Below are positions 1 through 64,000 of a DNA stretch of 64,000 nucleotides, piece by piece; position 1 is the stretch's first letter; every line of letters begins with the position of its first letter. The position numbers were made by a program, and so were the translations under genes. Under the pieces are notes generated by a model. That model made no database searches, was not told the DNA's origin, and worked only from the letters and a program-made list of their open reading frames with translations. Source of the DNA: an uncultured bacterium (GTDB lineage: Bacteria; CSSED10-310; CAZUFC01). The stretch is from positions 8,570 through 72,569 of the forward strand of contig CAZUFC010000027.1 of the NCBI GenBank assembly GCA_964619725.1, written 5' to 3'.

Positions 1-1857
1 GACAGCATCTTTTTCTGGCTGCCCCGATCCGTCAGAACATTCTCGCCCGTCGTTTACGTCGCACACAAGTTTCCAGGACTAGGAAAAGAATTCATGCCGC
101 CCCTGGATGAAGGAGCATTTCTGTATATGCCGACCACCATGCCGCATGCCTCCATCGGAGAAGCGCTGGATGTGGTGCAGAAACAGGACGTCGCCGTCAG
201 CGCCATACCGGAAGTGGAATCCGCAGTCGGTAAAATCGGCCGTGTCGACAGTCCGCTGGACCCGGCTCCCGTTTCCATGATTGAGACTATTATAAATTAC
301 AAATCAGAATTTATGACTGACCGTAAAGGGCGAACCGCAACCTTCCGATTCAATGAAGATGAGATCGATTTTTTCAGAGATGTCGAAGGAACGCCGCTGC
401 AGGCTCCCGACGGATACCCGTATTACGTTCAGGGGAAATTCCTGCGGGATGATGCGGGGCAGCTTATACCCGAAAAAGGCGGATATCCCTTCCGGTTATG
501 GCGTCCCGAACTGGACCCGGCGCTGAATGAAGAAAGAGAAAGATGGGAGGGAATACAATCTCCCGAAGATATATGGAATGCCATCGTCGAAGCGGCTCAA
601 ATCCCCGGTACTACCTCCGCCCCCGTATTGCAGCCCATATCCGCACGGCTGGTCATGCTTCAGAGCGGCATGAGAGCGCCTATGGGTTTGAAAATCAGGG
701 GACCGGACCTGGTTTCCATTGAAAAAGCCGGATTAGCGATTGAAAAATTCCTCAAACAGGTCCCCGCAGTCAAACCGGAAACCGTCTTCGCTGACAGGAT
801 TATCGGGAAACCCTACCTGGAGATTCGTATAGACCGTGAAAAGATAGCGCGTTACGGTATTATGCTTAAAAATGTCCAGGATGTCATTGAAACGGCCATA
901 GGAGGAAAACCGGTCACCATGACGGTCGAAGGACGGGAACGTTACGCCGTCAGGATTAGGTATCTTAGAGAACTGAGGGACACCCCGGAAGCCCTGGAAA
1001 AAATTTTGATTCCTGCTCCCGGCGACAGGCAAATACCGCTGAATCAACTGGCGCAAATAGAATACGTCAGAGGTCCCCAGGTGATTAAAAGCGAGGACAC
1101 TTTTTTAACGGGCTATGTTTTGTTCGATAAAAAAACGGCGTATGCTGAGACGGATACGGTTGAACAAGCCGATGATTACCTGCGCCTTAAAATGAAAAAT
1201 GGGGAATTGAAACTGCCCGCAGGCGTCAGCTTCTCCTTCGCCGGAAGCTATCAGAACCAGGTACGCGCTTCAAAAAAACTGGCCGTCGTTCTTCCCCTCG
1301 CTTTGATGATCATATTCGTCATTCTTTACCTCCAATTTAAACGCGTTTCAACTTCACTCCTGGTTTTTTCAGGCATCATTACCGCCTGGGCCGGAGGATT
1401 CATATTCATCTGGCTGTACGGACAATCCTGGTTCATGAACTTTTCACTCCTGGGAACCAACCTGAGAGACCTCTTTCAGATTCATACGTTAAACCTGAGC
1501 GTCGCTGTATGGGTCGGTTTTCTGGCCCTTTTCGGGATCGCTTCAGACGATGGAGTGGTCATGACGAGCTACCTGGAAAACGCCTTCTCAAAAAAGAAAA
1601 CAAATTCTATAGAAGACATCAGGAAAACGACGGTCAAAGCCGGTAAAAGAAGAGTCAGGGCCTGCCTAATGACGACAGCCACAACCATTCTCGCCCTTAT
1701 GCCCATTTTAACCTCAACCGGCCGTGGGGCAGACATCATGATCCCCATGGCCATCCCATCCTTCGGCGGCATGATGATCGAAGTCATTACCATGCTTATC
1801 GTGCCGGTCATCTATTGTGCGATTAAGGAGTTGAAATTCCGGCAAACCCCTGCTTAA
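1..1857 (+). CDS. CusA/CzcA-family heavy-metal RND efflux permease, 5'-truncated by the window edge
   Basis: Frame is open from base 1. Motifs GKEFMPPLDEG, DPAPVSMIET, SVAVWVGFLALFGIA and RVRACLMT...PMAIPSFGG are typical of CusA. Confidence 0.92.
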   Translation, partial: DSIFFWLPRSVRTFSPVVYVAHKFPGLGKEFMPPLDEGAFLYMPTTMPHASIGEALDVVQKQDVAVSAIPEVESAVGKIGRVDSPLDPAPVSMIETIINYKSEFMTDRKGRTATFRFNEDEIDFFRDVEGTPLQAPDGYPYYVQGKFLRDDAGQLIPEKGGYPFRLWRPELDPALNEERERWEGIQSPEDIWNAIVEAAQIPGTTSAPVLQPISARLVMLQSGMRAPMGLKIRGPDLVSIEKAGLAIEKFLKQVPAVKPETVFADRIIGKPYLEIRIDREKIARYGIMLKNVQDVIETAIGGKPVTMTVEGRERYAVRIRYLRELRDTPEALEKILIPAPGDRQIPLNQLAQIEYVRGPQVIKSEDTFLTGYVLFDKKTAYAETDTVEQADDYLRLKMKNGELKLPAGVSFSFAGSYQNQVRASKKLAVVLPLALMIIFVILYLQFKRVSTSLLVFSGIITAWAGGFIFIWLYGQSWFMNFSLLGTNLRDLFQIHTLNLSVAVWVGFLALFGIASDDGVVMTSYLENAFSKKKTNSIEDIRKTTVKAGKRRVRACLMTTATTILALMPILTSTGRGADIMIPMAIPSFGGMMIEVITMLIVPVIYCAIKELKFRQTPA

Positions 1858-1986
1858 ATATTGTAGCTGAAAAATTGATTAAAGACCTGTGGTAAATAGA
1901 GGGGGCTTCTATGAATTCACATTTTAAATTATCCCTATCAATTCGAAAGAACCTTCCAGCCCCTCGTATTTAAAACTGAGCTTAAC

Positions 1987-2096
1987 AAAGGAAGGCAAGG
2001 ATTTGCAAAGGATGCGCATTTGTTTTACGTTAACTGAGCAAATTCGCAACCTGACGCAGCATGGAGGGGAAATTCGCAGTCTATGGGCAAAAACTC
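1987..2096. repeat. Dispersed repeat, partial copy of the 22388-22534 element in inverted orientation
   Basis: aaggaaggcaaggattt...actgagcaaat...ctgacgca...gggaaattcg aligns with the reverse complement of about 22388-22496. Confidence 0.8.
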
Positions 2097-2097
2097 A

Positions 2098-2522
2098 GGG
2101 AATGATCAAGCCCAGGTTATACTTCTTTCAAAACTTTTGAAAATTTGTTTCTGGAATCGGGAGGCGATTCCGATATCGAAATAAACAGCCATTGATGAAA
2201 AGACAACGGTAAAGTCGTCAAACAGATAGTTGTGTGCAAGGTTCAATTTTTAATGAGGATTTAAATAAGTAAAAAGTTTTATATAAAAGTGCAGCCCCAA
2301 TACGATCAGTCCAAAAATTCCGTTTCTTTCTTAAGACGGTTAATTTTCAGATAACGGTTTAAGCTTATACAAATGATTTAATATGAAAGGCGTCCCTTCC
2401 GTCCTTTAGGTCCCTTAGGTCCCTTAGGTCCCTTTGTCCCTTTGTATTAAAGCCCCTGCCCGAATTCAATCAAATCCTGATCGCCCCGGCATAGTTCACT
2501 TCTTCGTTCAGCATGGCGCCGC
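2098..2522. repeat. ~430-bp composite repeat (TIR element, spacer, gtccctt tandem array, gene 3' remnant); inverted copy at 61475-61924
   Basis: Colinear similarity with the reverse complement of 61475-61924 (cttctttcaaaac, gccattgatgaa, aagtcgtcaaacagata, ccaaaaattc, gtcccttag array, ttaaagcccct). Confidence 0.85.
2392..2445. repeat. Short tandem repeat of 8/9-mers (gtcccttag / gtcccttt)
   Basis: Six units visible directly in the sequence. Confidence 0.9.
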
Positions 2523-2695
2523 GTGATTGAAGGTGCGGGGGATATGGACGCTCGTAATAGGTTTTGTATGAGAAATAAGGGCCGGCGCCTTTTCTCAGTT
2601 GCCGAACCATATTTCTTTAATGCAAAAGCATCTTGTTGCATAAGCTCAATGATGGTAACTTAACGGGGGAGTTGAAAGCATCAGGAGATGCCGGC

Positions 2696-4960
2696 ATGAC
2701 GGACGACAAAACATCTGACGGGTCGCGATATTACAATTTACTGTTTCCTTCTTTGCTCATGTTGCTGGTTCTGCTCATTTTTCTTCAAACACTGAATTTT
2801 GGATTAACGGGTTATGATGAAAAATGGCAGGTATTGGAAAATCCGCTGATACGGGGGCTGGGATTCGATTATATTTACAGGATGTTCACACGGCTCTGGA
2901 TCACCAGTTACTATCCCGTCAGACTTCTCTCTTTTGCCCTGGATTATGCCGTATGGGGTCTGGATCCCACTGGGTACCATCTGACGAACCTGCTGCTGCA
3001 CCTGCTCAACGTGCTTCTGGCCTTCATGTTGATTCTTAAATTGCAGGACAACCTTGAACCGAAAGCTTTTTTCGTTGAATTTGCAGAGGATGAAAATGGA
3101 TTCTTCAAAAAATGCGGGGCTCTATTCAGAAAAAAAATGGATCGTTTTCTGGCGCTTCCTCCACGTAAAATCACCATTTCCGCTATTGCAGCCGGTTTAT
3201 TTGCCGTCCATCCCGTCGTAGTGGAACCGGTCGCCTGGATCGGAGGACGGGAAGAACTCCTGGCCGTTTTTTTCAGCTTAATCGCTTTTCATTTTTATCT
3301 GGCTTATGCTTTTTTGCGGGAAAAGACTCAAACTGATGATGAGGGAGCTGAAAAGCAAAAGCTGAAAAACAGGTATCTGGGGATAGCTGTCGCTAGTTTC
3401 GCTGCGGCTTGTCTCAGCAATATTACTGCCGCTGTTTTGCCGTTTATTCTGGTTTGTTATGAATTTCTGCGAGTGAAAAATATATCGAAAACTCTGAAAT
3501 CAGCTTCTGCAATCCTTTACTTCCTGGTTATCACTCTGATTGCTGTCGGCGTAAAACTAAGCCTGGCCGGAGATGCCCCTTCTATGCTGCGAAGGGGGGA
3601 TGCGGCTGCACTTACCTTAACAGAGCGATTATTGACGGCTTTGAACTCCTTGTGGTTTAACGTCAGGAGTCTCATCTGGCCCTTCGATCTGACTGTCAGG
3701 TATCCCAATTTCGTGCCGGAAAGCATTTTTACGCCGGGTGTTATTGCCGGGGTTTTTATCATTGGGATTTTTGTTTTTCTTCTGTTGGAGGCGTTCAAAA
3801 GGCGACTGCTGTCGTTCGGGATTCTCTGGTTCCTCATTGCCCTGTCGCCGGGCCTCCTGGTTTTTAATAAGTATGTTTTCAGAGCAGACCGGTTTTTGTA
3901 TTTCCCTCTGATCGGACTGGCTCTGGCAGTTTCCTATCTGATCAGGGAAGCGCTGACGAACAAAAAGAAAACCGGTTTAACGACAGCATTGACGATCGTT
4001 ATTCTTGGGTTCTTCACCGTCCGCAGCATTTCCCAGGTGCAGATATGGCAGAATGGACTGACTCTGTTCCATCATGCTGTCAAAGCAAACAAGAATTTTT
4101 ATACAGGATATATTTTGCTGGGTGAGGAGCTGGCGGCTCAAGGAAAAGCTGCCGAAGCCGCGGGAATGTTCGAGACGGCCATGAGATTAAACCCTCAACT
4201 GCCTGACAGTTACAATAATCTGGGCTTGCTCCTGCAGTTGAGCGGAAAAAAAGAAGAAGCTTTTAAACTGTATCGGCAGGCTCTGGAAATTGATCCGGCA
4301 TCTCCGAAAGCTCATTTCAACATGGGTAATTATTTCCGGGACCAGATGAAATTAGAAGAAGCTGCGGCTCATTACAGGAAAGCTCTTGAAAAAAACCCGG
4401 AAGACATCAGAATACTCAATAACCTCGGTTTGACTCTCGCTGATATGGGAAATCTGAACGAAGCGGAATACTATTTCAAGAAAGCCCTTGCGACAGGTAT
4501 GGACGATGCTTTGACTTTTTATAACCTGGGTAATGTAGTGAAGGCGCAGGGCAGACTTCAGGAGGCTTTGAATTACTTTATGCGGGCTCTCGAAAAAAAT
4601 CCCCAAAACGTTAAAGTTCTCAACAACCTGGGTATAACTCTGGCCGGAATGCGACAATACGATCAGGCGATGAAACATTTCAGCCGGGCGGTCGACATAT
4701 ATCCGGAATATCCCGATACTTATTACAACATGGGCGTAGCGCTGATGGAAATGGGACGATTTCAGAATGCCGAGGCGCAATACAGGAAGGCGTTGCAGAT
4801 AGCGCCTGATTACGCCGCAGCTCTTTTCAACCTCGGAGTGCTGCATTTTCGTACGGGAAACCCGCAGGCTGCGCTGAAGGACCTGGAGAGGCTGGAAAAG
4901 ATCGATCCGAACCTGGCGAAACGTCTATATGATATGATGAACGGAGATGCCGGGCCGTAA
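2696..4960 (+). CDS. TMTC-like GT-C membrane protein with C-terminal TPR array (putative protein O-glycosyltransferase)
   Basis: YDE...ENP, GYHLTN, FAVHPVVVEPVAWIGGR and ADRFLYFP motifs, many TM segments, multiple NNLG TPRs. ATG 2696 follows AGGAG. Confidence 0.8.
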   Translation: MTDDKTSDGSRYYNLLFPSLLMLLVLLIFLQTLNFGLTGYDEKWQVLENPLIRGLGFDYIYRMFTRLWITSYYPVRLLSFALDYAVWGLDPTGYHLTNLLLHLLNVLLAFMLILKLQDNLEPKAFFVEFAEDENGFFKKCGALFRKKMDRFLALPPRKITISAIAAGLFAVHPVVVEPVAWIGGREELLAVFFSLIAFHFYLAYAFLREKTQTDDEGAEKQKLKNRYLGIAVASFAAACLSNITAAVLPFILVCYEFLRVKNISKTLKSASAILYFLVITLIAVGVKLSLAGDAPSMLRRGDAAALTLTERLLTALNSLWFNVRSLIWPFDLTVRYPNFVPESIFTPGVIAGVFIIGIFVFLLLEAFKRRLLSFGILWFLIALSPGLLVFNKYVFRADRFLYFPLIGLALAVSYLIREALTNKKKTGLTTALTIVILGFFTVRSISQVQIWQNGLTLFHHAVKANKNFYTGYILLGEELAAQGKAAEAAGMFETAMRLNPQLPDSYNNLGLLLQLSGKKEEAFKLYRQALEIDPASPKAHFNMGNYFRDQMKLEEAAAHYRKALEKNPEDIRILNNLGLTLADMGNLNEAEYYFKKALATGMDDALTFYNLGNVVKAQGRLQEALNYFMRALEKNPQNVKVLNNLGITLAGMRQYDQAMKHFSRAVDIYPEYPDTYYNMGVALMEMGRFQNAEAQYRKALQIAPDYAAALFNLGVLHFRTGNPQAALKDLERLEKIDPNLAKRLYDMMNGDAGP

Positions 4961-7337
4961 AAGGCAGCCGGATTCCAAAGGAAAAATGTCGGAAAAAGAA
5001 TCAGTCAAAAATCGGCAGGATGCAGGCCGCTTTCGCTCCAGCAAAATATTGAATTATCAGAATATAAGTAAATCAATGCTCCCGGCGCTGTTGATATTCA
5101 CTTTTGCGGTCTACTCCAACAGCATGAATAATGATTTCACTTATGACGATCCTTTGGTGACTTTTCAGAGTTCTTTAACCCGTGGAGAAGTTCCCTGGCA
5201 AGTCCTTTTTACGGCAGATTATTTCGAGATGTCCTTCGAAGCGTCGTACCGGCCCATGGTTACTTTGACTTATATGTCGGATCATTTTTTCTGGAATTTC
5301 AATCCGATGGGTTACCATCTGACGAATATTCTGATTCATCTGGCGAATGTCGTGCTGGGTTATTATCTTTTGATCCGGTTGTTCGGTTTTACGACCGCTG
5401 CTGCCGGCGCCGCATTGTTCGGCATTCATCCCGGATTGACCGAAACGGTTAATGCTGTCGCTTTTCGTGAGGATTCTCTCTGCCTGATGTTTTCATTGGG
5501 TGCGCTGCTCCTGCTTCTGAAGGACAGAAAAAAGATTGAACCGTTGACCGTTGCGGGTTCCTCGATTCTTTTTGCCGCGGCATTGTTATCCAAAGAAAAT
5601 GCGCTCATCATGCCGGTCGCGGCCGCTGCGACGGTGTGGATCATGAAAGGCAGAAAAGCGTTCAAAAAAAGAATAGTCGAATGGTTCGCCTGGTCCGGCA
5701 TCACCATTATTTTTCTCATAATCAGATTCGTAATTCTAGGCAATCCGAACCGTGATCCCGTATTTACTTACCAGATGACTCCTTTACAGAAAATTCTCAA
5801 CGCTCCCGTTATGATTCTAAGGATGCTGGAGACGGCGCTCATGCCGGTAGTGCTGTCGGCTGATCATGAATTCACCCCTTATGTCTCACTGTTGAATATT
5901 CACGTTATAGTCGGCTGGACGGTATTAATTTTCATGATGGTTCTGCTTTTCAAAGCCGGTAAAAAATGGAAATGGCCAGTCGCCTGGTTCCTCATCACCA
6001 TGCTGCCGGTTTTAAATGTGTATCCGCTCACGCAACCCATTGCCGAACGCTTCCTGTATATGCCTTTTGTAGGAATAGCCGCAGCCTTCGGATACATTGT
6101 AAGCCGCTATTGGATGCACCGCTATGTTAAATTTGCAGTCGTTATAGTATTGATGTTAGCGGCTTCAAAGACTTACGTGAGGAACAGGGATTGGAAAGAC
6201 AACTGGACTTTGTTCAATGCCGCTTACAAGTATCCGCATACATACCGCACTTTGACTAATCTGGCTCCCCTGTTAAGAGAGCAGGGGCGTCATGAACAAT
6301 CACTGGCTCTGATAAGGCAAGCGATAAAAAAAAGTCCCCACGTAGCGCAGCTTTACAGCAACCTGTGCCTGGGCTTGATCCGTGTGGGTGAATTTGAAGA
6401 AGCGGCGGCTGCCGGTGAAAAAGCCCTTCTGTTGAAACCCGATTATCCCGCGACGCATCACAACTTAGGCTATGCATACTATAAAATGGGCTATATGGAC
6501 AAGGCTGTCCATGCACTGGAAAAGAGCCTGGAGCTGGACGACAAACTGGTGAAGTCCTTTATGCTGCTCGCTGAGATATATCAGAAAACAGGCCGGCACG
6601 GAAAAGCGGTGAATTACGCATACAGGGCTCTCCAACTGGACCCCGAATCATTGGAAACTCATCAGTCTCTGGCAGATATTCTCATTGCTCAGGAAAAATG
6701 GCAGGAAGCGGAAAAAGTGATAAAAAATATCCTCTCAATCGATCCCCAAAATGCAGGAATGCACTATAGGCTGGGTACGGTTTATTCCGCCCGGAAAGAA
6801 AACAGGGCCGCAATAAGGGAATACTCCACTGTAATCTCATTAGTTCCTGCCCATATTGAAGCCAGGATGAGATTAGGAATAGAACTGAGAAGAACAGGCA
6901 ACCTGGAATCCGCTTTAAGAGAATTAGATACCGTCCGCCGCATAGCCCCAAACGATCCGAGGGCCCGCTTTATGCTCGGTTCATGTTTATATGAATCAGG
7001 CAGCTATAAAAAAGGCATAGAAGCAATGAACCACGCTATCAGCATTGATCAGAATTATCTGCCTGCATTGCTGGAAATCGCTCTCGCCTACGCATTTGTT
7101 CCGCAAGAGAATCTGAAAAATATACCCAAAGCGATTCAGCAAGCGGAAAAAGCAGTCATGTTGACGGAAAGCAAAGATTGGGCAGTATTAATAGTAAAGT
7201 CAAAAGTGATGAAAGCCGCCGGAAAGGCAGAGCAAGCAAAAATAGCGATAAACAAAGCAGAAAGCCTGAAGAACGAAGGCGGAGACACCGTAGCGCCGGG
7301 CATTGATGAGGTGCTGCCAATATATATCAGGGATTGA
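4947..7337 (+). CDS. TMTC-like GT-C membrane protein with TPR array
   Basis: YDD...YRPM, GYHLTN, IHP...ETVNAVAFRE, SKE and AERFLYMP motifs, followed by TPRs. Start codon uncertain. Confidence 0.8.
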   Translation: MPGRKRQPDSKGKMSEKESVKNRQDAGRFRSSKILNYQNISKSMLPALLIFTFAVYSNSMNNDFTYDDPLVTFQSSLTRGEVPWQVLFTADYFEMSFEASYRPMVTLTYMSDHFFWNFNPMGYHLTNILIHLANVVLGYYLLIRLFGFTTAAAGAALFGIHPGLTETVNAVAFREDSLCLMFSLGALLLLLKDRKKIEPLTVAGSSILFAAALLSKENALIMPVAAAATVWIMKGRKAFKKRIVEWFAWSGITIIFLIIRFVILGNPNRDPVFTYQMTPLQKILNAPVMILRMLETALMPVVLSADHEFTPYVSLLNIHVIVGWTVLIFMMVLLFKAGKKWKWPVAWFLITMLPVLNVYPLTQPIAERFLYMPFVGIAAAFGYIVSRYWMHRYVKFAVVIVLMLAASKTYVRNRDWKDNWTLFNAAYKYPHTYRTLTNLAPLLREQGRHEQSLALIRQAIKKSPHVAQLYSNLCLGLIRVGEFEEAAAAGEKALLLKPDYPATHHNLGYAYYKMGYMDKAVHALEKSLELDDKLVKSFMLLAEIYQKTGRHGKAVNYAYRALQLDPESLETHQSLADILIAQEKWQEAEKVIKNILSIDPQNAGMHYRLGTVYSARKENRAAIREYSTVISLVPAHIEARMRLGIELRRTGNLESALRELDTVRRIAPNDPRARFMLGSCLYESGSYKKGIEAMNHAISIDQNYLPALLEIALAYAFVPQENLKNIPKAIQQAEKAVMLTESKDWAVLIVKSKVMKAAGKAEQAKIAINKAESLKNEGGDTVAPGIDEVLPIYIRD

Positions 7338-7341
7338 CGAG

Positions 7342-7675
7342 GGGGTCAGAGCCCTTCCGGAAGCCTTGACAGATATATGGTACCATCTGAGCGATATGCC
7401 GACAGCTCGTTCCCAACTGGCTGCAGCCGTTTGCGAAAGAAGCATTTATGTGCTCGGCGGCAATGACGGCGACAACATTACCGTCGATCTCAACGAAGAA
7501 TTTCTGGCCCCTGAAGTCTTTTATATTCATGAAAAAGATTAGGGGGAATGCTTAACCCGGTAAGTCTGCCGTCTCTAAACTTCAGTCTCAAGCAAAGAAT
7601 ATCAATGCGCTGCCGAGGGCTCTGACCCCTTCGCAAATCCTTCCTGGGCCTTTAAGTGCGGAGGGCTCTGACCCC
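7342..7675. repeat. GGGGTCAGAGCCC motif cluster (7342 +, 7617 -, 7663 -; the last two lie in a ~46-bp tandem unit)
   Basis: Exact 13-mer. Further copies at 11592, 14474, 14999, 15110, 22769 and 22812. Confidence 0.9.
7366..7542 (+). pseudogene. C-terminal fragment of a Kelch-repeat protein
   Basis: WYHLSDMPTARSQLAAAVCERSIYVLGG is one Kelch blade. It has no N-terminus and begins just after the 7342 motif. Confidence 0.7.
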
Positions 7676-7857
7676 CTAGCAAATTCTTCCTGGGCTTTAA
7701 AATCCCCTCCTCAGCGTTGAATTGGGCAGGTCTCTTCCTCTGCCAGCGCCTAAGTGTGAACAAGACATCATAAAGTTTGGACAAAGGAGGGATATGTCTG
7801 TAAATTATCATTGAATTTTTCTTTTTGCCCGTCGGTTAACATGTGTAGGATTCAAAT

Positions 7858-10800
7858 ATGAGGGAAAACTTATCATCAGTCAACCAGGAGTGGCTTGATT
7901 CTTTCAGGAAAGAATGGGACGGTTCTGTGGAGGGTAAGCAGAGGGCGACTGTAAGCGGCGGCGACAAGGTTCGTCTGAAGGGCGGCGAGCGGCGATATGT
8001 TACGGCGATGCATCTGGATTTAAAGGGATATACATCTTTATCGGAGAAGCTGGATCATGAAGTTGTGGCTGATATGATGGACGGTTTGTTCGATTCCATT
8101 AAGAGGAGGATCGACGCTTACGGGGGATGGATAGAGAAGCTGGAAGGCGATGCGATACTGGCTGCATTCGGTTCGATGAAGGCGCATGAAGATGATGCCG
8201 TCAGAGCGGTGGAAGCGGCGCTGTCGATTCAGGAATCTTTGTCTCGTGTGAGTTCATTGTTAAGAGAACGAGGGTTTGACATCCTCATTCGCATCGGCAT
8301 CCATTCCGGTGAAGTGACGAGGACGCGTCGCTCCGGATATGACGTCATTACGGGCGATACGGTGAATACTGCGGCCCGGATTGAGCAGAACAGCGAACCG
8401 GGAGCCACAGTGATTTCTGACGAAGTCATGAAGTTGACTGGAGGATTTTTCCGGTATGGGGAATGTGAGGAAATTAAGGCTAAAGGGAAAAAAGCGCCGA
8501 TAAAGGTCTATCCGGTTAAAGGGCATGCGGTTCGAAGGGAGCGTTGGGAAAGGTCGTTTTTATCGGCTCGCACTGGATTTATAGGCCGCAAAGCTGAACT
8601 TAACCGATTGCGTGAGCTGTATGACGGAAGCAGTGAAAGTTGTATCAGGACAGAAGAAGATAAACAGCGAAGGACTCATGATATTGTAGTCGCAGGCATA
8701 GAAGGACCAGCCGGCATGGGTAAATCCCGTCTTGTCGATGAATTTCTTCTACGCTTGAAAACTGAAAAAGAAACTAAAAATACTGGGAATAAAATTCCTG
8801 TTTTCAAAGGATTTGCGCGCAGCTACGCGTCCAGGCCTTTCGAGATTTTTATATCTCTCATCATGGACTTCCTGGGTTTGTCCAGCTTCAGCGTTGACGT
8901 CCAAAAACGGCTTGAAGAAATGATAGATAAGATTCCGGCATCTTATGAGAAAAAAGATGAACTGCGTAAAGCCCTTCCCATGCTGGGTTATTTGATCGGC
9001 ATACGCTACGACGATCCGCGGTTCGGTTTGCTTGATCCTCAAAACCTGCAGACAGAAATTTTTATCGCTCTCAGACATTTGATAGAAGAATTCATTGTAC
9101 ATCAACGACAAAAGCAACAAAACACGGTTATTCTGGTTTTTGAAGATTTTCATTGGGCAGATGAATCGTCACGGAAAGCATTCTCTTTTTTACTGAAAAA
9201 TATGCAACCCAAATGTCCTCTGATGATCCTCACCGTGTATCGGCCGGAAGGACCGCCGGGGTTGCCGACAATCGGGAATTTCGAGTTTTTTCATATACGG
9301 CCTTCCGGTTTTTCTAAAGAGGATGAAACGGCTCTAATAGAAGGCATGTTGGGAGAAAAGACAGTCCTGCCGCAGAAATTGAAAAACCTCATTAATCAAA
9401 AAGGGGCCGGCAATCCCTATTATATTGAAGAACTCGTTCACCACATGGTCGATAAAAACATCATCAAGCAAACAGGGGAAAAATGGAGATTCACAGGTGA
9501 TTTTTCCGCGGCGGGCATTCCCGTGACGCTCCGGGGACTTATTCAAGCTCGTATCGATTCGCTGAAATCGGATTCAAAGCGAGTGATTCAAAACGCCTCG
9601 GTTATCGGATCAGAATTTTTTTTCGATACCCTAAAACGGGTTATGGACCGTCTGGAAGAAAAATTGAACTTGGAATATTCCCTGAATGAATTGGCAGAGC
9701 TTTCCTTTATTTCAGGTGATGAAGAGGTTGCTCTGGTTGTGGATGAAACCGGAATTGGAGACAAGGACGACGATGAAGCGCCTGGCTCCTCTCGCAAGTT
9801 TTATGCCTTTAAGCATGTATTAACGCGAGACGTAGCTTATGAATCGCTTAGACTGTCTGACCGGCGAATTTTACATCAATTATGCGCGGAAGTGATCGAA
9901 GAAAAATACGCTTCTAACCTGTCCAATTTTCACACTATACTGGCCGAACACTGGGAAATGTGCGGGAATCTTGAGAAAGCCGTCGATTATTATTGGAAAG
10001 TGGGGAAGAAAGCGGCTGAAACTTTTGATAATGAGCAGGCGCTGAAAGCTTATACGAAAATTATTGAATTCATGTCCGATGACGAAATTCATGCTGATTT
10101 CATAAGCAAGGTTCTGGAGAAGCGCGGAATAATTTTTAAACTTATCGGACAGATGGACATGGCGGAAAAGGATTTCCATCGGGGATTGCTGCTGGCAGGC
10201 AAGTATAATGATAAAGCCCGTGAAGCTGCATTTTTATTGAGAATCGGCAAGATTGATTTTGACAGAGGTCATTATGATTCTGCATTCAACAAATATAAAA
10301 GCGCGTCAGATTACTCGCGGCTGAGCTTCGATTTTTTTCTTGAAGCCCTTTCCCAATTGAATATAGGTCTGTCGTTAATGGCAAAAGGAGAATATGAAGA
10401 AGCCGAAAAATGGATAATGCAAGCAAGAAGAACAGCTCAAAAAAAGGAAAACATGGAAGTTGAGATGCTCGCCCTGGATTCACTCGGTCGACTTTATTAT
10501 ACGAAAGCCGATTTTGACGACTCTGCGGATTGTTACCGACAATCGATCGAACTGAGTCGTGAACTGGGCGACAGAAGATCGGAGAGCGCATCGATGACTA
10601 ATCTGGCCGGCGTATTCCTGGAAAAGAAGAAGTATGAGAAAGCTAAGTTTTATCTGGAACAGGCTTTAAAAATAGTCCAGGAAACAGGCGACCGAAAAAC
10701 CGAATGTGCGACTTACAATAACATGGCCAATATTCACATACACATGAAACAGTATGATGAAGCGCTCGAATTATACAGGAGGTCAGCTCAAGTGGCATCC

Positions 10801-11520
10801 AAAATTGGAAACAAGCACGCAGAGAGTACGATATTATTCAACACTGCTTATATCAGCAGGAAATTAGGGCGATATGAAGTTTCACTCACGATGCTCAAAA
10901 CCGTCAGAACCCTAACTGGAGAAATGAATGCCGTTTATCTGGAAACTGCCGCGCTTCTTAATATGGGATACGCTTACAGTGACCTTTATTGTTTTGAACA
11001 AGCCCGGGAGAATTTCGAAAGTGTCATCAGAATCAGTCGCGAAAAGGGAATGAAAAAAATCGAAAGTGAAGCATTAACGAACATGGCCTTAATTCATTTA
11101 ACTCTTGAGAACCTGGACGGAGCTATGAAATACATTGACGAAGCCCTGAAGGTTCAAACGTCAGAAAAAGATGAAGCCATATTTTCTCTAAGCTTAAAAG
11201 CTAGAATACTGTTCAGCTATGGTCAGATTAAAAAAGCCGAAGAACTGTCGTTAAAAGCCGTAAAGCGTTATGAAAAAATTGTAAGCGAGAGCGGGAAGAC
11301 CGGCATAGACGACAAACAGATTCCATTTACTCATTATCTGATTTTGAAAGCCAAGAAGGACAAACGTGCCGCCGAATACCTGGAAAAAGCATATCGACTG
11401 ATGCAGCGATCAATTGAAACAATAGCAAGTAAGGCAGACCGCAGGAACTTGAAAAACAACTTTAAAAATAAGCCTATAGTTCAGGAATGGAAGAAAATGC
11501 ATCCCATCGAAAGTTCCTGA
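7858..11520 (+). CDS. Class III adenylate/guanylate cyclase + P-loop NTPase + TPR protein
   Basis: HLDLKGYTSLSE, EKLEGDAILAAFG and GDTVNTAARIE (cyclase). GPAGMGKS Walker A, VFEDFHWAD Walker B, GNPYYIEEL, then C-terminal TPRs. Confidence 0.9.
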   Translation: MRENLSSVNQEWLDSFRKEWDGSVEGKQRATVSGGDKVRLKGGERRYVTAMHLDLKGYTSLSEKLDHEVVADMMDGLFDSIKRRIDAYGGWIEKLEGDAILAAFGSMKAHEDDAVRAVEAALSIQESLSRVSSLLRERGFDILIRIGIHSGEVTRTRRSGYDVITGDTVNTAARIEQNSEPGATVISDEVMKLTGGFFRYGECEEIKAKGKKAPIKVYPVKGHAVRRERWERSFLSARTGFIGRKAELNRLRELYDGSSESCIRTEEDKQRRTHDIVVAGIEGPAGMGKSRLVDEFLLRLKTEKETKNTGNKIPVFKGFARSYASRPFEIFISLIMDFLGLSSFSVDVQKRLEEMIDKIPASYEKKDELRKALPMLGYLIGIRYDDPRFGLLDPQNLQTEIFIALRHLIEEFIVHQRQKQQNTVILVFEDFHWADESSRKAFSFLLKNMQPKCPLMILTVYRPEGPPGLPTIGNFEFFHIRPSGFSKEDETALIEGMLGEKTVLPQKLKNLINQKGAGNPYYIEELVHHMVDKNIIKQTGEKWRFTGDFSAAGIPVTLRGLIQARIDSLKSDSKRVIQNASVIGSEFFFDTLKRVMDRLEEKLNLEYSLNELAELSFISGDEEVALVVDETGIGDKDDDEAPGSSRKFYAFKHVLTRDVAYESLRLSDRRILHQLCAEVIEEKYASNLSNFHTILAEHWEMCGNLEKAVDYYWKVGKKAAETFDNEQALKAYTKIIEFMSDDEIHADFISKVLEKRGIIFKLIGQMDMAEKDFHRGLLLAGKYNDKAREAAFLLRIGKIDFDRGHYDSAFNKYKSASDYSRLSFDFFLEALSQLNIGLSLMAKGEYEEAEKWIMQARRTAQKKENMEVEMLALDSLGRLYYTKADFDDSADCYRQSIELSRELGDRRSESASMTNLAGVFLEKKKYEKAKFYLEQALKIVQETGDRKTECATYNNMANIHIHMKQYDEALELYRRSAQVASKIGNKHAESTILFNTAYISRKLGRYEVSLTMLKTVRTLTGEMNAVYLETAALLNMGYAYSDLYCFEQARENFESVIRISREKGMKKIESEALTNMALIHLTLENLDGAMKYIDEALKVQTSEKDEAIFSLSLKARILFSYGQIKKAEELSLKAVKRYEKIVSESGKTGIDDKQIPFTHYLILKAKKDKRAAEYLEKAYRLMQRSIETIASKADRRNLKNNFKNKPIVQEWKKMHPIESS

Positions 11521-12089
11521 AATGTCGGATAAACAAGTTCCTGAATTATAAGAATGCAAAACACGCCATAAAGTTGAATTGCCGTGAAAACGGGGTCAGA
11601 GCCCTTCCGGAAACCTTGCCGTTCCGAGGAGAAAAGCGCACAATTGTATTATTTTTTAAATTCAATAAATTTTCCATTGAAGAAATAAAAATTCAAATTT
11701 TTTGAAAAAAATTCAAAAAATTTGACCCTCTCTTTGTTAAGGCCTGGCTTTATTTTATGGTTTTTCAGCAAGATTTTTATTCAAAAGAAGTCAAAAATTT
11801 TGAATTTTCGGTAGTGGATATACGATTTCCGTAGGCGGAAAGAGTGATTTATTTGAAAAATATAATCATCGGGTGAAATTATCCAGAGTATCATGGAGGC
11901 TTATGAATTAAAGTTCTTAATTGAAGCGAGAGTTTCTTTACGAGTCCTGACATTTTTTCTATGCACTTTAGTCGGCAGCCGGCATCTTTTTTGCTAATTT
12001 TTGAAACCGATCGACAGATCACATTTTTGATGTTTAACACGGTTCAAAAATTCACGTTTAAGACTGAAATTAAAGGAAAGGAGGTAAAA

Positions 12090-12788
12090 ATGGCGCGACC
12101 CAAACGAATAAAGCAATCGGAGCATCCCTACCACGTATCCACACGCACCAATAACAAGGAATTCCGTTTCGATCACAAGAAGGTGCAGAGAGCTCTTATC
12201 GAGGCGGTAGCTGAAGTTCTTATGAAAGCGAGCAAGATTTATGAAGTGCAGATACTTCATCTCGTTCTTATGGCGACTCATTATCACCTGATAATAAATA
12301 CGCCTTTAAAGAACATCAGCGTTTTCATGCAGTACGTGAACGCCCGGATAGCCGAAATTTTCAACAAAGCGCAGAATCGAACGGGTCATTTATGGGGCGA
12401 ACGTTTTTATTCGACCATAATCGATACGGTCGATTACATGAAAAGAGTCATCCGGTACGTTTACGTCAATCCCAAAGAAGCCGGGATAGTCGAGAATCCC
12501 CTGGATTATGAAAACTCAACCATATGTTTTTATGCATTCGGAAGATTAGCATACGTTGAAGTGACGAAGGACGGGTTTTTCGTCTCTCTGGGCGAAACCG
12601 ATGAAGAACGTCGTCAAGTTTTTATCCGGGAAATAATCGGAATCCCGATGACGAATGAAGAAATGGAGGAAACTCGTAAAGGACTAAGAAAAAGATTCTA
12701 CGGAGGCGACGAATTCACGAAAATGATGAAGAAGAGACATGAAGAGCCCGTTAAAGCGAAGCCTGATGATTCCAAAAAGAAACCTTAA
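12090..12788 (+). mobile_element. REP-associated (RAYT) / IS200-like Y1 HUH tyrosine transposase
   Basis: MARPKR...YHVSTR, LMATHYHL (HUH), RTGHLWGERF and RYVYVNP. Strong AAGGAGG RBS before ATG 12090. Confidence 0.85.
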
Positions 12789-12922
12789 TAATAAAATTAT
12801 CGGGTTTCTGCATCGGGCAGTGGGGTATGAAGTAAACAAATCGAAATTTTCTGAATGGTTGCAGCACGGTAGACAATGGGTGTGGCTGATTGAGCTGAAA
12901 CTGATTGTGACGGCAATAAAAC

Positions 12923-14284
12923 TCACAAATGCCTGAATTTCAGCGCAATCGCAATAAACGTGATAAGAGCAATAATGCTGCAGGGATTTGAAGAGGGAAT
13001 GTTTACAGGAGTGACGGTCGGAGTTGCGGTAGGAGTTGCCGTTGCAGCAGGATAATGGTAGCCGAGGTCTCTCATGTCGATATCGCATATAAGGTCTGTT
13101 CTAGTTGTGAAGGCAGGACCTGGGGCGAGTTCTCCGCCGGCATCGAGGCACGGACTGTCGATTTCCTGTCCTGCGTCGGTCTGGCTGAGGAAGTAATTGC
13201 CCAGACTGCATGAGCAGAACAGAGGATCAAGGGAAATATTTCCATTTTGTCCTGTGGGGTCTTCAATACCTTCATAATTAGGCGTGTTTTCCCATACGTC
13301 GTTATAGCTGAAAACCGGTAAGATATTGGACTCGAATACTTCGATGCCCATATCATTTTCCGTTACGATGTTGTGATCGACATGGAGGGAGCTTTCGATA
13401 TTCATCAGCCACATGCCGCCCTGATTACCCGTTATGGTGTTTCCGACGATACGCGCTTCCGCCAGCCAGGGATTGAAAAGAATGCCGAACCCGCCGTTGT
13501 GGAATATGAGATTATTTTCCAGGTGAGCGCTGATGGCCTCCAGCGAAGTAATGCCGCTGAGTTCGTTGTCGTAAATTAAGTTGTGATGAATCGTTCCGCC
13601 TCCGTCCCAAAGGAATATACCGCTGGTCGGATTGCCTGTTATCACGTTATGGGAAATTTCCGATGCGCTGTATTCGATGCTGATCGCTCCGGGAAAACTG
13701 GGAGGATTGGCGTTCTCAGTAAAATAATTGTAGCTGATATGAGCGGTTGAGCCGACAATGGCTATGGCGCTTCCCACGGCCGATTCACCCGCTAAATTGC
13801 CGATGAATTCATTATTGATTATACGGGGAGAGCCTCCGTGGCAATACATGCCTCCGCCGCCCCAGGAGCCGTCAGCCGAATTTTCCGTGAAACGACATTC
13901 TGAAATGGCCATATTCGAATTATTGCAATATATCCCGCCTCCGGAAGTATCCATTTCAGCGGTTCCGTCCCGAATCGTAAAACCTTGAATATTGAGCCTC
14001 TGCACTCCATTTATTGTAAAAACATGCCCCTCGTGCCCTCCGGAGATTACCGTTCCGCCGCAACCTTCATCGCTCATTAAATAAATATTTTCAACGTAAG
14101 GCCAGTCGATGTTTTCGTGATATGTCCCCGGAGAAACAAGAACGGTATCTCCGCTTTGAGCTGAATTCAATCCCGCCTGTATAGTCGGCTGCTCGTCAGG
14201 CACTTTAATGACGGTCGCCGAAACAGGTACGCTGAAAGTCAAAACCATGATCAGCCGGATGAAAAACGATGACTTTTTCATCAA
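12923..14284 (-). CDS. Secreted right-handed beta-helix protein with P/T linker and IPTL-CTERM-like tail
   Basis: Signal peptide, VPDEQPTIQAGL...GDTVLVSPGTY, PbH1-like repeats, and tail IPSSN followed by a TM segment and KFRHL. Confidence 0.8.
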   Translation of the reverse strand: MMKKSSFFIRLIMVLTFSVPVSATVIKVPDEQPTIQAGLNSAQSGDTVLVSPGTYHENIDWPYVENIYLMSDEGCGGTVISGGHEGHVFTINGVQRLNIQGFTIRDGTAEMDTSGGGIYCNNSNMAISECRFTENSADGSWGGGGMYCHGGSPRIINNEFIGNLAGESAVGSAIAIVGSTAHISYNYFTENANPPSFPGAISIEYSASEISHNVITGNPTSGIFLWDGGGTIHHNLIYDNELSGITSLEAISAHLENNLIFHNGGFGILFNPWLAEARIVGNTITGNQGGMWLMNIESSLHVDHNIVTENDMGIEVFESNILPVFSYNDVWENTPNYEGIEDPTGQNGNISLDPLFCSCSLGNYFLSQTDAGQEIDSPCLDAGGELAPGPAFTTRTDLICDIDMRDLGYHYPAATATPTATPTVTPVNIPSSNPCSIIALITFIAIALKFRHL

Positions 14285-14486
14285 AACGTTCCTTTCGTCA
14301 AAAGGGTGAATACTTATGAAACCTGAAATACCGGTTTAAGTCCTCGGTTGAGCGTAACCTCTTTACGTGTTTATTTATATTGATTTCTGATCCCGATATC
14401 AAAAAATCGCGGAAAGAATTAAATGAAGAATGAAGAGACAGGGCGAAAAGGCGGCGGGAGAAAGGCAGGGAACGGGGTCAGAGCCC

Positions 14487-14979
14487 TTCCGGGAACATTC
14501 CGACGACAGGACTTACGCCGACGCCTGTTGCAAAATCTACGCCGCGGACACGCACACGGACTCCTACAGCCGCGCCGACTCATATTTTAGGAGTTCGTCT
14601 GGAATTAGCGACGAGATATGTTAATCCCGGCGATCCATTTTGGGTTAACGGTATACTGGATAATCCGTACCCGGAAACGCTGACGAGCGTTCCAACGTTC
14701 TTTTTGCTTGAAGTTCATGGAGTGTATTTCTTCTGGCCGGGTTGGGAGGAATTCGATCCACAGGACGCAGAAACGATGGACTACCGGAGGATGGATGTTC
14801 CCGCGGGCAGCAGTAATATCGAGGTGATACGCAGTTTTATCTGGCCGGATACGGGCGATGAGTGCATGGAAAATTTAAAATTCTATGGGGCTATGCTGAA
14901 CGAGGCTATGACTGGCTTGCAAGGCGAGTGGGCTGTCGTTGATTGGGGGTATGGACCACCAGGCAAATATGGGGATTAG
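14487..14979 (+). pseudogene. Orphan C-terminal fragment: P/T linker plus '...WGYGP' domain
   Basis: Frame is open from 14434 to 14979 with no start codon before 14704. Reads TPTP...LGVRLELATRYVNPGDPF...FYGAMLN...WGYGP and is homologous to the C-terminus of 59319-61058. Confidence 0.75.
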
Positions 14980-15279
14980 CCTGAGAAGGGTTTGCGAAGG
15001 GGTCAGAGCCCAGCGTGGAGCCCAGCGTGAAGCCTTGATTTTACAGGCGAGTGGGGGCTGAAATCCTTAGAGATTCCTATAAGCTTTCGTCTGCGAAGGG
15101 GTCTGCGAAGGGGTCAGAGCCCTGCTGGAAGCTATAAAAAATAAGGGAATTTTTGACTCTGTGCGTTAATATCATTATTTAGTAGAGAGGAATCTTGCGA
15201 GGGATTTTTGCAGGAGTTCTCTTTATTTATTCCAATGATGAATAGCAGGGTCAGGTATACCTATGGGAGGAAAAATTCA

Positions 15280-18200
15280 ATGAAAATAAGGATTTTGAAG
15301 TCACGTTTTGTGACATGTTTAATTTTTTGTTTTGCAGCAATCGCTTTTACGGGAATAGCAGTTTTGGGAGAGGGTCCTGGAAATGATTCAGGGGAGCAGA
15401 AGATTATAGAATCGGCGTTAAAGGCAAATGATTTTTCAGAGCTTAGCAAGGGGCTTGATAAGGTATGCGAAGAGATCGGAGTTCCAGCGAAAAAAACGAG
15501 GAACGAAAAGGAGGGAAAAGATGAAGCCTTGCGTTCTGCGGGACCCCCGGAATATGGGTCGTCCGTATCTATAAAAAGGGAGATTCACAGGGTGCAGGAG
15601 AACGGTTCGGATTCCATACCCTGGCCGACTGATTGGGACATCGACGGCCGGATGGATATTGTTTCGGGCGGTAATGACGGTCGTGTCAGATTGAGCAGGA
15701 ATATCGGGACATCAACGGAACCGAAATTTGAAAATGCGGTAACAATAATGATGGGTTACAGTTATGTCGATATCGGTTATAACTCGTCTCCCGTTCATTA
15801 CGATTGGGATTCAGACGGAAGCAGAGATTTGCTGGTTGGGGGTTGGCAAGGGAATGTAACTTTTTTCAAAAACAACGGCAGCGACACGACTCCGAATTTT
15901 TCAGGCGGAGTGCAACTGGACGCCGGTTACAGCGTTCTGGATGTGGGCAGCGGTTCACATCCCTTTGTCGTTGATTGGAATAATGACGGAAAGGATGATC
16001 TTCTTGTCGGAGGACATAACGGTCATGTGAATCTTTATATGAACGTCGGTTCTCAGACGAGTCCTCAACTTAATACAGGAAGTCAGATACAGGTGGGTTA
16101 TAATCCTCTGGATATGGAGGCGAAAGCGCAGCCCTGGGTCGTTGATTGGAACGGCGACGGGAAGAAGGATTTAATCGTATCGGGATTCAGTCCGTCAAAG
16201 ATATCGCTTTTTGAGAATGTGGGGACGGATGCATCTCCAGCGTTCAGCGAAGAAACTGTATTGTACGAGAAAGGGAAGCCGGTATGGCCGACTCTGGATA
16301 CCGGCTGGGCATTTGCCGATATGAACGGCGACGGAGCGGAAGATTTGGTGTTCATGGATTTTCATGCCGGCGTTAGATATTTTATGAACAAGGGAACCAA
16401 TCTAAGCAGAATATATGAAGAAGCGTATTACATTCCGGGAGAAGAACCGACAGATTTTTATCATACGATAAAGGCGCCCCGAGTCGTAGACTGGGATGAG
16501 AACGGATTAAAGGATATAGTTTTCAATATCTGGCGCGATGACCGTCATTACGTATGTTTTAATACGGGAACGGACTCAGAACCTAAGTTTACTCATCAGA
16601 AATTACTAACGACGACAACTGACCGTCATATGGGTTTCAACATTGATTATCATTGTCCTGAGATAGTCGATTGGGACAATGACGGAAAGAAGGATGTATT
16701 GATAGCGCGACAGGATGCATCGGGGCATGGCGATATCTATATTTTTTTAAATACGGGAGAGAATTACGATCCTGAGTTCGGGGAGCCTGAGAAGTTGTCG
16801 TCGGGTTATACCGATTTAGGACCGGAACGAACGATGAGCGTAGAGACGGCAGACTGGAATTCAGACGGCAAGAAGGATTTGCTTTTAGGTTCACAGGTGT
16901 GGACGGCGAGCGGGCGATTGCAATATGTATATGTGAATGATGGGACGGATGCCGCCCCCGAATTTTCAAGCGGTGCAGTCTTGTCTTACGGACCGGCGGG
17001 ATATGAACAACCGATACCCGGAACCTGGGTATCGAATCCTCACGTATGGGACTATGAAGAAGACGGCGACCCAGACATATTTACGACTACTAATGATGCC
17101 AGGGAGAGGGTTCATATTTTCAATAACGATGGATCAGCCGGGAATCCTCATTTAACGGATGGCGGTTTTTTATCTGCGGGTTATGGTTATGTCGGCGGCA
17201 GCGGACATATATTTCCAGAAACGACGGATTGGGACGAGGACGGCAGGAAGGACATGATCATCGGCGAGCGGAATACGATATCGTATTATCCCAATGAACA
17301 GACTAATCTTACGTCGCCTGGCGAGGTATCGGATTTGATGGTAGCCGGTGCGTCCGATTTTTCTATCAGTTTGACCTGGACGAACCCCGGTGATGAAGAT
17401 TTTAAAGGGGTGATTATAGTCCGTTCGCAGTCAACAATAACATGGAAGCCTTCCGACAGACAGGGTTATCATGTTGTTCCGGGAATAGAGATCGCTCCCG
17501 GAATCGAAGTAGTTTACAAAGGGGATGGAGACCATTCAACGGCGCCCTGGACGGATACCGGATTGAATCCTGGAACTCGTTATTATTACAGGGCGTTCGC
17601 CTATGACGCGGTTTTGCCGTCGTATTCAGTAGACGGAAGAGAGGTAAATGCGTTGACGGGCGGAGACACTCCCACACCGACGCCCACGATGCCTCCGACC
17701 GATACTCCTTTACCGACCGATACTCCCCTGCCGACGGATACTCCCCTGCCTGGACCTGCGGGCCCCCCAGAGTTCCTTTCGGCTCTGGAGATAAAACGCA
17801 ACGTTTACAAGATTAACGGTCATAATGGATGGTCGCCTTTTGTGACTGATTGGGACAATGATGGCCGTAAAGACCTGCTGGCAGGACACCATGACGGCCG
17901 CGTCTATGTTGCGATGAATATCGGGACCGGACAGGAGCCGAGACTGGATGAGGCGTATTTATTGCAGGCCGGATACAGTGATCTGGATGTAGTATGGTGG
18001 GCCTCGGCTCCGATGCATTATGACTGGAACGCTGACGGAAAGCGGGATTTGATCATCGGAAATATGAACGGCAACGTCTATTATTTCCGAAACTACGGTT
18101 CGGGTAATTCGCCTTCATTCAATTCCGGAGCTCAGCTTTCAGCAGGAGGAAGCGTCATTGACGTGGGATACGATGCACAGCCTGTGGTAGAGGATTGGAA

Positions 18201-21200
18201 CAATGACGGAAAACACGATCTCCTTGTCGGAGGGGCTCACAACGGCAAAATCAATCTTTTCCTCAATACAGGCAGCAATTCATCTCCACAGCTAGCTTCA
18301 GGCGAATTGATCGAGTCAGGAGGATCGCCTATCGCATTAGGCGCTAAGGTTAAACCTTGGGTAATGGACTGGAATTCAGACGGTCGAAAGGACCTTGTGG
18401 TCTCTGCAAGCGATTACCAGGGCGGTTCAATATACCTGTATGAAAATGTGGGAACCGATGCGGCTCCGGTTTTCGATGAGCGTCAAACGCTTTTCGGTAG
18501 GAATTTTGCCGTTCCGTTAAACGCCAAGGACTGCTGGACGTTCGCCGACTGGAACGGCGATTCAAAGACTGAAGTAGTAATAATCAATGATATGGGCGCC
18601 GTCATGTATTATCCTAATCAGGGAACGGAGTCGAATCGCAGCTATAGAGAAGCCATGTATGTGCCGGGCGATGAACCCACGATGATCTTCAATGAAGGGA
18701 AGATACCTCGAATAGTGGATTGGGATGAGGACGGATTGAAGGATATTTTTGTGAATTCTAGCCGCGGCGGATCGCATTATGTAATAGTCAACACGGGCAC
18801 GGTTGAAACGCCGAAATTCACCGGACAGAAGTTGCTGATGACGGATACCGGGAGTAAGATCGGGTTTCCGGGCAGTTGGTTCCAGTATATGACGCCTGAA
18901 GTCATCGATTGGGACAATGACGGCAAAAAGGACATTCTGGCCCCCAGGCGGGACTGGTATCAGGGCGGAGATGTTTATCTTTACATCAACGCAGGAGAAA
19001 ATTACGAACCTCAGTTCGGCGATCCTGTAAAACTGACGGACGGTTACACAGACATAGGACCTAAATCGACAAAGGGAATAGAAACGGTCGACTGGAATTC
19101 TGACGGTAAGAAGGATTTACTTCTGGGAACAGACTATTGGGGGGATAACGGGACATATCAGTATGTATATTTGAACGAAGGAACCGATTCCTCGCCGGAA
19201 TTTTCGTCTGGAGAACTGTTGCGATATGATGCCGGGGAGCCGATACACGGTTCTCCTTATTGCACTGTACGCGTATGGGACTATGAAGAAGACGGGGACC
19301 CGGACATCATTTCTGTGACGAACGAGTGCCGGGATAGGCTGACTAAATATAATAACGACGGCGTTTTGGGCAATCCGCATCTGGTTAATGAAGGTCATTT
19401 GACCACGGCTTACGGCTTTGTTTCCGGCTCCCATGTTGCTTTTGCGGAGCCCGTAGACTGGAATGAAGACGGAAAGAAGGACCTGGTGGTTGGACAACGC
19501 AATGGCATAATCTGGTATCCCAATAACCAATCCAATCAAACTTCTCCGCATGAAGTCAGCAATTTTTCGGTAGCAGGATCATCGGATTACAGTGTAAGTT
19601 TGAACTGGACCAATCCAAACGATAATGATTTTGCCGGCGTTATTCTGTTGAGGTCTTTATCTCCCATCGAATGGTTGCCTTCAGACTGCCAGCATTATCA
19701 CCTAAACGCAGGTGTCGAGGTCGCTCCGGGCATTGAAATAGCATATAAGGGAACTGGCGATTACTCGGCAGCGCCCTGGAACGATACCGGATTGATACCC
19801 GGAAACTTTTATCATTACAAGATATTCACTTTCGATCAGGTTATGCCGTTTTACTCAGTAAACGGTCGCGACGCAACGGCATATACAGGCGGAGAAACCC
19901 CGACTCCAGCGCCTCCGACAGAGACCCCTACGGCGACCGATACTCCCTTCCCGACTGATACGCCTCTTCCCGGACCTGCCGGACCGCCCGAATTTGATGA
20001 ACTGATTGAGATTAAAAGGGAAGCGTATCAGGTAAGTTCGTCAAGTTCAGGGAAGTACGAACCGTGGGTGACCGATTGGAACAGTGACGGCAAAAAGGAT
20101 TTGCTGACGGGGCAGTATGACGGACGAATCCGTTTGTGTCTGAACGACGGAACTGCTTCTGAGCCCAGGCTGCAGCCCAGCGTTTATGTGACGGGTGCTT
20201 ACGGGAACATAGACGCAGGCAATTATTCTTCTCCGGTCCATTACGACTGGGACGGCGACGGCAAAAGAGATTTACTGATAGGTAATAATACCGGCAACGT
20301 TGAATTTTACAAAAACTACGGCAGCGACTCAGCGCCTTCCTTTATAGACGGCGACGACCTGGATGCGGGGTATGGAATTCTGGACGTTGGCGGAATAGCT
20401 CAGCCGTTTCCTGTGGACTGGAATAATGACGGCAAAGATGATCTTGTCGTAGGAGCAAATGACGGATTCGTGCATCTGTTTATTAACGAGGGTGCCCAGA
20501 CTTCACCTCAACTTAATGCCGGCGGACCTCTGCAGGTGGGATATTCGCCGATAGACGTCGGTTCTGAAGCCAAACCCTGGGTCGTTGACTGGAACGGCGA
20601 CGGTCGAAAAGACCTGGTTGTTTCAGGTTGTTCAGCAGATGGGTGTCCGTTATGGCTATTCGAAAACATCAATACCGATGCGGAACCTCAGTTTGCCGGA
20701 GGCGTTATTCTGTATGATCACAACAGTCCGGTGGTCGAATCATACAATACGGGATTGACGATCGGCGATATGAATTCAGATGCAAAGGATGACATTGTCG
20801 CCGTATCAAGCGATTCGCAGGCTGTTATGTATTACGTCAATAAGGGTACGAACGCGAACAGAATTTATGAAGAAGCCATATACATACCCGGAGATGAACC
20901 GACCAGAATATTCAGTCACGACAAAGCGATTCGAGTGACGGACTGGGATGAGAACGGAGTAAAGGATTTGCTGGTAAATCTGGGTTGGAATGATCGACAT
21001 TATGTCATATTCAATACAGGATCAAGAGAAGAGCCGAAATTGACGAAACAACTTGCTCTGACCACGACAGCAGGAAGAAGTATCGGTTTTGAATCGTACA
21101 CCTATTTCTGTCCTGAAGTCGTAGACTGGGACAATGACGGCAAAAAGGACCTGCTGGTGACGCGGGCGGATTACAGTACCTATGGTGATATCTACTTGTT

Positions 21201-22386
21201 TTTAAATGAGGGTGAAAATTACGATCCTGTTTTCAATGCGCCTCAGATACTGTCTGGAGGATACGGCGATCTGGGACCGCAGAGAGCCAGGGGCGTGGAG
21301 ACGGCTGACTGGAATTCGGACGGAAAGAAGGATATTTTTGTCGGCAGCGACTTGAACCATTCCAATGGACATTATCAGTATTATTGCATTAATGCAGGAT
21401 CGGATTCCAATCCTGTTTTCGGGGCTGCGAATGTTTTAAGATACGGAGGAGGCGGTTACGATGCGCCCATACCCGGCACATGGCAGTCTACTCCTCATAT
21501 TTGGGATTATGAAGAAGACGGTGACCCGGATTTGTTTTCACGGACTCAGAACGACTATACTAAACTGATGAACTATGTGAATGACGGTTCACCCGGTTTG
21601 CCTCATCTGATCGAAGGCGGATTTATTGAAGCAGGATACGGATACGTTCAGCCGGGACTGGATGCGGAAACCGCTGACTGGAACAACGACGGAAAGAAAG
21701 ATTTGATGGTGGATATGTCCTGGGGGCTTGGTTACTACCCCAACAGTCAGGTTTCGTTGACGGCTCCGCATGAGGTAGTAGACTTCTCGATTGATTCGGT
21801 TAGCGGCGATTCAATCGATTTAGTCTGGCAACAACCGACCGATTATGATCTTGCTGGAGTGTTAATCGTGCGGTCGCTTTCACCGATCGTATGGCATCCG
21901 TCGGAAAGGCAGCATTACCATGTAGTATCAGGAGTTGAAGTGTCGTCGGGCGTTCAGATTATATACAAGGGCAATGATGATCATTCCGTTACGCCGTGGA
22001 CGGACGCCAATCTTGCCGAAGGGGAGACTTATTACTACCGGGCTTACGCTTATGATCTCGTTTTACCTTCTTATTCTGTAAATGGCGTTGAACTTGAGGT
22101 CACCACACTTATGGCAACTCCCACACCTGAAGTTACTCCGACGCAGGAGCCGCCGGAAACATCAACCGTTACGCCGACAGAAACATTAACTGTAACGCCA
22201 ACATTGACTTCAACTCCCACTCCTACAAATACGCCTACTTATTCTCCGACCACTACTCCCCTATCACCTACGCCGACAATAACACCGGAACCGACGCCGA
22301 TGCCTGCTCCGTCCTTGGGCGGATATGGAATTCTACTGATTACCGTTTTAATTGGAATTTCATTGTTGAAAACGAGGAGGAATTAA
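15280..22386 (+). CDS. Large surface protein: 3 x (10 FG-GAP/VCBS-like repeats + FnIII-like domain + P/T linker), with CTERM anchor
   Basis: Recurrent DWxxDGxxD motifs, LTWTNP...Y.YRAFAYD FnIII-like domains, and tail PAPSLGGYG-TM-KTRRN. ATG 15280 follows GGAGG. Confidence 0.85.
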   Translation: MKIRILKSRFVTCLIFCFAAIAFTGIAVLGEGPGNDSGEQKIIESALKANDFSELSKGLDKVCEEIGVPAKKTRNEKEGKDEALRSAGPPEYGSSVSIKREIHRVQENGSDSIPWPTDWDIDGRMDIVSGGNDGRVRLSRNIGTSTEPKFENAVTIMMGYSYVDIGYNSSPVHYDWDSDGSRDLLVGGWQGNVTFFKNNGSDTTPNFSGGVQLDAGYSVLDVGSGSHPFVVDWNNDGKDDLLVGGHNGHVNLYMNVGSQTSPQLNTGSQIQVGYNPLDMEAKAQPWVVDWNGDGKKDLIVSGFSPSKISLFENVGTDASPAFSEETVLYEKGKPVWPTLDTGWAFADMNGDGAEDLVFMDFHAGVRYFMNKGTNLSRIYEEAYYIPGEEPTDFYHTIKAPRVVDWDENGLKDIVFNIWRDDRHYVCFNTGTDSEPKFTHQKLLTTTTDRHMGFNIDYHCPEIVDWDNDGKKDVLIARQDASGHGDIYIFLNTGENYDPEFGEPEKLSSGYTDLGPERTMSVETADWNSDGKKDLLLGSQVWTASGRLQYVYVNDGTDAAPEFSSGAVLSYGPAGYEQPIPGTWVSNPHVWDYEEDGDPDIFTTTNDARERVHIFNNDGSAGNPHLTDGGFLSAGYGYVGGSGHIFPETTDWDEDGRKDMIIGERNTISYYPNEQTNLTSPGEVSDLMVAGASDFSISLTWTNPGDEDFKGVIIVRSQSTITWKPSDRQGYHVVPGIEIAPGIEVVYKGDGDHSTAPWTDTGLNPGTRYYYRAFAYDAVLPSYSVDGREVNALTGGDTPTPTPTMPPTDTPLPTDTPLPTDTPLPGPAGPPEFLSALEIKRNVYKINGHNGWSPFVTDWDNDGRKDLLAGHHDGRVYVAMNIGTGQEPRLDEAYLLQAGYSDLDVVWWASAPMHYDWNADGKRDLIIGNMNGNVYYFRNYGSGNSPSFNSGAQLSAGGSVIDVGYDAQPVVEDWNNDGKHDLLVGGAHNGKINLFLNTGSNSSPQLASGELIESGGSPIALGAKVKPWVMDWNSDGRKDLVVSASDYQGGSIYLYENVGTDAAPVFDERQTLFGRNFAVPLNAKDCWTFADWNGDSKTEVVIINDMGAVMYYPNQGTESNRSYREAMYVPGDEPTMIFNEGKIPRIVDWDEDGLKDIFVNSSRGGSHYVIVNTGTVETPKFTGQKLLMTDTGSKIGFPGSWFQYMTPEVIDWDNDGKKDILAPRRDWYQGGDVYLYINAGENYEPQFGDPVKLTDGYTDIGPKSTKGIETVDWNSDGKKDLLLGTDYWGDNGTYQYVYLNEGTDSSPEFSSGELLRYDAGEPIHGSPYCTVRVWDYEEDGDPDIISVTNECRDRLTKYNNDGVLGNPHLVNEGHLTTAYGFVSGSHVAFAEPVDWNEDGKKDLVVGQRNGIIWYPNNQSNQTSPHEVSNFSVAGSSDYSVSLNWTNPNDNDFAGVILLRSLSPIEWLPSDCQHYHLNAGVEVAPGIEIAYKGTGDYSAAPWNDTGLIPGNFYHYKIFTFDQVMPFYSVNGRDATAYTGGETPTPAPPTETPTATDTPFPTDTPLPGPAGPPEFDELIEIKREAYQVSSSSSGKYEPWVTDWNSDGKKDLLTGQYDGRIRLCLNDGTASEPRLQPSVYVTGAYGNIDAGNYSSPVHYDWDGDGKRDLLIGNNTGNVEFYKNYGSDSAPSFIDGDDLDAGYGILDVGGIAQPFPVDWNNDGKDDLVVGANDGFVHLFINEGAQTSPQLNAGGPLQVGYSPIDVGSEAKPWVVDWNGDGRKDLVVSGCSADGCPLWLFENINTDAEPQFAGGVILYDHNSPVVESYNTGLTIGDMNSDAKDDIVAVSSDSQAVMYYVNKGTNANRIYEEAIYIPGDEPTRIFSHDKAIRVTDWDENGVKDLLVNLGWNDRHYVIFNTGSREEPKLTKQLALTTTAGRSIGFESYTYFCPEVVDWDNDGKKDLLVTRADYSTYGDIYLFLNEGENYDPVFNAPQILSGGYGDLGPQRARGVETADWNSDGKKDIFVGSDLNHSNGHYQYYCINAGSDSNPVFGAANVLRYGGGGYDAPIPGTWQSTPHIWDYEEDGDPDLFSRTQNDYTKLMNYVNDGSPGLPHLIEGGFIEAGYGYVQPGLDAETADWNNDGKKDLMVDMSWGLGYYPNSQVSLTAPHEVVDFSIDSVSGDSIDLVWQQPTDYDLAGVLIVRSLSPIVWHPSERQHYHVVSGVEVSSGVQIIYKGNDDHSVTPWTDANLAEGETYYYRAYAYDLVLPSYSVNGVELEVTTLMATPTPEVTPTQEPPETSTVTPTETLTVTPTLTSTPTPTNTPTYSPTTTPLSPTPTITPEPTPMPAPSLGGYGILLITVLIGISLLKTRRN

Positions 22387-22387
22387 A

Positions 22388-22534
22388 GGATTTCTGTCCA
22401 AATAAGTCGAATTTCCCCCAATGATGCGTCAGGCTTCGGATTTGCTCAGTCAACGTATAATAAATACGCCTTCTTCGTAAATCCTTGCCTTCCTTGCCTT
22501 GAGAAAAATTCGCTCGTTTATGGATCAAAAACCC
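22388..22534. mobile_element. ~145-bp MITE-like element with imperfect TIRs
   Basis: Ends are ggatttctgtccaaataagtcgaattt and aaattcgctcgtttatggatcaaaaaccc. A partial copy lies at 1987-2096. Confidence 0.6.
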
Positions 22535-22535
22535 A

Positions 22536-22591
22536 AGTGGCTGTCCAGCATTAAATTTTGAATCGAGATTCGAGTTTGTGGACAGACACTA
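22536..22591 (-). mobile_element. ~57-bp miniature TIR element (copy 1 of 3)
   Basis: Reverse complement is nearly identical to 57932-57988 and 63947-64000. Ends are tagtg(c/t)ctgtcca and tggacagccact. Confidence 0.8.
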
Positions 22592-22756
22592 GTTAATATC
22601 CCTGAAGCCTTCTCCCTTGTATGTCCCATTCATAACGAGCACCGTATCTCCATCCTCAGCAGCGTCTATTCCAGACTGGATGTCAGGAAATTCATCAGGA
22701 ACCGTTAATACTGAACCGCAGACGTCTGAACAGGAGACTAAAATATAAAGGAACAG
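22592..22756 (-). pseudogene. N-terminal fragment of a beta-helix secreted protein
   Basis: Reads LFLYILVSCSDVCGSVLTVPDEFPDIQSGIDAAEDGDTVLVMNGTYKGEGFRDIN*, paralogous to the N-terminus of 12923-14284. The stop codon is supplied by the mini-element end. Confidence 0.75.
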
Positions 22757-22762
22757 GTTCTA

Positions 22763-22848
22763 TATGCAGGGGTCAGAGCCCGGTGTGGAGCCCGGCGTGA
22801 AGCCCTATGCAGGGGTCAGAGCCCGGTGTGGAGCCCGGCGTGAAGCCT
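22763..22848. repeat. 2 x 43-bp tandem repeat containing GGGGTCAGAGCCC
   Basis: tatgcaggggtcagagcccggtgtggagcccggcgtgaagcc(c/t) occurs twice. A related unit lies at about 14999-15033. Confidence 0.9.
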
Positions 22849-22957
22849 AAGGATTCGATATCCGGCAGGGATGAGAATTTTACTTGCAAAAGCGGCGGCT
22901 TATTATGTATTGTTTCATGTTAGCTGTTCGATTTTTGCGGAAAGGAGTCGAGGTTTT

Positions 22958-25303
22958 ATGATACATGAAGATTTTTACAAGCTGGATGAAAAATGCGACA
23001 AATTTCTGGTGACTTGCGCTTTGCCCTACGTCAATAATGTTCCTCACTTGGGCAACCTCGTCCCCATCTTATCGGCGGACGTTTACACGAGATATTTGAA
23101 GTTGACGGGCATTCCTGCGATCTACATATGTGCTACTGACGAGCATGGAACTCGTACAGAAATGGAATCGAAGAAAAGGAACATGACGCCTGAGGAGTAT
23201 TGTCGTTTGATGCACGATAGGATAAAGAAGATTTTCGAATGGTTCGGCGTCGAATTTACCTATTTTGGGAGAACGTCCAGCGAGTCGAATCATGAAATAA
23301 CTCGGGATATTTTCCTTCATTTGGATAAGAACGGGTATATCTTTGAGGATAAAATCGAGCAGTTATATTGCGAGACATGCGGGCATTTTTTACCGGATAC
23401 TTTTGTGCTTGGAACCTGTCCCCATTGTAATAATCCTGAATCGAAAGGCGATCAATGCGACGTATGCGGCCGGTTTTTGGAGTCTGTAGAACTGTTGAAT
23501 CCGAGGTGCAAGATTTGCGGAACACCTGCGATTATAAAGGAAAGCCGGCATTTATTTCTGGATTTGCCCAAACTCGGTCCGCTGGTCAGGGACTGGGTAA
23601 AGAGCCGTGAATTCTGGAAGGGGTATCAGATATACAATTTACCGCTGGCCTGGATAAAAGAAGGATTAAAACCCCGTTGCATAACCCGTGATCTGTCCTG
23701 GGGAGTCAGAACCCCGAAAAAGGGATATGAAGATAAAGTATTTTACGTGTGGTTTGACGCTCCGATAGGATATGCTGCAGCGACTTACGACTGGGCCAGG
23801 GAAAACGACCAGGATTTTAAAACGTGGTGGAAACATGACCAGTCAAAGATCATTCATTTCATGGGCAAAGATAATGTCCCTTTCCATACTATAATGTGGC
23901 CTTCATCGTTGCTGGGCGCTGATGATCATTGGACATTGCCCTATTTCATCGCTTCAAACGAATATCTCAATTATGAACACGGGCAGTTTTCCAAGAGCAG
24001 GGGAGCCGGCATCTTTTCAGATGATGTGACGGCGCTTGAATTTCCGGCTGATTTCTGGCGCTTTTATTTGATGGCTTACAGACCGGAAAAAACTGATACT
24101 GATTTTCTGTGGAAGGACTTTCTGCACGCCGTTAATACGGATTTGATCGGAAATATATTCAATTTCGTGCATCGAGTGCTGAGTTTTACTCATAAAAATT
24201 TCGGAGAAATACCTCGCCGCGGCCAATTGAGCGATGAAGAAAGGGAGATGCTCGCGACGATTTCGGAAAAAGAAAATGAAATAAGCGAAGCGTACGGGGA
24301 TTTTCTTTTTCGAGCTGCGGTCAGAAGCATACTGGATATGTCGGATATAGGCAACAGGTTCTTTCAGCACAGCGAGCCATGGAAAGTAATTAAAGAGGAT
24401 CGCAGCAGAACAGGCGCTATATGTCATGTCGCCCTGGAGATAATAGCCAGACTGATGCATTGGTGCTCGCCGATGATTCCCGATGCCGCCGATAAAGTTT
24501 CACGATATCTTTCGCTGGACCAGGAAATGAAGCTGGTTGAAGGCGCTGTTTTGAGTAAACCTAAGCCGGTTTATCCGCGTTTGGAAGAAGAGAGAATACA
24601 AGAGCTGGCAGAGATGTTCAGGGGAAAATCGGAAGAAAGAAAAGAATCTTTTCCCCCCATAACTTTCAAAAAAGAAGATGCTGTTGCTTACGATTGCGTG
24701 ATCCTGGAATTCAAGAATCTCGATATAAAAAAGAAAAATCCGGAACTGGAACAATTGAAAAAACAGGTCTACAGTGAAATAAAGCCGGATAGCCTCCAAA
24801 ACAGCGATTATGTCAAAGGTTACGATTCGCTGCTGGGGAAACAGGACCGCGGCAAACGCTCATCAGTCACCAACCTGATCGATATTTTCAGAAAAAATCA
24901 GAGAATACCGAACTTCAACGTCATGGTGGATGCCTACAACTTGATGTCGCTGAAATACGGCGTCGTCATGGGCGCTTACGAAAGAAGAACCATTAAAGGC
25001 AATTTGATCTATAAAGTCGCCGACGGCTCTGAACATTTTATCCCCGTCGCAAGCGGTCAGAAAGAAAAAGTGTACGAAGGCGAGTGGGTGATCGCTGATG
25101 AAACGGGTATGGTGGTTACGCGTATTCTGTCCAAGCAATCGGAAGCGGTCGCCATCACCATGAATACCCGCTCTGCCGTTATGTGCATCCAGGGGAATCC
25201 GTGTATTCCCTTGGATGAGCTTAACAGAATAGCTGTGGAGACGGCGGGTTTGATTCAGGAATTTTGCGGGGGCGGATACCGGGTCGTCTATCCGGAAAAA
25301 TAG
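22958..25303 (+). CDS. metG: Methionine--tRNA ligase with C-terminal B3/4-like domain
   Basis: ALPYVNNVPHLGN, TDEHGT, CxxC zinc knuckles, YVWFDAPIGY, GKDNVPFH and FSKS motifs. ATG 22958 follows GAGG. Confidence 0.93.
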   Translation: MIHEDFYKLDEKCDKFLVTCALPYVNNVPHLGNLVPILSADVYTRYLKLTGIPAIYICATDEHGTRTEMESKKRNMTPEEYCRLMHDRIKKIFEWFGVEFTYFGRTSSESNHEITRDIFLHLDKNGYIFEDKIEQLYCETCGHFLPDTFVLGTCPHCNNPESKGDQCDVCGRFLESVELLNPRCKICGTPAIIKESRHLFLDLPKLGPLVRDWVKSREFWKGYQIYNLPLAWIKEGLKPRCITRDLSWGVRTPKKGYEDKVFYVWFDAPIGYAAATYDWARENDQDFKTWWKHDQSKIIHFMGKDNVPFHTIMWPSSLLGADDHWTLPYFIASNEYLNYEHGQFSKSRGAGIFSDDVTALEFPADFWRFYLMAYRPEKTDTDFLWKDFLHAVNTDLIGNIFNFVHRVLSFTHKNFGEIPRRGQLSDEEREMLATISEKENEISEAYGDFLFRAAVRSILDMSDIGNRFFQHSEPWKVIKEDRSRTGAICHVALEIIARLMHWCSPMIPDAADKVSRYLSLDQEMKLVEGAVLSKPKPVYPRLEEERIQELAEMFRGKSEERKESFPPITFKKEDAVAYDCVILEFKNLDIKKKNPELEQLKKQVYSEIKPDSLQNSDYVKGYDSLLGKQDRGKRSSVTNLIDIFRKNQRIPNFNVMVDAYNLMSLKYGVVMGAYERRTIKGNLIYKVADGSEHFIPVASGQKEKVYEGEWVIADETGMVVTRILSKQSEAVAITMNTRSAVMCIQGNPCIPLDELNRIAVETAGLIQEFCGGGYRVVYPEK

Positions 25304-25340
25304 GAAAATTCGGCAAAAAAAGAAATTTTAGGAATAAGTA

Positions 25341-25370
25341 TTGACATTTCAGAAATTGTATGTTATCAAT
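25341..25370 (+). promoter_or_regulatory. Candidate sigma70-type promoter
   Basis: TTGACA at 25341, a 17-bp spacer, then an imperfect extended -10 (TGnTATCAA). Confidence 0.4.
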
Positions 25371-25578
25371 GAGCTGTTGAATGTTCACTTGGGGTGAACG
25401 GGGTGTGGGAAACTCAACAGTATCGTTTTGAGTAAACCGGGAACAGGAAAATACGGATAAAAAGTGATCCGCAGAGATGCACTCCCTGAGACGCATCTGC
25501 GTTTGACATTTCTGCGGCGGGTTCCAGGTTTATCTAATCATCTAGTTTCAAAAGACAAATTAAGTAAGGAGGACCGAT

Positions 25579-25761
25579 ATGGCCGAAAAGTTGGCGCAGT
25601 TCTATGAAGAAGCGAAGAAATTGGGAGGACTGAAGGCCCAGATGCGTCTAGCGGTAAAAACTGGCGTGACGTCTACGAAAGCGCCTCAGGTACCTGATGC
25701 ACCGGAGACGATAGCGAAATTTGAAAGCGCTATGAACGAGATACGGAAGGAATTTTCGTAA
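25579..25761 (+). CDS. Small hypothetical protein (60 aa)
   Basis: Perfect AAGGAGG RBS, helical sequence, first gene of a tightly packed operon. Confidence 0.8.
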   Translation: MAEKLAQFYEEAKKLGGLKAQMRLAVKTGVTSTKAPQVPDAPETIAKFESAMNEIRKEFS

Positions 25762-25777
25762 GAAGGGGGTATGTTAA

Positions 25778-26305
25778 ATGACGATATTTAAGAAGGATGA
25801 ACTAGTTTTAGATCACGTATTTGATCGAAAGACTAACAGGCATTACCTGAACGGGATGTTGAGCGTATTTCATTGTCATCATTATGCGACGTTATACACG
25901 CAGTTGGCGATGGATGCGGAGGAGACGGAATTATTGATCGACACGTCTGAAGACGTTTTTTTTGACATGTTGAAGAATTATTTTGAGACGCATGATGTAG
26001 ATTCAATCACGAAAAGAATAGATTTCGCTTGCGAATATTACGCTGCGCTTGGATTGGGAAAGATGAACGTGAGTTATGCGGGCGACGATTCCGGCCAGGT
26101 TGAGATAACGGCATCGCATTTAGATCAGGGATGGATAAAGAAGTGGGGTAAGCATGATGCGCCGGTCAATTATGTTGGTGCAGGCTACATCAACGCCATG
26201 TTTTCAGCAGTTTTCGACAAACCGAAGAAGTCATTTATGGCGACGGAGATACAGAGCATAGTAAAGGGCGCTGAAAGTTCTAAATTTAACGTGGTGGGGA
26301 GGTAA
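25778..26305 (+). CDS. V4R/4-vinyl-reductase-like domain protein with HCHHY motif
   Basis: LGLGKM...PVNYVGAGYINAMFS...EIQSIVKGAESSKF follows the V4R pattern. Confidence 0.65.
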   Translation: MTIFKKDELVLDHVFDRKTNRHYLNGMLSVFHCHHYATLYTQLAMDAEETELLIDTSEDVFFDMLKNYFETHDVDSITKRIDFACEYYAALGLGKMNVSYAGDDSGQVEITASHLDQGWIKKWGKHDAPVNYVGAGYINAMFSAVFDKPKKSFMATEIQSIVKGAESSKFNVVGR

Positions 26306-26916
26306 TGATGGCGATAGACAGAAATAAAGTAATTGATGAAATGTCGAAGATACAGATATGCGGAGATGAGAACGGGATAATCGATGCGTTTAACGTATTG
26401 GTGACGCAATTGCCGGCCAGGTTCTGGAATACGTTTGCGGACAGACTGACTCATAAGACGTCTCCCGAAATGCGGGAAGCCACGGAGTATCTGCTTTACA
26501 ATGCGGCCCATGAATGCGGTTATCACACGGGTTACGGAATCATCACATCGGAAGAATGGAAAGCGATAGTCGGTCCGATGGTTGAGAAGGTACCCGATGA
26601 CATTCTGCATGGAGCATTTGCCGTATTTACGGCCTGGGGCTGGGCTAATGCCGAGGTTGTTGAACTGGTACCCGGAGAAAAAATGGTTGTACGATCGTAC
26701 GATTATTATGAAGCCGACGTGGTGAAGTACGGAAGTTCGAGCAAGTTGAGCGCGTATATGATTGCTGGAGTTTCAGCAGCTTTTATGGAGCTTGCTTACG
26801 CTGGCGATTACGATCCGAAAGGGGCTCCGATCGGAACGTACGTATGCAAGCAGGTCAAAGGAATCGAATGCGGCGATCCTTATGGAGAGTTTATCGTAAC
26901 GAAAGCCGAAGGATAG
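26305..26916 (+). CDS. V4R-like domain protein
   Basis: AWGWANAEVV...AYMIAGVSAAFM...CKQVKGIECGDPYGEFIV. Coupled to the previous gene by a TAATG overlap. Confidence 0.65.
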   Translation: MMAIDRNKVIDEMSKIQICGDENGIIDAFNVLVTQLPARFWNTFADRLTHKTSPEMREATEYLLYNAAHECGYHTGYGIITSEEWKAIVGPMVEKVPDDILHGAFAVFTAWGWANAEVVELVPGEKMVVRSYDYYEADVVKYGSSSKLSAYMIAGVSAAFMELAYAGDYDPKGAPIGTYVCKQVKGIECGDPYGEFIVTKAEG

Positions 26917-26924
26917 AAAATATT

Positions 26925-26972
26925 CCGGGGCATGCGAAGCGAAGGGCGATTTTCGAGCGCTGCATGCCCCGG
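26925..26972. terminator. Stem-loop after the V4R genes
   Basis: ccggggcatgc...gcatgccccgg inverted repeat. No U-tract, so termination is uncertain. Confidence 0.4.
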
Positions 26973-27119
26973 ATTAAGTGGCGCGGATAAAGGTCCGGCG
27001 CTGCAATAAACATAAAGCGCATAATTACAGAAAAGAGATTAAGCGCCGTCGTTTTTTTCGTCGTTACGATTCGATTGCCGTTATAAAATTATCTTAAAAG
27101 GGGACAGCATTAAAAAGGA

Positions 27120-28271
27120 ATGATTTATTTAAACAATGCAGCAACAAGTTATCCCAAGCCTGAAAGAGTCATAAAAGCGGTGAAGGAGTGCATAGAGCAT
27201 CCAATGTTCCATGCATCCAGGACCGGTTATGAAAATCAGAAAAAGGACACGGTCAGTTTATGCCGTCAGGCGCTGGCTGATTTGTTCAATATACGCGACA
27301 GCGACAGGATAGTATTCACATCATGTTCAACGGAATCATTAAACCTGGCGTTAAACGGACTTCAAATGGACGGTGGGCATGCGGTAACGACGACGATAGA
27401 GCACAATTCAGTCCTGCGGCCTTTAAAGACGATGGAAAGAGAGGGACGTATTCGTTTGTCCATAGTAGACTGCAAGGGACAGGGAGATGTGGACGTAGAG
27501 GAAGTAGCCGCTCAGATAGGACCTGACACCAGAGCTGTGGTGGTCAATCATTGCTCCAATGTTACGGGAGCGGTTACGGACATAAAAACGCTGGGGAATA
27601 TCGTCTCGGAAAAGCGTATCCCATATGTGGTAGACGTATCTCAGAGTGCCGGGGCCATGAGTGTAGACGTCGAAGAGTGCCGGATAGACCTTTTGGCATT
27701 CACTGGACACAAATCTCTTTATGGAATGCCGGGAATAGGCGGATTGTATATTCGCGAGAACATTGATTTAAGACCGTTAAAAATAGGCGGCACGGGGGTA
27801 AGAAGCGACTACCTGTTTCAGCCTGAATCGATGCCCATGTATTATGAGGCGGGAACGCCCAACATGCCGGGCATTATTTCATTGCTGGAAGGGGTTTCAT
27901 TCGTTCTGGAGACCGGCGTCCAAAGAATATTGGAGCACAAGCAACGATGCGTGAAAAAAATTATAGAGGCTTTTGAAAAGAACGAAAAAATTGAATTTTA
28001 TGCTGCCGGTAACGGCAACTCATCTTATCCAACGCTGCTTTCCTTCAATGTAAAAGGCATGAATCCCGCGGACGTCGGATACATGCTGGAAAATTCTTTT
28101 GAAATTGCCGTTCGTTCGGGTTTGCATTGCGCGCCTCTTATTCACAAAGCAGTAGGCTCTTTTCCTGACGGCTCTGTGCGGGTCAGTCCTTCATTTTTCA
28201 CTACCGATCAGGAATTGGAATATTTTTTAGAATCGATCGAAACCATCTGTGAAGCCGGCGATGCGTTATGA
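27120..28271 (+). CDS. Cysteine desulfurase-family class V aminotransferase
   Basis: IYLNNAATS, EHNSV, FTGHKSL (PLP lysine), EAGTPN and RSGLHCAP (catalytic Cys). Confidence 0.9.
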   Translation: MIYLNNAATSYPKPERVIKAVKECIEHPMFHASRTGYENQKKDTVSLCRQALADLFNIRDSDRIVFTSCSTESLNLALNGLQMDGGHAVTTTIEHNSVLRPLKTMEREGRIRLSIVDCKGQGDVDVEEVAAQIGPDTRAVVVNHCSNVTGAVTDIKTLGNIVSEKRIPYVVDVSQSAGAMSVDVEECRIDLLAFTGHKSLYGMPGIGGLYIRENIDLRPLKIGGTGVRSDYLFQPESMPMYYEAGTPNMPGIISLLEGVSFVLETGVQRILEHKQRCVKKIIEAFEKNEKIEFYAAGNGNSSYPTLLSFNVKGMNPADVGYMLENSFEIAVRSGLHCAPLIHKAVGSFPDGSVRVSPSFFTTDQELEYFLESIETICEAGDAL

Positions 28272-28606
28272 GAATCGTTAATGTCAGGCACATTGAGGAT
28301 TGTTTTGACGGTTCATTTATAAAAGAGATACTTTTCGATTCAATCATAACGAAAGAGTTCATCTTTTTTCTTGGTGAAGAGGGCGAGCTTCAATATTTAG
28401 GGAAACTCAAGAAACCGTTCTTCAAGATACGAGTGAAAGGGAAATATGAATTTAAAGGCGTTCAGGGGAACAGAACGATAAGGATAATTTTAAAGAATAA
28501 TCCCGAAAATTCGCTGAAAGAATTTCAAGATAGAATAAAAGAATTTAGGGCAAGGGAGAGCGACCGGGGATATCACGAATCTTTGAAAGAGGCGAGTTGC
28601 GGATAA
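28268..28606 (+). CDS. Hypothetical protein (112 aa) with EDCFDG motif
   Basis: ATGA overlap with the desulfurase gene; ends at the terminator hairpin. Confidence 0.7.
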   Translation: MRIVNVRHIEDCFDGSFIKEILFDSIITKEFIFFLGEEGELQYLGKLKKPFFKIRVKGKYEFKGVQGNRTIRIILKNNPENSLKEFQDRIKEFRARESDRGYHESLKEASCG

Positions 28607-28666
28607 AAAAACGGCCTTTCAGTCTGTTGAAGCGATCATGTTGAAACAGTCTGAAAGGCCGTTTTT
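28607..28666. terminator. Bidirectional intrinsic terminator
   Basis: aaaaacggcctttcag...ctgaaaggccgttttt between convergent genes. Confidence 0.75.
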
Positions 28667-28678
28667 CCTGTTTAAGAA

Positions 28679-31600
28679 TTAAAATTTATTTTTTCTGATA
28701 TAGGCCAGGAAAGCAACAGTGAGCGACAGCAGGAGGCTCAAAATGCCGACTGAACCGAGAGCGGGTATAGGCGCTGGAGTCGGCTGGACAGTTGGGGCGG
28801 CCGTCATTTCCGGAGTATAGCTGGGAGTTGCTGTAGGGGTATTCGTAGGAATTTCCGTAGGAATTTCAGTGGGTATTTCTGTCGGAATTTCGGTTGGGAC
28901 TTGAGTGGGTATATCTGTAGGAATTGCGGTGGGCGCTTGAGTAGGAATATCGGTAGGGAATGGCGTAGGGATGGGAGTAGGCGGTTGATCGTTGTAATGG
29001 AAGCCGATATCGACAGTTCCGTCGTCGTCAACGATATCGGTTCTGGTATTCAGTTCGCTGAGATAGATGCCGAGGACCTGGAGGTTTGCGGCTAGGTCGC
29101 TGCCGGCGTCGACGCATGGGCTGTCCTGAGATTGACCGGCTGCTATTTGGCTGAGATAGTTATTTCCGCTGGGACCTGATGTAAAAAGCGGGTCAGCAGC
29201 GATGTCATTGGGTCCGGCCGTGCATCCGAAATAATCCTGATTGTTATTCCACAAGCAATTGTAATCGATGGTGGGGTCTTTTGAGGAGTCGCCGGAGGCG
29301 TATCCTGTACTGATGAGTATTCCGATATTGGTTTGAGAAGCAATGATATTGTCTTTAATAACAGGTGAGGGATCGTATCCCAACAGATAGATGCCGTCGG
29401 AAGAATCCGCCAGCGTATTGTTTGTAATAAGAGGTTCCATGGAAAATTCGCCGTTGTTTTGAATTTTGACGCTTTGTTCGGCGACACCGGTAATCAGGTT
29501 ATTGGATATTACGCTTGTACATGTGCTTCCTGCGTCGATATCGATACCTCGCTGAGTATTCTTGATTATGTTATGGGCGAAGGTTCCTTCAGCGCCGGTT
29601 GAGTAATCGGCATTCAGGAAAATGCCCATGGTTTCGCCGATGTCAGCGGCATCGATGATGTTATCGGAAATGATGGGATTGGTGGTTTGCTTTGAGTCTT
29701 CCCGTTTATTGACGGGTTGCTGTGACCGCAGGTAAATTCCGCTGTCCATAATATTGCGGCTTATGGTCGGAATTAACTGATCGCTTGTGTTGACGCCTAT
29801 GCCGTATTCCGGTCCTCCGGAAATAATGTTATCCGTTATCGTAGGGGCCGAAATGTCGTAATGCGGCATGAATAATTCTCCGCAAAAAATCCCGTACATC
29901 CCCGCTTTTGCGTTGTACTGAGGAGAGAACATGCTGATTTCATTATTTGAGATGGTCGGAGTGACAGAACCACTCATTGCGGCAGCGAATACGCCGTTCT
30001 GTCTGGTTTTATCAATTTTATTATTTGAGACGACGGCAACGTTTTCGGCGCCGTAACTGCCGATTACTATTCCTGTGGAGCTGTCGAGAATCACATTGGA
30101 AGTTATGGCGGAATTTAAATTTCCATCTCCCGTGCCGGCGGCGATTCCGACGTTCATAGCTCCGCCGAAATAGGGGCCGGTGATAGTATTGTCCGTAATT
30201 TGAGCTGAATTGTATCCATTCACGGAATATGTAAAAATTCCGCCCATGTAGGCGCTGTCGATGGTGTTTTGAGCAACGCTGCCGGTCACGTTTAAGGTGT
30301 CGGACCAGCAGTAAACTCCGGCAACCACGTTGCTCAGATCATTCTGCGTAACGGATAAATTCATCGTGTTCTGTTTAGGATCGTCGGCTGAAGCGGGAGA
30401 ACCATATTCATAAACTGATATGCCGGTGTAGGAATCCATTATAACGTTATCGACGACGGATGGGGCCGTTTCGCCGTTGTAGACGACTGCTTGTACGCCG
30501 GCGCCGTATGCCCTGATTGAATTTCGGCTGATTTCGGGATCATTGGCGCCGTAATAGGCAAAAGAAACCATGCCGGTGGAGGATTCCAGAATTGAATTAT
30601 CGACGATAGTGGGCATTGAATTGCCTGCGTAGCTGTAGCCGCCTATTCCCAGGTCAAAGGCGGAAATAACGTTCTCACTGATGTACGATTCATTGTTGCA
30701 GAATTCAGAAACGGCAAGAATGCCTGTACTGCAGTTTAATAGTTTGTTGTCGACGATTGAAGGGGTGAATTCTGTATCTTTCGACACCTCTTCGGCGCTA
30801 TCTCTGAGGAAAATGCCTGTCTCGGCGTTTACAATCTCATTTTGCGAGATGCCGGAAGTCAGACTTCCGCTGACGGATGTCAGATAAATGCCCGTCCATT
30901 CGGCTGAAATTTTATTACCGACTATCGAACCTTCGACGTTTCCGTTAAGGGAGGAGCATGATATTCCCGATCCGCTTGCCGATTCAACCATATTGCCGGT
31001 TATGATCGGACTGGCTGAACTGTCGCCTCCAAACATTGATATTCCGTCATCATCAACAGCGAGCACGTTCTGAGAAACCACCGGTGATATTTCTCCATCA
31101 TAGGCGCTCAAGAAAATGCCTGTGTTGGAATCTATAATGAGGTTATCGATGACTGATGATGTGACGTTTCCGTTGGCATCTATGAAAATGCCGGTATCAG
31201 AATCGAATTCACTTCCGAAGATGGTGTTCTGATTGAAGTCCATCGTTATATTTCCATTCTCGGCGGCGGTTCTTATTCCAAATCCGAAGTTGTCCCCGCT
31301 GAAAATCTCGTTTTGAGAAATTGTTCCGCCGATGTCCGAGAATTCTGATTCACAATGGACTGCATAATTTCCTGAGTAAATAAAATTACGCGTTATGCTG
31401 GGATTGAACCCCTTTTTTTCCAGGCCGTAACCGTTACGGATAATTATGCCGGGATCGCCGGAAGTAATGAAGTTGTCGGAAATAGTCGGATCGACGATAT
31501 CGCCGCTGATGGACGCCATAAAAACACCCATATGCAAAGTATCGATATCATTATTGCTGCAGGTCGGCATCATGTATCCGTTATAGCCGTAGAAGTCAAT

Positions 31601-32542
31601 TCCGCTGTTGTTTGAAGTGATAGTGTTGTAAGTTATTTCGCTCTCGATATATCCGGAGTAAATATACATGTAGACGCCTTTTCCGAAGTAGGCGTTGAAC
31701 TGATTATTCGATATGGAGGTGTTGATGAAACCGGTATCGATGAAGAAATCGACTGCCGTTCCCCGGGATGTCACCTCGTTATAGGCGATCGCTGCCGTTA
31801 AATAATCGGCGTTTGTTTCAAAGGATATTCCAGCGCCTTCAGCCGTTATCGAGTTCATGCTGATGTCAATGTCTGCAGGCACGGAAGAGGTTGAATTCAC
31901 GGCAATGCCCCCGGAAACGTCGGTGATCGTATTGCCGGCTATGATCGGCGTTCCTTGAAGGATATCCCGGCCCGGACTGTATCCCGTTATGATCATGATT
32001 CCCGTGGGAGGATAAACAGAATAATAGTATTCCGTTCCTGAAATAACATTGTCGGTGATGGATGCGTCGGAATTGAAAGAATAAATGCCGTAATCGACGT
32101 AATAAGGAACGGCCGGATAGTTGATCGTATTGTTGGAGATCGTAACCGCACTGGAAGTAAGGTTTATCGCTTCCGGCGTCCAATTTACGACGTGAAAACC
32201 GTCTAAAAGTCCGTCCGTCAAGTTTGTAGCCGAAACTGGCGTCCCTGTTCCCGCTGCATCGATCACCGTAACATAGTTTACAATGTCACGACTCCAACCA
32301 GAAGATTCATAACCTCCCAGCAGCGATACTCCCTCTTTTAATTGGATCAGCTCCGAATAAACTCCCCGCGCCACCTGCACGGTGTCTCCGGACTCAGCAA
32401 TGGCCAGTGCTTCGTTTATCGTTTCAAAGTCTCCGCCTCCTGACCAGTCGACCTTGAAGACCGCTCCATGGACAGGAAGCATGAATCCCGCGATTCCGGC
32501 AAGAAAAAATGAAAATTGAATCATTCTCAACAGCTTTTTCAC
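28679..32542 (-). CDS. Large right-handed beta-helix surface protein with IPTE linker repeats and IPTL-CTERM-like tail
   Basis: Signal peptide, GDFETINEAL...GDTVQVARGVY, many IS.N.I...GI turns, and tail IPALGSVG-TM-RKNKF. Confidence 0.85.
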   Translation of the reverse strand: MKKLLRMIQFSFFLAGIAGFMLPVHGAVFKVDWSGGGDFETINEALAIAESGDTVQVARGVYSELIQLKEGVSLLGGYESSGWSRDIVNYVTVIDAAGTGTPVSATNLTDGLLDGFHVVNWTPEAINLTSSAVTISNNTINYPAVPYYVDYGIYSFNSDASITDNVISGTEYYYSVYPPTGIMIITGYSPGRDILQGTPIIAGNTITDVSGGIAVNSTSSVPADIDISMNSITAEGAGISFETNADYLTAAIAYNEVTSRGTAVDFFIDTGFINTSISNNQFNAYFGKGVYMYIYSGYIESEITYNTITSNNSGIDFYGYNGYMMPTCSNNDIDTLHMGVFMASISGDIVDPTISDNFITSGDPGIIIRNGYGLEKKGFNPSITRNFIYSGNYAVHCESEFSDIGGTISQNEIFSGDNFGFGIRTAAENGNITMDFNQNTIFGSEFDSDTGIFIDANGNVTSSVIDNLIIDSNTGIFLSAYDGEISPVVSQNVLAVDDDGISMFGGDSSASPIITGNMVESASGSGISCSSLNGNVEGSIVGNKISAEWTGIYLTSVSGSLTSGISQNEIVNAETGIFLRDSAEEVSKDTEFTPSIVDNKLLNCSTGILAVSEFCNNESYISENVISAFDLGIGGYSYAGNSMPTIVDNSILESSTGMVSFAYYGANDPEISRNSIRAYGAGVQAVVYNGETAPSVVDNVIMDSYTGISVYEYGSPASADDPKQNTMNLSVTQNDLSNVVAGVYCWSDTLNVTGSVAQNTIDSAYMGGIFTYSVNGYNSAQITDNTITGPYFGGAMNVGIAAGTGDGNLNSAITSNVILDSSTGIVIGSYGAENVAVVSNNKIDKTRQNGVFAAAMSGSVTPTISNNEISMFSPQYNAKAGMYGIFCGELFMPHYDISAPTITDNIISGGPEYGIGVNTSDQLIPTISRNIMDSGIYLRSQQPVNKREDSKQTTNPIISDNIIDAADIGETMGIFLNADYSTGAEGTFAHNIIKNTQRGIDIDAGSTCTSVISNNLITGVAEQSVKIQNNGEFSMEPLITNNTLADSSDGIYLLGYDPSPVIKDNIIASQTNIGILISTGYASGDSSKDPTIDYNCLWNNNQDYFGCTAGPNDIAADPLFTSGPSGNNYLSQIAAGQSQDSPCVDAGSDLAANLQVLGIYLSELNTRTDIVDDDGTVDIGFHYNDQPPTPIPTPFPTDIPTQAPTAIPTDIPTQVPTEIPTEIPTEIPTEIPTNTPTATPSYTPEMTAAPTVQPTPAPIPALGSVGILSLLLSLTVAFLAYIRKNKF

Positions 32543-32669
32543 CCTGGATCTCCTTGAAAAAAATTTAAATTCGAAAAAAGAGCCTCAAAATAATACATAA
32601 CTCCCTCATTAGTACTTCAATAAGAATATAATAAAAAAAAATCAGAAGTCAAATGTCTGATACAATTTT

Positions 32670-34685
32670 TTGCGCTTTGAATTTATTTTCGAATTTATGT
32701 ATTTTGATTTTGGAGAGCGTTTTATGGGGAGAGCGATCAGGAGCGCTTCCGAAAGCGGTATTTCAATTGAATCAGGATTATTTTTTTTATGGAGCAACTT
32801 GGAAACGAATAAGACAAAACATTTAACTTTTTTATTTTTTGCAGCGTTATTGGGTTTGACGGCTTATTCCAATTCTTTCAAAGCGCCGTTTCAGTGGGAC
32901 GGAAACGCTTTCATCAAGGGGAATCCAGCGGTCATGAATCCATCCTCATGGTTTTCTCCTATAAAGATAATGGGGCCGAAGTATTATTCTGCTTTCAAGC
33001 AAAGAAGCGTGACTTATATGACATTTGCTTTGAATTACCGGCTGCACGGTTTCGATGTTATGGGTTACCACATATTCAATTTCATAATTCATGCGGCGAA
33101 TGCATTTTTAGCTTACTTGCTTGTCATTCAATTATTGAGGAGTCCTTATCTGCGACGGGCATTCTTGTCGTCCGAAAGAGCCTGGATAGCCTTTTTCGTA
33201 TGCCTGTTTTTTATTTCTCATCCTGTACAGACGATGGCAGTCACTTATATTTATCAAAGGCTTACGTCTCTTGTAGCGTTTTTTTATTTAGCATCAGTCA
33301 ATCTGTATCTGGCCGCAAGACTGGGGAGGAAACGATTTTCAAAAGCCGGATGTCTGTCGTTAGCGGTTTTATGTGCTGCGACGGCCATGAAAACGAAACA
33401 GAACGCATTTACGATACCTGTGATTGCGGTCGTCATAGAATTTTTGTTTTTCAAAGGGCGAATCGCCAAACGGGCATTTCGATTGGTTCCGCTTTTTTTG
33501 ACCATGCTGATTATACCTTTGTCCATGGTTCATTTCGACAGGCCGATCGACGATATGATGAACGACTTCGGCGACGTGACGCAGGTTAACCAGGGCGTCA
33601 CGCGCCGGCAGTATCTGCTTACTCAATTTCGAGTCATAACGACTTACATCAGGCTGTTGCTGCTTCCAGTGAATCAGACTGTTCTATATGATTTTCCGAC
33701 GTCTCATTCGTTTTTTGAACTAAAGGTCCTCATTTCATTTTTATTCCTGTCGGTTTTATTCGGAGGGGCTGTTTTTTTGATATTTTTATCGAGGAAGCGC
33801 AGAAGGGAGTTACGGTTGATCGGATTCGGGATAATATGGTTTTTCATAACCTTGTCGGTTGAATCCAGCATAATTCCATTGCTGAAAATCCAGGAATACC
33901 GGGTTTATCTTCCTTCGATCGGATTCATAACGGCTGCGATTACAGGATTGTATGTCTTAAAGGAGAAGATAAAGAAATCCCGGATGAAGCGCGGCGTCCC
34001 GGCATTGCTTCTGGCGATAAGCTTCGTCTTGGCTGCAGCGACCTATACCCGGAATAGAGTTTATCGCGATAAGCATACTTTCTGGGCTGACGTTATGGAA
34101 AAATCCCCGAAGCGTCCGGAGGTTCACAATTACCTGGGCATGGAATTCAGGTCTGAGGGCAAACGAGAGAAAGCAAAGCAACATTTTCTGAAAGCGATAG
34201 AGCTGGGTTCGCTGCATGCTCCGCCTTACAATAATTTAGGAATGATGTACATGGTTGAAGGGGAATATGCAAAAGCAGAGCGTTATTACATGCAAGCTTT
34301 AAAATTAGACCCAGCCAATGAAGTCGTACACAGCAATCTGGGCAATGTCTATTTTTCGATGGGAAGAATCGAGGAATCCATAACGCACTATAAAAAAGCG
34401 ATAAAATTAAAGCCGAATTTTCCGGAGGCTCACAATAATCTCGGAGCGGCCTACAAAAAGAAAGGTATGCTTGAAGAAGCCGGAAAGGAACACCAACGGG
34501 CGATCGACCTTAAGCCGGACTATTATAATGCCCGGTATAATCTGGCGCTGGTTATGTATGAACAGGGCAAATTGAGCGCAGCCTTAAAAGAATGCATGGC
34601 AGCTCTAAATTTGAACCGTGATTTTCCTCAGGCGCAAAGACTTTATCGAAAGATTAAAGCCGCTGTTGAGCTGCGTAATCTCTGA
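32670..34685 (+). CDS. TMTC-like GT-C/TPR membrane protein
   Basis: YSNSF..PFQWDG, GYHIFN, SHPVQTMAVTYIYQR and QEYRVYLP motifs, then TPRs. The true start is probably further downstream. Confidence 0.78.
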   Translation: MRFEFIFEFMYFDFGERFMGRAIRSASESGISIESGLFFLWSNLETNKTKHLTFLFFAALLGLTAYSNSFKAPFQWDGNAFIKGNPAVMNPSSWFSPIKIMGPKYYSAFKQRSVTYMTFALNYRLHGFDVMGYHIFNFIIHAANAFLAYLLVIQLLRSPYLRRAFLSSERAWIAFFVCLFFISHPVQTMAVTYIYQRLTSLVAFFYLASVNLYLAARLGRKRFSKAGCLSLAVLCAATAMKTKQNAFTIPVIAVVIEFLFFKGRIAKRAFRLVPLFLTMLIIPLSMVHFDRPIDDMMNDFGDVTQVNQGVTRRQYLLTQFRVITTYIRLLLLPVNQTVLYDFPTSHSFFELKVLISFLFLSVLFGGAVFLIFLSRKRRRELRLIGFGIIWFFITLSVESSIIPLLKIQEYRVYLPSIGFITAAITGLYVLKEKIKKSRMKRGVPALLLAISFVLAAATYTRNRVYRDKHTFWADVMEKSPKRPEVHNYLGMEFRSEGKREKAKQHFLKAIELGSLHAPPYNNLGMMYMVEGEYAKAERYYMQALKLDPANEVVHSNLGNVYFSMGRIEESITHYKKAIKLKPNFPEAHNNLGAAYKKKGMLEEAGKEHQRAIDLKPDYYNARYNLALVMYEQGKLSAALKECMAALNLNRDFPQAQRLYRKIKAAVELRNL

Positions 34686-34694
34686 GGAAAGCTC

Positions 34695-36707
34695 ATGGGT
34701 TTTCAGCTACGGATAGGGGAAGCGCTGAACCGATTTTTTTGTCGTAAATGCTCCGCTTATTCCAGTTTTTCAAGAAAGATAAACAATAAAATATTTCAAC
34801 TTTTGATTATTTTGGCCACCGGAATGATCGCTTATTCCAATTCATTTTCAGTTCCATTTCAATGGGACGACATACCATTTATCGCGAACAATCCGGGAAT
34901 AAAAGACCCCGGAATGTTTTTCAATTCGCAGGAAAAACTGATGATCAGAGGAATACCTCACGTTCGACAGCGGATTATCGTTTTTTTATCCTTTGCGTTA
35001 AATTACAGAATTCATCAGCTTAGAACATGCGGGTATCATGCAGTCAATTTCATCATTCACGGGATAAACGGTTTACTGATTTATGGTTTAATTACATCAA
35101 TTTTTCAAACGCCTTTTTTCCGAAAAAGGAAAACTTCCCTGAATCCCAGGACGACGGCGTTCTATGCATCGCTGTTGTTTATTTCTCATCCTTTACAGAC
35201 GATGGCGGTAACTTATATTTATCAGAGATTAGCCTCATTGGTGGCGTTATTTTATTTTTTATCGGCGTTCCTGTTCATAAAATACAGACTGGAGCAGAAT
35301 AAAACAAAGGCGATATTTTTTTATACCGCTGCATTTCTCTCGACGCTCGCAGCCATGAAAACAAAGGAAAACGCTTTTACGTTGCCTTTCGTTCTTTTGC
35401 TGATCGAGCATCTATTCTTCCGGGGTCCATGGAAAAGCCGTCTGATCAGAATGATTCCGTTTCTGCTTGCTTTGACGGTTATTCCAGCGTCCTTCATCAG
35501 CTTTAAGGAACCTCTGCAAGAATCAACCGCTGAAATTGATGCGATGACCAAACCTCTTAAGGGAATATCACGCCTGCCGTTTTTTTATACTCAATTGAAA
35601 GTCCTGGTAATTTACCTGAGACTTTTATTTTTTCCTGTCGGTCAGTCGGTCATTTACTACATCGAAAGAGCATACACGCTTTTTAACGTTAAAGTCCTTC
35701 TGTCTGTGCTTTTTTTATCGTCGCTTTTTTTCGGGGCTGTTATAATTTGCAAGCGGTCCAGGAAGGCGCATGGCGAGCTGAGAGTCGTTTCCCTGGGAAT
35801 ATTCTGGTTTTTCATTACCATATCAGTCGAATCCGGATTCGTTCCCATAATAATGCTGCAGGAATATCGAGTCTATCTGCCTTCTTTCGGCATTTTCATG
35901 ACTTTTTCGGCGGGAATTTTTTATATACTGCAAAAAGTTGAGCGCAGAAGAATGAAAAAAGTGATCTATTCACTGTTGATCGTCATTCCTGTTTTGCTGA
36001 CGGGCGCGACATTCGCCAGGAACAGAGTCTGGCAGAGCAGGATCAGTTTATGGAAGGATGTGACGGAAAAGCAGCCATACATCGCCAAAGCCTTCGGGAA
36101 CCTGGGAGAGGCTTACCAGGAAGCCGGACGAATCAAGGAGGCGGTGGAACAGTTTGAGGAGGCGATAAGATTGAAGCCGGATTATGCCGCGCCTTACAGT
36201 AATCTGGGAATGATAAAACTCTCCCAGGGGAAGGCTGATGAAGCGATAGACTACTACCGTATTGCTATGGTCCTGGAGCCGGATTGGGAAGTAGTTTACA
36301 ACAATCTGGGCAACGCCTATCTGGCTAAAAACAAAACAGAAAAAGCCATGTATCATTATCTTAAGGCTCTCGAACTTAAACCGACCTATGCTGAAGCGCA
36401 CAACAATCTGGGCGTCGCTTATTCTTATGGAAAGCAATTCGATAAAGCCAAAAGACATCATGAACTGGCATTGAAATTCAAACCAGATTTTGCGGGAGCG
36501 CATTATAATCTGGGGCTTCTTTATGCTAAAACCGGATTATACGACAAGGCTGCATTGGAGTGCCGGAAAGCGCTGAATATTATACCCGACTATGAAAAGG
36601 CGCAGCAATTGTTGGAGAGGATGAAGTCGGCTGGAGGCGCCGGTATGGGGAGCAACGGATCGATACGGATTTCGAGCCCGACGCCGATTGAATCCGGGCG
36701 GCGATAA
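34695..36707 (+). CDS. TMTC-like GT-C/TPR membrane protein, tandem paralog of the preceding gene
   Basis: YSNSF..PFQWDD, SHPLQTMAVTYIYQR, KTKE and QEYRVYLP motifs, then TPRs. Confidence 0.8.
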   Translation: MGFQLRIGEALNRFFCRKCSAYSSFSRKINNKIFQLLIILATGMIAYSNSFSVPFQWDDIPFIANNPGIKDPGMFFNSQEKLMIRGIPHVRQRIIVFLSFALNYRIHQLRTCGYHAVNFIIHGINGLLIYGLITSIFQTPFFRKRKTSLNPRTTAFYASLLFISHPLQTMAVTYIYQRLASLVALFYFLSAFLFIKYRLEQNKTKAIFFYTAAFLSTLAAMKTKENAFTLPFVLLLIEHLFFRGPWKSRLIRMIPFLLALTVIPASFISFKEPLQESTAEIDAMTKPLKGISRLPFFYTQLKVLVIYLRLLFFPVGQSVIYYIERAYTLFNVKVLLSVLFLSSLFFGAVIICKRSRKAHGELRVVSLGIFWFFITISVESGFVPIIMLQEYRVYLPSFGIFMTFSAGIFYILQKVERRRMKKVIYSLLIVIPVLLTGATFARNRVWQSRISLWKDVTEKQPYIAKAFGNLGEAYQEAGRIKEAVEQFEEAIRLKPDYAAPYSNLGMIKLSQGKADEAIDYYRIAMVLEPDWEVVYNNLGNAYLAKNKTEKAMYHYLKALELKPTYAEAHNNLGVAYSYGKQFDKAKRHHELALKFKPDFAGAHYNLGLLYAKTGLYDKAALECRKALNIIPDYEKAQQLLERMKSAGGAGMGSNGSIRISSPTPIESGRR

Positions 36708-37104
36708 ACCGGCCGGACTGTCAAATATCTCTGTTTCATAATACAAAAGCTAAATTCCGTTTTATCGATTACAGGATTTTCGAGTTACCGGCAAAAACTT
36801 GTCAGTTTTTTTCGTCGAAAAACGCGACAAGTCAGCGCCTGCTTATGAATTCGATTATCGATTAAAATTTTTCTGCTGGAGAGGCGCTGCGGTTCCTGGG
36901 CAAAAAAGTTATAAACGGCTGACGGCCCGATTTTGTCGCGAAGAAGATTGATCGGTCTCGATAATTGAGATATTATTTATTTTGTGGGAGATTCGAGTTA
37001 TTGGTTTGCGAACATTCAAAATGCATCGCGAGCCGGGAGCATCGTATGGAAGAATCTTCAGCAGTCATTCATAAGGCTGAAGGAAGGCGAAAAGGGGAGC
37101 AAGC

Positions 37105-37881
37105 ATGAAAAAAATTTTTATCGGATGTCTTGGATTTCTCGTCATAATCGTTACCGGGTTTGTATTAGTTTTCCTGCTGACTTCAAACATGGTCGGCACT
37201 ACGGATAAATTTTTTACGGCCGTAAAAGAGAAGGATTTTGAGAAAGCTTACGAATACACCTCTGAAGAATTTCAAGCAGGAACGTCGCTGGAGTCTCTTA
37301 AAAGATTTTTAGAGCAATCCGCTATAATCGATTACAAAGCTGCGACCTGGAATTCGCGTTCTATAACTCAAAACCAGGGTCAGTTGAAGGGCGCATTGGA
37401 AACGATCGAGGGGGGAACGATACCGGTTGAGGTATCCCTGGTTAAGGAGGAAGGAGGATGGAGAATCCAGCATATTCGCAAGCAGGCTTCAGGAATCGAG
37501 GAGAGCGTCAGTGAGAAAACAATTCCTCCTGAAGAGGAATTGAAGAAAATGACGAACGAGTCTATGCTTTTGTTGGCGGAAGCGATTAATGCAGAGGATT
37601 TCAGCGAATTCCACGCCGGCATATCCAGGTTATGGCAGTCTCAGATGACTGAGGAAGAATTGCTGGAAATTTTTAAACCCTTTACGGAAATAGATGTCGA
37701 TTTAACTTTCGTGAAAAATTTGGAGCCTGTGTTCAGCGAGCCGCCTAAAATAAATGAGGATGAACTTTTGTTGCTGAAAGGTTATTATCCATCCAAGCCT
37801 CCGATAGTGAATTTTGATTTGAAGTATATTTATGAGTATCCCGATTGGGAATTGTTCGGCATCCAGGTGAATCTTAAATGA
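37105..37881 (+). CDS. Hypothetical protein with N-terminal membrane anchor
   Basis: GGGGAG RBS and N-terminal TM segment. The two halves loosely resemble NTF2-like domains (weak). Confidence 0.7.
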   Translation: MKKIFIGCLGFLVIIVTGFVLVFLLTSNMVGTTDKFFTAVKEKDFEKAYEYTSEEFQAGTSLESLKRFLEQSAIIDYKAATWNSRSITQNQGQLKGALETIEGGTIPVEVSLVKEEGGWRIQHIRKQASGIEESVSEKTIPPEEELKKMTNESMLLLAEAINAEDFSEFHAGISRLWQSQMTEEELLEIFKPFTEIDVDLTFVKNLEPVFSEPPKINEDELLLLKGYYPSKPPIVNFDLKYIYEYPDWELFGIQVNLK

Positions 37882-37970
37882 TGAATTTCATCTGATGATT
37901 ATTGCAGGACTTTAATCAGCGGGCAGGCGCGACGGAATCAGCCTTTTGCAATTGAAAGGCATAGAAACGA

Positions 37971-38005
37971 TTTCGGACGCTGTTCCGAACAAACAGCGTC
38001 CGAAA
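37971..38005. terminator. Hairpin between convergent genes
   Basis: tttcggacgctgtt...aacagcgtccgaaa perfect stem. Confidence 0.55.
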
Positions 38006-38104
38006 TTCAAATGTCATGATTGATAAAGTCTGTAAACATGCTCTTTTGTAATCCGGCATGCCGGTATGGAGAGTAGCCGGAATTAAAGAGCTTTTGTTCA
38101 GGCA

Positions 38105-40405
38105 TTAAAAGCCTTGCAATTCCTCCACCTGATTTTTAAGCGTTTCGACTTGTTGTGATAAGTCCTTGACGGCTTCCACCAGTACAGGAACGAGCTGTGA
38201 ATAGGAGACGGCCATATCGCCGTCGCATTTCATGGGATTCTCATCATAGTATTCAGCGACATCGGGGTCTAGTTTGATAGATTCATTCCCATCGGTGATG
38301 CGGATAATGGAGCTGTCGGGGAAGAGTTCAGCCAGTTCCTGAGCGGATAAGCCGTAATGCGTGCCCTGGGGCAGGCCTTTGTCTTCATTTTCTGATAGCC
38401 ACTCATAGGAGACGCCGTTGATTTTTTGAACGAGTTCGAGGGCGTTATCAATGGGGCGAACATTTTTCTGAAGCCTGGAGTCGGAAGCAATCCACAGTCC
38501 GTTGACGCAGGCGGGACCGGCGACGTGTAATTTGTAATTTTCGCTGGGGTAGACTCCGATTCCGGTATTCCCGCCGAAATGACAGCCGGCGTTTTTAAAA
38601 GCGGATTCAAAGGCAATATCGTCACCGCCCCAACCGCTGCCGGTGGCGGTGAAACCCCTCAGGAGTCTTCCGTTGTCATCGTCGATTCCAGCATAGAAGC
38701 CGTAATTGAAATAGGCGGGGAGGTCATCGGTGTGGTAGCCGCAATGAGCGCCTCCGCCGTTAGTATAGGCGCTGGAACCGTAGGCGGAAGCCCTGATGCA
38801 TACGCCCCAGGGTCGCGGAGAATCTGAAGTGGAAGTTATGACCGCTGTAATGGGATTCAAGGCGCTGGACCTTATGCCGTAGGTGTCGGCATAAGTATAG
38901 ACCCCGTAATAATCGCCGTAGGCATAGACGCCGGTGTTGCCGCCGTAGAAATATCCTCCCGTGGAATAACTGTATCCGTATACTCCCCGGTATCCGCCTT
39001 CGAAGTAGCCGCCGTATCCCCAATTGTCATAGGGCCAACTCCTTCCGTACACTGCGATTCCATCCGTATATGAATCATAGGTATATTCGGAGTGTATGAC
39101 GTGGGTCGTATCGCTTTCAACCTGCAACTGGTATGAGGGGGCAGAGGCGGAACCCAGGCCGGTTTTACCGGCAAGGTAATTCGATCCTGAACCGTTTGCG
39201 GAGATGTTATAACCCGGAGAGTCCACAAGCAGCTCCAGGGCCGTGTCGTCCGAGTCCTGGTTTGAAATGTGAATCGTGATGCCGCGGACCGCTGAACCTC
39301 CGTCGTCGTTAATGCCTGCGTATAAGCCATAGACGAATCCGCAACCTGAGGAGGAAGTAGTAATATCCGTACGATAGGCTCCCCCCGTCAGCGCTGAACC
39401 TGAGGCGTTCATTCCCGCCATGTAAGCCCAGGGTCTGTCATTGTCCGCCACGCTGACTTCAGAATAAATTCCCCGCTTGGCGCCGTCCACGTATAATTTG
39501 TATAAGCCGGTGCTTGAGCTGCCGATGCCGACGGTATCGCTGTTCGTCACCAGACTGACGGTTGAGCCTGAGTCGGTCCAACCGTTCCCCGGACCTGACG
39601 GACCGCGTGAACCGGTGGGACCTCGGGCTCCCGTGGGACCCATTGCGCCCGTGGGACCCTGGGGACCGCTGGGACCGCGACTTCCCGTCGGGCCGGAAGG
39701 TCCTCTTGAGCCCGCAGGACCAATAGGTCCGGACGGTCCGGAAGGTCCGCGCGCACCGGTAGGTCCCTGAGCGCCGGGTGAACCCGTTGGGCCGGAAGGA
39801 CCTCGGGAACCTGTCGCTCCAGCCGGTCCGGTGGGACCGGACGGTCCCGCAGGTCCTGTTGCTCCCGTTAATCCCATCGGTCCTGACGGTCCGGAAGGAC
39901 CCGACGGACCTGTGGGGCCTGCCAATCCCATCGCTTCACCGACCCATTCGCCCGAAGAATTTATTACCGTGCCGTACCCGGTTATGGATATGCTTTGAGG
40001 CGTTATATTTCGATCGAAAACGTCGTCGGCCTGTGCCGAACGATAAGACTGACCCGTGCTGGTTAATTTTAACCGGGGACTCATAGTTTCACCGTCCACG
40101 ATTATCTGAAGCCAGAATGTTCCATTGAAATTGACGTCTCCGGGGTCAATGGGATTCGCCGCACCCAATAATACATTGAAAATGCCGGCATTTACGCTGA
40201 CGTCGTTATGCGTTTCCTCCCAAAGCAAACTTCCCCCGAAAGGCGAATCGTATATTCTGAAAGTGAAATCAAAATTGCCCGTTTCCGGCTCCCCCATATT
40301 GTCCGTTAATGTTCCCTGATAATTGATCTGATAAGGGATTTCTGCATGAACCGCAACAGAAATTGAACAAATAAGAAATAAAATCAAAAATCCTCTAGCT
40401 CTCAT
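38105..40405 (-). CDS. Secreted collagen-like protein with C-terminal peptidase S74-type intramolecular chaperone domain
   Basis: Signal peptide, [10 protein letters not shown]-domain, 38 Gly-X-Y triplets, then [16 protein letters not shown]...YGLSAQEL...LVEAVKDL coiled coil. Confidence 0.85.
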
Positions 40406-40710
40406 ATTAATCCTCCTGATTGCTGAAGTTTCAATTCTGAACGAATATCTTTCCCGTCATCGAAATCGTGATCTCATGACCAATGCCCCCTTTCCAGGAA
40501 AAAACCGGCAAATGCCGAGTCAAAAATTTTTTCTGAAAAAAATATTTCTCTAAATCCAAAGCAGAATATTTATTATATAATTATCAGGAAGATGTCAATG
40601 CCGAACCAAGAAAAATTAAAGAAAAACATTTGTCCCAGGTGTTGCGGATCAAGTAATGATTTGATTCTGGAGCAAAAATTCGAAGCGCGAGTTCGTCCAG
40701 GCATTCCGGG

Positions 40711-41811
40711 TTAATAATGGGTTTGCGGACCTTCGCCGGTGCGAACTTTTTTGATAAAGACCAGGAGCAGGCTGAGAAATAATACAAGTATTAGTCGGGA
40801 TAAACCGTTTTCTGCCGGGACTTTTGGATTTTCAGGATCGGACGTCGGAGTTTTAATGAAGGTCGTGAAGAAGGTGTGCGTGGATGTTTGTGAGGCGGTC
40901 GGCGAAGCAGAAGGAGATGCCGTATGACTGGGTGAAAAGGAAGGAGTAGATGTTTGTGTTGAAGATGGGGACATTGTGGGCGATAGGGTAGGTGAAAGCG
41001 TTAGAGTTGGAGAGCTGCTTGGAGAGGATGTGGGTGTGAAGGTAGGCGAATGAGTGCAGGACGGTGAAAATGTCGGGGAATTGGTGACAGTGGGCGTAAG
41101 GGACGGTGATAGAGTAGGCGAAACTGTGGGCGTTCCTGTAGGCGACAGGGAAGAGGTTGGAGTGACTGAAGGGGAGAGCGTTGCGGTGCAGGTTGGGGTT
41201 TTTGTGGGAGTAGGCGTCCGTGTCGGCGTTCCGGTGGGAGTGCTGGAGGGTGTTCGCGTCGAAGTAGGCGTAGGCAGCGAACCCCAGGCTCTGAATTCGT
41301 AGAGGTAGTACTTAGAATAAGTCAAGTTGCCGCCGCCTCCCGATGCGAAAACTTTGATACGGGATACATTGTTCCAGGAGCCGTCTGCGGCGTCGGTGGT
41401 CGTGCCGAAATTTCCCGATCCGTTCATAACGGCATGCCAACTGCCGCCGTAAAAGAGAGAAACTTCCCACGTTCCGCCTCCATTTCCCGGCAGTTGATGA
41501 ACCAGTTCCACCCTAGTAACGTTATCCGCGGTCTGGCCGAAATCCACTTGAATCGTGTCGTCGAAAGCGCCGACAAAGGGATGCCCTTCGCATACCAAAC
41601 TGGTCCCGGCGTTATCGTCTCTTACATTATTGGGATTGCCGCTATAATAACCGCCCAGAATGGAATTAGCTGCTGCGGAAGCTGATGCTCCGGGTTGAAT
41701 CGACCAGTTGACGGCAGCCGTCGATATTGCAGCGGAATCGAGAGTCAGAACGGTCAAAAAGAGCAAGATTCTGAGAAAAATTTTTTCCGTAAAGTCAGGG
41801 AATTTCATCAT
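40711..41811 (-). CDS. Secreted protein with long Ser/Thr/Pro linker and CTERM-like tail
   Basis: Signal peptide, small globular domain, about 150 aa of SPT repeats, and tail VPAENG-TM-KKVR. Confidence 0.75.
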   Translation of the reverse strand: MMKFPDFTEKIFLRILLFLTVLTLDSAAISTAAVNWSIQPGASASAAANSILGGYYSGNPNNVRDDNAGTSLVCEGHPFVGAFDDTIQVDFGQTADNVTRVELVHQLPGNGGGTWEVSLFYGGSWHAVMNGSGNFGTTTDAADGSWNNVSRIKVFASGGGGNLTYSKYYLYEFRAWGSLPTPTSTRTPSSTPTGTPTRTPTPTKTPTCTATLSPSVTPTSSLSPTGTPTVSPTLSPSLTPTVTNSPTFSPSCTHSPTFTPTSSPSSSPTLTLSPTLSPTMSPSSTQTSTPSFSPSHTASPSASPTASQTSTHTFFTTFIKTPTSDPENPKVPAENGLSRLILVLFLSLLLVFIKKVRTGEGPQTHY

Positions 41812-42059
41812 AAGACGCCTCTTTATCGCTTTTTTTCTTATAAAAAATGCGCTTACAGAAAAGTGACTAATCAACGATGCTTTTTAGCAGACAACAATGG
41901 GAAAGTCAAACCGGAAAAATTCTGAAACATACTGGTTTCAATATATTTAACGTCTTCGGCTTACTTGTCGTTCCTGCGCGGCTTCTCTGGAGATTTTTAG
42001 GCATTGATCAAAAAAGCGTCTTTTGAGATTACAATTCGACAGAATCTCCCATCATTTTG

Positions 42060-42148
42060 TTTCAATTGCGATCCAGGTCCCGGCCCCGATCACTGAAACA
42101 AATCGTCAAGAGATTTGAAAGAAGCGTAACGCCTGTTTGATCAGTCCC
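42060..42148 (+). repeat. ~90-bp repeat arm ending in TGATCAGTCCC
   Basis: Similar to arms at 2098-2185, 57727-57815, 61256-61345 and 61840-61924. Confidence 0.65.
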
Positions 42149-42320
42149 GGTTTTACTCCTGGACCAGGGAAGTCAACGGCAATGATTACAGTCCTGGACA
42201 CTCATTGAATTTTTTCAGTTAATTAGAGGAGTTTATGGATTGACATGAGAGGAAGGATAAAGGATATTCAGCAGGGAAAGTGTTTGCCGCGGTAACGGCG
42301 GCTTAAAGCGAGGCATATCA

Positions 42321-44480
42321 ATGAAAATAGCATTAGTATATAATCGTGAGAGCAAAAACGTGATAAATTTATTCGGTGTTCCGAACCGGGAAAAGTATGG
42401 AAAGAGGACGATCAAGAAAATAACGGATGCGTTGAAGAAGGGCGGGCATCAGGTTAAGACGCTGGAGGCGGATAAGATGCTGATTCCGAACCTGGAGAAA
42501 TTCATGCCCAGGGCGATAAAGGGAGAGTCTCCGGGAATGGTTTTCAACGTATCGTACGGGATACAGGGACAGGCGCGTTATACGCATGTTCCGAGCATAC
42601 TGGAGATGATCGGGATACCTTATACAGGATCGGGTCCGGTAGCTCATTCGCTGGCGTTGGATAAAGTAGTGGCGAAGATGGTTTTCATCCAGCACGGACT
42701 GCCGACGCCGGATTTTGCAGTGCTGGAATCGTCATCGTTTGAGGTTCCGGCATTATCTTTTCCGATGATAGTGAAGCCCAAGAATGAAGCAGTTTCGTTC
42801 GGTTTAAGGATAGTCAACGACGAAAAAGAGTTGCGTGAGGCGGCGGAATTTATATTCAAAGAATACCAGGAAGCGGTGCTGGTGGAGGAATATATAGAAG
42901 GTCGTGAGATCAACGTCGGACTGTTGGGTAATGATCCGATTAAGGCGCTTCCGCCGGTGGAGCTGATTTTTGAGGAGGGAGCGCCGCGAATATACACTTA
43001 TGAGGACAAGGTGCATCGTTCCGGGCGGAATATAGGTCTGCAATGTCCTGCAGACATCGGGGAGGAGGCTCGGACGAGGGCGGTGAATCTTGCTGTGAAG
43101 GCATTCAAGGCTCTGGAGTGTCGTGATTTCGCCAGAATAGACATGCGCATGAATGCTGAGGGAGAATTTTACATTCTCGAGATCAACAGTTTAGCCAGTT
43201 TAGGAGAGGGCAGTTCATACGTGCGTGCGGCCCAGGAGATCGGAATGGACTATCCGGCCTTGATCAATCGAATAGTGGAGATAGCTCGATCGAGGTATTC
43301 GGGAGTTCCGGACGATGGGGGTCGCATATATTCCGATAAAATTCAAGATTCGGACATAGGGTTCGAATACATTACGCGTCGTCGGGATCAAATAGAAAAA
43401 CGGCTCAATCAATGGTGCGACATTTCCGGGAGGACGGACGATCCTGTGGGAATCAGCGCTGCTGCCGGGGAATTAGGAGCAACCATGCGGGAACTCAAAA
43501 TGCTGCCTGTGGAGCAATATACGGATGACAGATTCGTATGGACGTGGGCAACGAAATGCGGGTTTGAAGGAGGAACGCTTCTCATCGCTCATCTGGATGT
43601 TCCGCGTCGTTCAAGCGCTCCTTTCCAGCGTTTTCATCGAGACCCCGAGCATCTGTATGGAGAAGGAATAGGGGCAGGCCGGGCTTCTCTTGTCGCTGTC
43701 GAGTATGCCTTGCGCGTTTTAAGACGAATGAAAAAACTGGATCGCAAGCGAGTGGGATTCTTCGTGTATGCTGATGAAGGCTTATCGGCCCGTTACAGCG
43801 AAAAAACCATCAGAACAGTTTCATCCAAGGCGGGACGAGTCCTCGTTTTACGACCGGGCAATTCCGGAGACAAGGTGATAACGCAACGCAGAGGCCGGGC
43901 CAGGTATCGTCTTTCCATTCAAGGAGCTCCGCTGAAGCTGGGTCAGACGCCGGTTTCAAAAAGTTCAGAACCCCTGGTCTGGTGGTCGGCCAAACTTCTG
44001 GAACTCTCTTCGCTGACGAATAAACCGAAAAGAATAGCCGTCTCGGCGGGCGACATCCGGGTTGAGGGTTTTCCCATGCGACTGCCTCATCGGGTTACGG
44101 TTGAGCTGAACATTGGTTATTATGATGAAGCCGATCATAATGATACGCTGGCAAAAATAAAAAATATCCTGGGTGAAAAGAACGCAGGCATACACTGGAG
44201 ACTAGACGAGATGTCCAATCGTCCGCCCATGAAGGAACGAAAAATCAACAAGGATTTGTTGAATGCCGTCAGGAAGGCGGGGGAGGAGATGGAGATACCC
44301 GTGAATATGACGTCTTCTCTTTGGCCATCTGTGGCGGGATTGGTCCCGAAACTTGTGCCTGTCGTATGCGGAATGGGTCCTGTTGCTGAGAATCTTTATA
44401 CTCCTTATGAGAGCGTTCAACGGATAAGTTTGATTCAACGGATTTTATTGCTTACCCGGTTTTTAATTGAGGTATCATGA
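42321..44480 (+). CDS. D-Ala-D-Ala-ligase-like ATP-grasp domain fused to a degenerate M20 peptidase-like domain
   Basis: LEMIGIPYTGS, PMIVKP, VEEYIEGRE, ARIDMR and LEIN (ATP-grasp), followed by AHLDV, YADEG and CGMGP (M20-like). Confidence 0.8.
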   Translation: MKIALVYNRESKNVINLFGVPNREKYGKRTIKKITDALKKGGHQVKTLEADKMLIPNLEKFMPRAIKGESPGMVFNVSYGIQGQARYTHVPSILEMIGIPYTGSGPVAHSLALDKVVAKMVFIQHGLPTPDFAVLESSSFEVPALSFPMIVKPKNEAVSFGLRIVNDEKELREAAEFIFKEYQEAVLVEEYIEGREINVGLLGNDPIKALPPVELIFEEGAPRIYTYEDKVHRSGRNIGLQCPADIGEEARTRAVNLAVKAFKALECRDFARIDMRMNAEGEFYILEINSLASLGEGSSYVRAAQEIGMDYPALINRIVEIARSRYSGVPDDGGRIYSDKIQDSDIGFEYITRRRDQIEKRLNQWCDISGRTDDPVGISAAAGELGATMRELKMLPVEQYTDDRFVWTWATKCGFEGGTLLIAHLDVPRRSSAPFQRFHRDPEHLYGEGIGAGRASLVAVEYALRVLRRMKKLDRKRVGFFVYADEGLSARYSEKTIRTVSSKAGRVLVLRPGNSGDKVITQRRGRARYRLSIQGAPLKLGQTPVSKSSEPLVWWSAKLLELSSLTNKPKRIAVSAGDIRVEGFPMRLPHRVTVELNIGYYDEADHNDTLAKIKNILGEKNAGIHWRLDEMSNRPPMKERKINKDLLNAVRKAGEEMEIPVNMTSSLWPSVAGLVPKLVPVVCGMGPVAENLYTPYESVQRISLIQRILLLTRFLIEVS

Positions 44481-46060
44481 TGCCGAAAACAGAGAATGAG
44501 ACGGATTTCTGGCCTCAAAGAATAGCCACGGCTAAAAGGTGCATGGCGTCGACGCAACATTATGAAGCTACGAATGCAGCGGTTGAAGTCATGGAGGAGG
44601 GCGGCAACGCTTTTGATGCCGCAGCCGCAGCAGCCTTCGCTCTTTGCGTTTGCGAACCGAATGCAAGCGGTTTAGGCGGCCAGACTATGATGCAGATTTA
44701 TCTGGCCGGGGAGAACAAAACCTTTTCGCTTGACGGTTCCTCCCGGGTCCCAAGCCGGGCGGTGGCTGAATTTTTGCCGCGTAAATCCATGCGGTTGAGG
44801 GGTTACCGGGCGACCACAGTGCCGACGACCCCTGCTGTGTTGCAATACATAGTGGAGCGGTACGGGAGGTTGTCTTTTTCCCGTATTTTGGAGCCGGCGA
44901 TAAGGCTGGCGGAAAAGGGTTACAAGATAAGCCGGTTGCAGCACGATCTTCAAAAGAGAGAAAATGAACACTGGGCAGAAGGCAACGCCGGCGATTTTTT
45001 TCTTAAAGACGGAAAAGAACCTTTCCCGGAAGGAAGCCTGTTCAGGCAGCCGGTATTGGCGGGAACGCTGAAACTGTTATCTTCAAAAGGAATTGAGGAA
45101 TTCTATAACGGTGAAATAGCGGCGATAATTGAACAGGATATGATTGAAAATGACGGTTTTATTCGAAGGGATGATCTGGCCAATATTCCTTATCCCATAG
45201 AGCGTCGCCCTATATCCTGCCGATTTCAGGGAATGCGCGTTTTGTCTTTTCCGCCGCCGGGCGCCGGGCGTACCCTGGTGGAAATGCTCAACATATTGAA
45301 TCAATTTCAACCCCGGCAATACGACCCGGATGACGTTAAAGGGGCCTTGCTGCTGGCGGAGATCATAAGACGGTCGCAACTGGACAGAAGAGACCGTCCG
45401 TTCGATCCGAGTTTTTATCCTCAAGTGCAGGACAGAAGAATGATCAGCGCTGAATACGCCAGGCTGGTTGCCGGGCAAATACGGGGAAGATTGAAAAAAG
45501 GAAGCGGCGAAACCACTCACTTGTCCGTTATGGACGGTGAAGGCAACATAGCCGCATTGACTCAGTCGATTGAAAGAGCCTACGGGTCATTCGTGGTCTC
45601 GCCTAAACTGGGATTCCTTTACAACAACTATATGAGCGCTTTCGATTACAAGGACATCACACATCCTTATTACCTCAGACCGAACAGCGTTCCTTGGGCT
45701 TCCGTGGCTCCGACCATCGTTTTCAAGCGGAAAAAGCCTTTCATCGTCATTGGTTCTCCGGGAAGCGAAAGAATCGCATCCTCCATTCTGCAGGTATTGA
45801 TTCGCTTGCATCATCAGTCGCCTCTCGATGCCGTGACAGCGCCGCGCTTTCATTGCTCTATTGCCGGAAAGGTTTCGCTGGAATATTCCAGAATAAGAAC
45901 AGATATTTCAGGCGCGCTGGAAAAAAGAGGTTTTACTTTAGTCAGGAAAGAGCCTTTTTCTTTTTACCTGGGAAGCGTCCAGCTTGTCATGAAGTCGGGC
46001 AAAAGAATCATCGGCGTGGCTGATCCGAGACGAGACGGTTCCGCGGGCGGTCTGGACTGA
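44477..46060 (+). CDS. ggt: Gamma-glutamyltransferase family protein
   Basis: GGNAFDAA, SGLGG, ETTHLSVMD (nucleophile Thr), GSPG and GVADPRRDG motifs. ATGA overlap with the upstream gene. Confidence 0.88.
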   Translation: MMPKTENETDFWPQRIATAKRCMASTQHYEATNAAVEVMEEGGNAFDAAAAAAFALCVCEPNASGLGGQTMMQIYLAGENKTFSLDGSSRVPSRAVAEFLPRKSMRLRGYRATTVPTTPAVLQYIVERYGRLSFSRILEPAIRLAEKGYKISRLQHDLQKRENEHWAEGNAGDFFLKDGKEPFPEGSLFRQPVLAGTLKLLSSKGIEEFYNGEIAAIIEQDMIENDGFIRRDDLANIPYPIERRPISCRFQGMRVLSFPPPGAGRTLVEMLNILNQFQPRQYDPDDVKGALLLAEIIRRSQLDRRDRPFDPSFYPQVQDRRMISAEYARLVAGQIRGRLKKGSGETTHLSVMDGEGNIAALTQSIERAYGSFVVSPKLGFLYNNYMSAFDYKDITHPYYLRPNSVPWASVAPTIVFKRKKPFIVIGSPGSERIASSILQVLIRLHHQSPLDAVTAPRFHCSIAGKVSLEYSRIRTDISGALEKRGFTLVRKEPFSFYLGSVQLVMKSGKRIIGVADPRRDGSAGGLD

Positions 46061-46255
46061 CACGGGTTGCCGGCGATGCGCCTATAAACGGCAAAGAGCC
46101 GCGTCAGTTGACTATATTCCGGCGGCAGCGCTGAAAACCTCCGCTTACATTTCTTGTAATAATCGATCATTGGTGATAAATTTGCAAAGCTTCCGGACGC
46201 CTGACGGCAGGATGCGTCCTTTCACCGGTTGACTTATCATCAAAAGGAGAAAAGA

Positions 46256-48166
46256 GTGAGAAAAACTCTGATGGTCAATAGCGTTTTTCTATTGCTGATC
46301 GTTTTTTCAGGGGCTGTGGCCGCCGGCGTTCAGCCAAATGTTGAGGAATATCAGACAAAATATCCTGACGCTCATTCAATCACATTGCAGGAGGAAACCT
46401 CATTCGATGTCGCAGCCGACGGCACATATATTTACAATTACCATCTGAAGAACCTGATATTGACGCAGAACGGCATAGATCAGGAGTCAACATTTGAAGA
46501 GGGATACTACAAGCTTTACGATACGGTCGAAATAGAAGAGGCGCAAGTCGTGCATCCCGACGGTACGGTTGTTCCTGTAGACGAAGAAAATATTAAAGAC
46601 ATTCCTATGCCTGCATTCGGTCCATTTTTTATGGAAAATATCAGAATGATCATCGTGACGTTTCCCAATTTATCACCGGGATGCATTACGGAAATACGCG
46701 TGAAGGGATCACGGAACGCTCCTCCCATGGATGACGTTTTTTCATATACGACGGCTCTTCATACATTCAAACCCGTTTTGTCTTCATTGTTGACGATAAT
46801 GGCGCCGGAAAGCATGAATCTGCAATGGAAAGTTTACCGGGGTGATATTGAGTTCGGGCAAAAAGAGATGGAAGATAAAACAGCTTATACCTGGACGGTT
46901 GAAGATGCGCCGCAGGTCATATGGGAAAGCGGCATGCCCTCCTTTATGGAGGTTGTCCCGGTATTGACCGTAACGACCATTGATTCCTGGAAGACCATTT
47001 CAAGTTGGTATCATGACCTTTGTTTGAAAGATGCGGAAATAACGGGTGAATTAAGGGCAGTAATTGAGGAAGCCGTCAAGGGCGCTGGTACGACGGCGGA
47101 GAAGATAGAGGGTTGTTTCTACTGGGTGTCGGAGAACATCCGGTATGTGGAGACGGCTATGACGGGTGAGAAGGCGGGATTCAAGCCCGATCCGCCTTCA
47201 GTAATATTGCACAATCGCTACGGCGTCTGCCGGGACAAGGCGCATTTGCTGGCCTGTATGTTGAGAGAGATAGGCATTGAAGCCGCTGAGACGCTGATCA
47301 CTGCAGGAACGAAAATCGACGTCGATCTTCCGACTCTGAATTTCAATCACGCCATCACCGCGGTTCGTGACGCGGAAGGCGAATGGTATTTCATCGATCC
47401 GACGGTTGAAGACTCAAAGGACTTCCTGGCAAGCTCCGACCAGGATAAATGGGCGCTGATATGCACGAAAGAGGGCGAAGATATCACACTGACGCCTCTT
47501 TTGCCGCCTGAGAATAATATATGCCGGGTCCGGCTGCAGAATAAACTGGATGATCAGGGAAACCTCACCGGCTCGGTTGAATGGACTATGGCGGGTATGG
47601 CGGATTTCTTCGCTCGCAGTTTCCTGAAAAGGATGCCTCCCATGAAGCGTGAAGAAATGATAAAGCGAATGATCAGAGAAATATCGCCGCATGCCGAAGT
47701 AGTTTCCATGGACGTTTCTGATCCTGAAGATATGTCACGATATATGAGAATCGCTATTGAGTATTCAGCGCCTGATTTTGCCGTCTCAGCAGGAAAATAT
47801 CTTATTCTGCCTATTACCGCTCATGAAGCTTCATTTGACTTCCTGGCCGGTTTCATATTCTGGGGCACGGACCTGACGGACCGAAAATATCCTCTGCACA
47901 TCGGCTCTACATACCTTTCCGTCATTGATGAACAACTCGAATTGCCGAAGGGTTATCAAGTGAAGTCCATCCCGGAAAACAGGAAAATCGAACATCAAAA
48001 TATGGCGCTGCTGGTTGATTACGCCCACGAAGGCGATGTATTTAATTTTCACAAAGAGATGCGCGTCGCAGATACTTATTTTGAAGGGGAAAGTTTTAAA
48101 AATCTTGTCGATCTTTTGACGCAAAACGAGCATATGAGCGAAGGAAAGATCATTTGCGTTCAGTGA
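46256..48166 (+). CDS. Exported DUF3857/transglutaminase-like protein, catalytic triad intact
   Basis: Signal peptide; NIRYV, GVCRDKA, FNHAI and FIDPT motifs. Confidence 0.82.
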   Translation: MRKTLMVNSVFLLLIVFSGAVAAGVQPNVEEYQTKYPDAHSITLQEETSFDVAADGTYIYNYHLKNLILTQNGIDQESTFEEGYYKLYDTVEIEEAQVVHPDGTVVPVDEENIKDIPMPAFGPFFMENIRMIIVTFPNLSPGCITEIRVKGSRNAPPMDDVFSYTTALHTFKPVLSSLLTIMAPESMNLQWKVYRGDIEFGQKEMEDKTAYTWTVEDAPQVIWESGMPSFMEVVPVLTVTTIDSWKTISSWYHDLCLKDAEITGELRAVIEEAVKGAGTTAEKIEGCFYWVSENIRYVETAMTGEKAGFKPDPPSVILHNRYGVCRDKAHLLACMLREIGIEAAETLITAGTKIDVDLPTLNFNHAITAVRDAEGEWYFIDPTVEDSKDFLASSDQDKWALICTKEGEDITLTPLLPPENNICRVRLQNKLDDQGNLTGSVEWTMAGMADFFARSFLKRMPPMKREEMIKRMIREISPHAEVVSMDVSDPEDMSRYMRIAIEYSAPDFAVSAGKYLILPITAHEASFDFLAGFIFWGTDLTDRKYPLHIGSTYLSVIDEQLELPKGYQVKSIPENRKIEHQNMALLVDYAHEGDVFNFHKEMRVADTYFEGESFKNLVDLLTQNEHMSEGKIICVQ

Positions 48167-48182
48167 GCGCCTGGGAGGAAAA

Positions 48183-50159
48183 GTGATGGCGAAAAAAAGT
48201 CTTATAATGCTGATCATCAGTATGACGATTATTGTCGGTTTTATCTGTAATTCTGCGCAAGCGGTTAATGATGAAGAAATTAAACGAATAATAGACAATG
48301 CCCCGGGAAAAGAGGAATTTCCGGAAGCATCGCTGATTTATCTTAAGACGGATAATAACATAACGATTAGTCCTGAAGGAGAAGCGACTAAAGAAGTTTT
48401 CATGCTCATAAAGATACTTCAGGACAGGGCGCGAGACTGGGAGAGCGACAGAAAAATATCCTTTGACGGTAAAAAAGAAAAAGTGACGCTGCTTTCGACC
48501 AGAACACATCTTCCCGACGGAACCATACTGGAACCCGATGAAGACGGCATAACGGAAATGAGTGAAATGGAAGCGGCTAACGCTCCGTTTTATTCAAACG
48601 CTCGATTGAAGATAGTTTCATATCCCGGAGTCACTCCGGGCGCAACGCTGGAATTGCATTACAGAATAGATGCCGTCGAGTCGGAAGAAGATGCAGAGAA
48701 GCAAGATGAAGAAATAAAATATTTTCAGGGGCAATACCTGTTTCAGAAGGATGAACCGGTTATGAACGTCTCCTTTACGGTCAATCTGCCTGAAGAACAG
48801 CCGTTCTATTACAGGATGCTGAACAGCGATAAAAAGCCCGCAATCGAAAAAGATAACGGCATGACGAGTTATTCCTGGAGTTTCTCAAACCTGGAACAGA
48901 TACTTCGGGACAATGATACGGTTCCTGACAGCATGATTTCGCCGCGCCTGTTGTATTCATCAGTCGACGACTGGGATATTGCTGCAGAGTGGCTGAAAAA
49001 CAAATTCCTGACAAAAATTAAAGTTACCGATGAGGTGAAGGAGCTGGCTGAAGAAATTGCAGGCGATAAAGAAACGCTTGAGGAAAAAATAAAGGCGGTG
49101 ACGTTTTATATCATCAGGGATGTGCGCAATATAAATTTGAAGTTGGGAAAGGTCGGATACGAACCGACGGAACCCGACAGGATAATAGCGAACAAATACG
49201 GCGACATAAGGGATAAAACTCTTTTGTACCTGTGTCTGCTGAAAGCTGTCGGCGTGCCTGCGGAACCGGTTTTTACAACGACCGAAGATGATCCCTTCAT
49301 TGATATTCCGGTCATCGATCAGTTCGATACCATAATGATATGCGTTAAACCTCATGCTGATGCAGCCTGGAGATGGATTTATCCGGGAAGTGAAAACAAC
49401 CGGTATGGTACTTTTCCTAATCGAATGAGCCGAAGGAGAGCACTGATGATTTCCGATCAGGGATATTCGTTGACCCATACGCCTTTTCTCGATGCCGAAT
49501 TTAACCATTCCAAGATAAAGCTGGATTTAACGCTTGATGAAACAGGAAAAGCAGAGGGAAAATTGACCGCAGAATTCAGGGGAATGGCTGATTCATACTG
49601 CCGCATGTTTCTTAGAAGAAATAAGGATTCTCAGATGAAAAACATGTTCGTCAGGTGGGCTAATCATATCAAGAAAGGCAGCAGGCTGATCGAATATGAA
49701 TTTTCAGACTTTAACGATCTGAACTCTGATGCGAAACTCATGATGGCATTCTCCAACGATAATATGGCTTTCGTCCAGGACGACGTCATTATGATGGATA
49801 TCATGTCGATACCCTTCTGGTTCATCTACGCCGGTACATGGATGCCGTCGAAAGAATCCATTGATCTGCCGGTCATCAGTTCGCATGAGACCAGCTATGT
49901 TTTTACCGTCAATGTTTCCTGGACCGGTCCTATGTCTGTGGGTTATGCTCCGCAGGATTTTATAATTACGACGAAACCTTTCAGGGCTGAAATAGATTCA
50001 GTAATCGAAGATGACAAGTTAATAATCAACAGGAGTTTTTCTTATCACAGGGCGATTATTCAACCCGATGAATTTACAGAATTGTTCGAAAAAGCGAATG
50101 AACTGAATGAAGAAAAGAACTCCTTGATCATTTGGGAAAAGGATTCCGGGGAAATCTGA
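48183..50159 (+). CDS. Exported DUF3857/transglutaminase-like paralog, catalytic triad lost
   Basis: Same architecture as the upstream gene, but with GDIRDKT and FDTIM at the triad positions. Confidence 0.78.
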   Translation: MMAKKSLIMLIISMTIIVGFICNSAQAVNDEEIKRIIDNAPGKEEFPEASLIYLKTDNNITISPEGEATKEVFMLIKILQDRARDWESDRKISFDGKKEKVTLLSTRTHLPDGTILEPDEDGITEMSEMEAANAPFYSNARLKIVSYPGVTPGATLELHYRIDAVESEEDAEKQDEEIKYFQGQYLFQKDEPVMNVSFTVNLPEEQPFYYRMLNSDKKPAIEKDNGMTSYSWSFSNLEQILRDNDTVPDSMISPRLLYSSVDDWDIAAEWLKNKFLTKIKVTDEVKELAEEIAGDKETLEEKIKAVTFYIIRDVRNINLKLGKVGYEPTEPDRIIANKYGDIRDKTLLYLCLLKAVGVPAEPVFTTTEDDPFIDIPVIDQFDTIMICVKPHADAAWRWIYPGSENNRYGTFPNRMSRRRALMISDQGYSLTHTPFLDAEFNHSKIKLDLTLDETGKAEGKLTAEFRGMADSYCRMFLRRNKDSQMKNMFVRWANHIKKGSRLIEYEFSDFNDLNSDAKLMMAFSNDNMAFVQDDVIMMDIMSIPFWFIYAGTWMPSKESIDLPVISSHETSYVFTVNVSWTGPMSVGYAPQDFIITTKPFRAEIDSVIEDDKLIINRSFSYHRAIIQPDEFTELFEKANELNEEKNSLIIWEKDSGEI

Positions 50160-50209
50160 AAAGGGGGCGATTTCCAGATCGACGGAGGGTTCCTGGCTTC
50201 AAGCCGGCG

Positions 50210-51703
50210 CTATTTCTTTTTCTTGACCGTGCTGTATCCGTCGACTAAACCTTGCGAATGGCGGTCTTCTCTCCAAAGACCCAGGGCATCATGGCTCCAA
50301 CTGAAAGTCGGCAGTTTCTCTTCCATAAGCTTCAGCAGGATATCGATGAACTTTTTGCCGACATTGTCACCATAAAGTTTTGGAGCGTTTTTCATACGTT
50401 CCTGGAGGTTTTTATTCGCATTGATGTAATCGATCATGCTGACCATGAAGTCGCTGTCAATCGGCGGAACGATCAAGTTTCCCTGAGCGATTTGAACCGT
50501 CTCGGGCCGGTCGGTATTCAGTCTGCAGGTCAAACATATCTGACCCAGCAGGTTCATCTCTTCCTGCACGCCGCCGCTGTCGGTAAAAGCGGCAAAGCAA
50601 TGATCAGAATTGAAAAATTCGATAACATGAGCAAACTCAGGCCACACTTCGGTATAAAGAAAATTATCGTATTTTTCGTTGAGTTGCAGCAGCTCTTTTT
50701 TCAGCCCGAATTGTTCCAGGGCCCATTTGGTGGCGTTCATTTCAATAAAATTAACTTTATACCCCTTTTTGACCAGTTTGACCATGGCTCCGACTATGGC
50801 CTGGAACCTTTTCCGGGTCAGATTGCCCCGGCGGTGGATATCGACTCGAATCCATTTGCCCTCTTTAAGTTGAGGATAAATTGAAAAGATGCTCGTTTTG
50901 GGAGGATTCTGCAATTTCAATTTGACGGCATCAACCACGACGCCGCCTGTCACGAAAACATTGCTTTCCGGATATCCCTCCCTCAACAAATGGTCCTTGT
51001 TCAATTGCACGGGAGCAAACATGTATTCGCATCCGGCCGAAGAAACGAAAGTGTCCCACTGCTCTGGAAAGGGTTCATTGCGCAAAAGATGCCAGGTGCC
51101 GGTGAACTGTGAATTAATAAATTCCTCCGGCGTTATGCCTTTTCCTACGTTTCGTATGCTGTCGGGGCACATGGACCGCAAACCCGCTTCATTGTGAACG
51201 GCTTTCTCCTGACGGGAAAACATCCAGGCGGCCGGAATGATGCTCGTTAAAATAGTATCGCCCAGTACCACCGGTATTACGGAAACATCAGGCCATCGTT
51301 TTTTCAGCATGGTGCCGAGCCAGTTCATTTTGCACAGCAGCTCCACCGATTTTTGAAGCAGGTTTCCTCGTATGGCGAGGTTTACTCCTATTTTGTCGTT
51401 GAATTTAAATTCGTAACGTCCGTAAGTCAGAATTTCGTCATAATGCTGGTTGGAATCGATGACGAAATAGGGAATATCCGTCTTGGATGCTTCCAGGACG
51501 CTGCCGTAAAATTTGTAAAAACACGGCTTCGTTCCAATGACGAAAGCCAGGACCCAGCGTCCCGATTTGCGCGCCGCTTCCATGCTTCTCTCAATCAGTT
51601 CGTCGTTGACCATCATCGGCAACATATCCGGCACAACGTCGTCGACTTTCCTCAACTCAGTTACCGGAAACATTGATTCAAAACTGGTATGAATATCCAT
51701 CAA
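50210..51703 (-). CDS. wecB: UDP-N-acetylglucosamine 2-epimerase family protein
   Basis: GTKP, QHYD, LGDT, HNEAGLRS, DSGGVQEE and TDRPE motifs. Confidence 0.75.
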   Translation of the reverse strand: MMDIHTSFESMFPVTELRKVDDVVPDMLPMMVNDELIERSMEAARKSGRWVLAFVIGTKPCFYKFYGSVLEASKTDIPYFVIDSNQHYDEILTYGRYEFKFNDKIGVNLAIRGNLLQKSVELLCKMNWLGTMLKKRWPDVSVIPVVLGDTILTSIIPAAWMFSRQEKAVHNEAGLRSMCPDSIRNVGKGITPEEFINSQFTGTWHLLRNEPFPEQWDTFVSSAGCEYMFAPVQLNKDHLLREGYPESNVFVTGGVVVDAVKLKLQNPPKTSIFSIYPQLKEGKWIRVDIHRRGNLTRKRFQAIVGAMVKLVKKGYKVNFIEMNATKWALEQFGLKKELLQLNEKYDNFLYTEVWPEFAHVIEFFNSDHCFAAFTDSGGVQEEMNLLGQICLTCRLNTDRPETVQIAQGNLIVPPIDSDFMVSMIDYINANKNLQERMKNAPKLYGDNVGKKFIDILLKLMEEKLPTFSWSHDALGLWREDRHSQGLVDGYSTVKKKK

Positions 51704-51888
51704 ACAACTCCCTTGTTTTCTGTGCCTTAATATTTTTCAAATATTCTCATGATTGAAAACGATCTGTTTTAAAAGCGAGACCGTTCCTTCGATATCATAA
51801 TCGATTATACTCGCCTGACCAAATTTATTTTCGTGAAATAAAGATAAAAAGTGTCCGAAAAGCGGACGGATCAGTTCATTCCGGCCGA

Positions 51889-52644
51889 CTAAGCATTCTT
51901 TTCCATATTTTTTAAGTCCTTACGCAAAGTGCGCATTTCCATCAGCAAATCCCAGACGACTCCGGGTTTAGGAAAATTGAAAAGGTTGAGAGGATTTCTG
52001 GATTCAAATACAGGTTCGCCGGCCTGCCTGGGTAAATGCTTGACTCCTATTTCCATCACGGGAAAACCTGCTTTTCGCGCTTTAACCAGTAATTCGGTAG
52101 TTCCCAATCCTGTCTCGCAAACCAAATTTATTTTATCCAGCACCTCTTTGTGGACGTAACGAAAAGCGCAATCGACGTCTCTTTCCTGGGGATGAAAGAG
52201 CGCCCCGACAATACGATTGTATACTTTCGATGTAAAAAGCCTTACTTTGGGGTCCTTTCTGTCGATTCGGTAACCTGCGATTACTTTAGGTTCGTCGATG
52301 TAAGGAACGAACTGCATAAAATCGGTCAGGTCGAATTGATTGTCGCCGTCAGCATAGAAAATATGCTTGTATCGGGCATTTTCAAACCCGACGCGAATGG
52401 CGTTTCCCATGCCCTTGCGGTCCATAGGCTGAATAACCGCCCGGATGTTAGGATTCTCCTTGCCGCGCTGTTCGACAATTTCTCTGGTGCGGTCTGTCGA
52501 GCCCTCATATATGACCGGGAATATATCGAATTTTTCTGCAGCTTCCTGCGCTGTCTTCTGCGCTGAATCCAGCAGCGGATTTATGTTCTCCTCTTCGTTG
52601 TAAACCAGGAAAAACATGGATAGTTCTTCAAGTTTATCCGGCAT
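51889..52644 (-). CDS. GT2 glycosyltransferase, DPM1-like
   Basis: VYNEEENI, GSTDRT, ADGDNQFD and DVDCAFR motifs. Confidence 0.82.
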   Translation of the reverse strand: MPDKLEELSMFFLVYNEEENINPLLDSAQKTAQEAAEKFDIFPVIYEGSTDRTREIVEQRGKENPNIRAVIQPMDRKGMGNAIRVGFENARYKHIFYADGDNQFDLTDFMQFVPYIDEPKVIAGYRIDRKDPKVRLFTSKVYNRIVGALFHPQERDVDCAFRYVHKEVLDKINLVCETGLGTTELLVKARKAGFPVMEIGVKHLPRQAGEPVFESRNPLNLFNFPKPGVVWDLLMEMRTLRKDLKNMEKNA

Positions 52645-52713
52645 CGTTATCGCCCTCCTCCTTCCTGAATATTAGCATAAGCATTATTGTTTCCGGGTTC
52701 ATTTCCGGGTAAA

Positions 52714-53811
52714 TTATGCGGTTTTTTCGAATAATTTCGTTACTTCATCAGATTCCGGCGGTTTTATGGTTTCCCAAACCCCGTTTCTTTTGATCCTGAT
52801 GCCTGAGCTTCGGGGCATGACTCTGCCGATAATGGCGGCGTGAATCCCATTGTTCGACAGACGTTTTTGCATGTTGACCGCTTCATGCATGGGCACTGCA
52901 ATCAGCAGGGCTCCCGAAGCGATAAGTTTCAGGGGATCGAGTCTGTAGAAATCGCAGAATTTGTCTGTCGAATCGAAGATATGGATTTTATCGGCAAAAA
53001 AGTCGCCGCCCATTTGAATTCCGTCAAGCAATTCGTAAATGCCTCCTAAGAGTCCTCCTTCCGTCACATCATGCATGGCATGAACCTGGCCGGTTTCAGC
53101 CGCCAGGATAGCTTCTTTGACCACGCTTATTCCAGGCTTTTCGAGCAACTGCAGACCCTCTTTCACCGTCTGTTCTCCGAACTCGCGTTTCAGTTCTTCG
53201 GATTTTTCGGCGGCGATAATGGTCGTTCCTTCTATAGCGACCCCTTTTGTCAACAATATCAGATCGCCGGCCTCCGTCTGTTTTTTGTCTATGAGTTTTC
53301 CTTCTTCCACTTCTCCGAAAACAGCGCCGATCAATATGGGTCGGTCGAGTCCTTCCGTAATTTCGGTGTGTCCGCCCACAACGGTTATATTTATTGACTT
53401 GCAGGTCTGATACAGTTCATCAAAAATTTCTTCAATCCGCTGTTTTTCAATTCCGGGCGGCAGCAGCATCGTTACCGCCATCCAGCGGGGTACCGCGCCC
53501 ATGGATGCTATGTCATTGGCGTTGACGTGAATGAGATACCAGGCCGGACGATTCGAGGTGAAAGTTATCGGATCAGTTTTGACCACAAGCAATTTCGATC
53601 CGGTCCTGATTACGCCGCAGTCCTCGCCGGGACGCGGACCTATTATAACGCTGTCGTCAGTGATTTCCTGTCTGGCCAGTAACTCCTGTAAAAAATGATA
53701 AGGAAGTTTGCCGATTGTATAATTCTCTTTCAAATGAATCGGCCCCTTTCCGATACGCTCCTCAAAAGCCCGCTGATTAAGTAAAGTAACATAAAACATT
53801 TCCGCCTGCAA
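52714..53811 (-). CDS. AIR synthase-like (HypE/PurM superfamily) protein
   Basis: GEDCG, KTDPITF, NANDIASMGA, GGHTE and MHDVTEGG motifs. The start is probably a little downstream of the ORF start. Confidence 0.8.
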   Translation of the reverse strand: MQAEMFYVTLLNQRAFEERIGKGPIHLKENYTIGKLPYHFLQELLARQEITDDSVIIGPRPGEDCGVIRTGSKLLVVKTDPITFTSNRPAWYLIHVNANDIASMGAVPRWMAVTMLLPPGIEKQRIEEIFDELYQTCKSINITVVGGHTEITEGLDRPILIGAVFGEVEEGKLIDKKQTEAGDLILLTKGVAIEGTTIIAAEKSEELKREFGEQTVKEGLQLLEKPGISVVKEAILAAETGQVHAMHDVTEGGLLGGIYELLDGIQMGGDFFADKIHIFDSTDKFCDFYRLDPLKLIASGALLIAVPMHEAVNMQKRLSNNGIHAAIIGRVMPRSSGIRIKRNGVWETIKPPESDEVTKLFEKTA

Positions 53812-53828
53812 CTCTTATCAAAGCCTCA

Positions 53829-54017
53829 GCCCGGATTTCTCATCCAAAACCTGTTCTGAAAGTCCATATCCCCGCGCCTTCAAGCGCTGCTCCCTGCGGA
53901 CTTGCTCAGCATAGCGCCGCTATGCTTACGCAGGACTCTGGTCCGCCCGCCTTGCGGGATCGAATCTGCGGGAAGCTGGATGATCTCATTGCGATTTTGT
54001 ATGAAAACTAGGGATTA
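53829..54017 (+). mobile_element. Diverged copy of the 180-bp MITE
   Basis: Colinear with 58223-58402, with decayed TIRs. Confidence 0.8.
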
Positions 54018-54074
54018 ATCCTTGCTTAACAGGCGAAATCAACCGCAAATAGAAACTTAAATGCAAATTCATGA

Positions 54075-54205
54075 AATTCAGGCAGTGAACTAAATTCGGC
54101 TTTTCGATGTTACAGTTCGGGCAGTAAGCAATCTGCGCAAGGACGGGGAATATCATAAATTCAATAGACGCTTGTGGTTCCGTAAGAGGAAAAACAACCC
54201 CCGAT
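54075..54205. repeat. ~125-bp repeat, inverted copy at about 59062-59183
   Basis: The core tcttacggaaccacaagcg(t/c)ctattgaatttatgatat is shared. Confidence 0.8.
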
Positions 54206-54276
54206 ACGCTGATGTCCATGCTTCGTCGCGAGCGACTCGCATCGAAATAAGCGTATCTTACCCCTTTATTAATCTC

Positions 54277-54357
54277 AGCAAAGCCCAGGATTTAAGCTAA
54301 CGGAGTGAGCGCTGCCCTGGGTAAGAACAAGAAATATTAAAATCCTGAAAGGGATTA
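54277..54357. repeat. REP-like palindromic unit
   Basis: aaagcccagg...ccctggg...cctgaaagg resembles 58921-59018. Confidence 0.45.
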
Positions 54358-54614
54358 ACAGGAAAAGTTCGGTTGTCCTTATCAGGAGTTTTGAAATTGT
54401 TTCCCCGTTTTAATCAGTCACGAAAATCAGATGAAGCATCTGGCGCTTCGGGGGAGAATAGAGGTTATGTTTTCCGGCGTTCTGCAGCTTTATCGTCGGA
54501 GGAGAATCCGGCATCTTACTTCATAGAGAAATGAGTCCGGGTCCGGGCGCGTCGCGGATTCTTTGTTGATGTCGTCTGTTTGAAATCATATGATCTATGA
54601 GGGAAGCGGATAAG

Positions 54615-55679
54615 ATGAAAAACAAAATCCTGAGAATACTGTTTCTTGCCGACACGCATTTGGGGATTGATATGCCTTTGCGGCCGCGGATCGAGAGGAG
54701 GCGACGCGGCGAAGATTTTTTTCATAATTACCGGCTTGCTCTGAAACCGGCATTTGAGAAGAAAATAGATATGGTCGTTCACGGAGGCGATGTATTCTTC
54801 CGCAGCAGGGTTGCTGCAAATATCGCACTTCAGGCTTTTGAGCCGCTCATTCAAATAGCTGATTCCGGAATACCGGTAATAATCGTTCCTGGAAATCACG
54901 AAAGGTCAAAATTGCCGTATCCGCTTTTAGTTTCCCATCCTCATATTTACGTTTTCAGGCGACCCCAGACGTTCCTTTTCCGGATAAACGGCCTGGTTGC
55001 CGCTTTGTCGGGTTTCCCTTATTATCCCAAAACGATAAAACGGGATTTCGCCGCGGTCCTGGAAAAAACGGGATGGCGTAACGTGAAGGCTGATATCCGG
55101 CTGCTTTGCATTCATCATATTATAGAAGGTGCTGTCGTCGGTCCTGCTGATTATGTTTTCAGAAGACAACCCGACGTCATTCAGGGCGTCGATCTGCCCT
55201 CCGGTTTCGCAGGCTTTCTGTCAGGACATATTCACCGGTTTCAGACTCTTGATCGCAGTTTGTCCGGCAAGCCGTTTCCCGCGCCCGTTTTTTATCCGGG
55301 TTCGATAGAGAGGACTTCTTTTGCTGAAAAATCTGAAAAAAAGGGGTATCTCATTATTGAAGCGGTCAGCGGAGATGTTCCCGGCGGAAGGGTTGACGAC
55401 TGGAGTTTCGTTGAACTGCCGGCAAGGCCTATGATTGAGTATAATATGAAGGTCAGGAACAGGGGGTTTGTTGAGATCAAAAAAGAATTGAGCGGCTTTT
55501 TCGCCGGCATCGATCCCGACAGTATTGTAAGAATAAGGGCGGAAGGCGTTCCGTCTCCTGACGGACGATTAGCGTTGAACGCCGGTTTTCTCAGAGAACT
55601 GGCGCCTTCTTGTATGAATATAGACCTGAAAATGCCGGTTGTGCGCCCCGTATCAGCGAACCGGAATAATGAAAGGTAA
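54615..55679 (+). CDS. SbcD/Mre11-like metallophosphoesterase nuclease
   Basis: ADTHLG, HGGDVF, PGNHE, SGHIH and YPGSIERTSFAE motifs. Confidence 0.85.
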   Translation: MKNKILRILFLADTHLGIDMPLRPRIERRRRGEDFFHNYRLALKPAFEKKIDMVVHGGDVFFRSRVAANIALQAFEPLIQIADSGIPVIIVPGNHERSKLPYPLLVSHPHIYVFRRPQTFLFRINGLVAALSGFPYYPKTIKRDFAAVLEKTGWRNVKADIRLLCIHHIIEGAVVGPADYVFRRQPDVIQGVDLPSGFAGFLSGHIHRFQTLDRSLSGKPFPAPVFYPGSIERTSFAEKSEKKGYLIIEAVSGDVPGGRVDDWSFVELPARPMIEYNMKVRNRGFVEIKKELSGFFAGIDPDSIVRIRAEGVPSPDGRLALNAGFLRELAPSCMNIDLKMPVVRPVSANRNNER

Positions 55680-55736
55680 ATAATTCGCTTATGAAACTCA
55701 AATTAACGGGAAAAAATCTCACCAGAGGTTGTAACA

Positions 55737-56459
55737 ATGGAGAAAATCAAACTCATTCAAGGCGATATGCTGGAAGAGCTGAAAAAATTTAGCGACCGGA
55801 CGTTCGATCTCATTTTCGCTGATCCGCCTTATAACCTGTCCGGCGACAAACATCAAACCTGTAAAAGCGGTAGAATGACCGCCTGCGACAAAGGCGAATG
55901 GGACAGAATCGAAAGCATTCACGAATTTAACTTTCAATGGGTGAAAGAATGCGTTCGCGTTCTCAAGGATGAGGGGAGCATCTGGATATCCGGCACCTTG
56001 CACAATCACCCGTCGATCGGGGTAATCCTGAAGCGATTGGACTTATGGGTGATCAACGACGTTATATGGTTCAAACCCAACGCTCCGCCGTTGCTTCAGA
56101 GAAACAGACTGGTTCCTTCCGTCGAACTCATCTGGTGGGCCGCAAAATCCAAAAAATATTATTTCGATTATCAGAAAGCAAGGAAAATGAACGATAATAA
56201 ACAGATGAGGAATTTATGGAAAATACCCGCCAGAAAACACATCACGCCTCATCCGACGGAAAAACCGGAACCGCTGCTGAAAAGAATCATAACCATCAGC
56301 AGTAAGCCCGGCGATCACGTCCTGGACCCTTTCATGGGATCGGGAACCACCGGCGCTGTCGCTCAAAAATTAAACCGGCATTTTACGGGTATCGAAATTG
56401 ATGAAGAATATTTTCAGATAGCACAGCGAAGGCTGAAAACAGAAAAGGGATTAATATGA
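55737..56459 (+). CDS. Beta-class amino DNA methyltransferase, DpnA/CcrM-like
   Basis: FADPPY, DKGEWD, IWISGT.HN, HPTEKP and LDPFMGSGTT motifs. Confidence 0.88.
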   Translation: MEKIKLIQGDMLEELKKFSDRTFDLIFADPPYNLSGDKHQTCKSGRMTACDKGEWDRIESIHEFNFQWVKECVRVLKDEGSIWISGTLHNHPSIGVILKRLDLWVINDVIWFKPNAPPLLQRNRLVPSVELIWWAAKSKKYYFDYQKARKMNDNKQMRNLWKIPARKHITPHPTEKPEPLLKRIITISSKPGDHVLDPFMGSGTTGAVAQKLNRHFTGIEIDEEYFQIAQRRLKTEKGLI

Positions 56460-57599
56460 TTCCCCGCAGCCGCCGGATTCGGAAGAAGAATCGGAGTCCT
56501 TCCTTTTGGCCGGATCATAATAGAAAAAATCAAGCTTCAGTTCAGCGAATTTCTCTGCATCGGTCGTTATGATTATTTCGCCGCTGAGGAAATAATCCTC
56601 ATCGCCGGGATTCAACTGAGCCGTAAAATCATAGCGACCCGGTTCCTGTGATTTTGTATAGTCGACTGTTAAACGGGGATCAGAGGGATTGACCGAGACG
56701 ATTTCGAATGTCTTTTCGCTGCGGCTTTTGACCGTAAATTTTTTTGTCGGTTGAAAGGCTGTCTGATATCCTTTGAATACCAGACTCATCGGATTGACGT
56801 ATATATCACCGATGACTCTTCCGTGAACCGGTATCATGATTTTTTTATAATTTTCCAGATTCGTTTCCACGTAAACCTTCTCGTTGAAACGTCCCACGGG
56901 TAAAGTATTATGAACGGTCACCCGTAATTTGATTTCTGAAGTCCCGTTGCTGTCTTCCTCGAACCATTCCGCGCTCACGTGTTCAGATGTCGATTCGACA
57001 GATAAAATTTTGACTTCAGCATCGATTCGTTTTTTCAGGGTCAGAATCTTTTCTTTTTTATGAAAATTACTGACAGTCCCAAAGTAAGCCCTGTCAGGCT
57101 CGAATTCAACCTCCAGAACGACATTCGCATCAACCTGTAAACGGATATCATCCTCATCAGGATCGTCGGTTTTCACCAAATATACTTTGGAATTTTTTCC
57201 GCCCATCTTTCCGGTTCGCAAAGTAGTCTTGATTTCGCCTTCCCCGCCCGGGGGAATTGTTTCGTCCGTCAGCAGGGACGCCGTGCTGCCTCACCCCGCT
57301 TTGAGATCGACTATGGTAAGATCAGCATTCCCTTTATTGGAAAAGCGGAAAACATGAGTCAAAACAGAATCGGGCCCGACGTCTCCAAAATTATGTCGGG
57401 GTTCCTGAAATTCAATGTCGGGGACCTGGACCGTTGTTTCCGCATTTTCATCGGCTGAAAGCGCCGGTAAGAAGGCGGCGCAGGAACAAATTAAAAGGAA
57501 CAGTGAACAGACAGGATGAAAAAAATTCCGAAATTTCACGATAAAACTCCTTCCGCCCGGTCCAAAATGACCGGACCTGTTCAAAATTTTTAACGTCAA
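56451..57599 (-). CDS. DUF1573-like exported protein with in-frame TGA at 57293-57291 (candidate selenoprotein, or pseudogene)
   Basis: The two listed ORFs are in one frame: HNFGDV...FSNKGNADLTIVDLKAG*GSTASLLTDETIPPGGEGEIK. Confidence 0.7.
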
Positions 57600-57726
57600 T
57601 CGGTTTGGAAGTCAAATTATGCTTTCGCATGGTGATGGATAATTGTTGAAAAGTATGGAAATCGTTTGTATCATTTCGGTTGATAAAACGTTTTGATCAT
57701 GTATTCCGTGAGGAAATTGAGATGAG

Positions 57727-58098
57727 GGGAATGGTCAAGCCGCGGTAACGCTTCTTTCAAAAGTTTTGATAGTTTGCTTCAGTAATCGGGGTCGATATCG
57801 GAATCGCAATCGAAACGGTTTATCGTGAAAAATCGAAAGAGTGGCCGCATCCAATCCGTCAAAGGATAGCCCGGCTGTTTGAAAATAATGGAATGGTAAT
57901 ACAACGAGACGAGGAAGCGTCCCGTGATAGCTAGTGCCTGTCCATAAACTCGATTGTCGATTCAAAATTTAATGCTGGACAGCCACTATTTAGATACCAA
58001 TACCGACCCTGAAAAAAACGGTCCCCGATGAAAAAAACGGGGGATTTCAATCATTAAAGCGTTTTGTGAAAAAGTGTACCCCCCGTTTGATCAGTCCC
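57727..58098. mobile_element. TIR-bounded MITE-like element (GGGAATGGTCAA ... TTGATCAGTCCC) containing a nested 57-bp element
   Basis: Left arm matches 2098-2185. Right end matches 42121-42148 and 61897-61924. Confidence 0.55.
57932..57988 (+). mobile_element. ~57-bp miniature TIR element (copy 2 of 3)
   Basis: tagtgcctgtcca...tggacagccacta, with TA at both ends. Confidence 0.82.
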
Positions 58099-58111
58099 GA
58101 AAAAAGTAACA

Positions 58112-58875
58112 CAAAGTGCGGTCCTGAAGCTGATCGAAAAAATTATTGACAGCGGTCTGGGAGTTTTGTCTGAAGAATATGAAATGACATATTTCCCCGG
58201 CGACGATCTTTTTGCGGTACTAACCCGGATTTCTCATACAAAACCTGTTACGAGCGTCCATATCCCCCGCCCCTTCAAGCGATGCTCCCTGCGGCCTTGC
58301 TCAACGTAGCGCTGCTATGTTTCCGCAGTCCTTCAGTCCGCCATGCTTGAATCTGCGGGAATCTGAACGCTCTCACTACGATTTTGTATGAGAAATCCGG
58401 GTTAAGACCGAGAGGATTACCCATCGGGAACCTGACGAGCCAGTTTTGGGCCAACGTATATATGAATCCGTTCGATCATTTCGTCAAGAGGACTTTACGT
58501 TGTCCTGCGTATTTACGTTATGTGGATGATTTTATTCTTTTTTTCGATACAAAAGCTGATTTGTGGTATTGCTTGGAGCAACTGCAGTATTATTTGAGGA
58601 AGTTAAGGTTAAAAATACACGCCGGCGCACATCCCAGGCCTGTAACGGAAGGAATACCTTTTCTCGGATTCGTCGTTTTTCCTCAGAGGAAGCGTTTAAA
58701 ACGAAGAAAGGGAATTTATTATCGTAGAAAACTGAAGGGGATGGCTTCAGAGTATCGTAGGGGCGAGAAGGAATTGGAAGACATTAATGCAAGCGTAAGA
58801 GGATGGATTAACCATGTCAGGTTCGGCAATACGGTCGGATTGAGAAAATCGTTGTTTAAAGACGTGAATTTCTGA
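58112..58875 (+). pseudogene. DGR-type reverse transcriptase remnant (5' half missing, interrupted by a MITE)
   Basis: [34 protein letters not shown], then the MITE, then [19 protein letters not shown]...RYVDDF...IPFLGF. Confidence 0.88.
58223..58402. mobile_element. 180-bp MITE with perfect 21-bp TIRs and flanking TA duplication
   Basis: TIRs acccggatttctcatacaaaa and ttttgtatgagaaatccgggt; TA at 58221-58222 and 58403-58404. Confidence 0.92.
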
Positions 58876-58920
58876 TACGGCACAAAAGGTCTGGAAATAA
58901 AGGCGATGAATTTTCTCTTC

Positions 58921-59018
58921 AGCGCCGGAGGCGCGACTTATGAAAGCCTGGGGTTAAGCGAGCCTGCGAGCGCAACCCCAGGTCATGAATGCAAGAAATA
59001 GAGCTCTGAAGGAGCGCG
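58921..59018. repeat. REP-like palindromic unit
   Basis: gcgccggaggcgc, cctggggtt...aaccccagg and gctctgaaggagc hairpins. Confidence 0.55.
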
Positions 59019-59318
59019 GTAAAACAATGCCCCGGACGGCTAGGAATCATCATAGTTCAATGCCGGTGTTTTTCTTCTTACGGAACCACAAGCGCCTATT
59101 GAATTTATGATATGTCCCGGCATTTTGCAGATGGCGAACTGCCCAAATTGTACCCGCAAAATACCGATATTTGATCAATGCCATTTTTTTCTCTGCACCG
59201 AATAAGCAACATCGTCTTATGAAAAAGTCAGGATTCCGCTTTGCCTTTACTTCGATGTTGTAAGCGGTTACCATTAAAAAGCGAAGGGATTAATTCAAGA
59301 TTCGGAGAGACGAAAAAA

Positions 59319-61058
59319 ATGAAAAACAATATATTTTCAGCAGCCATTGTTCTCATGTCGGTTTGTTTGCCCTGGATCGCCGGGGCCCGGGACGTTCAGG
59401 GCATCCTTTATGAAGTGGAGGGACAGCCGGTCATACGAGTCTGGGGAAATCATTACGACAGGGGATACGCTCAGGGTTATCTCCTGAGCGATGAGGCCAT
59501 GACAATCTTTGAATCTTATATTCTTTTTTACGTCAGTCCCCAGGAATATAATCTTCTCTATACAGTCTATGAGCTCTATTTTGAAGTTCCGGAAGATTTT
59601 ACGAATGAGGCCCAGGGATTTATCGACGGAGCTGCGGCGGCTTTGGATTCGATTTATGTTGAGGCGCTGGAACGGGATTTGACGGCCAGGGACCTGGCAA
59701 TCGGATCGAGTATTCCCGATGTTCGTTTTCTGACGGATAAGATCGGGGCTGATTTCCGGTTATGTGATTTTTATGAAGCGCCGGAAGTGATTCAATGTTC
59801 CAGCCTGACCGGATGGGGAGCGGGTACGGCGAACGATCCTGACGTGAACGGCGACCTGATTCACGGGAGGAACCTGGACTGGAACGATACGCCGCAGCAT
59901 CATTTATCCCGCAACACCATCGTCGTAGCCTCCTATCCGTATGAAACGGATGAACAGCCGTGGTGCTCCATAAGTTTTCCGGGATTATTGGGGACTCTTT
60001 CAGGCATGAATGAAAGCGGGGTGGGCGTGACGCTGAACATGGGCAATCACGGGACAGAGCCGTCCGTGCCGCCGAAATTGACTCCTGTTATGATGTCCAT
60101 GCGGAAGGCGTTGCAATTCAGGGACTTGAACGGAGACGACCTTTGCACGATTGACGACGTGTACGAAGCGATCGATTCTTCGGCGCGGGCCTGGACTTAC
60201 ATCAATCACTGTTTTTCGCCGGTCGTTTTCGGAGATTCAAAAGGCATCTGTTCTCAAGTCGTTGAATCCAATTCTCAGGGAATCGCCGTCAGAATACATT
60301 CAGACGATCCCGATCTTTCCCCCAATTTCCTGGCGGCGACGAATCATCACCGGACGCTTTATCCGCCTGTTTCATGCTGGCGATATGAATTGATCAGCTC
60401 AATGATTATGGAGGATTACCAGGTCGATACGGAGGAGGTCATCTCCATCCTGGAAGCAGTAAGGCAAGGGTCCTACACCATACATAAAATGGTTTTCCGG
60501 CCTTCTTTGAAAGATTTTTTCCTCTCTTACCTGATAGACGATCCGCCCGGCGCTTACACGGAACCGGCTCATATCGAATGGGATGATCTTTTTCCGGAAA
60601 CGCCCTATCCCACCGTAACGGCCGTTCCGACAGAGACGGCTACGCCTTTGCCGACGTCAATTCCAGAACCGACGGCGACTCCGCAGCCCACGGCGACGAA
60701 TATTCCTGATTCGTTGGGCGTTGAATTGATCCTTAATCAGGAACGCTTTACTCCTGGAGACCTGTTCGATCTTCAGGAAAAAACGTTTAATCCCGGAAAC
60801 CAAAGACCGACTTTGCTGTTTTGTATCCTGGAAGTTGTCGGGATTTATTTTTTCCACCCCGACTGGACGGAAGATGTTTCCTGGGAAGAGATTACCCTGG
60901 AACCGGGTATCACGACGCATCCGATCCTGAGTTTCCAATGGCCGAACGTCGAGGATACCCTTGATCATATCCTCTTCTGGGGAGCTATGCTGGAACCGGA
61001 TGCCATGACTCTGCTCGGCGACTATGATTGCGTCGAATGGGGTTACGGGCCGGAGTAA
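59319..61058 (+). CDS. Secreted C45-family (Ntn-hydrolase) peptidase/acyltransferase with P/T linker and '...WGYGP' C-terminal domain
   Basis: WGNHYDRGYAQG, QCSS (nucleophile Cys), HGRNLDW, SGMNESG and ATNH motifs. Confidence 0.82.
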   Translation: MKNNIFSAAIVLMSVCLPWIAGARDVQGILYEVEGQPVIRVWGNHYDRGYAQGYLLSDEAMTIFESYILFYVSPQEYNLLYTVYELYFEVPEDFTNEAQGFIDGAAAALDSIYVEALERDLTARDLAIGSSIPDVRFLTDKIGADFRLCDFYEAPEVIQCSSLTGWGAGTANDPDVNGDLIHGRNLDWNDTPQHHLSRNTIVVASYPYETDEQPWCSISFPGLLGTLSGMNESGVGVTLNMGNHGTEPSVPPKLTPVMMSMRKALQFRDLNGDDLCTIDDVYEAIDSSARAWTYINHCFSPVVFGDSKGICSQVVESNSQGIAVRIHSDDPDLSPNFLAATNHHRTLYPPVSCWRYELISSMIMEDYQVDTEEVISILEAVRQGSYTIHKMVFRPSLKDFFLSYLIDDPPGAYTEPAHIEWDDLFPETPYPTVTAVPTETATPLPTSIPEPTATPQPTATNIPDSLGVELILNQERFTPGDLFDLQEKTFNPGNQRPTLLFCILEVVGIYFFHPDWTEDVSWEEITLEPGITTHPILSFQWPNVEDTLDHILFWGAMLEPDAMTLLGDYDCVEWGYGPE

Positions 61059-61474
61059 CCTTTTGGCGGGGTGTCTCTTTGGAGTATTGAGGGTTATATG
61101 TTAACCCGCTTGGCTGTTTGCTGTTTTTATGGTTGTCGGTGGGTTGATCTCACCCCCCTTTGGCATTAGGATAAGAATGCCGACTTATTAAATTAAGGTA
61201 TTGATTAAGAATGCGTCTATTGAGGTGACGATTTTTCAGAATTTCTCATCATTTTATTTCGATTACGAATCCGATAGCGACCCCGGACTTCCGAAACTGA
61301 CTGTCGAACGTTTTGAAAAAAGTGTAATCCTGGTTTGATCAGTCGTAAAAAATGTAACCTTGAAAAATGTATATATGATCAGAGCCGGAATTATTAAAGC
61401 GAACAAAATGAATTCTGTTGTCCTTTCCGTCCCTTTGGTCCTTTTCGTCCTTTCAAAAAGGATGTGAAATTCTA

Positions 61475-62022
61475 CGGCGCCATTCTGGACGATGAAGTGA
61501 ACGATATCATGGGCTATCAGGATGTTGTTGAATTTGGGTAGGGGCTTTAATATAAAGGGACAAAGGGACAAAGGGACAAAGGGACAAAGGGACCTAAGGG
61601 ACCTAAGGGACCTAAGGGACAGAAGGGACTTTTGGCGCTTAAAATCATTTGGTTAAGCAAAACTTTTATTTGAAAATTAACCTTCTTCAGAAAGATACTG
61701 AATTTTTGGATTGATCTTACCGGGGGTGCAGTTTTTCATAAAACCTTTGACTGATTACAATTTCCATTAAATAAACTGAATTTTACCCAAAATTATCTGT
61801 TTGACGACTTCACCGCCGGCTCTTCATCAATGGCCATTTATTTCTATACCGACATTGACCTGCGATTACCGTAACAAACTGACAAACGTTTTGAAAGAAG
61901 TGCAGCCACGTCATGATCAGTCCCAAAATTCCGTTTATTTTTAGAGACAGTTATTCTTCAGATGCCGGTTTTTGCTTATAGTGATTCATATTCCAGTCGT
62001 CCCTTCTGTCCCTTTGTCCTTT
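61475..62022. repeat. Inverted copy of the 2098-2522 composite plus an extra mirrored arm
   Basis: (aaagggac)5(ctaagggac)3 array at about 61554-61620. The segment 61915-62022 resembles 2304-2445 on the + strand. Confidence 0.82.
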
Positions 62023-62400
62023 AATCAATATAACCCGTACATAAATGAGAGTGATCACGATAAATGATGTAACCCTTTTCAAGCAATTTAAAGGATAAAT
62101 GACAGCCAGGAAGAGGAAAAAAGGGACAATATTACCCGTTTTCCATTACTTATTATTTCACTTTGCAAGTTAAATGGCGGATTAAACACTCTAAACATCA
62201 AACAATTTGTGCCGAAATTTTTTGTTTTACATCAATTATTTTACAAAGTCTCAACCTTTGACTGTTTTTTGAGTTAAATTTAGCGGGCGTTTGAGCGGTC
62301 TCTGAATACGATTAACAAATATTCAGCCGTTATAACCGTGATGTCTCTGGTGCAAATATTCGACAATTACAATGAAAGCTCATTTCATTGGCAAGGCCGA

Positions 62401-63174
62401 TTATCCTGTTCCATCCGCATTCTCTTTTTTATTTTTCAATATTGCCCAGGCTTTAATGTATTTCATAAAGACGCTCATTGCGGCTAAACGGCATATTATC
62501 AGTCCTTCAGTTCCGTCCAGGAAACCTGCTCTCAGGATATATTGTTTTATGAAACGCCAGAGCGGATGTCCTATTATCCGGCTCAAACCTGCTTTTTTAT
62601 TTTTGTCGACTATGTCGCCGGCGGCCCAGGTTGTGTAACGCTCCCATTTTTTGACGTAAGCGTCCAGGTCGCGGCATGTGTAATGAAGCAACCGGCCTTT
62701 TAATACAGAGACCTTGCCGTCGACCAGAAGATCGGCGTGCACGTTTTTTTCCGGGTACCGGGCGTTTGATTTTTTAAAGAACCTGGTGACGTCGTCGCGG
62801 TTCCAGCCGCAATGCTTTATCTCTTTCCCCAGGAAGTGATTCCTTCGATAAATGCGATAGGCTGCCGCCTCCGGTCCTTTCCTCAGTAGTTCCTGTATTT
62901 CTCCCGCCAGTTCGGGCGTAACCCGTTCATCAGCATCCACGATTAGAATCCATTCATGCCGGGTTTGGGGAATGGCCCAGTTTTTCTGAGCGGCCGAGTT
63001 GACGTATTCGTGTTCCAATATGCAATCCGTGTATTCGCGGACGATGGCCAGGGTCCGGTCTGTCGAACCTGAATCGACTACTAGTATTTCATCAGCCCAT
63101 TTCACGGATTCCAGGCAATCACGGATATTAATCTCCTCATTTTTGCAGGGAATCAATGCTGTAATTTTTTTCAC
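62401..63174 (-). CDS. GT2 glycosyltransferase, WaaE/KdtX-like
   Basis: KNEE, VVDSGSTD, QKNWA, VDADE and GFLDGTEG motifs. Confidence 0.88.
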   Translation of the reverse strand: MKKITALIPCKNEEINIRDCLESVKWADEILVVDSGSTDRTLAIVREYTDCILEHEYVNSAAQKNWAIPQTRHEWILIVDADERVTPELAGEIQELLRKGPEAAAYRIYRRNHFLGKEIKHCGWNRDDVTRFFKKSNARYPEKNVHADLLVDGKVSVLKGRLLHYTCRDLDAYVKKWERYTTWAAGDIVDKNKKAGLSRIIGHPLWRFIKQYILRAGFLDGTEGLIICRLAAMSVFMKYIKAWAILKNKKENADGTG

Positions 63175-63414
63175 TCTGCCGGACTCCTCTGGTTCTTTTC
63201 TTTTAACTGCAGGTTAAAATTTTCAGCCGCTTCACCGAATTGAACAACCCGCATTAATTATCCTCAATATGCGCTTCCGGTTCAACAGAAATTATTTCTG
63301 TTTGGTCCTGATGAAATATCGCCTGTAAAAGAATTCCTTCGACAAGTATAATGAAAGTCGCGCGAGAGCTGCTTTTATTATCGCGAATCGCCGTTTTCCG
63401 GAAGGAGATTGACT

Positions 63415-63897
63415 ATGAACCATCCCGTCAAAAAACTGGAATTCCTGGACAGAATTCGTCGATCATATGAGAAGTGGGAGAAGTATATTTCGAATGTCGA
63501 TCGTGAGAAAATGCACGATTCCGGCTTCTGCGGTAAATGGTCCATGAAGGACGTTATTGCGCATATCGCCTGGTATGAAAATGAAATGACGGTTCTGCTC
63601 GGACAGAAAAAATTTGCCGGGTCCGAATATTGGAACCTTTCGCTGAAGGAACGGAATGAAAAGATTTTTCAGGAAAACAAAGATAAAAATATTGAAGAAG
63701 TGTTGAGGAATGCAAAAGATGTTCATGAGCGTTTTATGGAGTTACTGGCGAAAACAAGTGAAAAGGCATTGAACGACCCGGGCTGTTTTCCGGGGATGCC
63801 TGCGGAGTGGCGGCCCTGGGAAGTTATCGCCGGCAATTCTTATGAGCATTACGATTATCATCTGCCGATTAAATTAAGCGATGGCGAGGAAGATTGA
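63415..63897 (+). CDS. DinB/ClbS/DfsB-like four-helix-bundle protein
   Basis: WSMKDVIAHI and NSYEHYDYH motifs. Confidence 0.75.
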   Translation: MNHPVKKLEFLDRIRRSYEKWEKYISNVDREKMHDSGFCGKWSMKDVIAHIAWYENEMTVLLGQKKFAGSEYWNLSLKERNEKIFQENKDKNIEEVLRNAKDVHERFMELLAKTSEKALNDPGCFPGMPAEWRPWEVIAGNSYEHYDYHLPIKLSDGEED

Positions 63898-63946
63898 ACC
63901 CTTTTGCCGAATATTTCAGGACCTGGACGGGCTGACCGATATTATT

Positions 63947-64000
63947 TAGTGCCTGTCCATAAACTCGAATCTCGATTCAAAATTTAATGCTGGACAGCCA
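63947..64000 (+). mobile_element. ~57-bp miniature TIR element (copy 3 of 3, cut by the window edge)
   Basis: Nearly identical to 57932-57985. Confidence 0.8.

Follow-up and report, generated by a model that had tools for sequence, protein, structure and literature searches.

Can the synthetase that charges tRNAMet carry a hydrolytic site for removing its own errors? To our knowledge, methionyl-tRNA synthetase (MetRS) is treated as a class Ia enzyme lacking a post-transfer editing domain. Its fidelity lies in the synthetic site and in the pre-transfer cyclization of homocysteine. The question is raised by a single gene, metG, in a 64,000-nucleotide stretch of DNA from an uncultured bacterium (the window), for which an earlier note had proposed that the reading frame runs on beyond the anticodon-binding domain into a domain resembling the B3/4 editing proteins. 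The gene and its parts are as follows.

22942..22947 (+): Shine-Dalgarno-like AAGGAG, 10 nt upstream of ATG 22958, read from the sequence
22958..25303 (+): metG fusion gene, 781 aa plus stop codon, with MetRS core, linker and CtdA-like B3/4 domain in one frame (open frame, database gene call)
23003..24181 (+): class I MetRS catalytic domain, PF09334 tRNA-synt_1g, residues 45-437 of the 810-aa frame, E 2.7e-145
23045-23056 (+): HLGN (HIGH motif), intact
23987-24001 (+): FSKSR (KMSKS motif), intact
24209..24628 (+): MetRS anticodon-binding helical domain, PF19303 Anticodon_3, residues 447-586 of the 810-aa frame, E 4.8e-14
24608..24664 (+): low-confidence, probably flexible linker of roughly 16-20 residues (AF2 pLDDT)
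24665..25300 (+): complete CtdA-like B3/4 domain, ~210 aa (AF2 model, Foldseek, PF03483)
24854-25192 (+): Pfam B3_4 (PF03483) core, residues 662-774 of the 810-aa frame, E 2.7e-13

A MetRS with an in-frame C-terminal extension

The open reading frame spans 22871..25303 on the plus strand without interruption over its entire length. The true start is most likely ATG 22958, which gives a protein of 781 aa, since AAGGAG lies just upstream, the database gene call (P0003, 781 aa) begins there, and all six homologues examined align from the corresponding position; the 29 residues between the first ATG (22871) and 22958 are not conserved. Two numberings are therefore in use: Pfam residues refer to the 810-aa frame that begins at 22871, and pocket and motif residues to the 781-aa protein that begins at 22958. 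Every string on which the B3/4 proposal had been based (RIPNFNVMVDAYNLMSLKYGVVMGAYE, IKGNLIYKVADGSEHF, GEWVIADE, VVTR and QSE) is present in the translation, and the span it assigned to the extension, 24610-25303, takes in the linker and the entire C-terminal domain.

Membership of the core in the class Ia MetRS family is given by the family models (NCBIfam metG PRK00133, 618 bits against a cut-off of 587; TIGR00398, 543.8 bits against 336.35), by the HIGH and KMSKS motifs and by the anticodon-binding helical domain. In a 7-sequence alignment of fused homologues the motif residues H30, G32, S345 and K346 do not vary; in a 25-sequence alignment H30, G32 and S345 remain invariant and K346 nearly so. 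Judged by its motifs, the fusion gene is the working MetRS of the organism, since HLGN and FSKSR are intact and the only other MetRS-like gene in the genome, which carries a tRNA_bind domain at its tail position, has lost both motifs. A free-standing 124-aa protein of the same genome also resembles tRNA_bind, with 32% identity to the tRNA_bind region of this paralogue in a pairwise sequence comparison. Among five other genomes examined, four (G042-G045) have a fused gene scoring 469-508 bits, and the next matches, at no more than 81 bits, are frames of 480-1060 aa that resemble other class I synthetases. The second MetRS-like gene of the Sumerlaeota MAG G041 was considered as a further degenerate paralogue and rejected, as it keeps HFGH and a KMSKS-like stretch.

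The source is a metagenome-assembled genome with an estimated contamination of 6.5%, and a chimeric contig or a sequencing error joining two genes would be the obvious objection. There is next to no chance that this explains the gene. The frame contains no stop. Three further samples of the same study yielded contigs that bridge the junction (24278-24668, 24519-24803 and 24416-24689), and these show 0 differences and no alternative joint. By tetranucleotide distance the contig itself (C27) ranks 11th of 171, a central position within its bin. Two proteins tried for binning have only ~30-41% identity to relatives in the phylum. Moreover, independent assemblies show the architecture many times over: of the 80 species-genome loci that hold a relative of the domain, 25 have it in frame with MetRS, each from an independently assembled genome, and 24 of the best 150 cluster representatives are likewise MetRS-fused. 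The MetRS-B3/4 fusion is genuine, and a chimera, which the earlier note had listed as a way for its proposal to fail, does not account for it.

A complete CtdA-like domain with an altered pocket

The identity of the tail is consistent across sequence and fold. The B3_4 model scores 50.3 bits in the whole protein and 53.3 bits in the tail alone, against a gathering cut-off of 29.3, which for a sequence match is well beyond chance. An AF2 model of the domain has a pLDDT of 94.3 and a pTM of 0.85, and its three best Foldseek matches are structures of CtdA (9f7e_A, 9mkl; E 1.2e-13 to 8e-13, TM 0.69-0.77), followed by the editing domains of PheRS-beta at E 9e-10 and weaker. Nearly all of the 35 PDB chains at E <= 0.001 are CtdA or PheRS-beta; the exception is LRRC47, with its B3/4-like region. 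A sequence search of the PDB likewise ranks CtdA first, at E 1.6e-5 and 2e-5. The initial reading had placed the tail among the B3/4 proteins, citing the PheRS-beta editing domain and free-standing deacylases together; that kinship holds, with the qualification that the nearest characterized relative is the free-standing CtdA and that PheRS-beta comes second. It had also set the tail apart from the Trbp111/EMAPII OB fold, and rightly so: the Pfam scan gave no match to tRNA_bind (PF01588) at E <= 1 in the fusion protein, the same model was detected at 63.9 bits in the second MetRS-like gene as a positive control, and no OB fold is found among the Foldseek matches of the C-terminal domain. An OB-fold tail is ruled out by these two results.

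According to the models, the fused unit is a whole protein of the stand-alone type, ~210 aa long, and extends beyond the Pfam core. The CtdA matches span 225-227 aligned columns of 226-231 residues, and this full-length coverage suggests a topology of the CtdA type, with its helical insert, rather than of the PheRS type. The connection to the core is modeled with low confidence: in the full-length model, pLDDT is 66-70 for the blocks at 551-570 (781-aa numbering) and drops under 50 at residues 559-562, and in the domain model (P0002) it is 62 for residues 21-30. The full-length pTM of 0.75 applies to a model with a disordered linker, in which the geometry of the domain is not fixed. A homodimer prediction of the domain, run without controls, scored 0.00 and counts neither for nor against a dimer.

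CtdA, the canavanyl-tRNAArg deacylase (9f7e, 9mkl), is thus the best match by both sequence and fold, but at 18-19% sequence identity only, and it is a free-standing protein of ~230 aa whereas the domain here is fused in frame to MetRS. The CtdA pocket listed in the accessible text of PMC12449066 comprises N105, G116, E118, C166, Q173 and I189. We mapped these positions onto the fusion through a HMMER pairwise alignment to CtdA 9mkl which, at ~19% identity, is ambiguous by one position at C166 (V720 in the pairwise alignment, T721 in the family alignment).

24938..25186 (+): predicted aminoacyl-pocket codons
24938-40 (+): N661, predicted equivalent of CtdA N105
24971-73 (+): G672, predicted equivalent of CtdA G116
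24977-79 (+): Y674, predicted equivalent of CtdA E118
25115-20 (+): V720/T721, predicted equivalent of CtdA C166
25136-38 (+): Q727, predicted equivalent of CtdA Q173
25184-86 (+): C743, predicted equivalent of CtdA I189

Two groups of positions behave differently. The accessible text of PMC12449066 reports that CtdA is inactivated by N105A, G116H/W and Q173G, and these activity residues are shared: N661, G672 and Q727 are invariant in 7 full-length homologues and are found in 15, 15 and 14 of the 15 rows, respectively, of the clade that contains the window's domain. N661 is also the equivalent of E. coli PheRS-beta N254. The same source aligns PheRS H265 with CtdA G116 and PheRS G318 with CtdA Q173, so that by this indirect mapping, through CtdA, the domain resembles CtdA at both positions (Gly672 and Gln727). 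The remaining three positions are changed. E118 is replaced by Tyr in 15/15 rows of the clade and I189 by Cys in 13/15; the C166 position reads Val or Ile followed by Thr (Thr in 15/15), with Cys at either candidate position in none of the 15 rows. In CtdA, C166 is described in the accessible text as strictly conserved and as modulating specificity for canavanine versus arginine (PMC12449066). An acidic E118, absent here, would suit the cationic side chain of canavanine; that text lists E118 as a pocket residue and nothing more. The signature Y674, T721, C743 and Q745-G746-N747 is conserved across phyla within the window's clade, whereas other MetRS-fused groups and stand-alone proteins have H, C and I/Y in place of Y, T and C. 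Since the signatures are clade-specific, there is no single pocket of a MetRS type, and the differing pockets would reflect either different substrates or a remodeled pocket.

The other systems that invite comparison differ in host, position or fold. The editing domain of PheRS-beta, which hydrolyzes Tyr- and m-Tyr-tRNAPhe, shares the fold and the Pfam family PF03483 (Foldseek E 9e-10 to 1e-5 for the E. coli, A. baumannii, T. thermophilus, M. tuberculosis and human proteins), but its host is a class II synthetase and the host here is the class I MetRS. Long bacterial MetRSs with a Trbp111/EMAPII-like tail have the same core and linker and attach their extra domain at the same point; theirs is the tRNA_bind OB domain. 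The CP1 editing domains of IleRS, LeuRS and ValRS share the concept of a class Ia synthetase with a second hydrolytic site, but CP1 sits in the Rossmann fold beside the acceptor end, whereas the B3/4 module is at the far C-terminus and has a different fold; the CP1 of MetRS itself is small and, as far as we know, without post-transfer activity. A functional parallel is AlfB, of the AlaX family, described in the accessible text of PMC13149037 as a trans-acting deacylase for 3-hydroxymethionyl-tRNAMet, which means that post-transfer editing of tRNAMet occurs in nature. Like the role proposed below, AlfB is a hydrolytic proofreader of MetRS products, but going by that text it is free-standing, has the unrelated AlaX/ThrRS-editing fold and belongs to a biosynthetic gene cluster, a context that the domain here lacks. 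No description of a MetRS-B3/4 fusion was found in the accessible full-text literature, including the main texts of PMC12449066 and PMC13149037, the bioRxiv CtdA preprint and the AARS Online paper, where "B3/4" is not searchable as written; such fusions may figure among the CtdA homologues of Table S2 and Fig. S14 of PMC12449066.

Distribution and ancestry of the fused domain

A genome scan with the single protein gave 92 pattern matches, 0 of them confirmed, and a repeat with a 7-row alignment recovered 95 relatives of the domain. Lineages with the MetRS-fused form include Planctomycetia, Sumerlaeota, Bradymonadales, Patescibacteria, DPANN archaea and Bathyarchaeia. The clade holding the window's domain has an SH-aLRT of 100, and 20 of its 26 rows are MetRS-fused. 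Grouping all 41 MetRS-fused domains as one clade is rejected (AU test, delta lnL 783, p-AU 4.4e-5), and hence fusion or fission occurred repeatedly. By the taxa of its relatives (archaea, Chloroflexi), the domain probably lies near the "CtdA-2" branch, described as uncharacterized in the accessible text of PMC12449066. Other relatives are fused to ArgRS, in a different part of the tree, to a class II D/K/N synthetase and to a YbaK-type editing domain, which fits a deacylase family recruited to synthetases.

The alignment to PRK00133, the model of the long MetRSs, ends at model position 582 of 676, approximately where the forms of Bathyarchaeia, Woesearchaeota and Nanoarchaeota have their tRNA_bind domain (residues ~761-853 of ~906-911 aa). 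In the MetRSs of those three groups B3_4 and tRNA_bind coexist; the forms of Bathyarchaeia and some DPANN archaea retain tRNA_bind behind an inserted B3/4 domain. The domain is therefore not just a stand-in for the tRNA-binding tail.

Within the window's own phylum the domain is found in 1 of 14 genomes, that of the window (G000); the remaining genomes are 60-96% complete. The MetRS core is 44% identical to that of one relative in the phylum (G004) and at most 33% to the rest, and the whole fused protein is 48-52% identical to fused MetRSs of other phyla; a further fused homologue (P0009) has 35% identity to the whole protein. Vertical inheritance within the phylum was rejected on these grounds, and the rarity of the domain there, together with the higher identity to fused MetRSs elsewhere, suggests that the fused metG was acquired horizontally.

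A comparison of eight neighboring window proteins with the 80 loci revealed no conserved gene neighborhood; the sole match is a class V aminotransferase, which lies several kb away from the B3/4 gene at 4 loci where the archaeal homologue stands alone. The neighbors in the window are TPR, FG-GAP and unknown proteins; none of them points to a methionine analogue, and the window contains no tRNA gene.

Candidate functions and their consequences

The reading we prefer, at a probability of about 0.55, is that the extension is a tethered post-transfer editing domain that would rid tRNAMet of a neutral methionine analogue. The C-terminal OB domain that normally binds tRNA would have been replaced by a full-length B3/4 (CtdA-like) aminoacyl-tRNA deacylase on a short flexible tether. 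The MetRS core would recognize the anticodon of tRNAMet and charge it; the tethered domain would then sample the aminoacylated CCA end, either prior to release, or across a dimer on the other subunit, or through immediate recapture. The ester would be hydrolyzed if the side chain were a near-cognate, uncharged methionine look-alike that had passed the synthetic site, and Met-tRNAMet would be left intact. The substrate candidates are norleucine, ethionine, homocysteine derivatives and hydroxymethionine, and those that the earlier note had named likewise remain guesses. We infer catalytic competence from the conserved counterparts of N105, G116 and Q173 and a changed specificity from the altered E118, C166 and I189 positions, and the repeated independent fusions to MetRS point to tRNAMet as the probable target.

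Observations on geometry and position count against this proposal. The domain leaves from the end of the anticodon-binding domain, which in known MetRS-tRNA complexes lies far from the acceptor end, and thus a true cis transfer of the CCA end is not obvious. It also occupies the position of the tRNA-binding and dimerizing domain of other long MetRSs. CtdA is a dimer in solution and in crystals according to the accessible text of PMC12449066, and with this tail position a structural role could account for the retention of the domain. The clade-specific pocket signatures, the low identity behind the residue mapping and neighbors that give no hint of a methionine analogue weigh on the same side.

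The alternatives build on the same observations. A catalytically idle B3/4 domain, serving tRNA binding and/or dimerization in place of a Trbp111-like C-terminal domain, would agree with the point at which the PRK00133 alignment stops, with the tRNA_bind carried at that place by the second MetRS-like gene and with the dimeric state of CtdA itself, and the 124-aa tRNA_bind-like protein hints that tRNA-binding functions may be modular in this organism. We consider it unlikely, as 14-15 of 15 clade members share the counterparts of the three residues without which CtdA is inactive, a pocket signature held across phyla would be unexpected for a purely structural part, and B3/4 and tRNA_bind occur side by side in the MetRSs of Bathyarchaeia and some DPANN archaea.

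An active deacylase with some other substrate, such as Met on non-methionine tRNAs, or canavanyl-tRNAArg or Tyr-tRNAPhe with MetRS as a mere tether point, seems to us quite improbable. In its favor, stand-alone CtdA works in trans and recognizes mainly the aminoacyl moiety (accessible text of PMC12449066), a tether from the anticodon-binding end would suit action in trans, and the pocket varies among MetRS-fused clades. Against it, the two CtdA pocket residues C166 and E118 are changed, the ArgRS-fused relatives stand apart in the tree, and the genome's PheRS-beta still has a B3/4 region (its residues 1-356 match P. horikoshii 2cxi at E 1.2e-58), leaving nothing to replace. Repeated independent fusions to MetRS would, moreover, be difficult to account for if neither tRNAMet nor the products of MetRS mattered.

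To a broader and more tentative proposal we give rather less than even odds: that this B3/4 branch is an unrecognized system that proofreads tRNAMet specifically and so provides methionine with a "second sieve". With similar reserve, we would include in the branch both the MetRS-fused forms of bacteria, Patescibacteria, DPANN archaea and Bathyarchaeia and the free-standing relatives, probably the CtdA-2 group.

From a practical standpoint, incorporation of methionine analogues such as norleucine and azidohomoalanine matters for recombinant protein production and protein labeling, and an enzyme that strips such analogues off tRNAMet would be a useful tool. For the biology, the fusion suggests a proofreading step not known for methionine charging. 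A complete, conserved CtdA-type deacylase on MetRS would show that methionine charging, too, can recruit editing modules, and the B3/4 fold would then be reused well beyond PheRS and canavanine defense. Uncultured lineages that are only very distantly related share the architecture, several with minimal genomes among them, and its gain or loss happened more than one time, which argues for selection on a function linked to tRNAMet. A function for the fused domain would give the CtdA-2-like branch its first assignment. If the "second sieve" proposal is true, MetRS would be one more synthetase with a hydrolytic site for post-transfer editing, and mischarging of tRNAMet by a natural methionine analogue would be a widespread fidelity problem in lineages of mats, sediments and groundwater.

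A MetRS carrying a B3/4 domain in place of an OB fold

That a methionyl-tRNA synthetase (MetRS) and a B3/4 domain share one reading frame, as the earlier note had claimed, is confirmed by a single open frame without internal stop and by the Pfam domains along it; every residue string quoted there is present in the translation. The true start is likely the ATG at 22958, giving 781 aa, since homologues begin at this position, as does the gene call in the database, and AAGGAG lies 10 nt upstream. Domain positions below refer to the 810-aa frame from the ATG at 22871; single residues elsewhere follow the 781-aa numbering.

22871..25303, + strand: open frame of the fused metG
Residues 45-437 (810-aa numbering), + strand: class I MetRS catalytic domain (Pfam, E 2.7e-145)
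Residues 447-586 (810-aa numbering), + strand: MetRS anticodon-binding domain, Anticodon_3 (Pfam)
Residues 662-774 (810-aa numbering), + strand: B3_4 domain (Pfam, 50.3 bits; gathering cut-off 29.3)

The protein passes the NCBIfam model for long-form metG (618 bits versus a cut-off of 587), with an alignment that stops at model position 582 of 676, approximately where the OB domain sits in Bathyarchaeia, Woesearchaeota and Nanoarchaeota forms. The tail was also said not to be an OB fold, and this is borne out: Pfam finds no tRNA_bind anywhere on the protein, and no OB fold is among the Foldseek matches of the tail in the PDB. Folded from a 96-row alignment, the last 247 residues (pLDDT 94.3, pTM 0.85) form a low-confidence stretch and then a compact alpha/beta domain ~210 residues long. 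The top three PDB matches are chains of CtdA, the free-standing canavanyl-tRNAArg deacylase (9f7e, 9mkl; E 1.2e-13 to 8e-13, TM 0.69-0.77), spanning 225-227 columns of 226-231 residues, and ~30 PheRS-beta chains rank after them; a PDB sequence search returned CtdA (E 1.6e-5 and 2e-5) and no other significant match. Thus, the proposed B3/4 likeness stands in both Pfam and fold, but the closest relative is CtdA and not the PheRS editing domain. Because of these CtdA matches, the tail is predicted to be an entire deacylase of the stand-alone type, extending beyond the Pfam core. In the full-length model (pLDDT 90.3, pTM 0.75), the ~16-20 residues between the modules have pLDDT 66-70, with four residues below 50; we read this linker as a probable flexible tether, and the model fixes no module geometry.

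An artefact of assembly or gene calling is excluded in practice by the absence of a stop, the cross-sample contigs, the recurrence of the architecture and the composition of the contig. Contigs of three further samples from the microbial-mat study behind this assembly span the junction (24278-24668, 24519-24803 and 24416-24689) with zero differences and zero alternative joints, direct support for a nonchimeric junction that is modest because these contigs come from one study at low depth. By tetranucleotide distance, the contig is typical of its bin (rank 11 of 171). PF09334 and PF03483 also occur together in six further proteins, 750-777 aa long and drawn from four data sources (tail identity 42-48%). 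Scanning one genome for each prokaryotic species gave 95 relatives of the domain, of which 80 were kept, and 25 of these 80 loci have it in the same open frame as MetRS. A 1.84-billion-protein library contributed 732 cluster representatives, and the best 150 comprise 24 MetRS fusions, 12 other long proteins and 114 of 300 aa or less.

Little is offered by the neighborhood. Upstream lies an FG-GAP/VCBS-type repeat protein of 2392 aa (15208-22386, +), with an N-terminal signal-like segment, apparently three ~770-aa modules joined by Pro/Thr-rich linkers, and a hydrophobic tail at its end; in the intergenic region, ~110 nt before metG begins, a 42-nt unit is perfectly duplicated (22763-22847, +; starts 43 nt apart). 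Downstream by 475 nt, two ORFs of 175 and 203 aa (25778-26305 and 26305-26916, +), the first stop overlapping the second start, match no significant Pfam family, and a class V aminotransferase and TPR proteins follow. None of these FG-GAP, small ORF, aminotransferase and TPR genes is conserved beside fused genes elsewhere, and the neighbors give no functional hint. The window has no tRNA gene. It also encodes a 766-aa protein (38105-40405, −) with collagen triple-helix repeats and, at its C-terminus, Peptidase_S74, which serves endosialidases as an intramolecular chaperone, a combination typical of phage tail fibers or spikes.

The synthetase and its genomic partners

The HLGN and FSKSR motifs of the fused MetRS are intact and conserved among its homologues, in support of its being the working MetRS of this organism. 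The sole other MetRS-like gene of this genome is on another contig of the bin (C13):

C13:81077-83242 (L002:652-2820), − strand: second MetRS-like gene, 722 aa, with PF09334 (192.7 bits), Anticodon_3 and C-terminal tRNA_bind

It lacks both class I motifs, reading SIDREFSIED at the HIGH position and SSSDDK at the KMSKS position, and its MetRS core is just 21-27% identical to same-phylum MetRSs; judged by these motifs, it is unlikely to charge tRNA and may be a catalytically dead, tRNA-binding paralogue. Its residence in the same genome is probable, short of certain because C13 is peripheral in composition (rank 142 of 171) and the bin has an estimated contamination of 6.5%. Five other genomes with the fusion were examined: in four, the fused gene scores 469-508 bits and the next hits reach at most 81 bits, in frames of the kind seen for other class I synthetases, and the fifth, a Sumerlaeota MAG, has a second, intact-looking MetRS.

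Pocket, substrate and competing explanations

In PMC12449066, the CtdA pocket is listed as N105, G116, E118, C166, Q173 and I189; N105A, G116H/W and Q173G abolish activity, and C166 tunes specificity for canavanine versus arginine. A HMMER alignment to 9mkl, at an identity (~19%) that calls for caution, gives the counterparts N661, G672, Y674, V720 (T721 by family alignment), Q727 and C743. Across the 15 rows of the clade of the window's domain, N, G, Y and T721 occur in 15, Q in 14 and C743 in 13. Compared with CtdA, the residues required for activity are kept, whereas those shaping the side-chain pocket have changed, with loss of the acidic residue, a pattern that would fit a hydrolase that is active but has another substrate, one without charge. 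Other MetRS-fused groups and free-standing relatives share another signature, with His, Cys and Ile/Tyr at the Y674, T721 and C743 places, and MetRS fusions as a whole thus lack a single shared pocket.

We favor, at a probability of roughly 0.55, the reading that the tail is a putative editing domain for tRNAMet, an argument by association that draws on the repeated and independent fusions to MetRS. Relatives of the domain are also fused to ArgRS, a class II D/K/N synthetase and a YbaK-type editing domain, fusions that show a family apparently recruited to translation-fidelity enzymes; those to ArgRS fall in another region of the tree. The genome's own PheRS beta subunit lies outside the window:

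Contig C57, L007:1474-3180, − strand: archaeal/eukaryotic-type PheRS beta subunit, 568 aa

This subunit retains a B3/4 region, which aligns to residues 1-348 of P. horikoshii PheRS-beta (2cxi; E 1.2e-58), so there is no missing PheRS editing site for the MetRS-borne domain to make up for; the Pfam B3_4 model has no match on the subunit at E < 0.01, which leaves the fusion as the sole PF03483 match in the genome. A need for tRNAMet deacylation can exist in nature, since AlfB, of the AlaX family, is described in a 2026 paper as a trans-acting deacylase on 3-hydroxymethionyl-tRNAMet (PMC13149037).

A purely structural tail, serving tRNA binding or dimerization, would suit the domain's position in MetRS, and CtdA is itself a dimer (PMC12449066); the conserved pocket and the coexistence of B3_4 and tRNA_bind in archaeal forms make such a role unlikely. 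Slightly more doubtful again is a putative deacylase for some other substrate, for which the tether leaving the anticodon-binding end would suit action in trans.

Origins and novelty of the fusion

By record titles, the fusion occurs in Planctomycetia, Candidatus Sumerlaeota, Bradymonadales, "Proteobacteria", Krumholzibacteriaceae, Shapirobacteria and other Patescibacteria, and among archaea in Micrarchaeota, Nanoarchaeota, Woesearchaeota, unclassified archaea and Bathyarchaeia; in Bathyarchaeia, Woesearchaeota and Nanoarchaeota, the protein (~906-911 aa) runs MetRS, Anticodon_3, B3_4, tRNA_bind. A maximum-likelihood tree, built quickly from 124 sequences of the domain, places the window's domain in a clade of 26 rows (SH-aLRT 100; 20 MetRS-fused, 4 short and probably fragments, 2 fragment-like), in which bacteria and DPANN-like archaea are intermixed, and disperses the remaining MetRS-fused groups among free-standing proteins. 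Forcing all 41 MetRS-fused rows into a single group, defined by architecture but after the tree had been seen, costs 783 log-likelihood units (p-AU 4.4e-5), and the domain must therefore have joined MetRS, or split from it, several times. Of 14 genomes from the organism's own phylum, CSSED10-310, one yielded the domain (the rest are 60-96% complete). For the MetRS core, identity is 44% with one phylum member and at most 33% with the rest; whole-protein identity to fused enzymes of other phyla is 48-52%, and to one further fused homologue (P0009) 35%. These identities make it likely that the fused gene was acquired horizontally.

Outside MetRS, cluster representatives include an ArgRS with N-terminal B3_4 by Pfam (P0141, with which P0161 clusters), which would fit the known substrate of CtdA; the other partners (in P0132, P0116, P0084 and P0038) are a class II D/K/N synthetase C-terminus, YbaK-type tRNA_edit, Anticodon_2 and a GFO/IDH/MocA oxidoreductase. 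No description of these fusions was found in the literature covered. Three Chloroflexi MAG loci (L066, L087 and L089; open frames of ~791-799 aa) and a fourth locus (L079; 710 aa) have a C-terminal relative of the domain, with no MetRS match in their N-terminal parts.

The fused proteins are already in public databases, labeled, where named, only as methionyl-tRNA synthetase. A full-text literature search, in which "B3/4" is not searchable as written and supplements fall outside, returned no description of the MetRS-B3/4 fusion, and targeted look-ups in the CtdA papers and preprint, the deacylase-mining paper and AARS Online gave none either. Synthetases with appended editing domains and CtdA-like B3/4 deacylases are already known; what appears new is a MetRS bearing B3/4. 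MetRS is regarded as the class Ia enzyme that manages without post-transfer editing, and for that reason the fusion is a clear, testable surprise for specialists on aminoacyl-tRNA synthetases.

Follow-up and report, generated by a model that had tools for sequence, protein, structure and literature searches.

A widespread five-gene cassette of V4R-fold proteins and a cysteine desulfurase as a candidate cytoplasmic sensor with a putative sulfur-dependent centre

Five adjacent genes in a 64,000-nucleotide stretch of DNA from an uncultured bacterium (the window) form a strongly conserved, unnamed module that recurs in many bacterial and some archaeal lineages. The cassette encodes a 60-residue protein (S60), two proteins of the V4R/MopR fold (A175 and B203), a cysteine desulfurase (DES) and a protein with one invariant cysteine (E112). 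We tentatively favour, with confidence a little short of even, the reading that it is a portable cytoplasmic sensor with its own sulfur relay, on which a putative Cys/His centre would depend. Comparison backs the existence of the module, the fold of the two large subunits, the conserved residues, the natural fusions of A and B and the linkage at genome level; sulfur transfer, a cofactor and a sensor role are what we infer. Literature searches found no published description of the five-gene module. Its features are the following.

25565..25572, + strand: Shine-Dalgarno sequence TAAGGAGG, 6 nt 5' of the S60 ATG (read from the sequence)
25579..25761, + strand: S60, 60-aa helical partner protein of no known family (ORF)
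25778..26305, + strand: A175, V4R/MopR-fold subunit A with the H32-C33-H34-H35 and S113-H114 motifs (ORF)
26305..26916, + strand: B203, V4R/MopR-fold subunit B with E70-C71-G-Y73-H74 and C181 (ORF)
26917..27119, + strand: structured spacer of 203 nt, boundary between the putative sensor genes and the sulfur genes (sequence and folding)
27120..28271, + strand: DES, type II (SufS-like) PLP cysteine desulfurase of the TIGR01977 class (ORF and HMM)
28268..28606, + strand: E112, one invariant Cys (E10-D11-C12-F-D-G), candidate persulfide acceptor (ORF)
28607..28666: bidirectional intrinsic terminator (-35.3 kcal/mol, z -8.97)

All five open reading frames are co-oriented on the + strand and end at one shared strong terminator, as the preliminary description of this DNA had proposed. 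The perfect ribosome-binding site that it gave the 60-aa gene, the coupling that it saw between the two V4R-like genes (overlap of A175 stop and B203 start, TAATGATG), the overlap between DES and the 112-aa gene (ATGA, 28268-28271), and the motifs that it quoted were likewise present in the sequence and its translations. The second ATG (26308) may be the true start of B203, since homologues of B203 begin MAIDR. None of 200 shuffles folded as well as the hairpin at 28607-28666, which is flanked by A/U runs on both sides and is the sole strong terminator, common to the cassette and a convergent gene. A consensus scan for promoters and terminators gave nothing above shuffles; it missed this terminator because of the long loop of the hairpin. 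The flanks of the cassette in the window hold MetRS and large repeat proteins and no adjacent signalling gene. The five genes are real and not chance reading frames, since B203 has 1320 homologues at E<=1e-3 and the cassette is found in 63 other loci.

The 203-nt structured spacer between B203 and DES was absent from the preliminary description. It contains an 11-bp perfect stem at about 26925-26972, and its first 144 nt (26917-27060) fold with a z of -4.15. Rfam gave no match over 25200-28800, spacer included. Judged from census coordinates, the gap between B203 and DES is usually far shorter in related loci.

The census covered 63 related loci plus the window, searched in six frames with HMMs. 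A175 was found in 62/64, S60 in 56/64, E112 in 55/64 and DES in 50/64, counts that overstate independence because the loci are related by descent. The co-occurrence elsewhere that the preliminary description anticipated was thus borne out. Two gene orders occur, each keeping all five genes together across many phyla. Among cultured, non-pathogenic organisms, Paludibaculum fermentans and Aliikangiella maris carry the cassette, the latter with an adjacent chemoreceptor.

AF2 models of A175 (pLDDT 92.7) and B203 (pLDDT 86.1) were compared with solved structures using Foldseek. The best match was PoxR for A175 (5frw_A, E 5.6e-9, TM 0.77) and MopR for B203 (5kbi_A, E 3.3e-7, TM 0.70), and both subunits matched MopR, PoxR and DmpR (XylR_N+V4R) with a probability of 1.00. 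Below these came Bet3 (TRAPP subunits), at significant values, and the V4R protein MJ_1460 (2osd, 2oso; E 2.4e-4 to 1.1e-3). Neither subunit has a Pfam match, V4R (PF02830) being absent even at E<=1, and a sequence-profile search of the PDB returned nothing below E 0.5 for A175, B203 or S60. One divergent fusion of A and B (L004), encoded in a genome of the same phylum, is matched by both the A and the B HMM (E 5e-23 and 2e-16) and scores 30.6 bits against Pfam V4R, the cut-off being 31. The earlier assignment of the two proteins as V4R-like therefore holds at the level of the fold and via intermediate sequences, but not by Pfam.

Judged from an hhalign comparison (E 2.7e-5), A175 and B203 are paralogues in their C-terminal halves. 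The heterodimer that had been suggested for them is supported by seven natural A-B fusions of 387-405 aa. These were all that a search for longer forms returned, none being fused to an AAA+ domain (weak evidence), and both A175 and B203 are encoded as stand-alone ORFs. B203 is the most conserved component of the cassette, with 55-80% identity across a dozen or more phyla and 119 best non-self matches that are 70-80% identical. Such conservation is unusually high for a sensor; an enzyme or a structural complex would also fit.

S60 has no Pfam or NCBIfam match, yet D40 is kept in 27/27 and R23 in 26/27 aligned homologues. The preliminary description had proposed the small protein as a partner, and complex modelling agrees: S60 docks on A175+B203 with a score of 0.92, compared with 0.00 for the best of three controls. 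Among solved complexes 116/157 come up to the mark for this score, against 2/215 among mismatched pairs. Runs of the S60-A175-B203 model agree in at least 97% of contacts, with a partner pLDDT of at least 88. Binding of S60 to the A175/B203 pair is thus model-supported. A search of proteins of 122-2000 aa gave no fused form of S60, a weak indication that there is none. In five S60-less loci, the tail at the C-terminus of the chemoreceptor encoded upstream (…RLGxhxhRxKR) was considered as a stand-in for S60 and rejected; the S60 HMM gave no meaningful score on any of 16 chemoreceptors. Four of these five loci are in the tree and make up one chemoreceptor-linked clade, so that they would represent at most one event; they exemplify how relatedness inflates the counts.

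The metal ligands of V4R domains lie in a C-terminal motif, E-x2-C-x3-G-x3-C-x-F. As had been noted at the outset for its E-x2-C...C spacing, this motif is absent from A175 and B203. Its positions are occupied by E157/S160/G164/S168/F170 in A175, with N131 in addition, and by Q183/G186/G190/G194/F196 in B203. Scored against the zinc ligands of MopR, the canonical V4R zinc ligands are replaced in both subunits, and the structural zinc site would be lost.

Other residues are conserved instead. The His/Cys clusters singled out in the preliminary description stood up for the most part: H32/C33/H34/H35 of A175 are kept in 42/43 aligned homologues, and C71 and H74 of B203 in 37/37, but H69 (23/37) and C189 (28/37) of B203 are not conserved. 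E70 (36/37) and C181 (34/37) of B203 are retained, and further invariant or near-invariant residues are H114 and D116 in A175 and E188 and E195 in B203. Rieske-type 2Cys/2His [2Fe-2S] clusters are bound by two ligand boxes, C-x-H and C-x-x-H. C33-H34-H35 of A175 and C71-G-Y-H74 of B203 reproduce the ligand pattern of these boxes, one on each subunit; the fold is not Rieske. A metal or Fe-S site in the A/B pair is putative. Only two cysteines are strictly conserved in A/B, few for an Fe-S site.

Divergent A-B fusions gave a natural comparison. Those of L003, L004 and L091 carry E-x2-C...C-x-F. The three from E112-less genomes (G002, G004 and G151) all keep HCHH and C71 and retain the canonical V4R cysteines, with V, F and N replacing E70, Y73 and H74. 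In these sequences the ECGYH motif of B203 appears to track the presence of the sulfur gene E112.

DES scores 404.3 bits against TIGR01977 (cut-off 377) and matches Aminotran_5 (E 5e-78). Its nearest solved structure is 5b7s_A (E 8.6e-50), with which K198 (PLP lysine), C337 (catalytic) and H95 (PLP-stacking) align; each is present in 39/39 cassette desulfurases. The host genome has at least three other strong class-V desulfurase-like genes, which makes DES an additional copy. An identity as the selenocysteine lyase SclA (NF040779) was rejected, the score of 315.5 bits lying under the cut-off of 525. An anti-phage defence role was also rejected: in PADLOC, DES matches SspA and DndA at about 185 bits, as expected from generic desulfurase similarity, and the other four cassette proteins had no match.

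E112 has 490 stand-alone relatives, no Pfam or NCBIfam match and nothing at E<=10 in a PDB profile search; in the ESM Atlas, it and a relative fell only into unnamed clusters. No sequence or profile similarity to SufE, CsdE, SufU or TusA was detectable. C12 is kept in 38/38 and E10 in 36/38 homologues. With one invariant cysteine and a gene coupled to that of a desulfurase, E112 has acceptor-like traits and is, on sequence grounds, a candidate persulfide acceptor.

Alternatively, DES and E112 might serve to mobilise sulfur or selenium in general and simply be carried along with the V4R trio. TIGR01977 (EF_2568) is listed as a probable selenocysteine lyase by Haft and Self (PMC2276186). In the window, the spacer parts the two gene blocks. 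DES-E112 pairs without A/B occur in two genomes, beside a radical-SAM gene, and TIGR01977 genes in 3/59 A/B-negative genomes, so the sulfur pair is not exclusive to an A/B client. Yet E112 adjoins DES or B203 in every locus examined, and still adjoins B203 in six loci that have lost the adjacent DES. Orthologue-level B203 was found in 6/112 sampled genomes, E112 being present in 6/6 of those and in 2 of the remaining 106, which are B203-negative. The linkage of the desulfurase in relatives, which the preliminary description had made a test of its proposal, was found: DES is adjacent in most loci, and where the cassette lacks it, a TIGR01977-class gene lies elsewhere in 5/5 genomes, compared with 0/14 control genomes holding a gene over the cut-off. 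The persistence of all five genes together in both orders, the shortfall of DES against SclA and the tracking of ECGYH with E112 also argue against mere co-travel, which we regard as highly improbable.

Under the favoured reading of a sensor with its own sulfur relay, S60, A175 and B203 would assemble into a cytoplasmic heterotrimer whose large subunits have the MopR/PoxR (XylR_N+V4R) ligand-sensor fold. The zinc site of the fold would have been lost and a (near-)invariant Cys/His/acidic centre gained, made of C-H-H in A and E-C-x-Y-H in B. DES would take sulfur from L-cysteine to form a persulfide on Cys12 of E112, which would deliver it to the A/B centre. The product there may be a sulfide-containing metal site, or else a persulfide or polysulfide; to be most specific, we would guess at a [2Fe-2S] cluster held between the subunits by 2Cys/2His. 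A transducer supplied by the host would read the state of this centre (redox, O2/NO or sulfur status) in trans. In other genomes the transducer could be a PP2C phosphatase, Roadblock proteins or a chemoreceptor that leaves no space for a periplasmic domain; none is adjacent in the window.

We considered the possibility that no metal is involved and that DES and E112 load sulfane sulfur on Cys33 of A175 and Cys71 of B203, the resulting persulfide or polysulfide bridge reporting the supply of cysteine or sulfane sulfur. The count of invariant cysteines, two in A/B and one in E112, would suit such a thiol switch. The cassette contains no U-type or other Fe-S scaffold gene, and L-cysteine itself is the substrate in the established chemistry of the desulfurase family. 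Cys-based redox switching of a V4R domain has been reported for MsvR (PMC3729527). However, the invariant H32, H34, H35, H114 and D116 of A175 and E70, H74, E188 and E195 of B203 resemble metal ligands, and a sensor of ambient sulfane sulfur has no obvious need for a desulfurase of its own. We consider a metal-free switch unlikely.

The neighbourhood of the cassette bears on its role. Chemotaxis genes lie within two genes of it in 17/63 loci, mostly chemoreceptors without room for a periplasmic sensor domain: in all ten upstream chemoreceptors that are complete and co-oriented, the TM segments are confined to the first ~135 residues, with loops of at most 30 aa. HAMP- or dCache-containing SpoIIE (PP2C) phosphatases lie upstream in two loci, and histidine kinases or response regulators are near the cassette in four. 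The preliminary statement that no output domain is present is correct for the window, but chemoreceptors, PP2C phosphatases and Roadblock proteins are encoded next door elsewhere. The host genome has three chemoreceptor genes, on other contigs and of the long multi-repeat type rather than the short one; no TM segment was found in the pieces examined, all of which touch a locus end.

These neighbours also weigh on the idea that A/B/S60 is an enzyme or carrier that binds a hydrophobic substrate (tetrapyrrole, bilin, lipid or quinone) and, with DES and E112, inserts sulfur or acts as a chaperone. BchJ-type carriers belong to the V4R proteins, the conservation of B203 is very strong, and at 46/63 loci no gene for chemotaxis lies within two genes of the cassette. 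Bilin-related clusters with an Fe-S protein are, moreover, described as containing V4R pairs of clades A and B (PMC10151467). A scan of 203 flanking proteins, however, showed no conserved biosynthetic, haem-oxygenase, globin, ferredoxin or bilin reductase neighbour. The recurrent neighbours are only signal transducers, of several unrelated types, and the linked chemoreceptors could not accommodate an input domain in the periplasm. An enzyme or carrier is, on this evidence, decidedly unlikely.

A same-phylum genome (G005) has the order Robl-Robl-A-B-Robl-Robl-DES-E112, with four interleaved Roadblock/LC7 genes and no S60 found. This arrangement, the significant Foldseek matches to Bet3/TRAPP subunits and the published V4R-Bet3 relationship (PMC2253512) could be taken to mean that, as in eukaryotic TRAPP, a Bet3-like V4R pair and Roadblock/longin-type partners together regulate a small GTPase or a switch of the ParA type, S60 replacing Roadblock here. 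Yet the host genome (91% complete) gave 0 Roadblock matches, most loci have S60 and no Roadblock gene, and the sulfur genes would be left unexplained. We find this scarcely credible.

The boldest form of the favoured sensor reading, speculative and on balance doubtful, is that the cassette represents a new class of portable input module. The two halves of a Rieske-like ligand set, C-x-H on A and C-x-x-H on B, would together hold an inter-subunit [2Fe-2S] or related sulfide centre, built by the module's own desulfurase and a novel one-Cys carrier. Sensor-less chemoreceptors, PP2C phosphatases or Roadblock switches would be informed by this centre of redox, O2 or sulfur status, and horizontal transfer would have carried the module into at least a dozen bacterial phyla and into some archaea. 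Four of the five cassette proteins belong to no described family, and modules without any annotation are rarely as conserved as this one is in B203. If the favoured sensor reading is right, it would explain the source of signal for a chemoreceptor class without an input domain, add a new cofactor site to the V4R/Bet3 fold, and provide both the first function of a TIGR01977-class desulfurase outside selenium metabolism and a new kind of persulfide carrier. It is directly testable, since two cultured hosts carry the cassette.

Among known systems, the sensor (A) domains of the sigma-54 activators MopR, PoxR and DmpR are the best structural match for both A175 and B203. These domains are dimeric small-ligand sensors, and their C-terminal strand-turn-strand motif is recognisable in both cassette subunits. 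Unlike them, A175 and B203 stand alone instead of being fused to an AAA+ domain, lack a Pfam match and are coupled to a desulfurase. They are predicted to form a heterodimer rather than a homodimer, with a third subunit of 60 aa, and the V4R Glu/Cys positions are replaced (N131/E157/S160/S168 in A, Q183/G186/G194 in B).

MsvR, a V4R-domain redox regulator of methanogens, is described as a conserved Cys switch protein that responds to redox state; it is a DNA-binding homodimer using the canonical V4R cysteines (PMC3729527), whereas A175 and B203 have no Cys at those positions and conserve cysteines elsewhere. The slr0144-slr0149 cluster of Synechocystis and the pre-PcyA clusters are described as combining a pair of V4R proteins, one each of clades A and B, with a globin and an Fe-S protein (PMC10151467). 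They share with the cassette two distinct V4R-type proteins in a conserved cluster and an involvement, putative in the cassette, of iron-sulfur chemistry. As far as that description goes, they are set apart by the partners: S60, the desulfurase and the one-Cys protein take this place in the cassette, and among the 203 flanking proteins there is no globin, no haem oxygenase, no bilin reductase and no Fe-S protein of the ferredoxin type.

In the SufS-SufE/SufU and CsdA-CsdE systems, the likeness lies in a SufS-like desulfurase followed by a small, translationally coupled one-Cys protein. E112 is nevertheless unlike their partners and TusA, DES falls in an uncharacterised class, and the proposed client of the pair is a V4R-fold complex, not Fe-S assembly at large. 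H-NOX proteins and the diiron protein ODP of Treponema denticola are cytoplasmic sensors that stand alone and whose genes lie next to those of chemoreceptors. Like these, the cassette would provide a small soluble putative cofactor protein beside a chemoreceptor lacking its own ligand-binding domain. The fold differs from that of H-NOX, which is a weak Foldseek match to B203 (E 2.7e-3, TM 0.36), and, in contrast to both H-NOX and ODP, the cassette complex is predicted to have three subunits and brings its own sulfur-mobilising genes.

The preliminary description had placed five genes on the forward strand, and the open reading frames of the window bear out these coordinates. Names with digits give the length of the product in residues.

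Features of the cassette and its surroundings in the window
15208-22386, + strand, giant repeat protein (2392 aa, FG-GAP repeats)
22871-25303, + strand, MetRS
25579-25761, + strand, S60, open reading frame
25778-26305, + strand, A175, open reading frame
26305-26916, + strand, B203, open reading frame
26917-27119, + strand, structured spacer of 203 nt between B203 and DES
27120-28271, + strand, DES (cysteine desulfurase), open reading frame
28268-28606, + strand, E112, open reading frame
28607-28666, no strand assigned, hairpin (-35.3 kcal/mol, z -8.97)
28679-32542, - strand, giant repeat protein (1287 aa)

The sequence TAAGGAGG sits 6 bases 5' of the S60 ATG, the A175 stop overlaps the B203 start (TAATGATG), and the overlap of DES with E112 is ATGA. 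B203 homologues have MAIDR as their N-terminus, so B203 may really begin at the second ATG, 26308. The hairpin, with A and U runs on its flanks, serves as the end of both the cassette and the downstream gene that converges on it. The spacer holds a perfect stem of 11 bp as well as additional hairpins, folds better than shuffled sequences (first 144 nt: z -4.15) and has no match in Rfam; in most related loci the B203-DES gap is far smaller. It may set unequal expression of the sensor versus the sulfur genes, or be an inserted palindromic element. At its C-terminus MetRS has a B3/4 domain (PF03483, residues 662-774, E 2.7e-13), the normal home of which is the PheRS beta subunit; more often, this part of MetRS is a tRNA-binding appendix. 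The giant proteins on both flanks share linkers rich in Pro and Thr and a hydrophobic tail at the C-terminus, the 1287-residue one having no Pfam match at E≤1e-12.

At E≤1e-3, 1320 of 1420 candidates were B203 homologues. The best 120 listed, which are 70-80% identical, the window's own protein aside, all lack a Pfam domain, and such names as they bear are 'hypothetical'. A census by six-frame HMM searches, comprising 63 loci from a one-genome-per-species scan plus the window, supported the five genes as a conserved module.

Occurrence of the cassette genes in the 64 loci, and identity to the window's proteins; several DES- or E112-negative loci end close to the cassette
B203: 64/64 loci (anchor, by construction); 55-80%
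A175: 62/64 loci (both misses at contig ends); 36-58% (orthologues)
S60: 56/64 loci (misses: three contig ends, five real); 30-63%
E112: 55/64 loci; 20-60%
DES: 50/64 loci (threshold >250 bits); 33-61%

Two gene orders were seen, S60-A-B-DES-E112 and DES-E112-S60-A-B. Judging by record titles, the 63 loci span a dozen or more phyla, with two archaeal bins. Two loci are from cultured strains, Paludibaculum fermentans (L035) and Aliikangiella maris (L059); in the latter a chemoreceptor gene adjoins the cassette, in the order chemoreceptor-DES-E112-S60-A-B. Within taxa the distribution of the module is sparse and patchy. Among 41 genomes of the window's relatives, the window's own included, 4 gave an A175 match. 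B203 occurred in 2 of the 61 genomes in the class of G041, E112 in the same 2, and a gene above the cut-off of TIGR01977, a family model that DES matches, in 5. The phylum of G042 (51 genomes) gave orthologue-level B203 in 4, plus one divergent fusion, and E112 in those 4 and 2 others. Because G041, G042 and G044 were already known carriers of the cassette, the independent B203 positives number three (G088, G136 and G153), and E112 was present in all three. A quick B203 tree intermixes phyla, its 12 phylum labels needing 16 changes against a minimum of 11, with well-supported clades such as Treponema + Peptococcaceae + Holophagales and Sedimentisphaerales + Desulfobacteraceae + Spirochaetia; this mixing points to horizontal transfer of the module. 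IS1595-family transposase genes lie on either side of one Melioribacteraceae cassette (L013, 3917-4846 and 11404-12057), which fits with mobility.

DES belongs to the class-V PLP enzymes (Aminotran_5, E 5e-78; TIGR01977, 404.3 bits versus a cut-off of 377), falls under the cut-off of the SclA model (315.5 versus 525) and has SufS/CsdB-type desulfurases as its nearest solved relatives (5b7s_A, E 8.6e-50). Residues K198, C337 and H95 were present in 39/39 sequences, and in E112 C12 was found in 38/38 and E10 in 36/38. Comparison supported an intact desulfurase with a cassette-specific partner that has one cysteine. TIGR01977 is named a probable selenocysteine lyase in one paper (PMC2276186). The host genome holds at least three further strong desulfurase-like genes, so that DES is an additional copy there.

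We considered the possibility that the sulfur pair is unrelated to A175 and B203. Pairs of DES and E112 do exist in the two genomes of the G042 phylum sample that have E112 without orthologue-level B203; in both, E112 adjoins a DES orthologue and a radical-SAM gene, and no A175 match was found. As these pairs occur in genomes without any A/B gene, DES-E112 may have a second client. Both (L092, 4883-9339; L093, 5083-9582) are divergent from a radical-SAM protein of about 810 residues (Radical_SAM_N2 + DUF2344). On the other side, at six loci E112 lies directly 3' of B203 with DES not nearby; in five of these genomes, those tested, exactly one TIGR01977-class gene above cut-off was found elsewhere (5/5), as against 0/14 control genomes, and one of the five has a second E112 copy beside the distant DES. 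In two Aureispira bins a gene for FdhD, a sulfurtransferase for molybdoenzymes, adjoins the cassette, and in one of them (L018) a molybdopterin oxidoreductase gene does so too (neighbours at L017, 2844-3713, and at L018, 2683-4983 and 8091-8912).

For S60, A175, B203 and E112 we found no Pfam or NCBIfam match, V4R being absent even at E≤1, and no credible PDB match by sequence profile. AlphaFold2 models built from our own alignments (pLDDT 92.7 for A175 and 86.1 for B203) gave as top Foldseek matches, for both proteins, the phenol-sensor domains of PoxR, MopR and DmpR (A175 on 5frw_A, E 5.6e-9, TM 0.77; B203 on 5kbi_A, E 3.3e-7, TM 0.70), followed by TRAPP Bet3 subunits and the V4R protein MJ_1460. 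In their C-terminal halves, A175 and B203 are distantly paralogous (hhalign E 2.7e-5, probability 74.5%). Divergent A-B fusions occur in three genomes, two from the window's phylum (G004 and G002) and one from Zixibacteriota (G151).

Divergent A-B fusions
L003 (G004), 718-1959, - strand, 413 aa
L004 (G002), 1444-2712, + strand, 422 aa
L091 (G151), 1480-2748, + strand, open frame of 423 residues

The A175 and B203 HMMs match these fusions (E 5e-23 and 2e-16 in L004; also L091), one of which scores 30.6 bits with Pfam V4R, just below the 31-bit cut-off. All three contain the pattern E-x2-C…C-x-F, the metal-ligand motif of V4R. The preliminary description of A175 and B203 as atypical V4R proteins therefore holds as regards fold and superfamily, given the Foldseek matches and the homology bridge through the fusions, but not as Pfam membership. 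Comparison supported a sensor fold for the pair.

In A175, H32, C33, H34, H35, S113 and H114 were each conserved in 42/43 sequences, all but an additional paralogue in L063 that is only 19% identical; D116 was present in 41/43, W119 in 42/43 and E157 in 42/43. In B203, C71, Y73, H74, Q183, E188 and E195 were invariant (37/37), with E70 in 36/37 and C181 in 34/37; H69 and C189, quoted in the preliminary description, turned out not to be conserved (23/37 and 28/37). These alignments supported a conserved, new Cys/His/acidic centre. At the zinc-ligand positions of MopR-type V4R domains, A175 has N131/E157/S160/S168 and B203 has Q183/G186/G194; the canonical V4R zinc site is lost. The divergent fusions all keep HCHH and C71 as well as the canonical V4R cysteines, and carry V, F and N where B203 has E70, Y73 and H74; their genomes have no E112 match. 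The E-C-G-Y-H motif thus tracks the sulfur genes, with n only 3. Rieske-type clusters have two ligand boxes, C-x-H and C-x-x-H. As a lead, C33-x-H35 of A175 and C71-x-x-H74 of B203 could make up such a two-box set, split over two subunits. One rival explanation is a metal-free thiol switch.

Seven natural A-then-B fusion proteins (387-405 aa) were found. A three-chain prediction with S60 as partner of A175 and B203 scored 0.92 (best of three controls, 0.00), with contact agreement between runs of at least 97% and a partner pLDDT of at least 88. The benchmark mark was reached in 116/157 solved complexes and 2/215 mismatched pairs, a calibration that is only rough here because our own alignments and three chains were used. 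Residues 18-34 and 54-58 of S60 are predicted to contact A175 42-47 and 123 and B203 52-66 and 177, in helices that carry, or come just after, the His/Cys motifs. The prediction supports S60 as a putative third subunit.

Within two genes of the cassette, 203 proteins from 63 loci were scanned. Chemotaxis genes were found at 17/63 loci, with a chemoreceptor at 14 of these (CheA and CheB on either side of the cassette in one) and CheW at 2 more; CheC adjoins an archaeal copy. Directly upstream of the cassette in two related Treponema bins are PP2C (SpoIIE) phosphatases with HAMP or dCache, and four loci have histidine kinases or response regulators. In 10/10 complete, co-oriented upstream chemoreceptors a crude hydropathy scan placed every hydrophobic segment within residues 1 to ~135, the loops between them being at most 30 residues long, so that a ligand-binding domain in the periplasm would not fit. 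The five S60-less loci (L056, L062, L064, L065 and L066) all have a chemoreceptor gene immediately 5' of A175, and represent one event, since the four present in the B203 tree form one clade. Their chemoreceptors share a basic C-terminal tail (…RLGxhxhRxKR), missing in the other 11 examined; the S60 HMM does not pick up this tail.

A TRAPP-like regulator is a rival to which both the Bet3 matches, ranking behind the phenol sensors, and Roadblock genes are relevant. In the same-phylum genome G005 the cassette reads Robl-Robl-A-B-Robl-Robl-DES-E112 (L079, G005:C32:8000-22000, - strand, 4085-9430), with no S60 found; no Roadblock gene was found in the window's host genome, which is 91% complete. 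The G005 cassette adjoins a sigma-54 activator, a histidine-kinase-like ATPase and a receiver-DUF4388 protein. An enzyme or carrier is a further rival. No signalling gene adjoins the window's cassette, its neighbours being MetRS and the large repeat proteins, and the host's three chemoreceptor genes are all on other contigs; across genomes, comparison supported signal transducers of unrelated kinds as the recurrent neighbours.

We tentatively favor a sensor made of A175, B203 and S60 with a DES-E112 sulfur relay, a reading that we consider plausible, though somewhat short of probable. Sulfur would move from DES to Cys12 of E112 and on to A175/B203, where the sensing element would be a sulfide-containing metal site or a persulfide, and the sensing state would be read out in trans. 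That the element is specifically an inter-subunit 2Cys/2His Fe-S centre seems to us rather unlikely. In the open full-text literature we found no paper on V4R together with a cysteine desulfurase or on a 4-vinyl reductase heterodimer sensor, and among the papers listed on neighbouring topics none, judged by its title and the opening of its abstract, describes the module. The closest known systems are the sensor domains of MopR, PoxR and DmpR, SufS-SufE-type relays, the paired V4R proteins that Rockwell et al. describe together with an Fe-S protein and a globin (PMC10151467), and the V4R redox regulator MsvR (PMC3729527).
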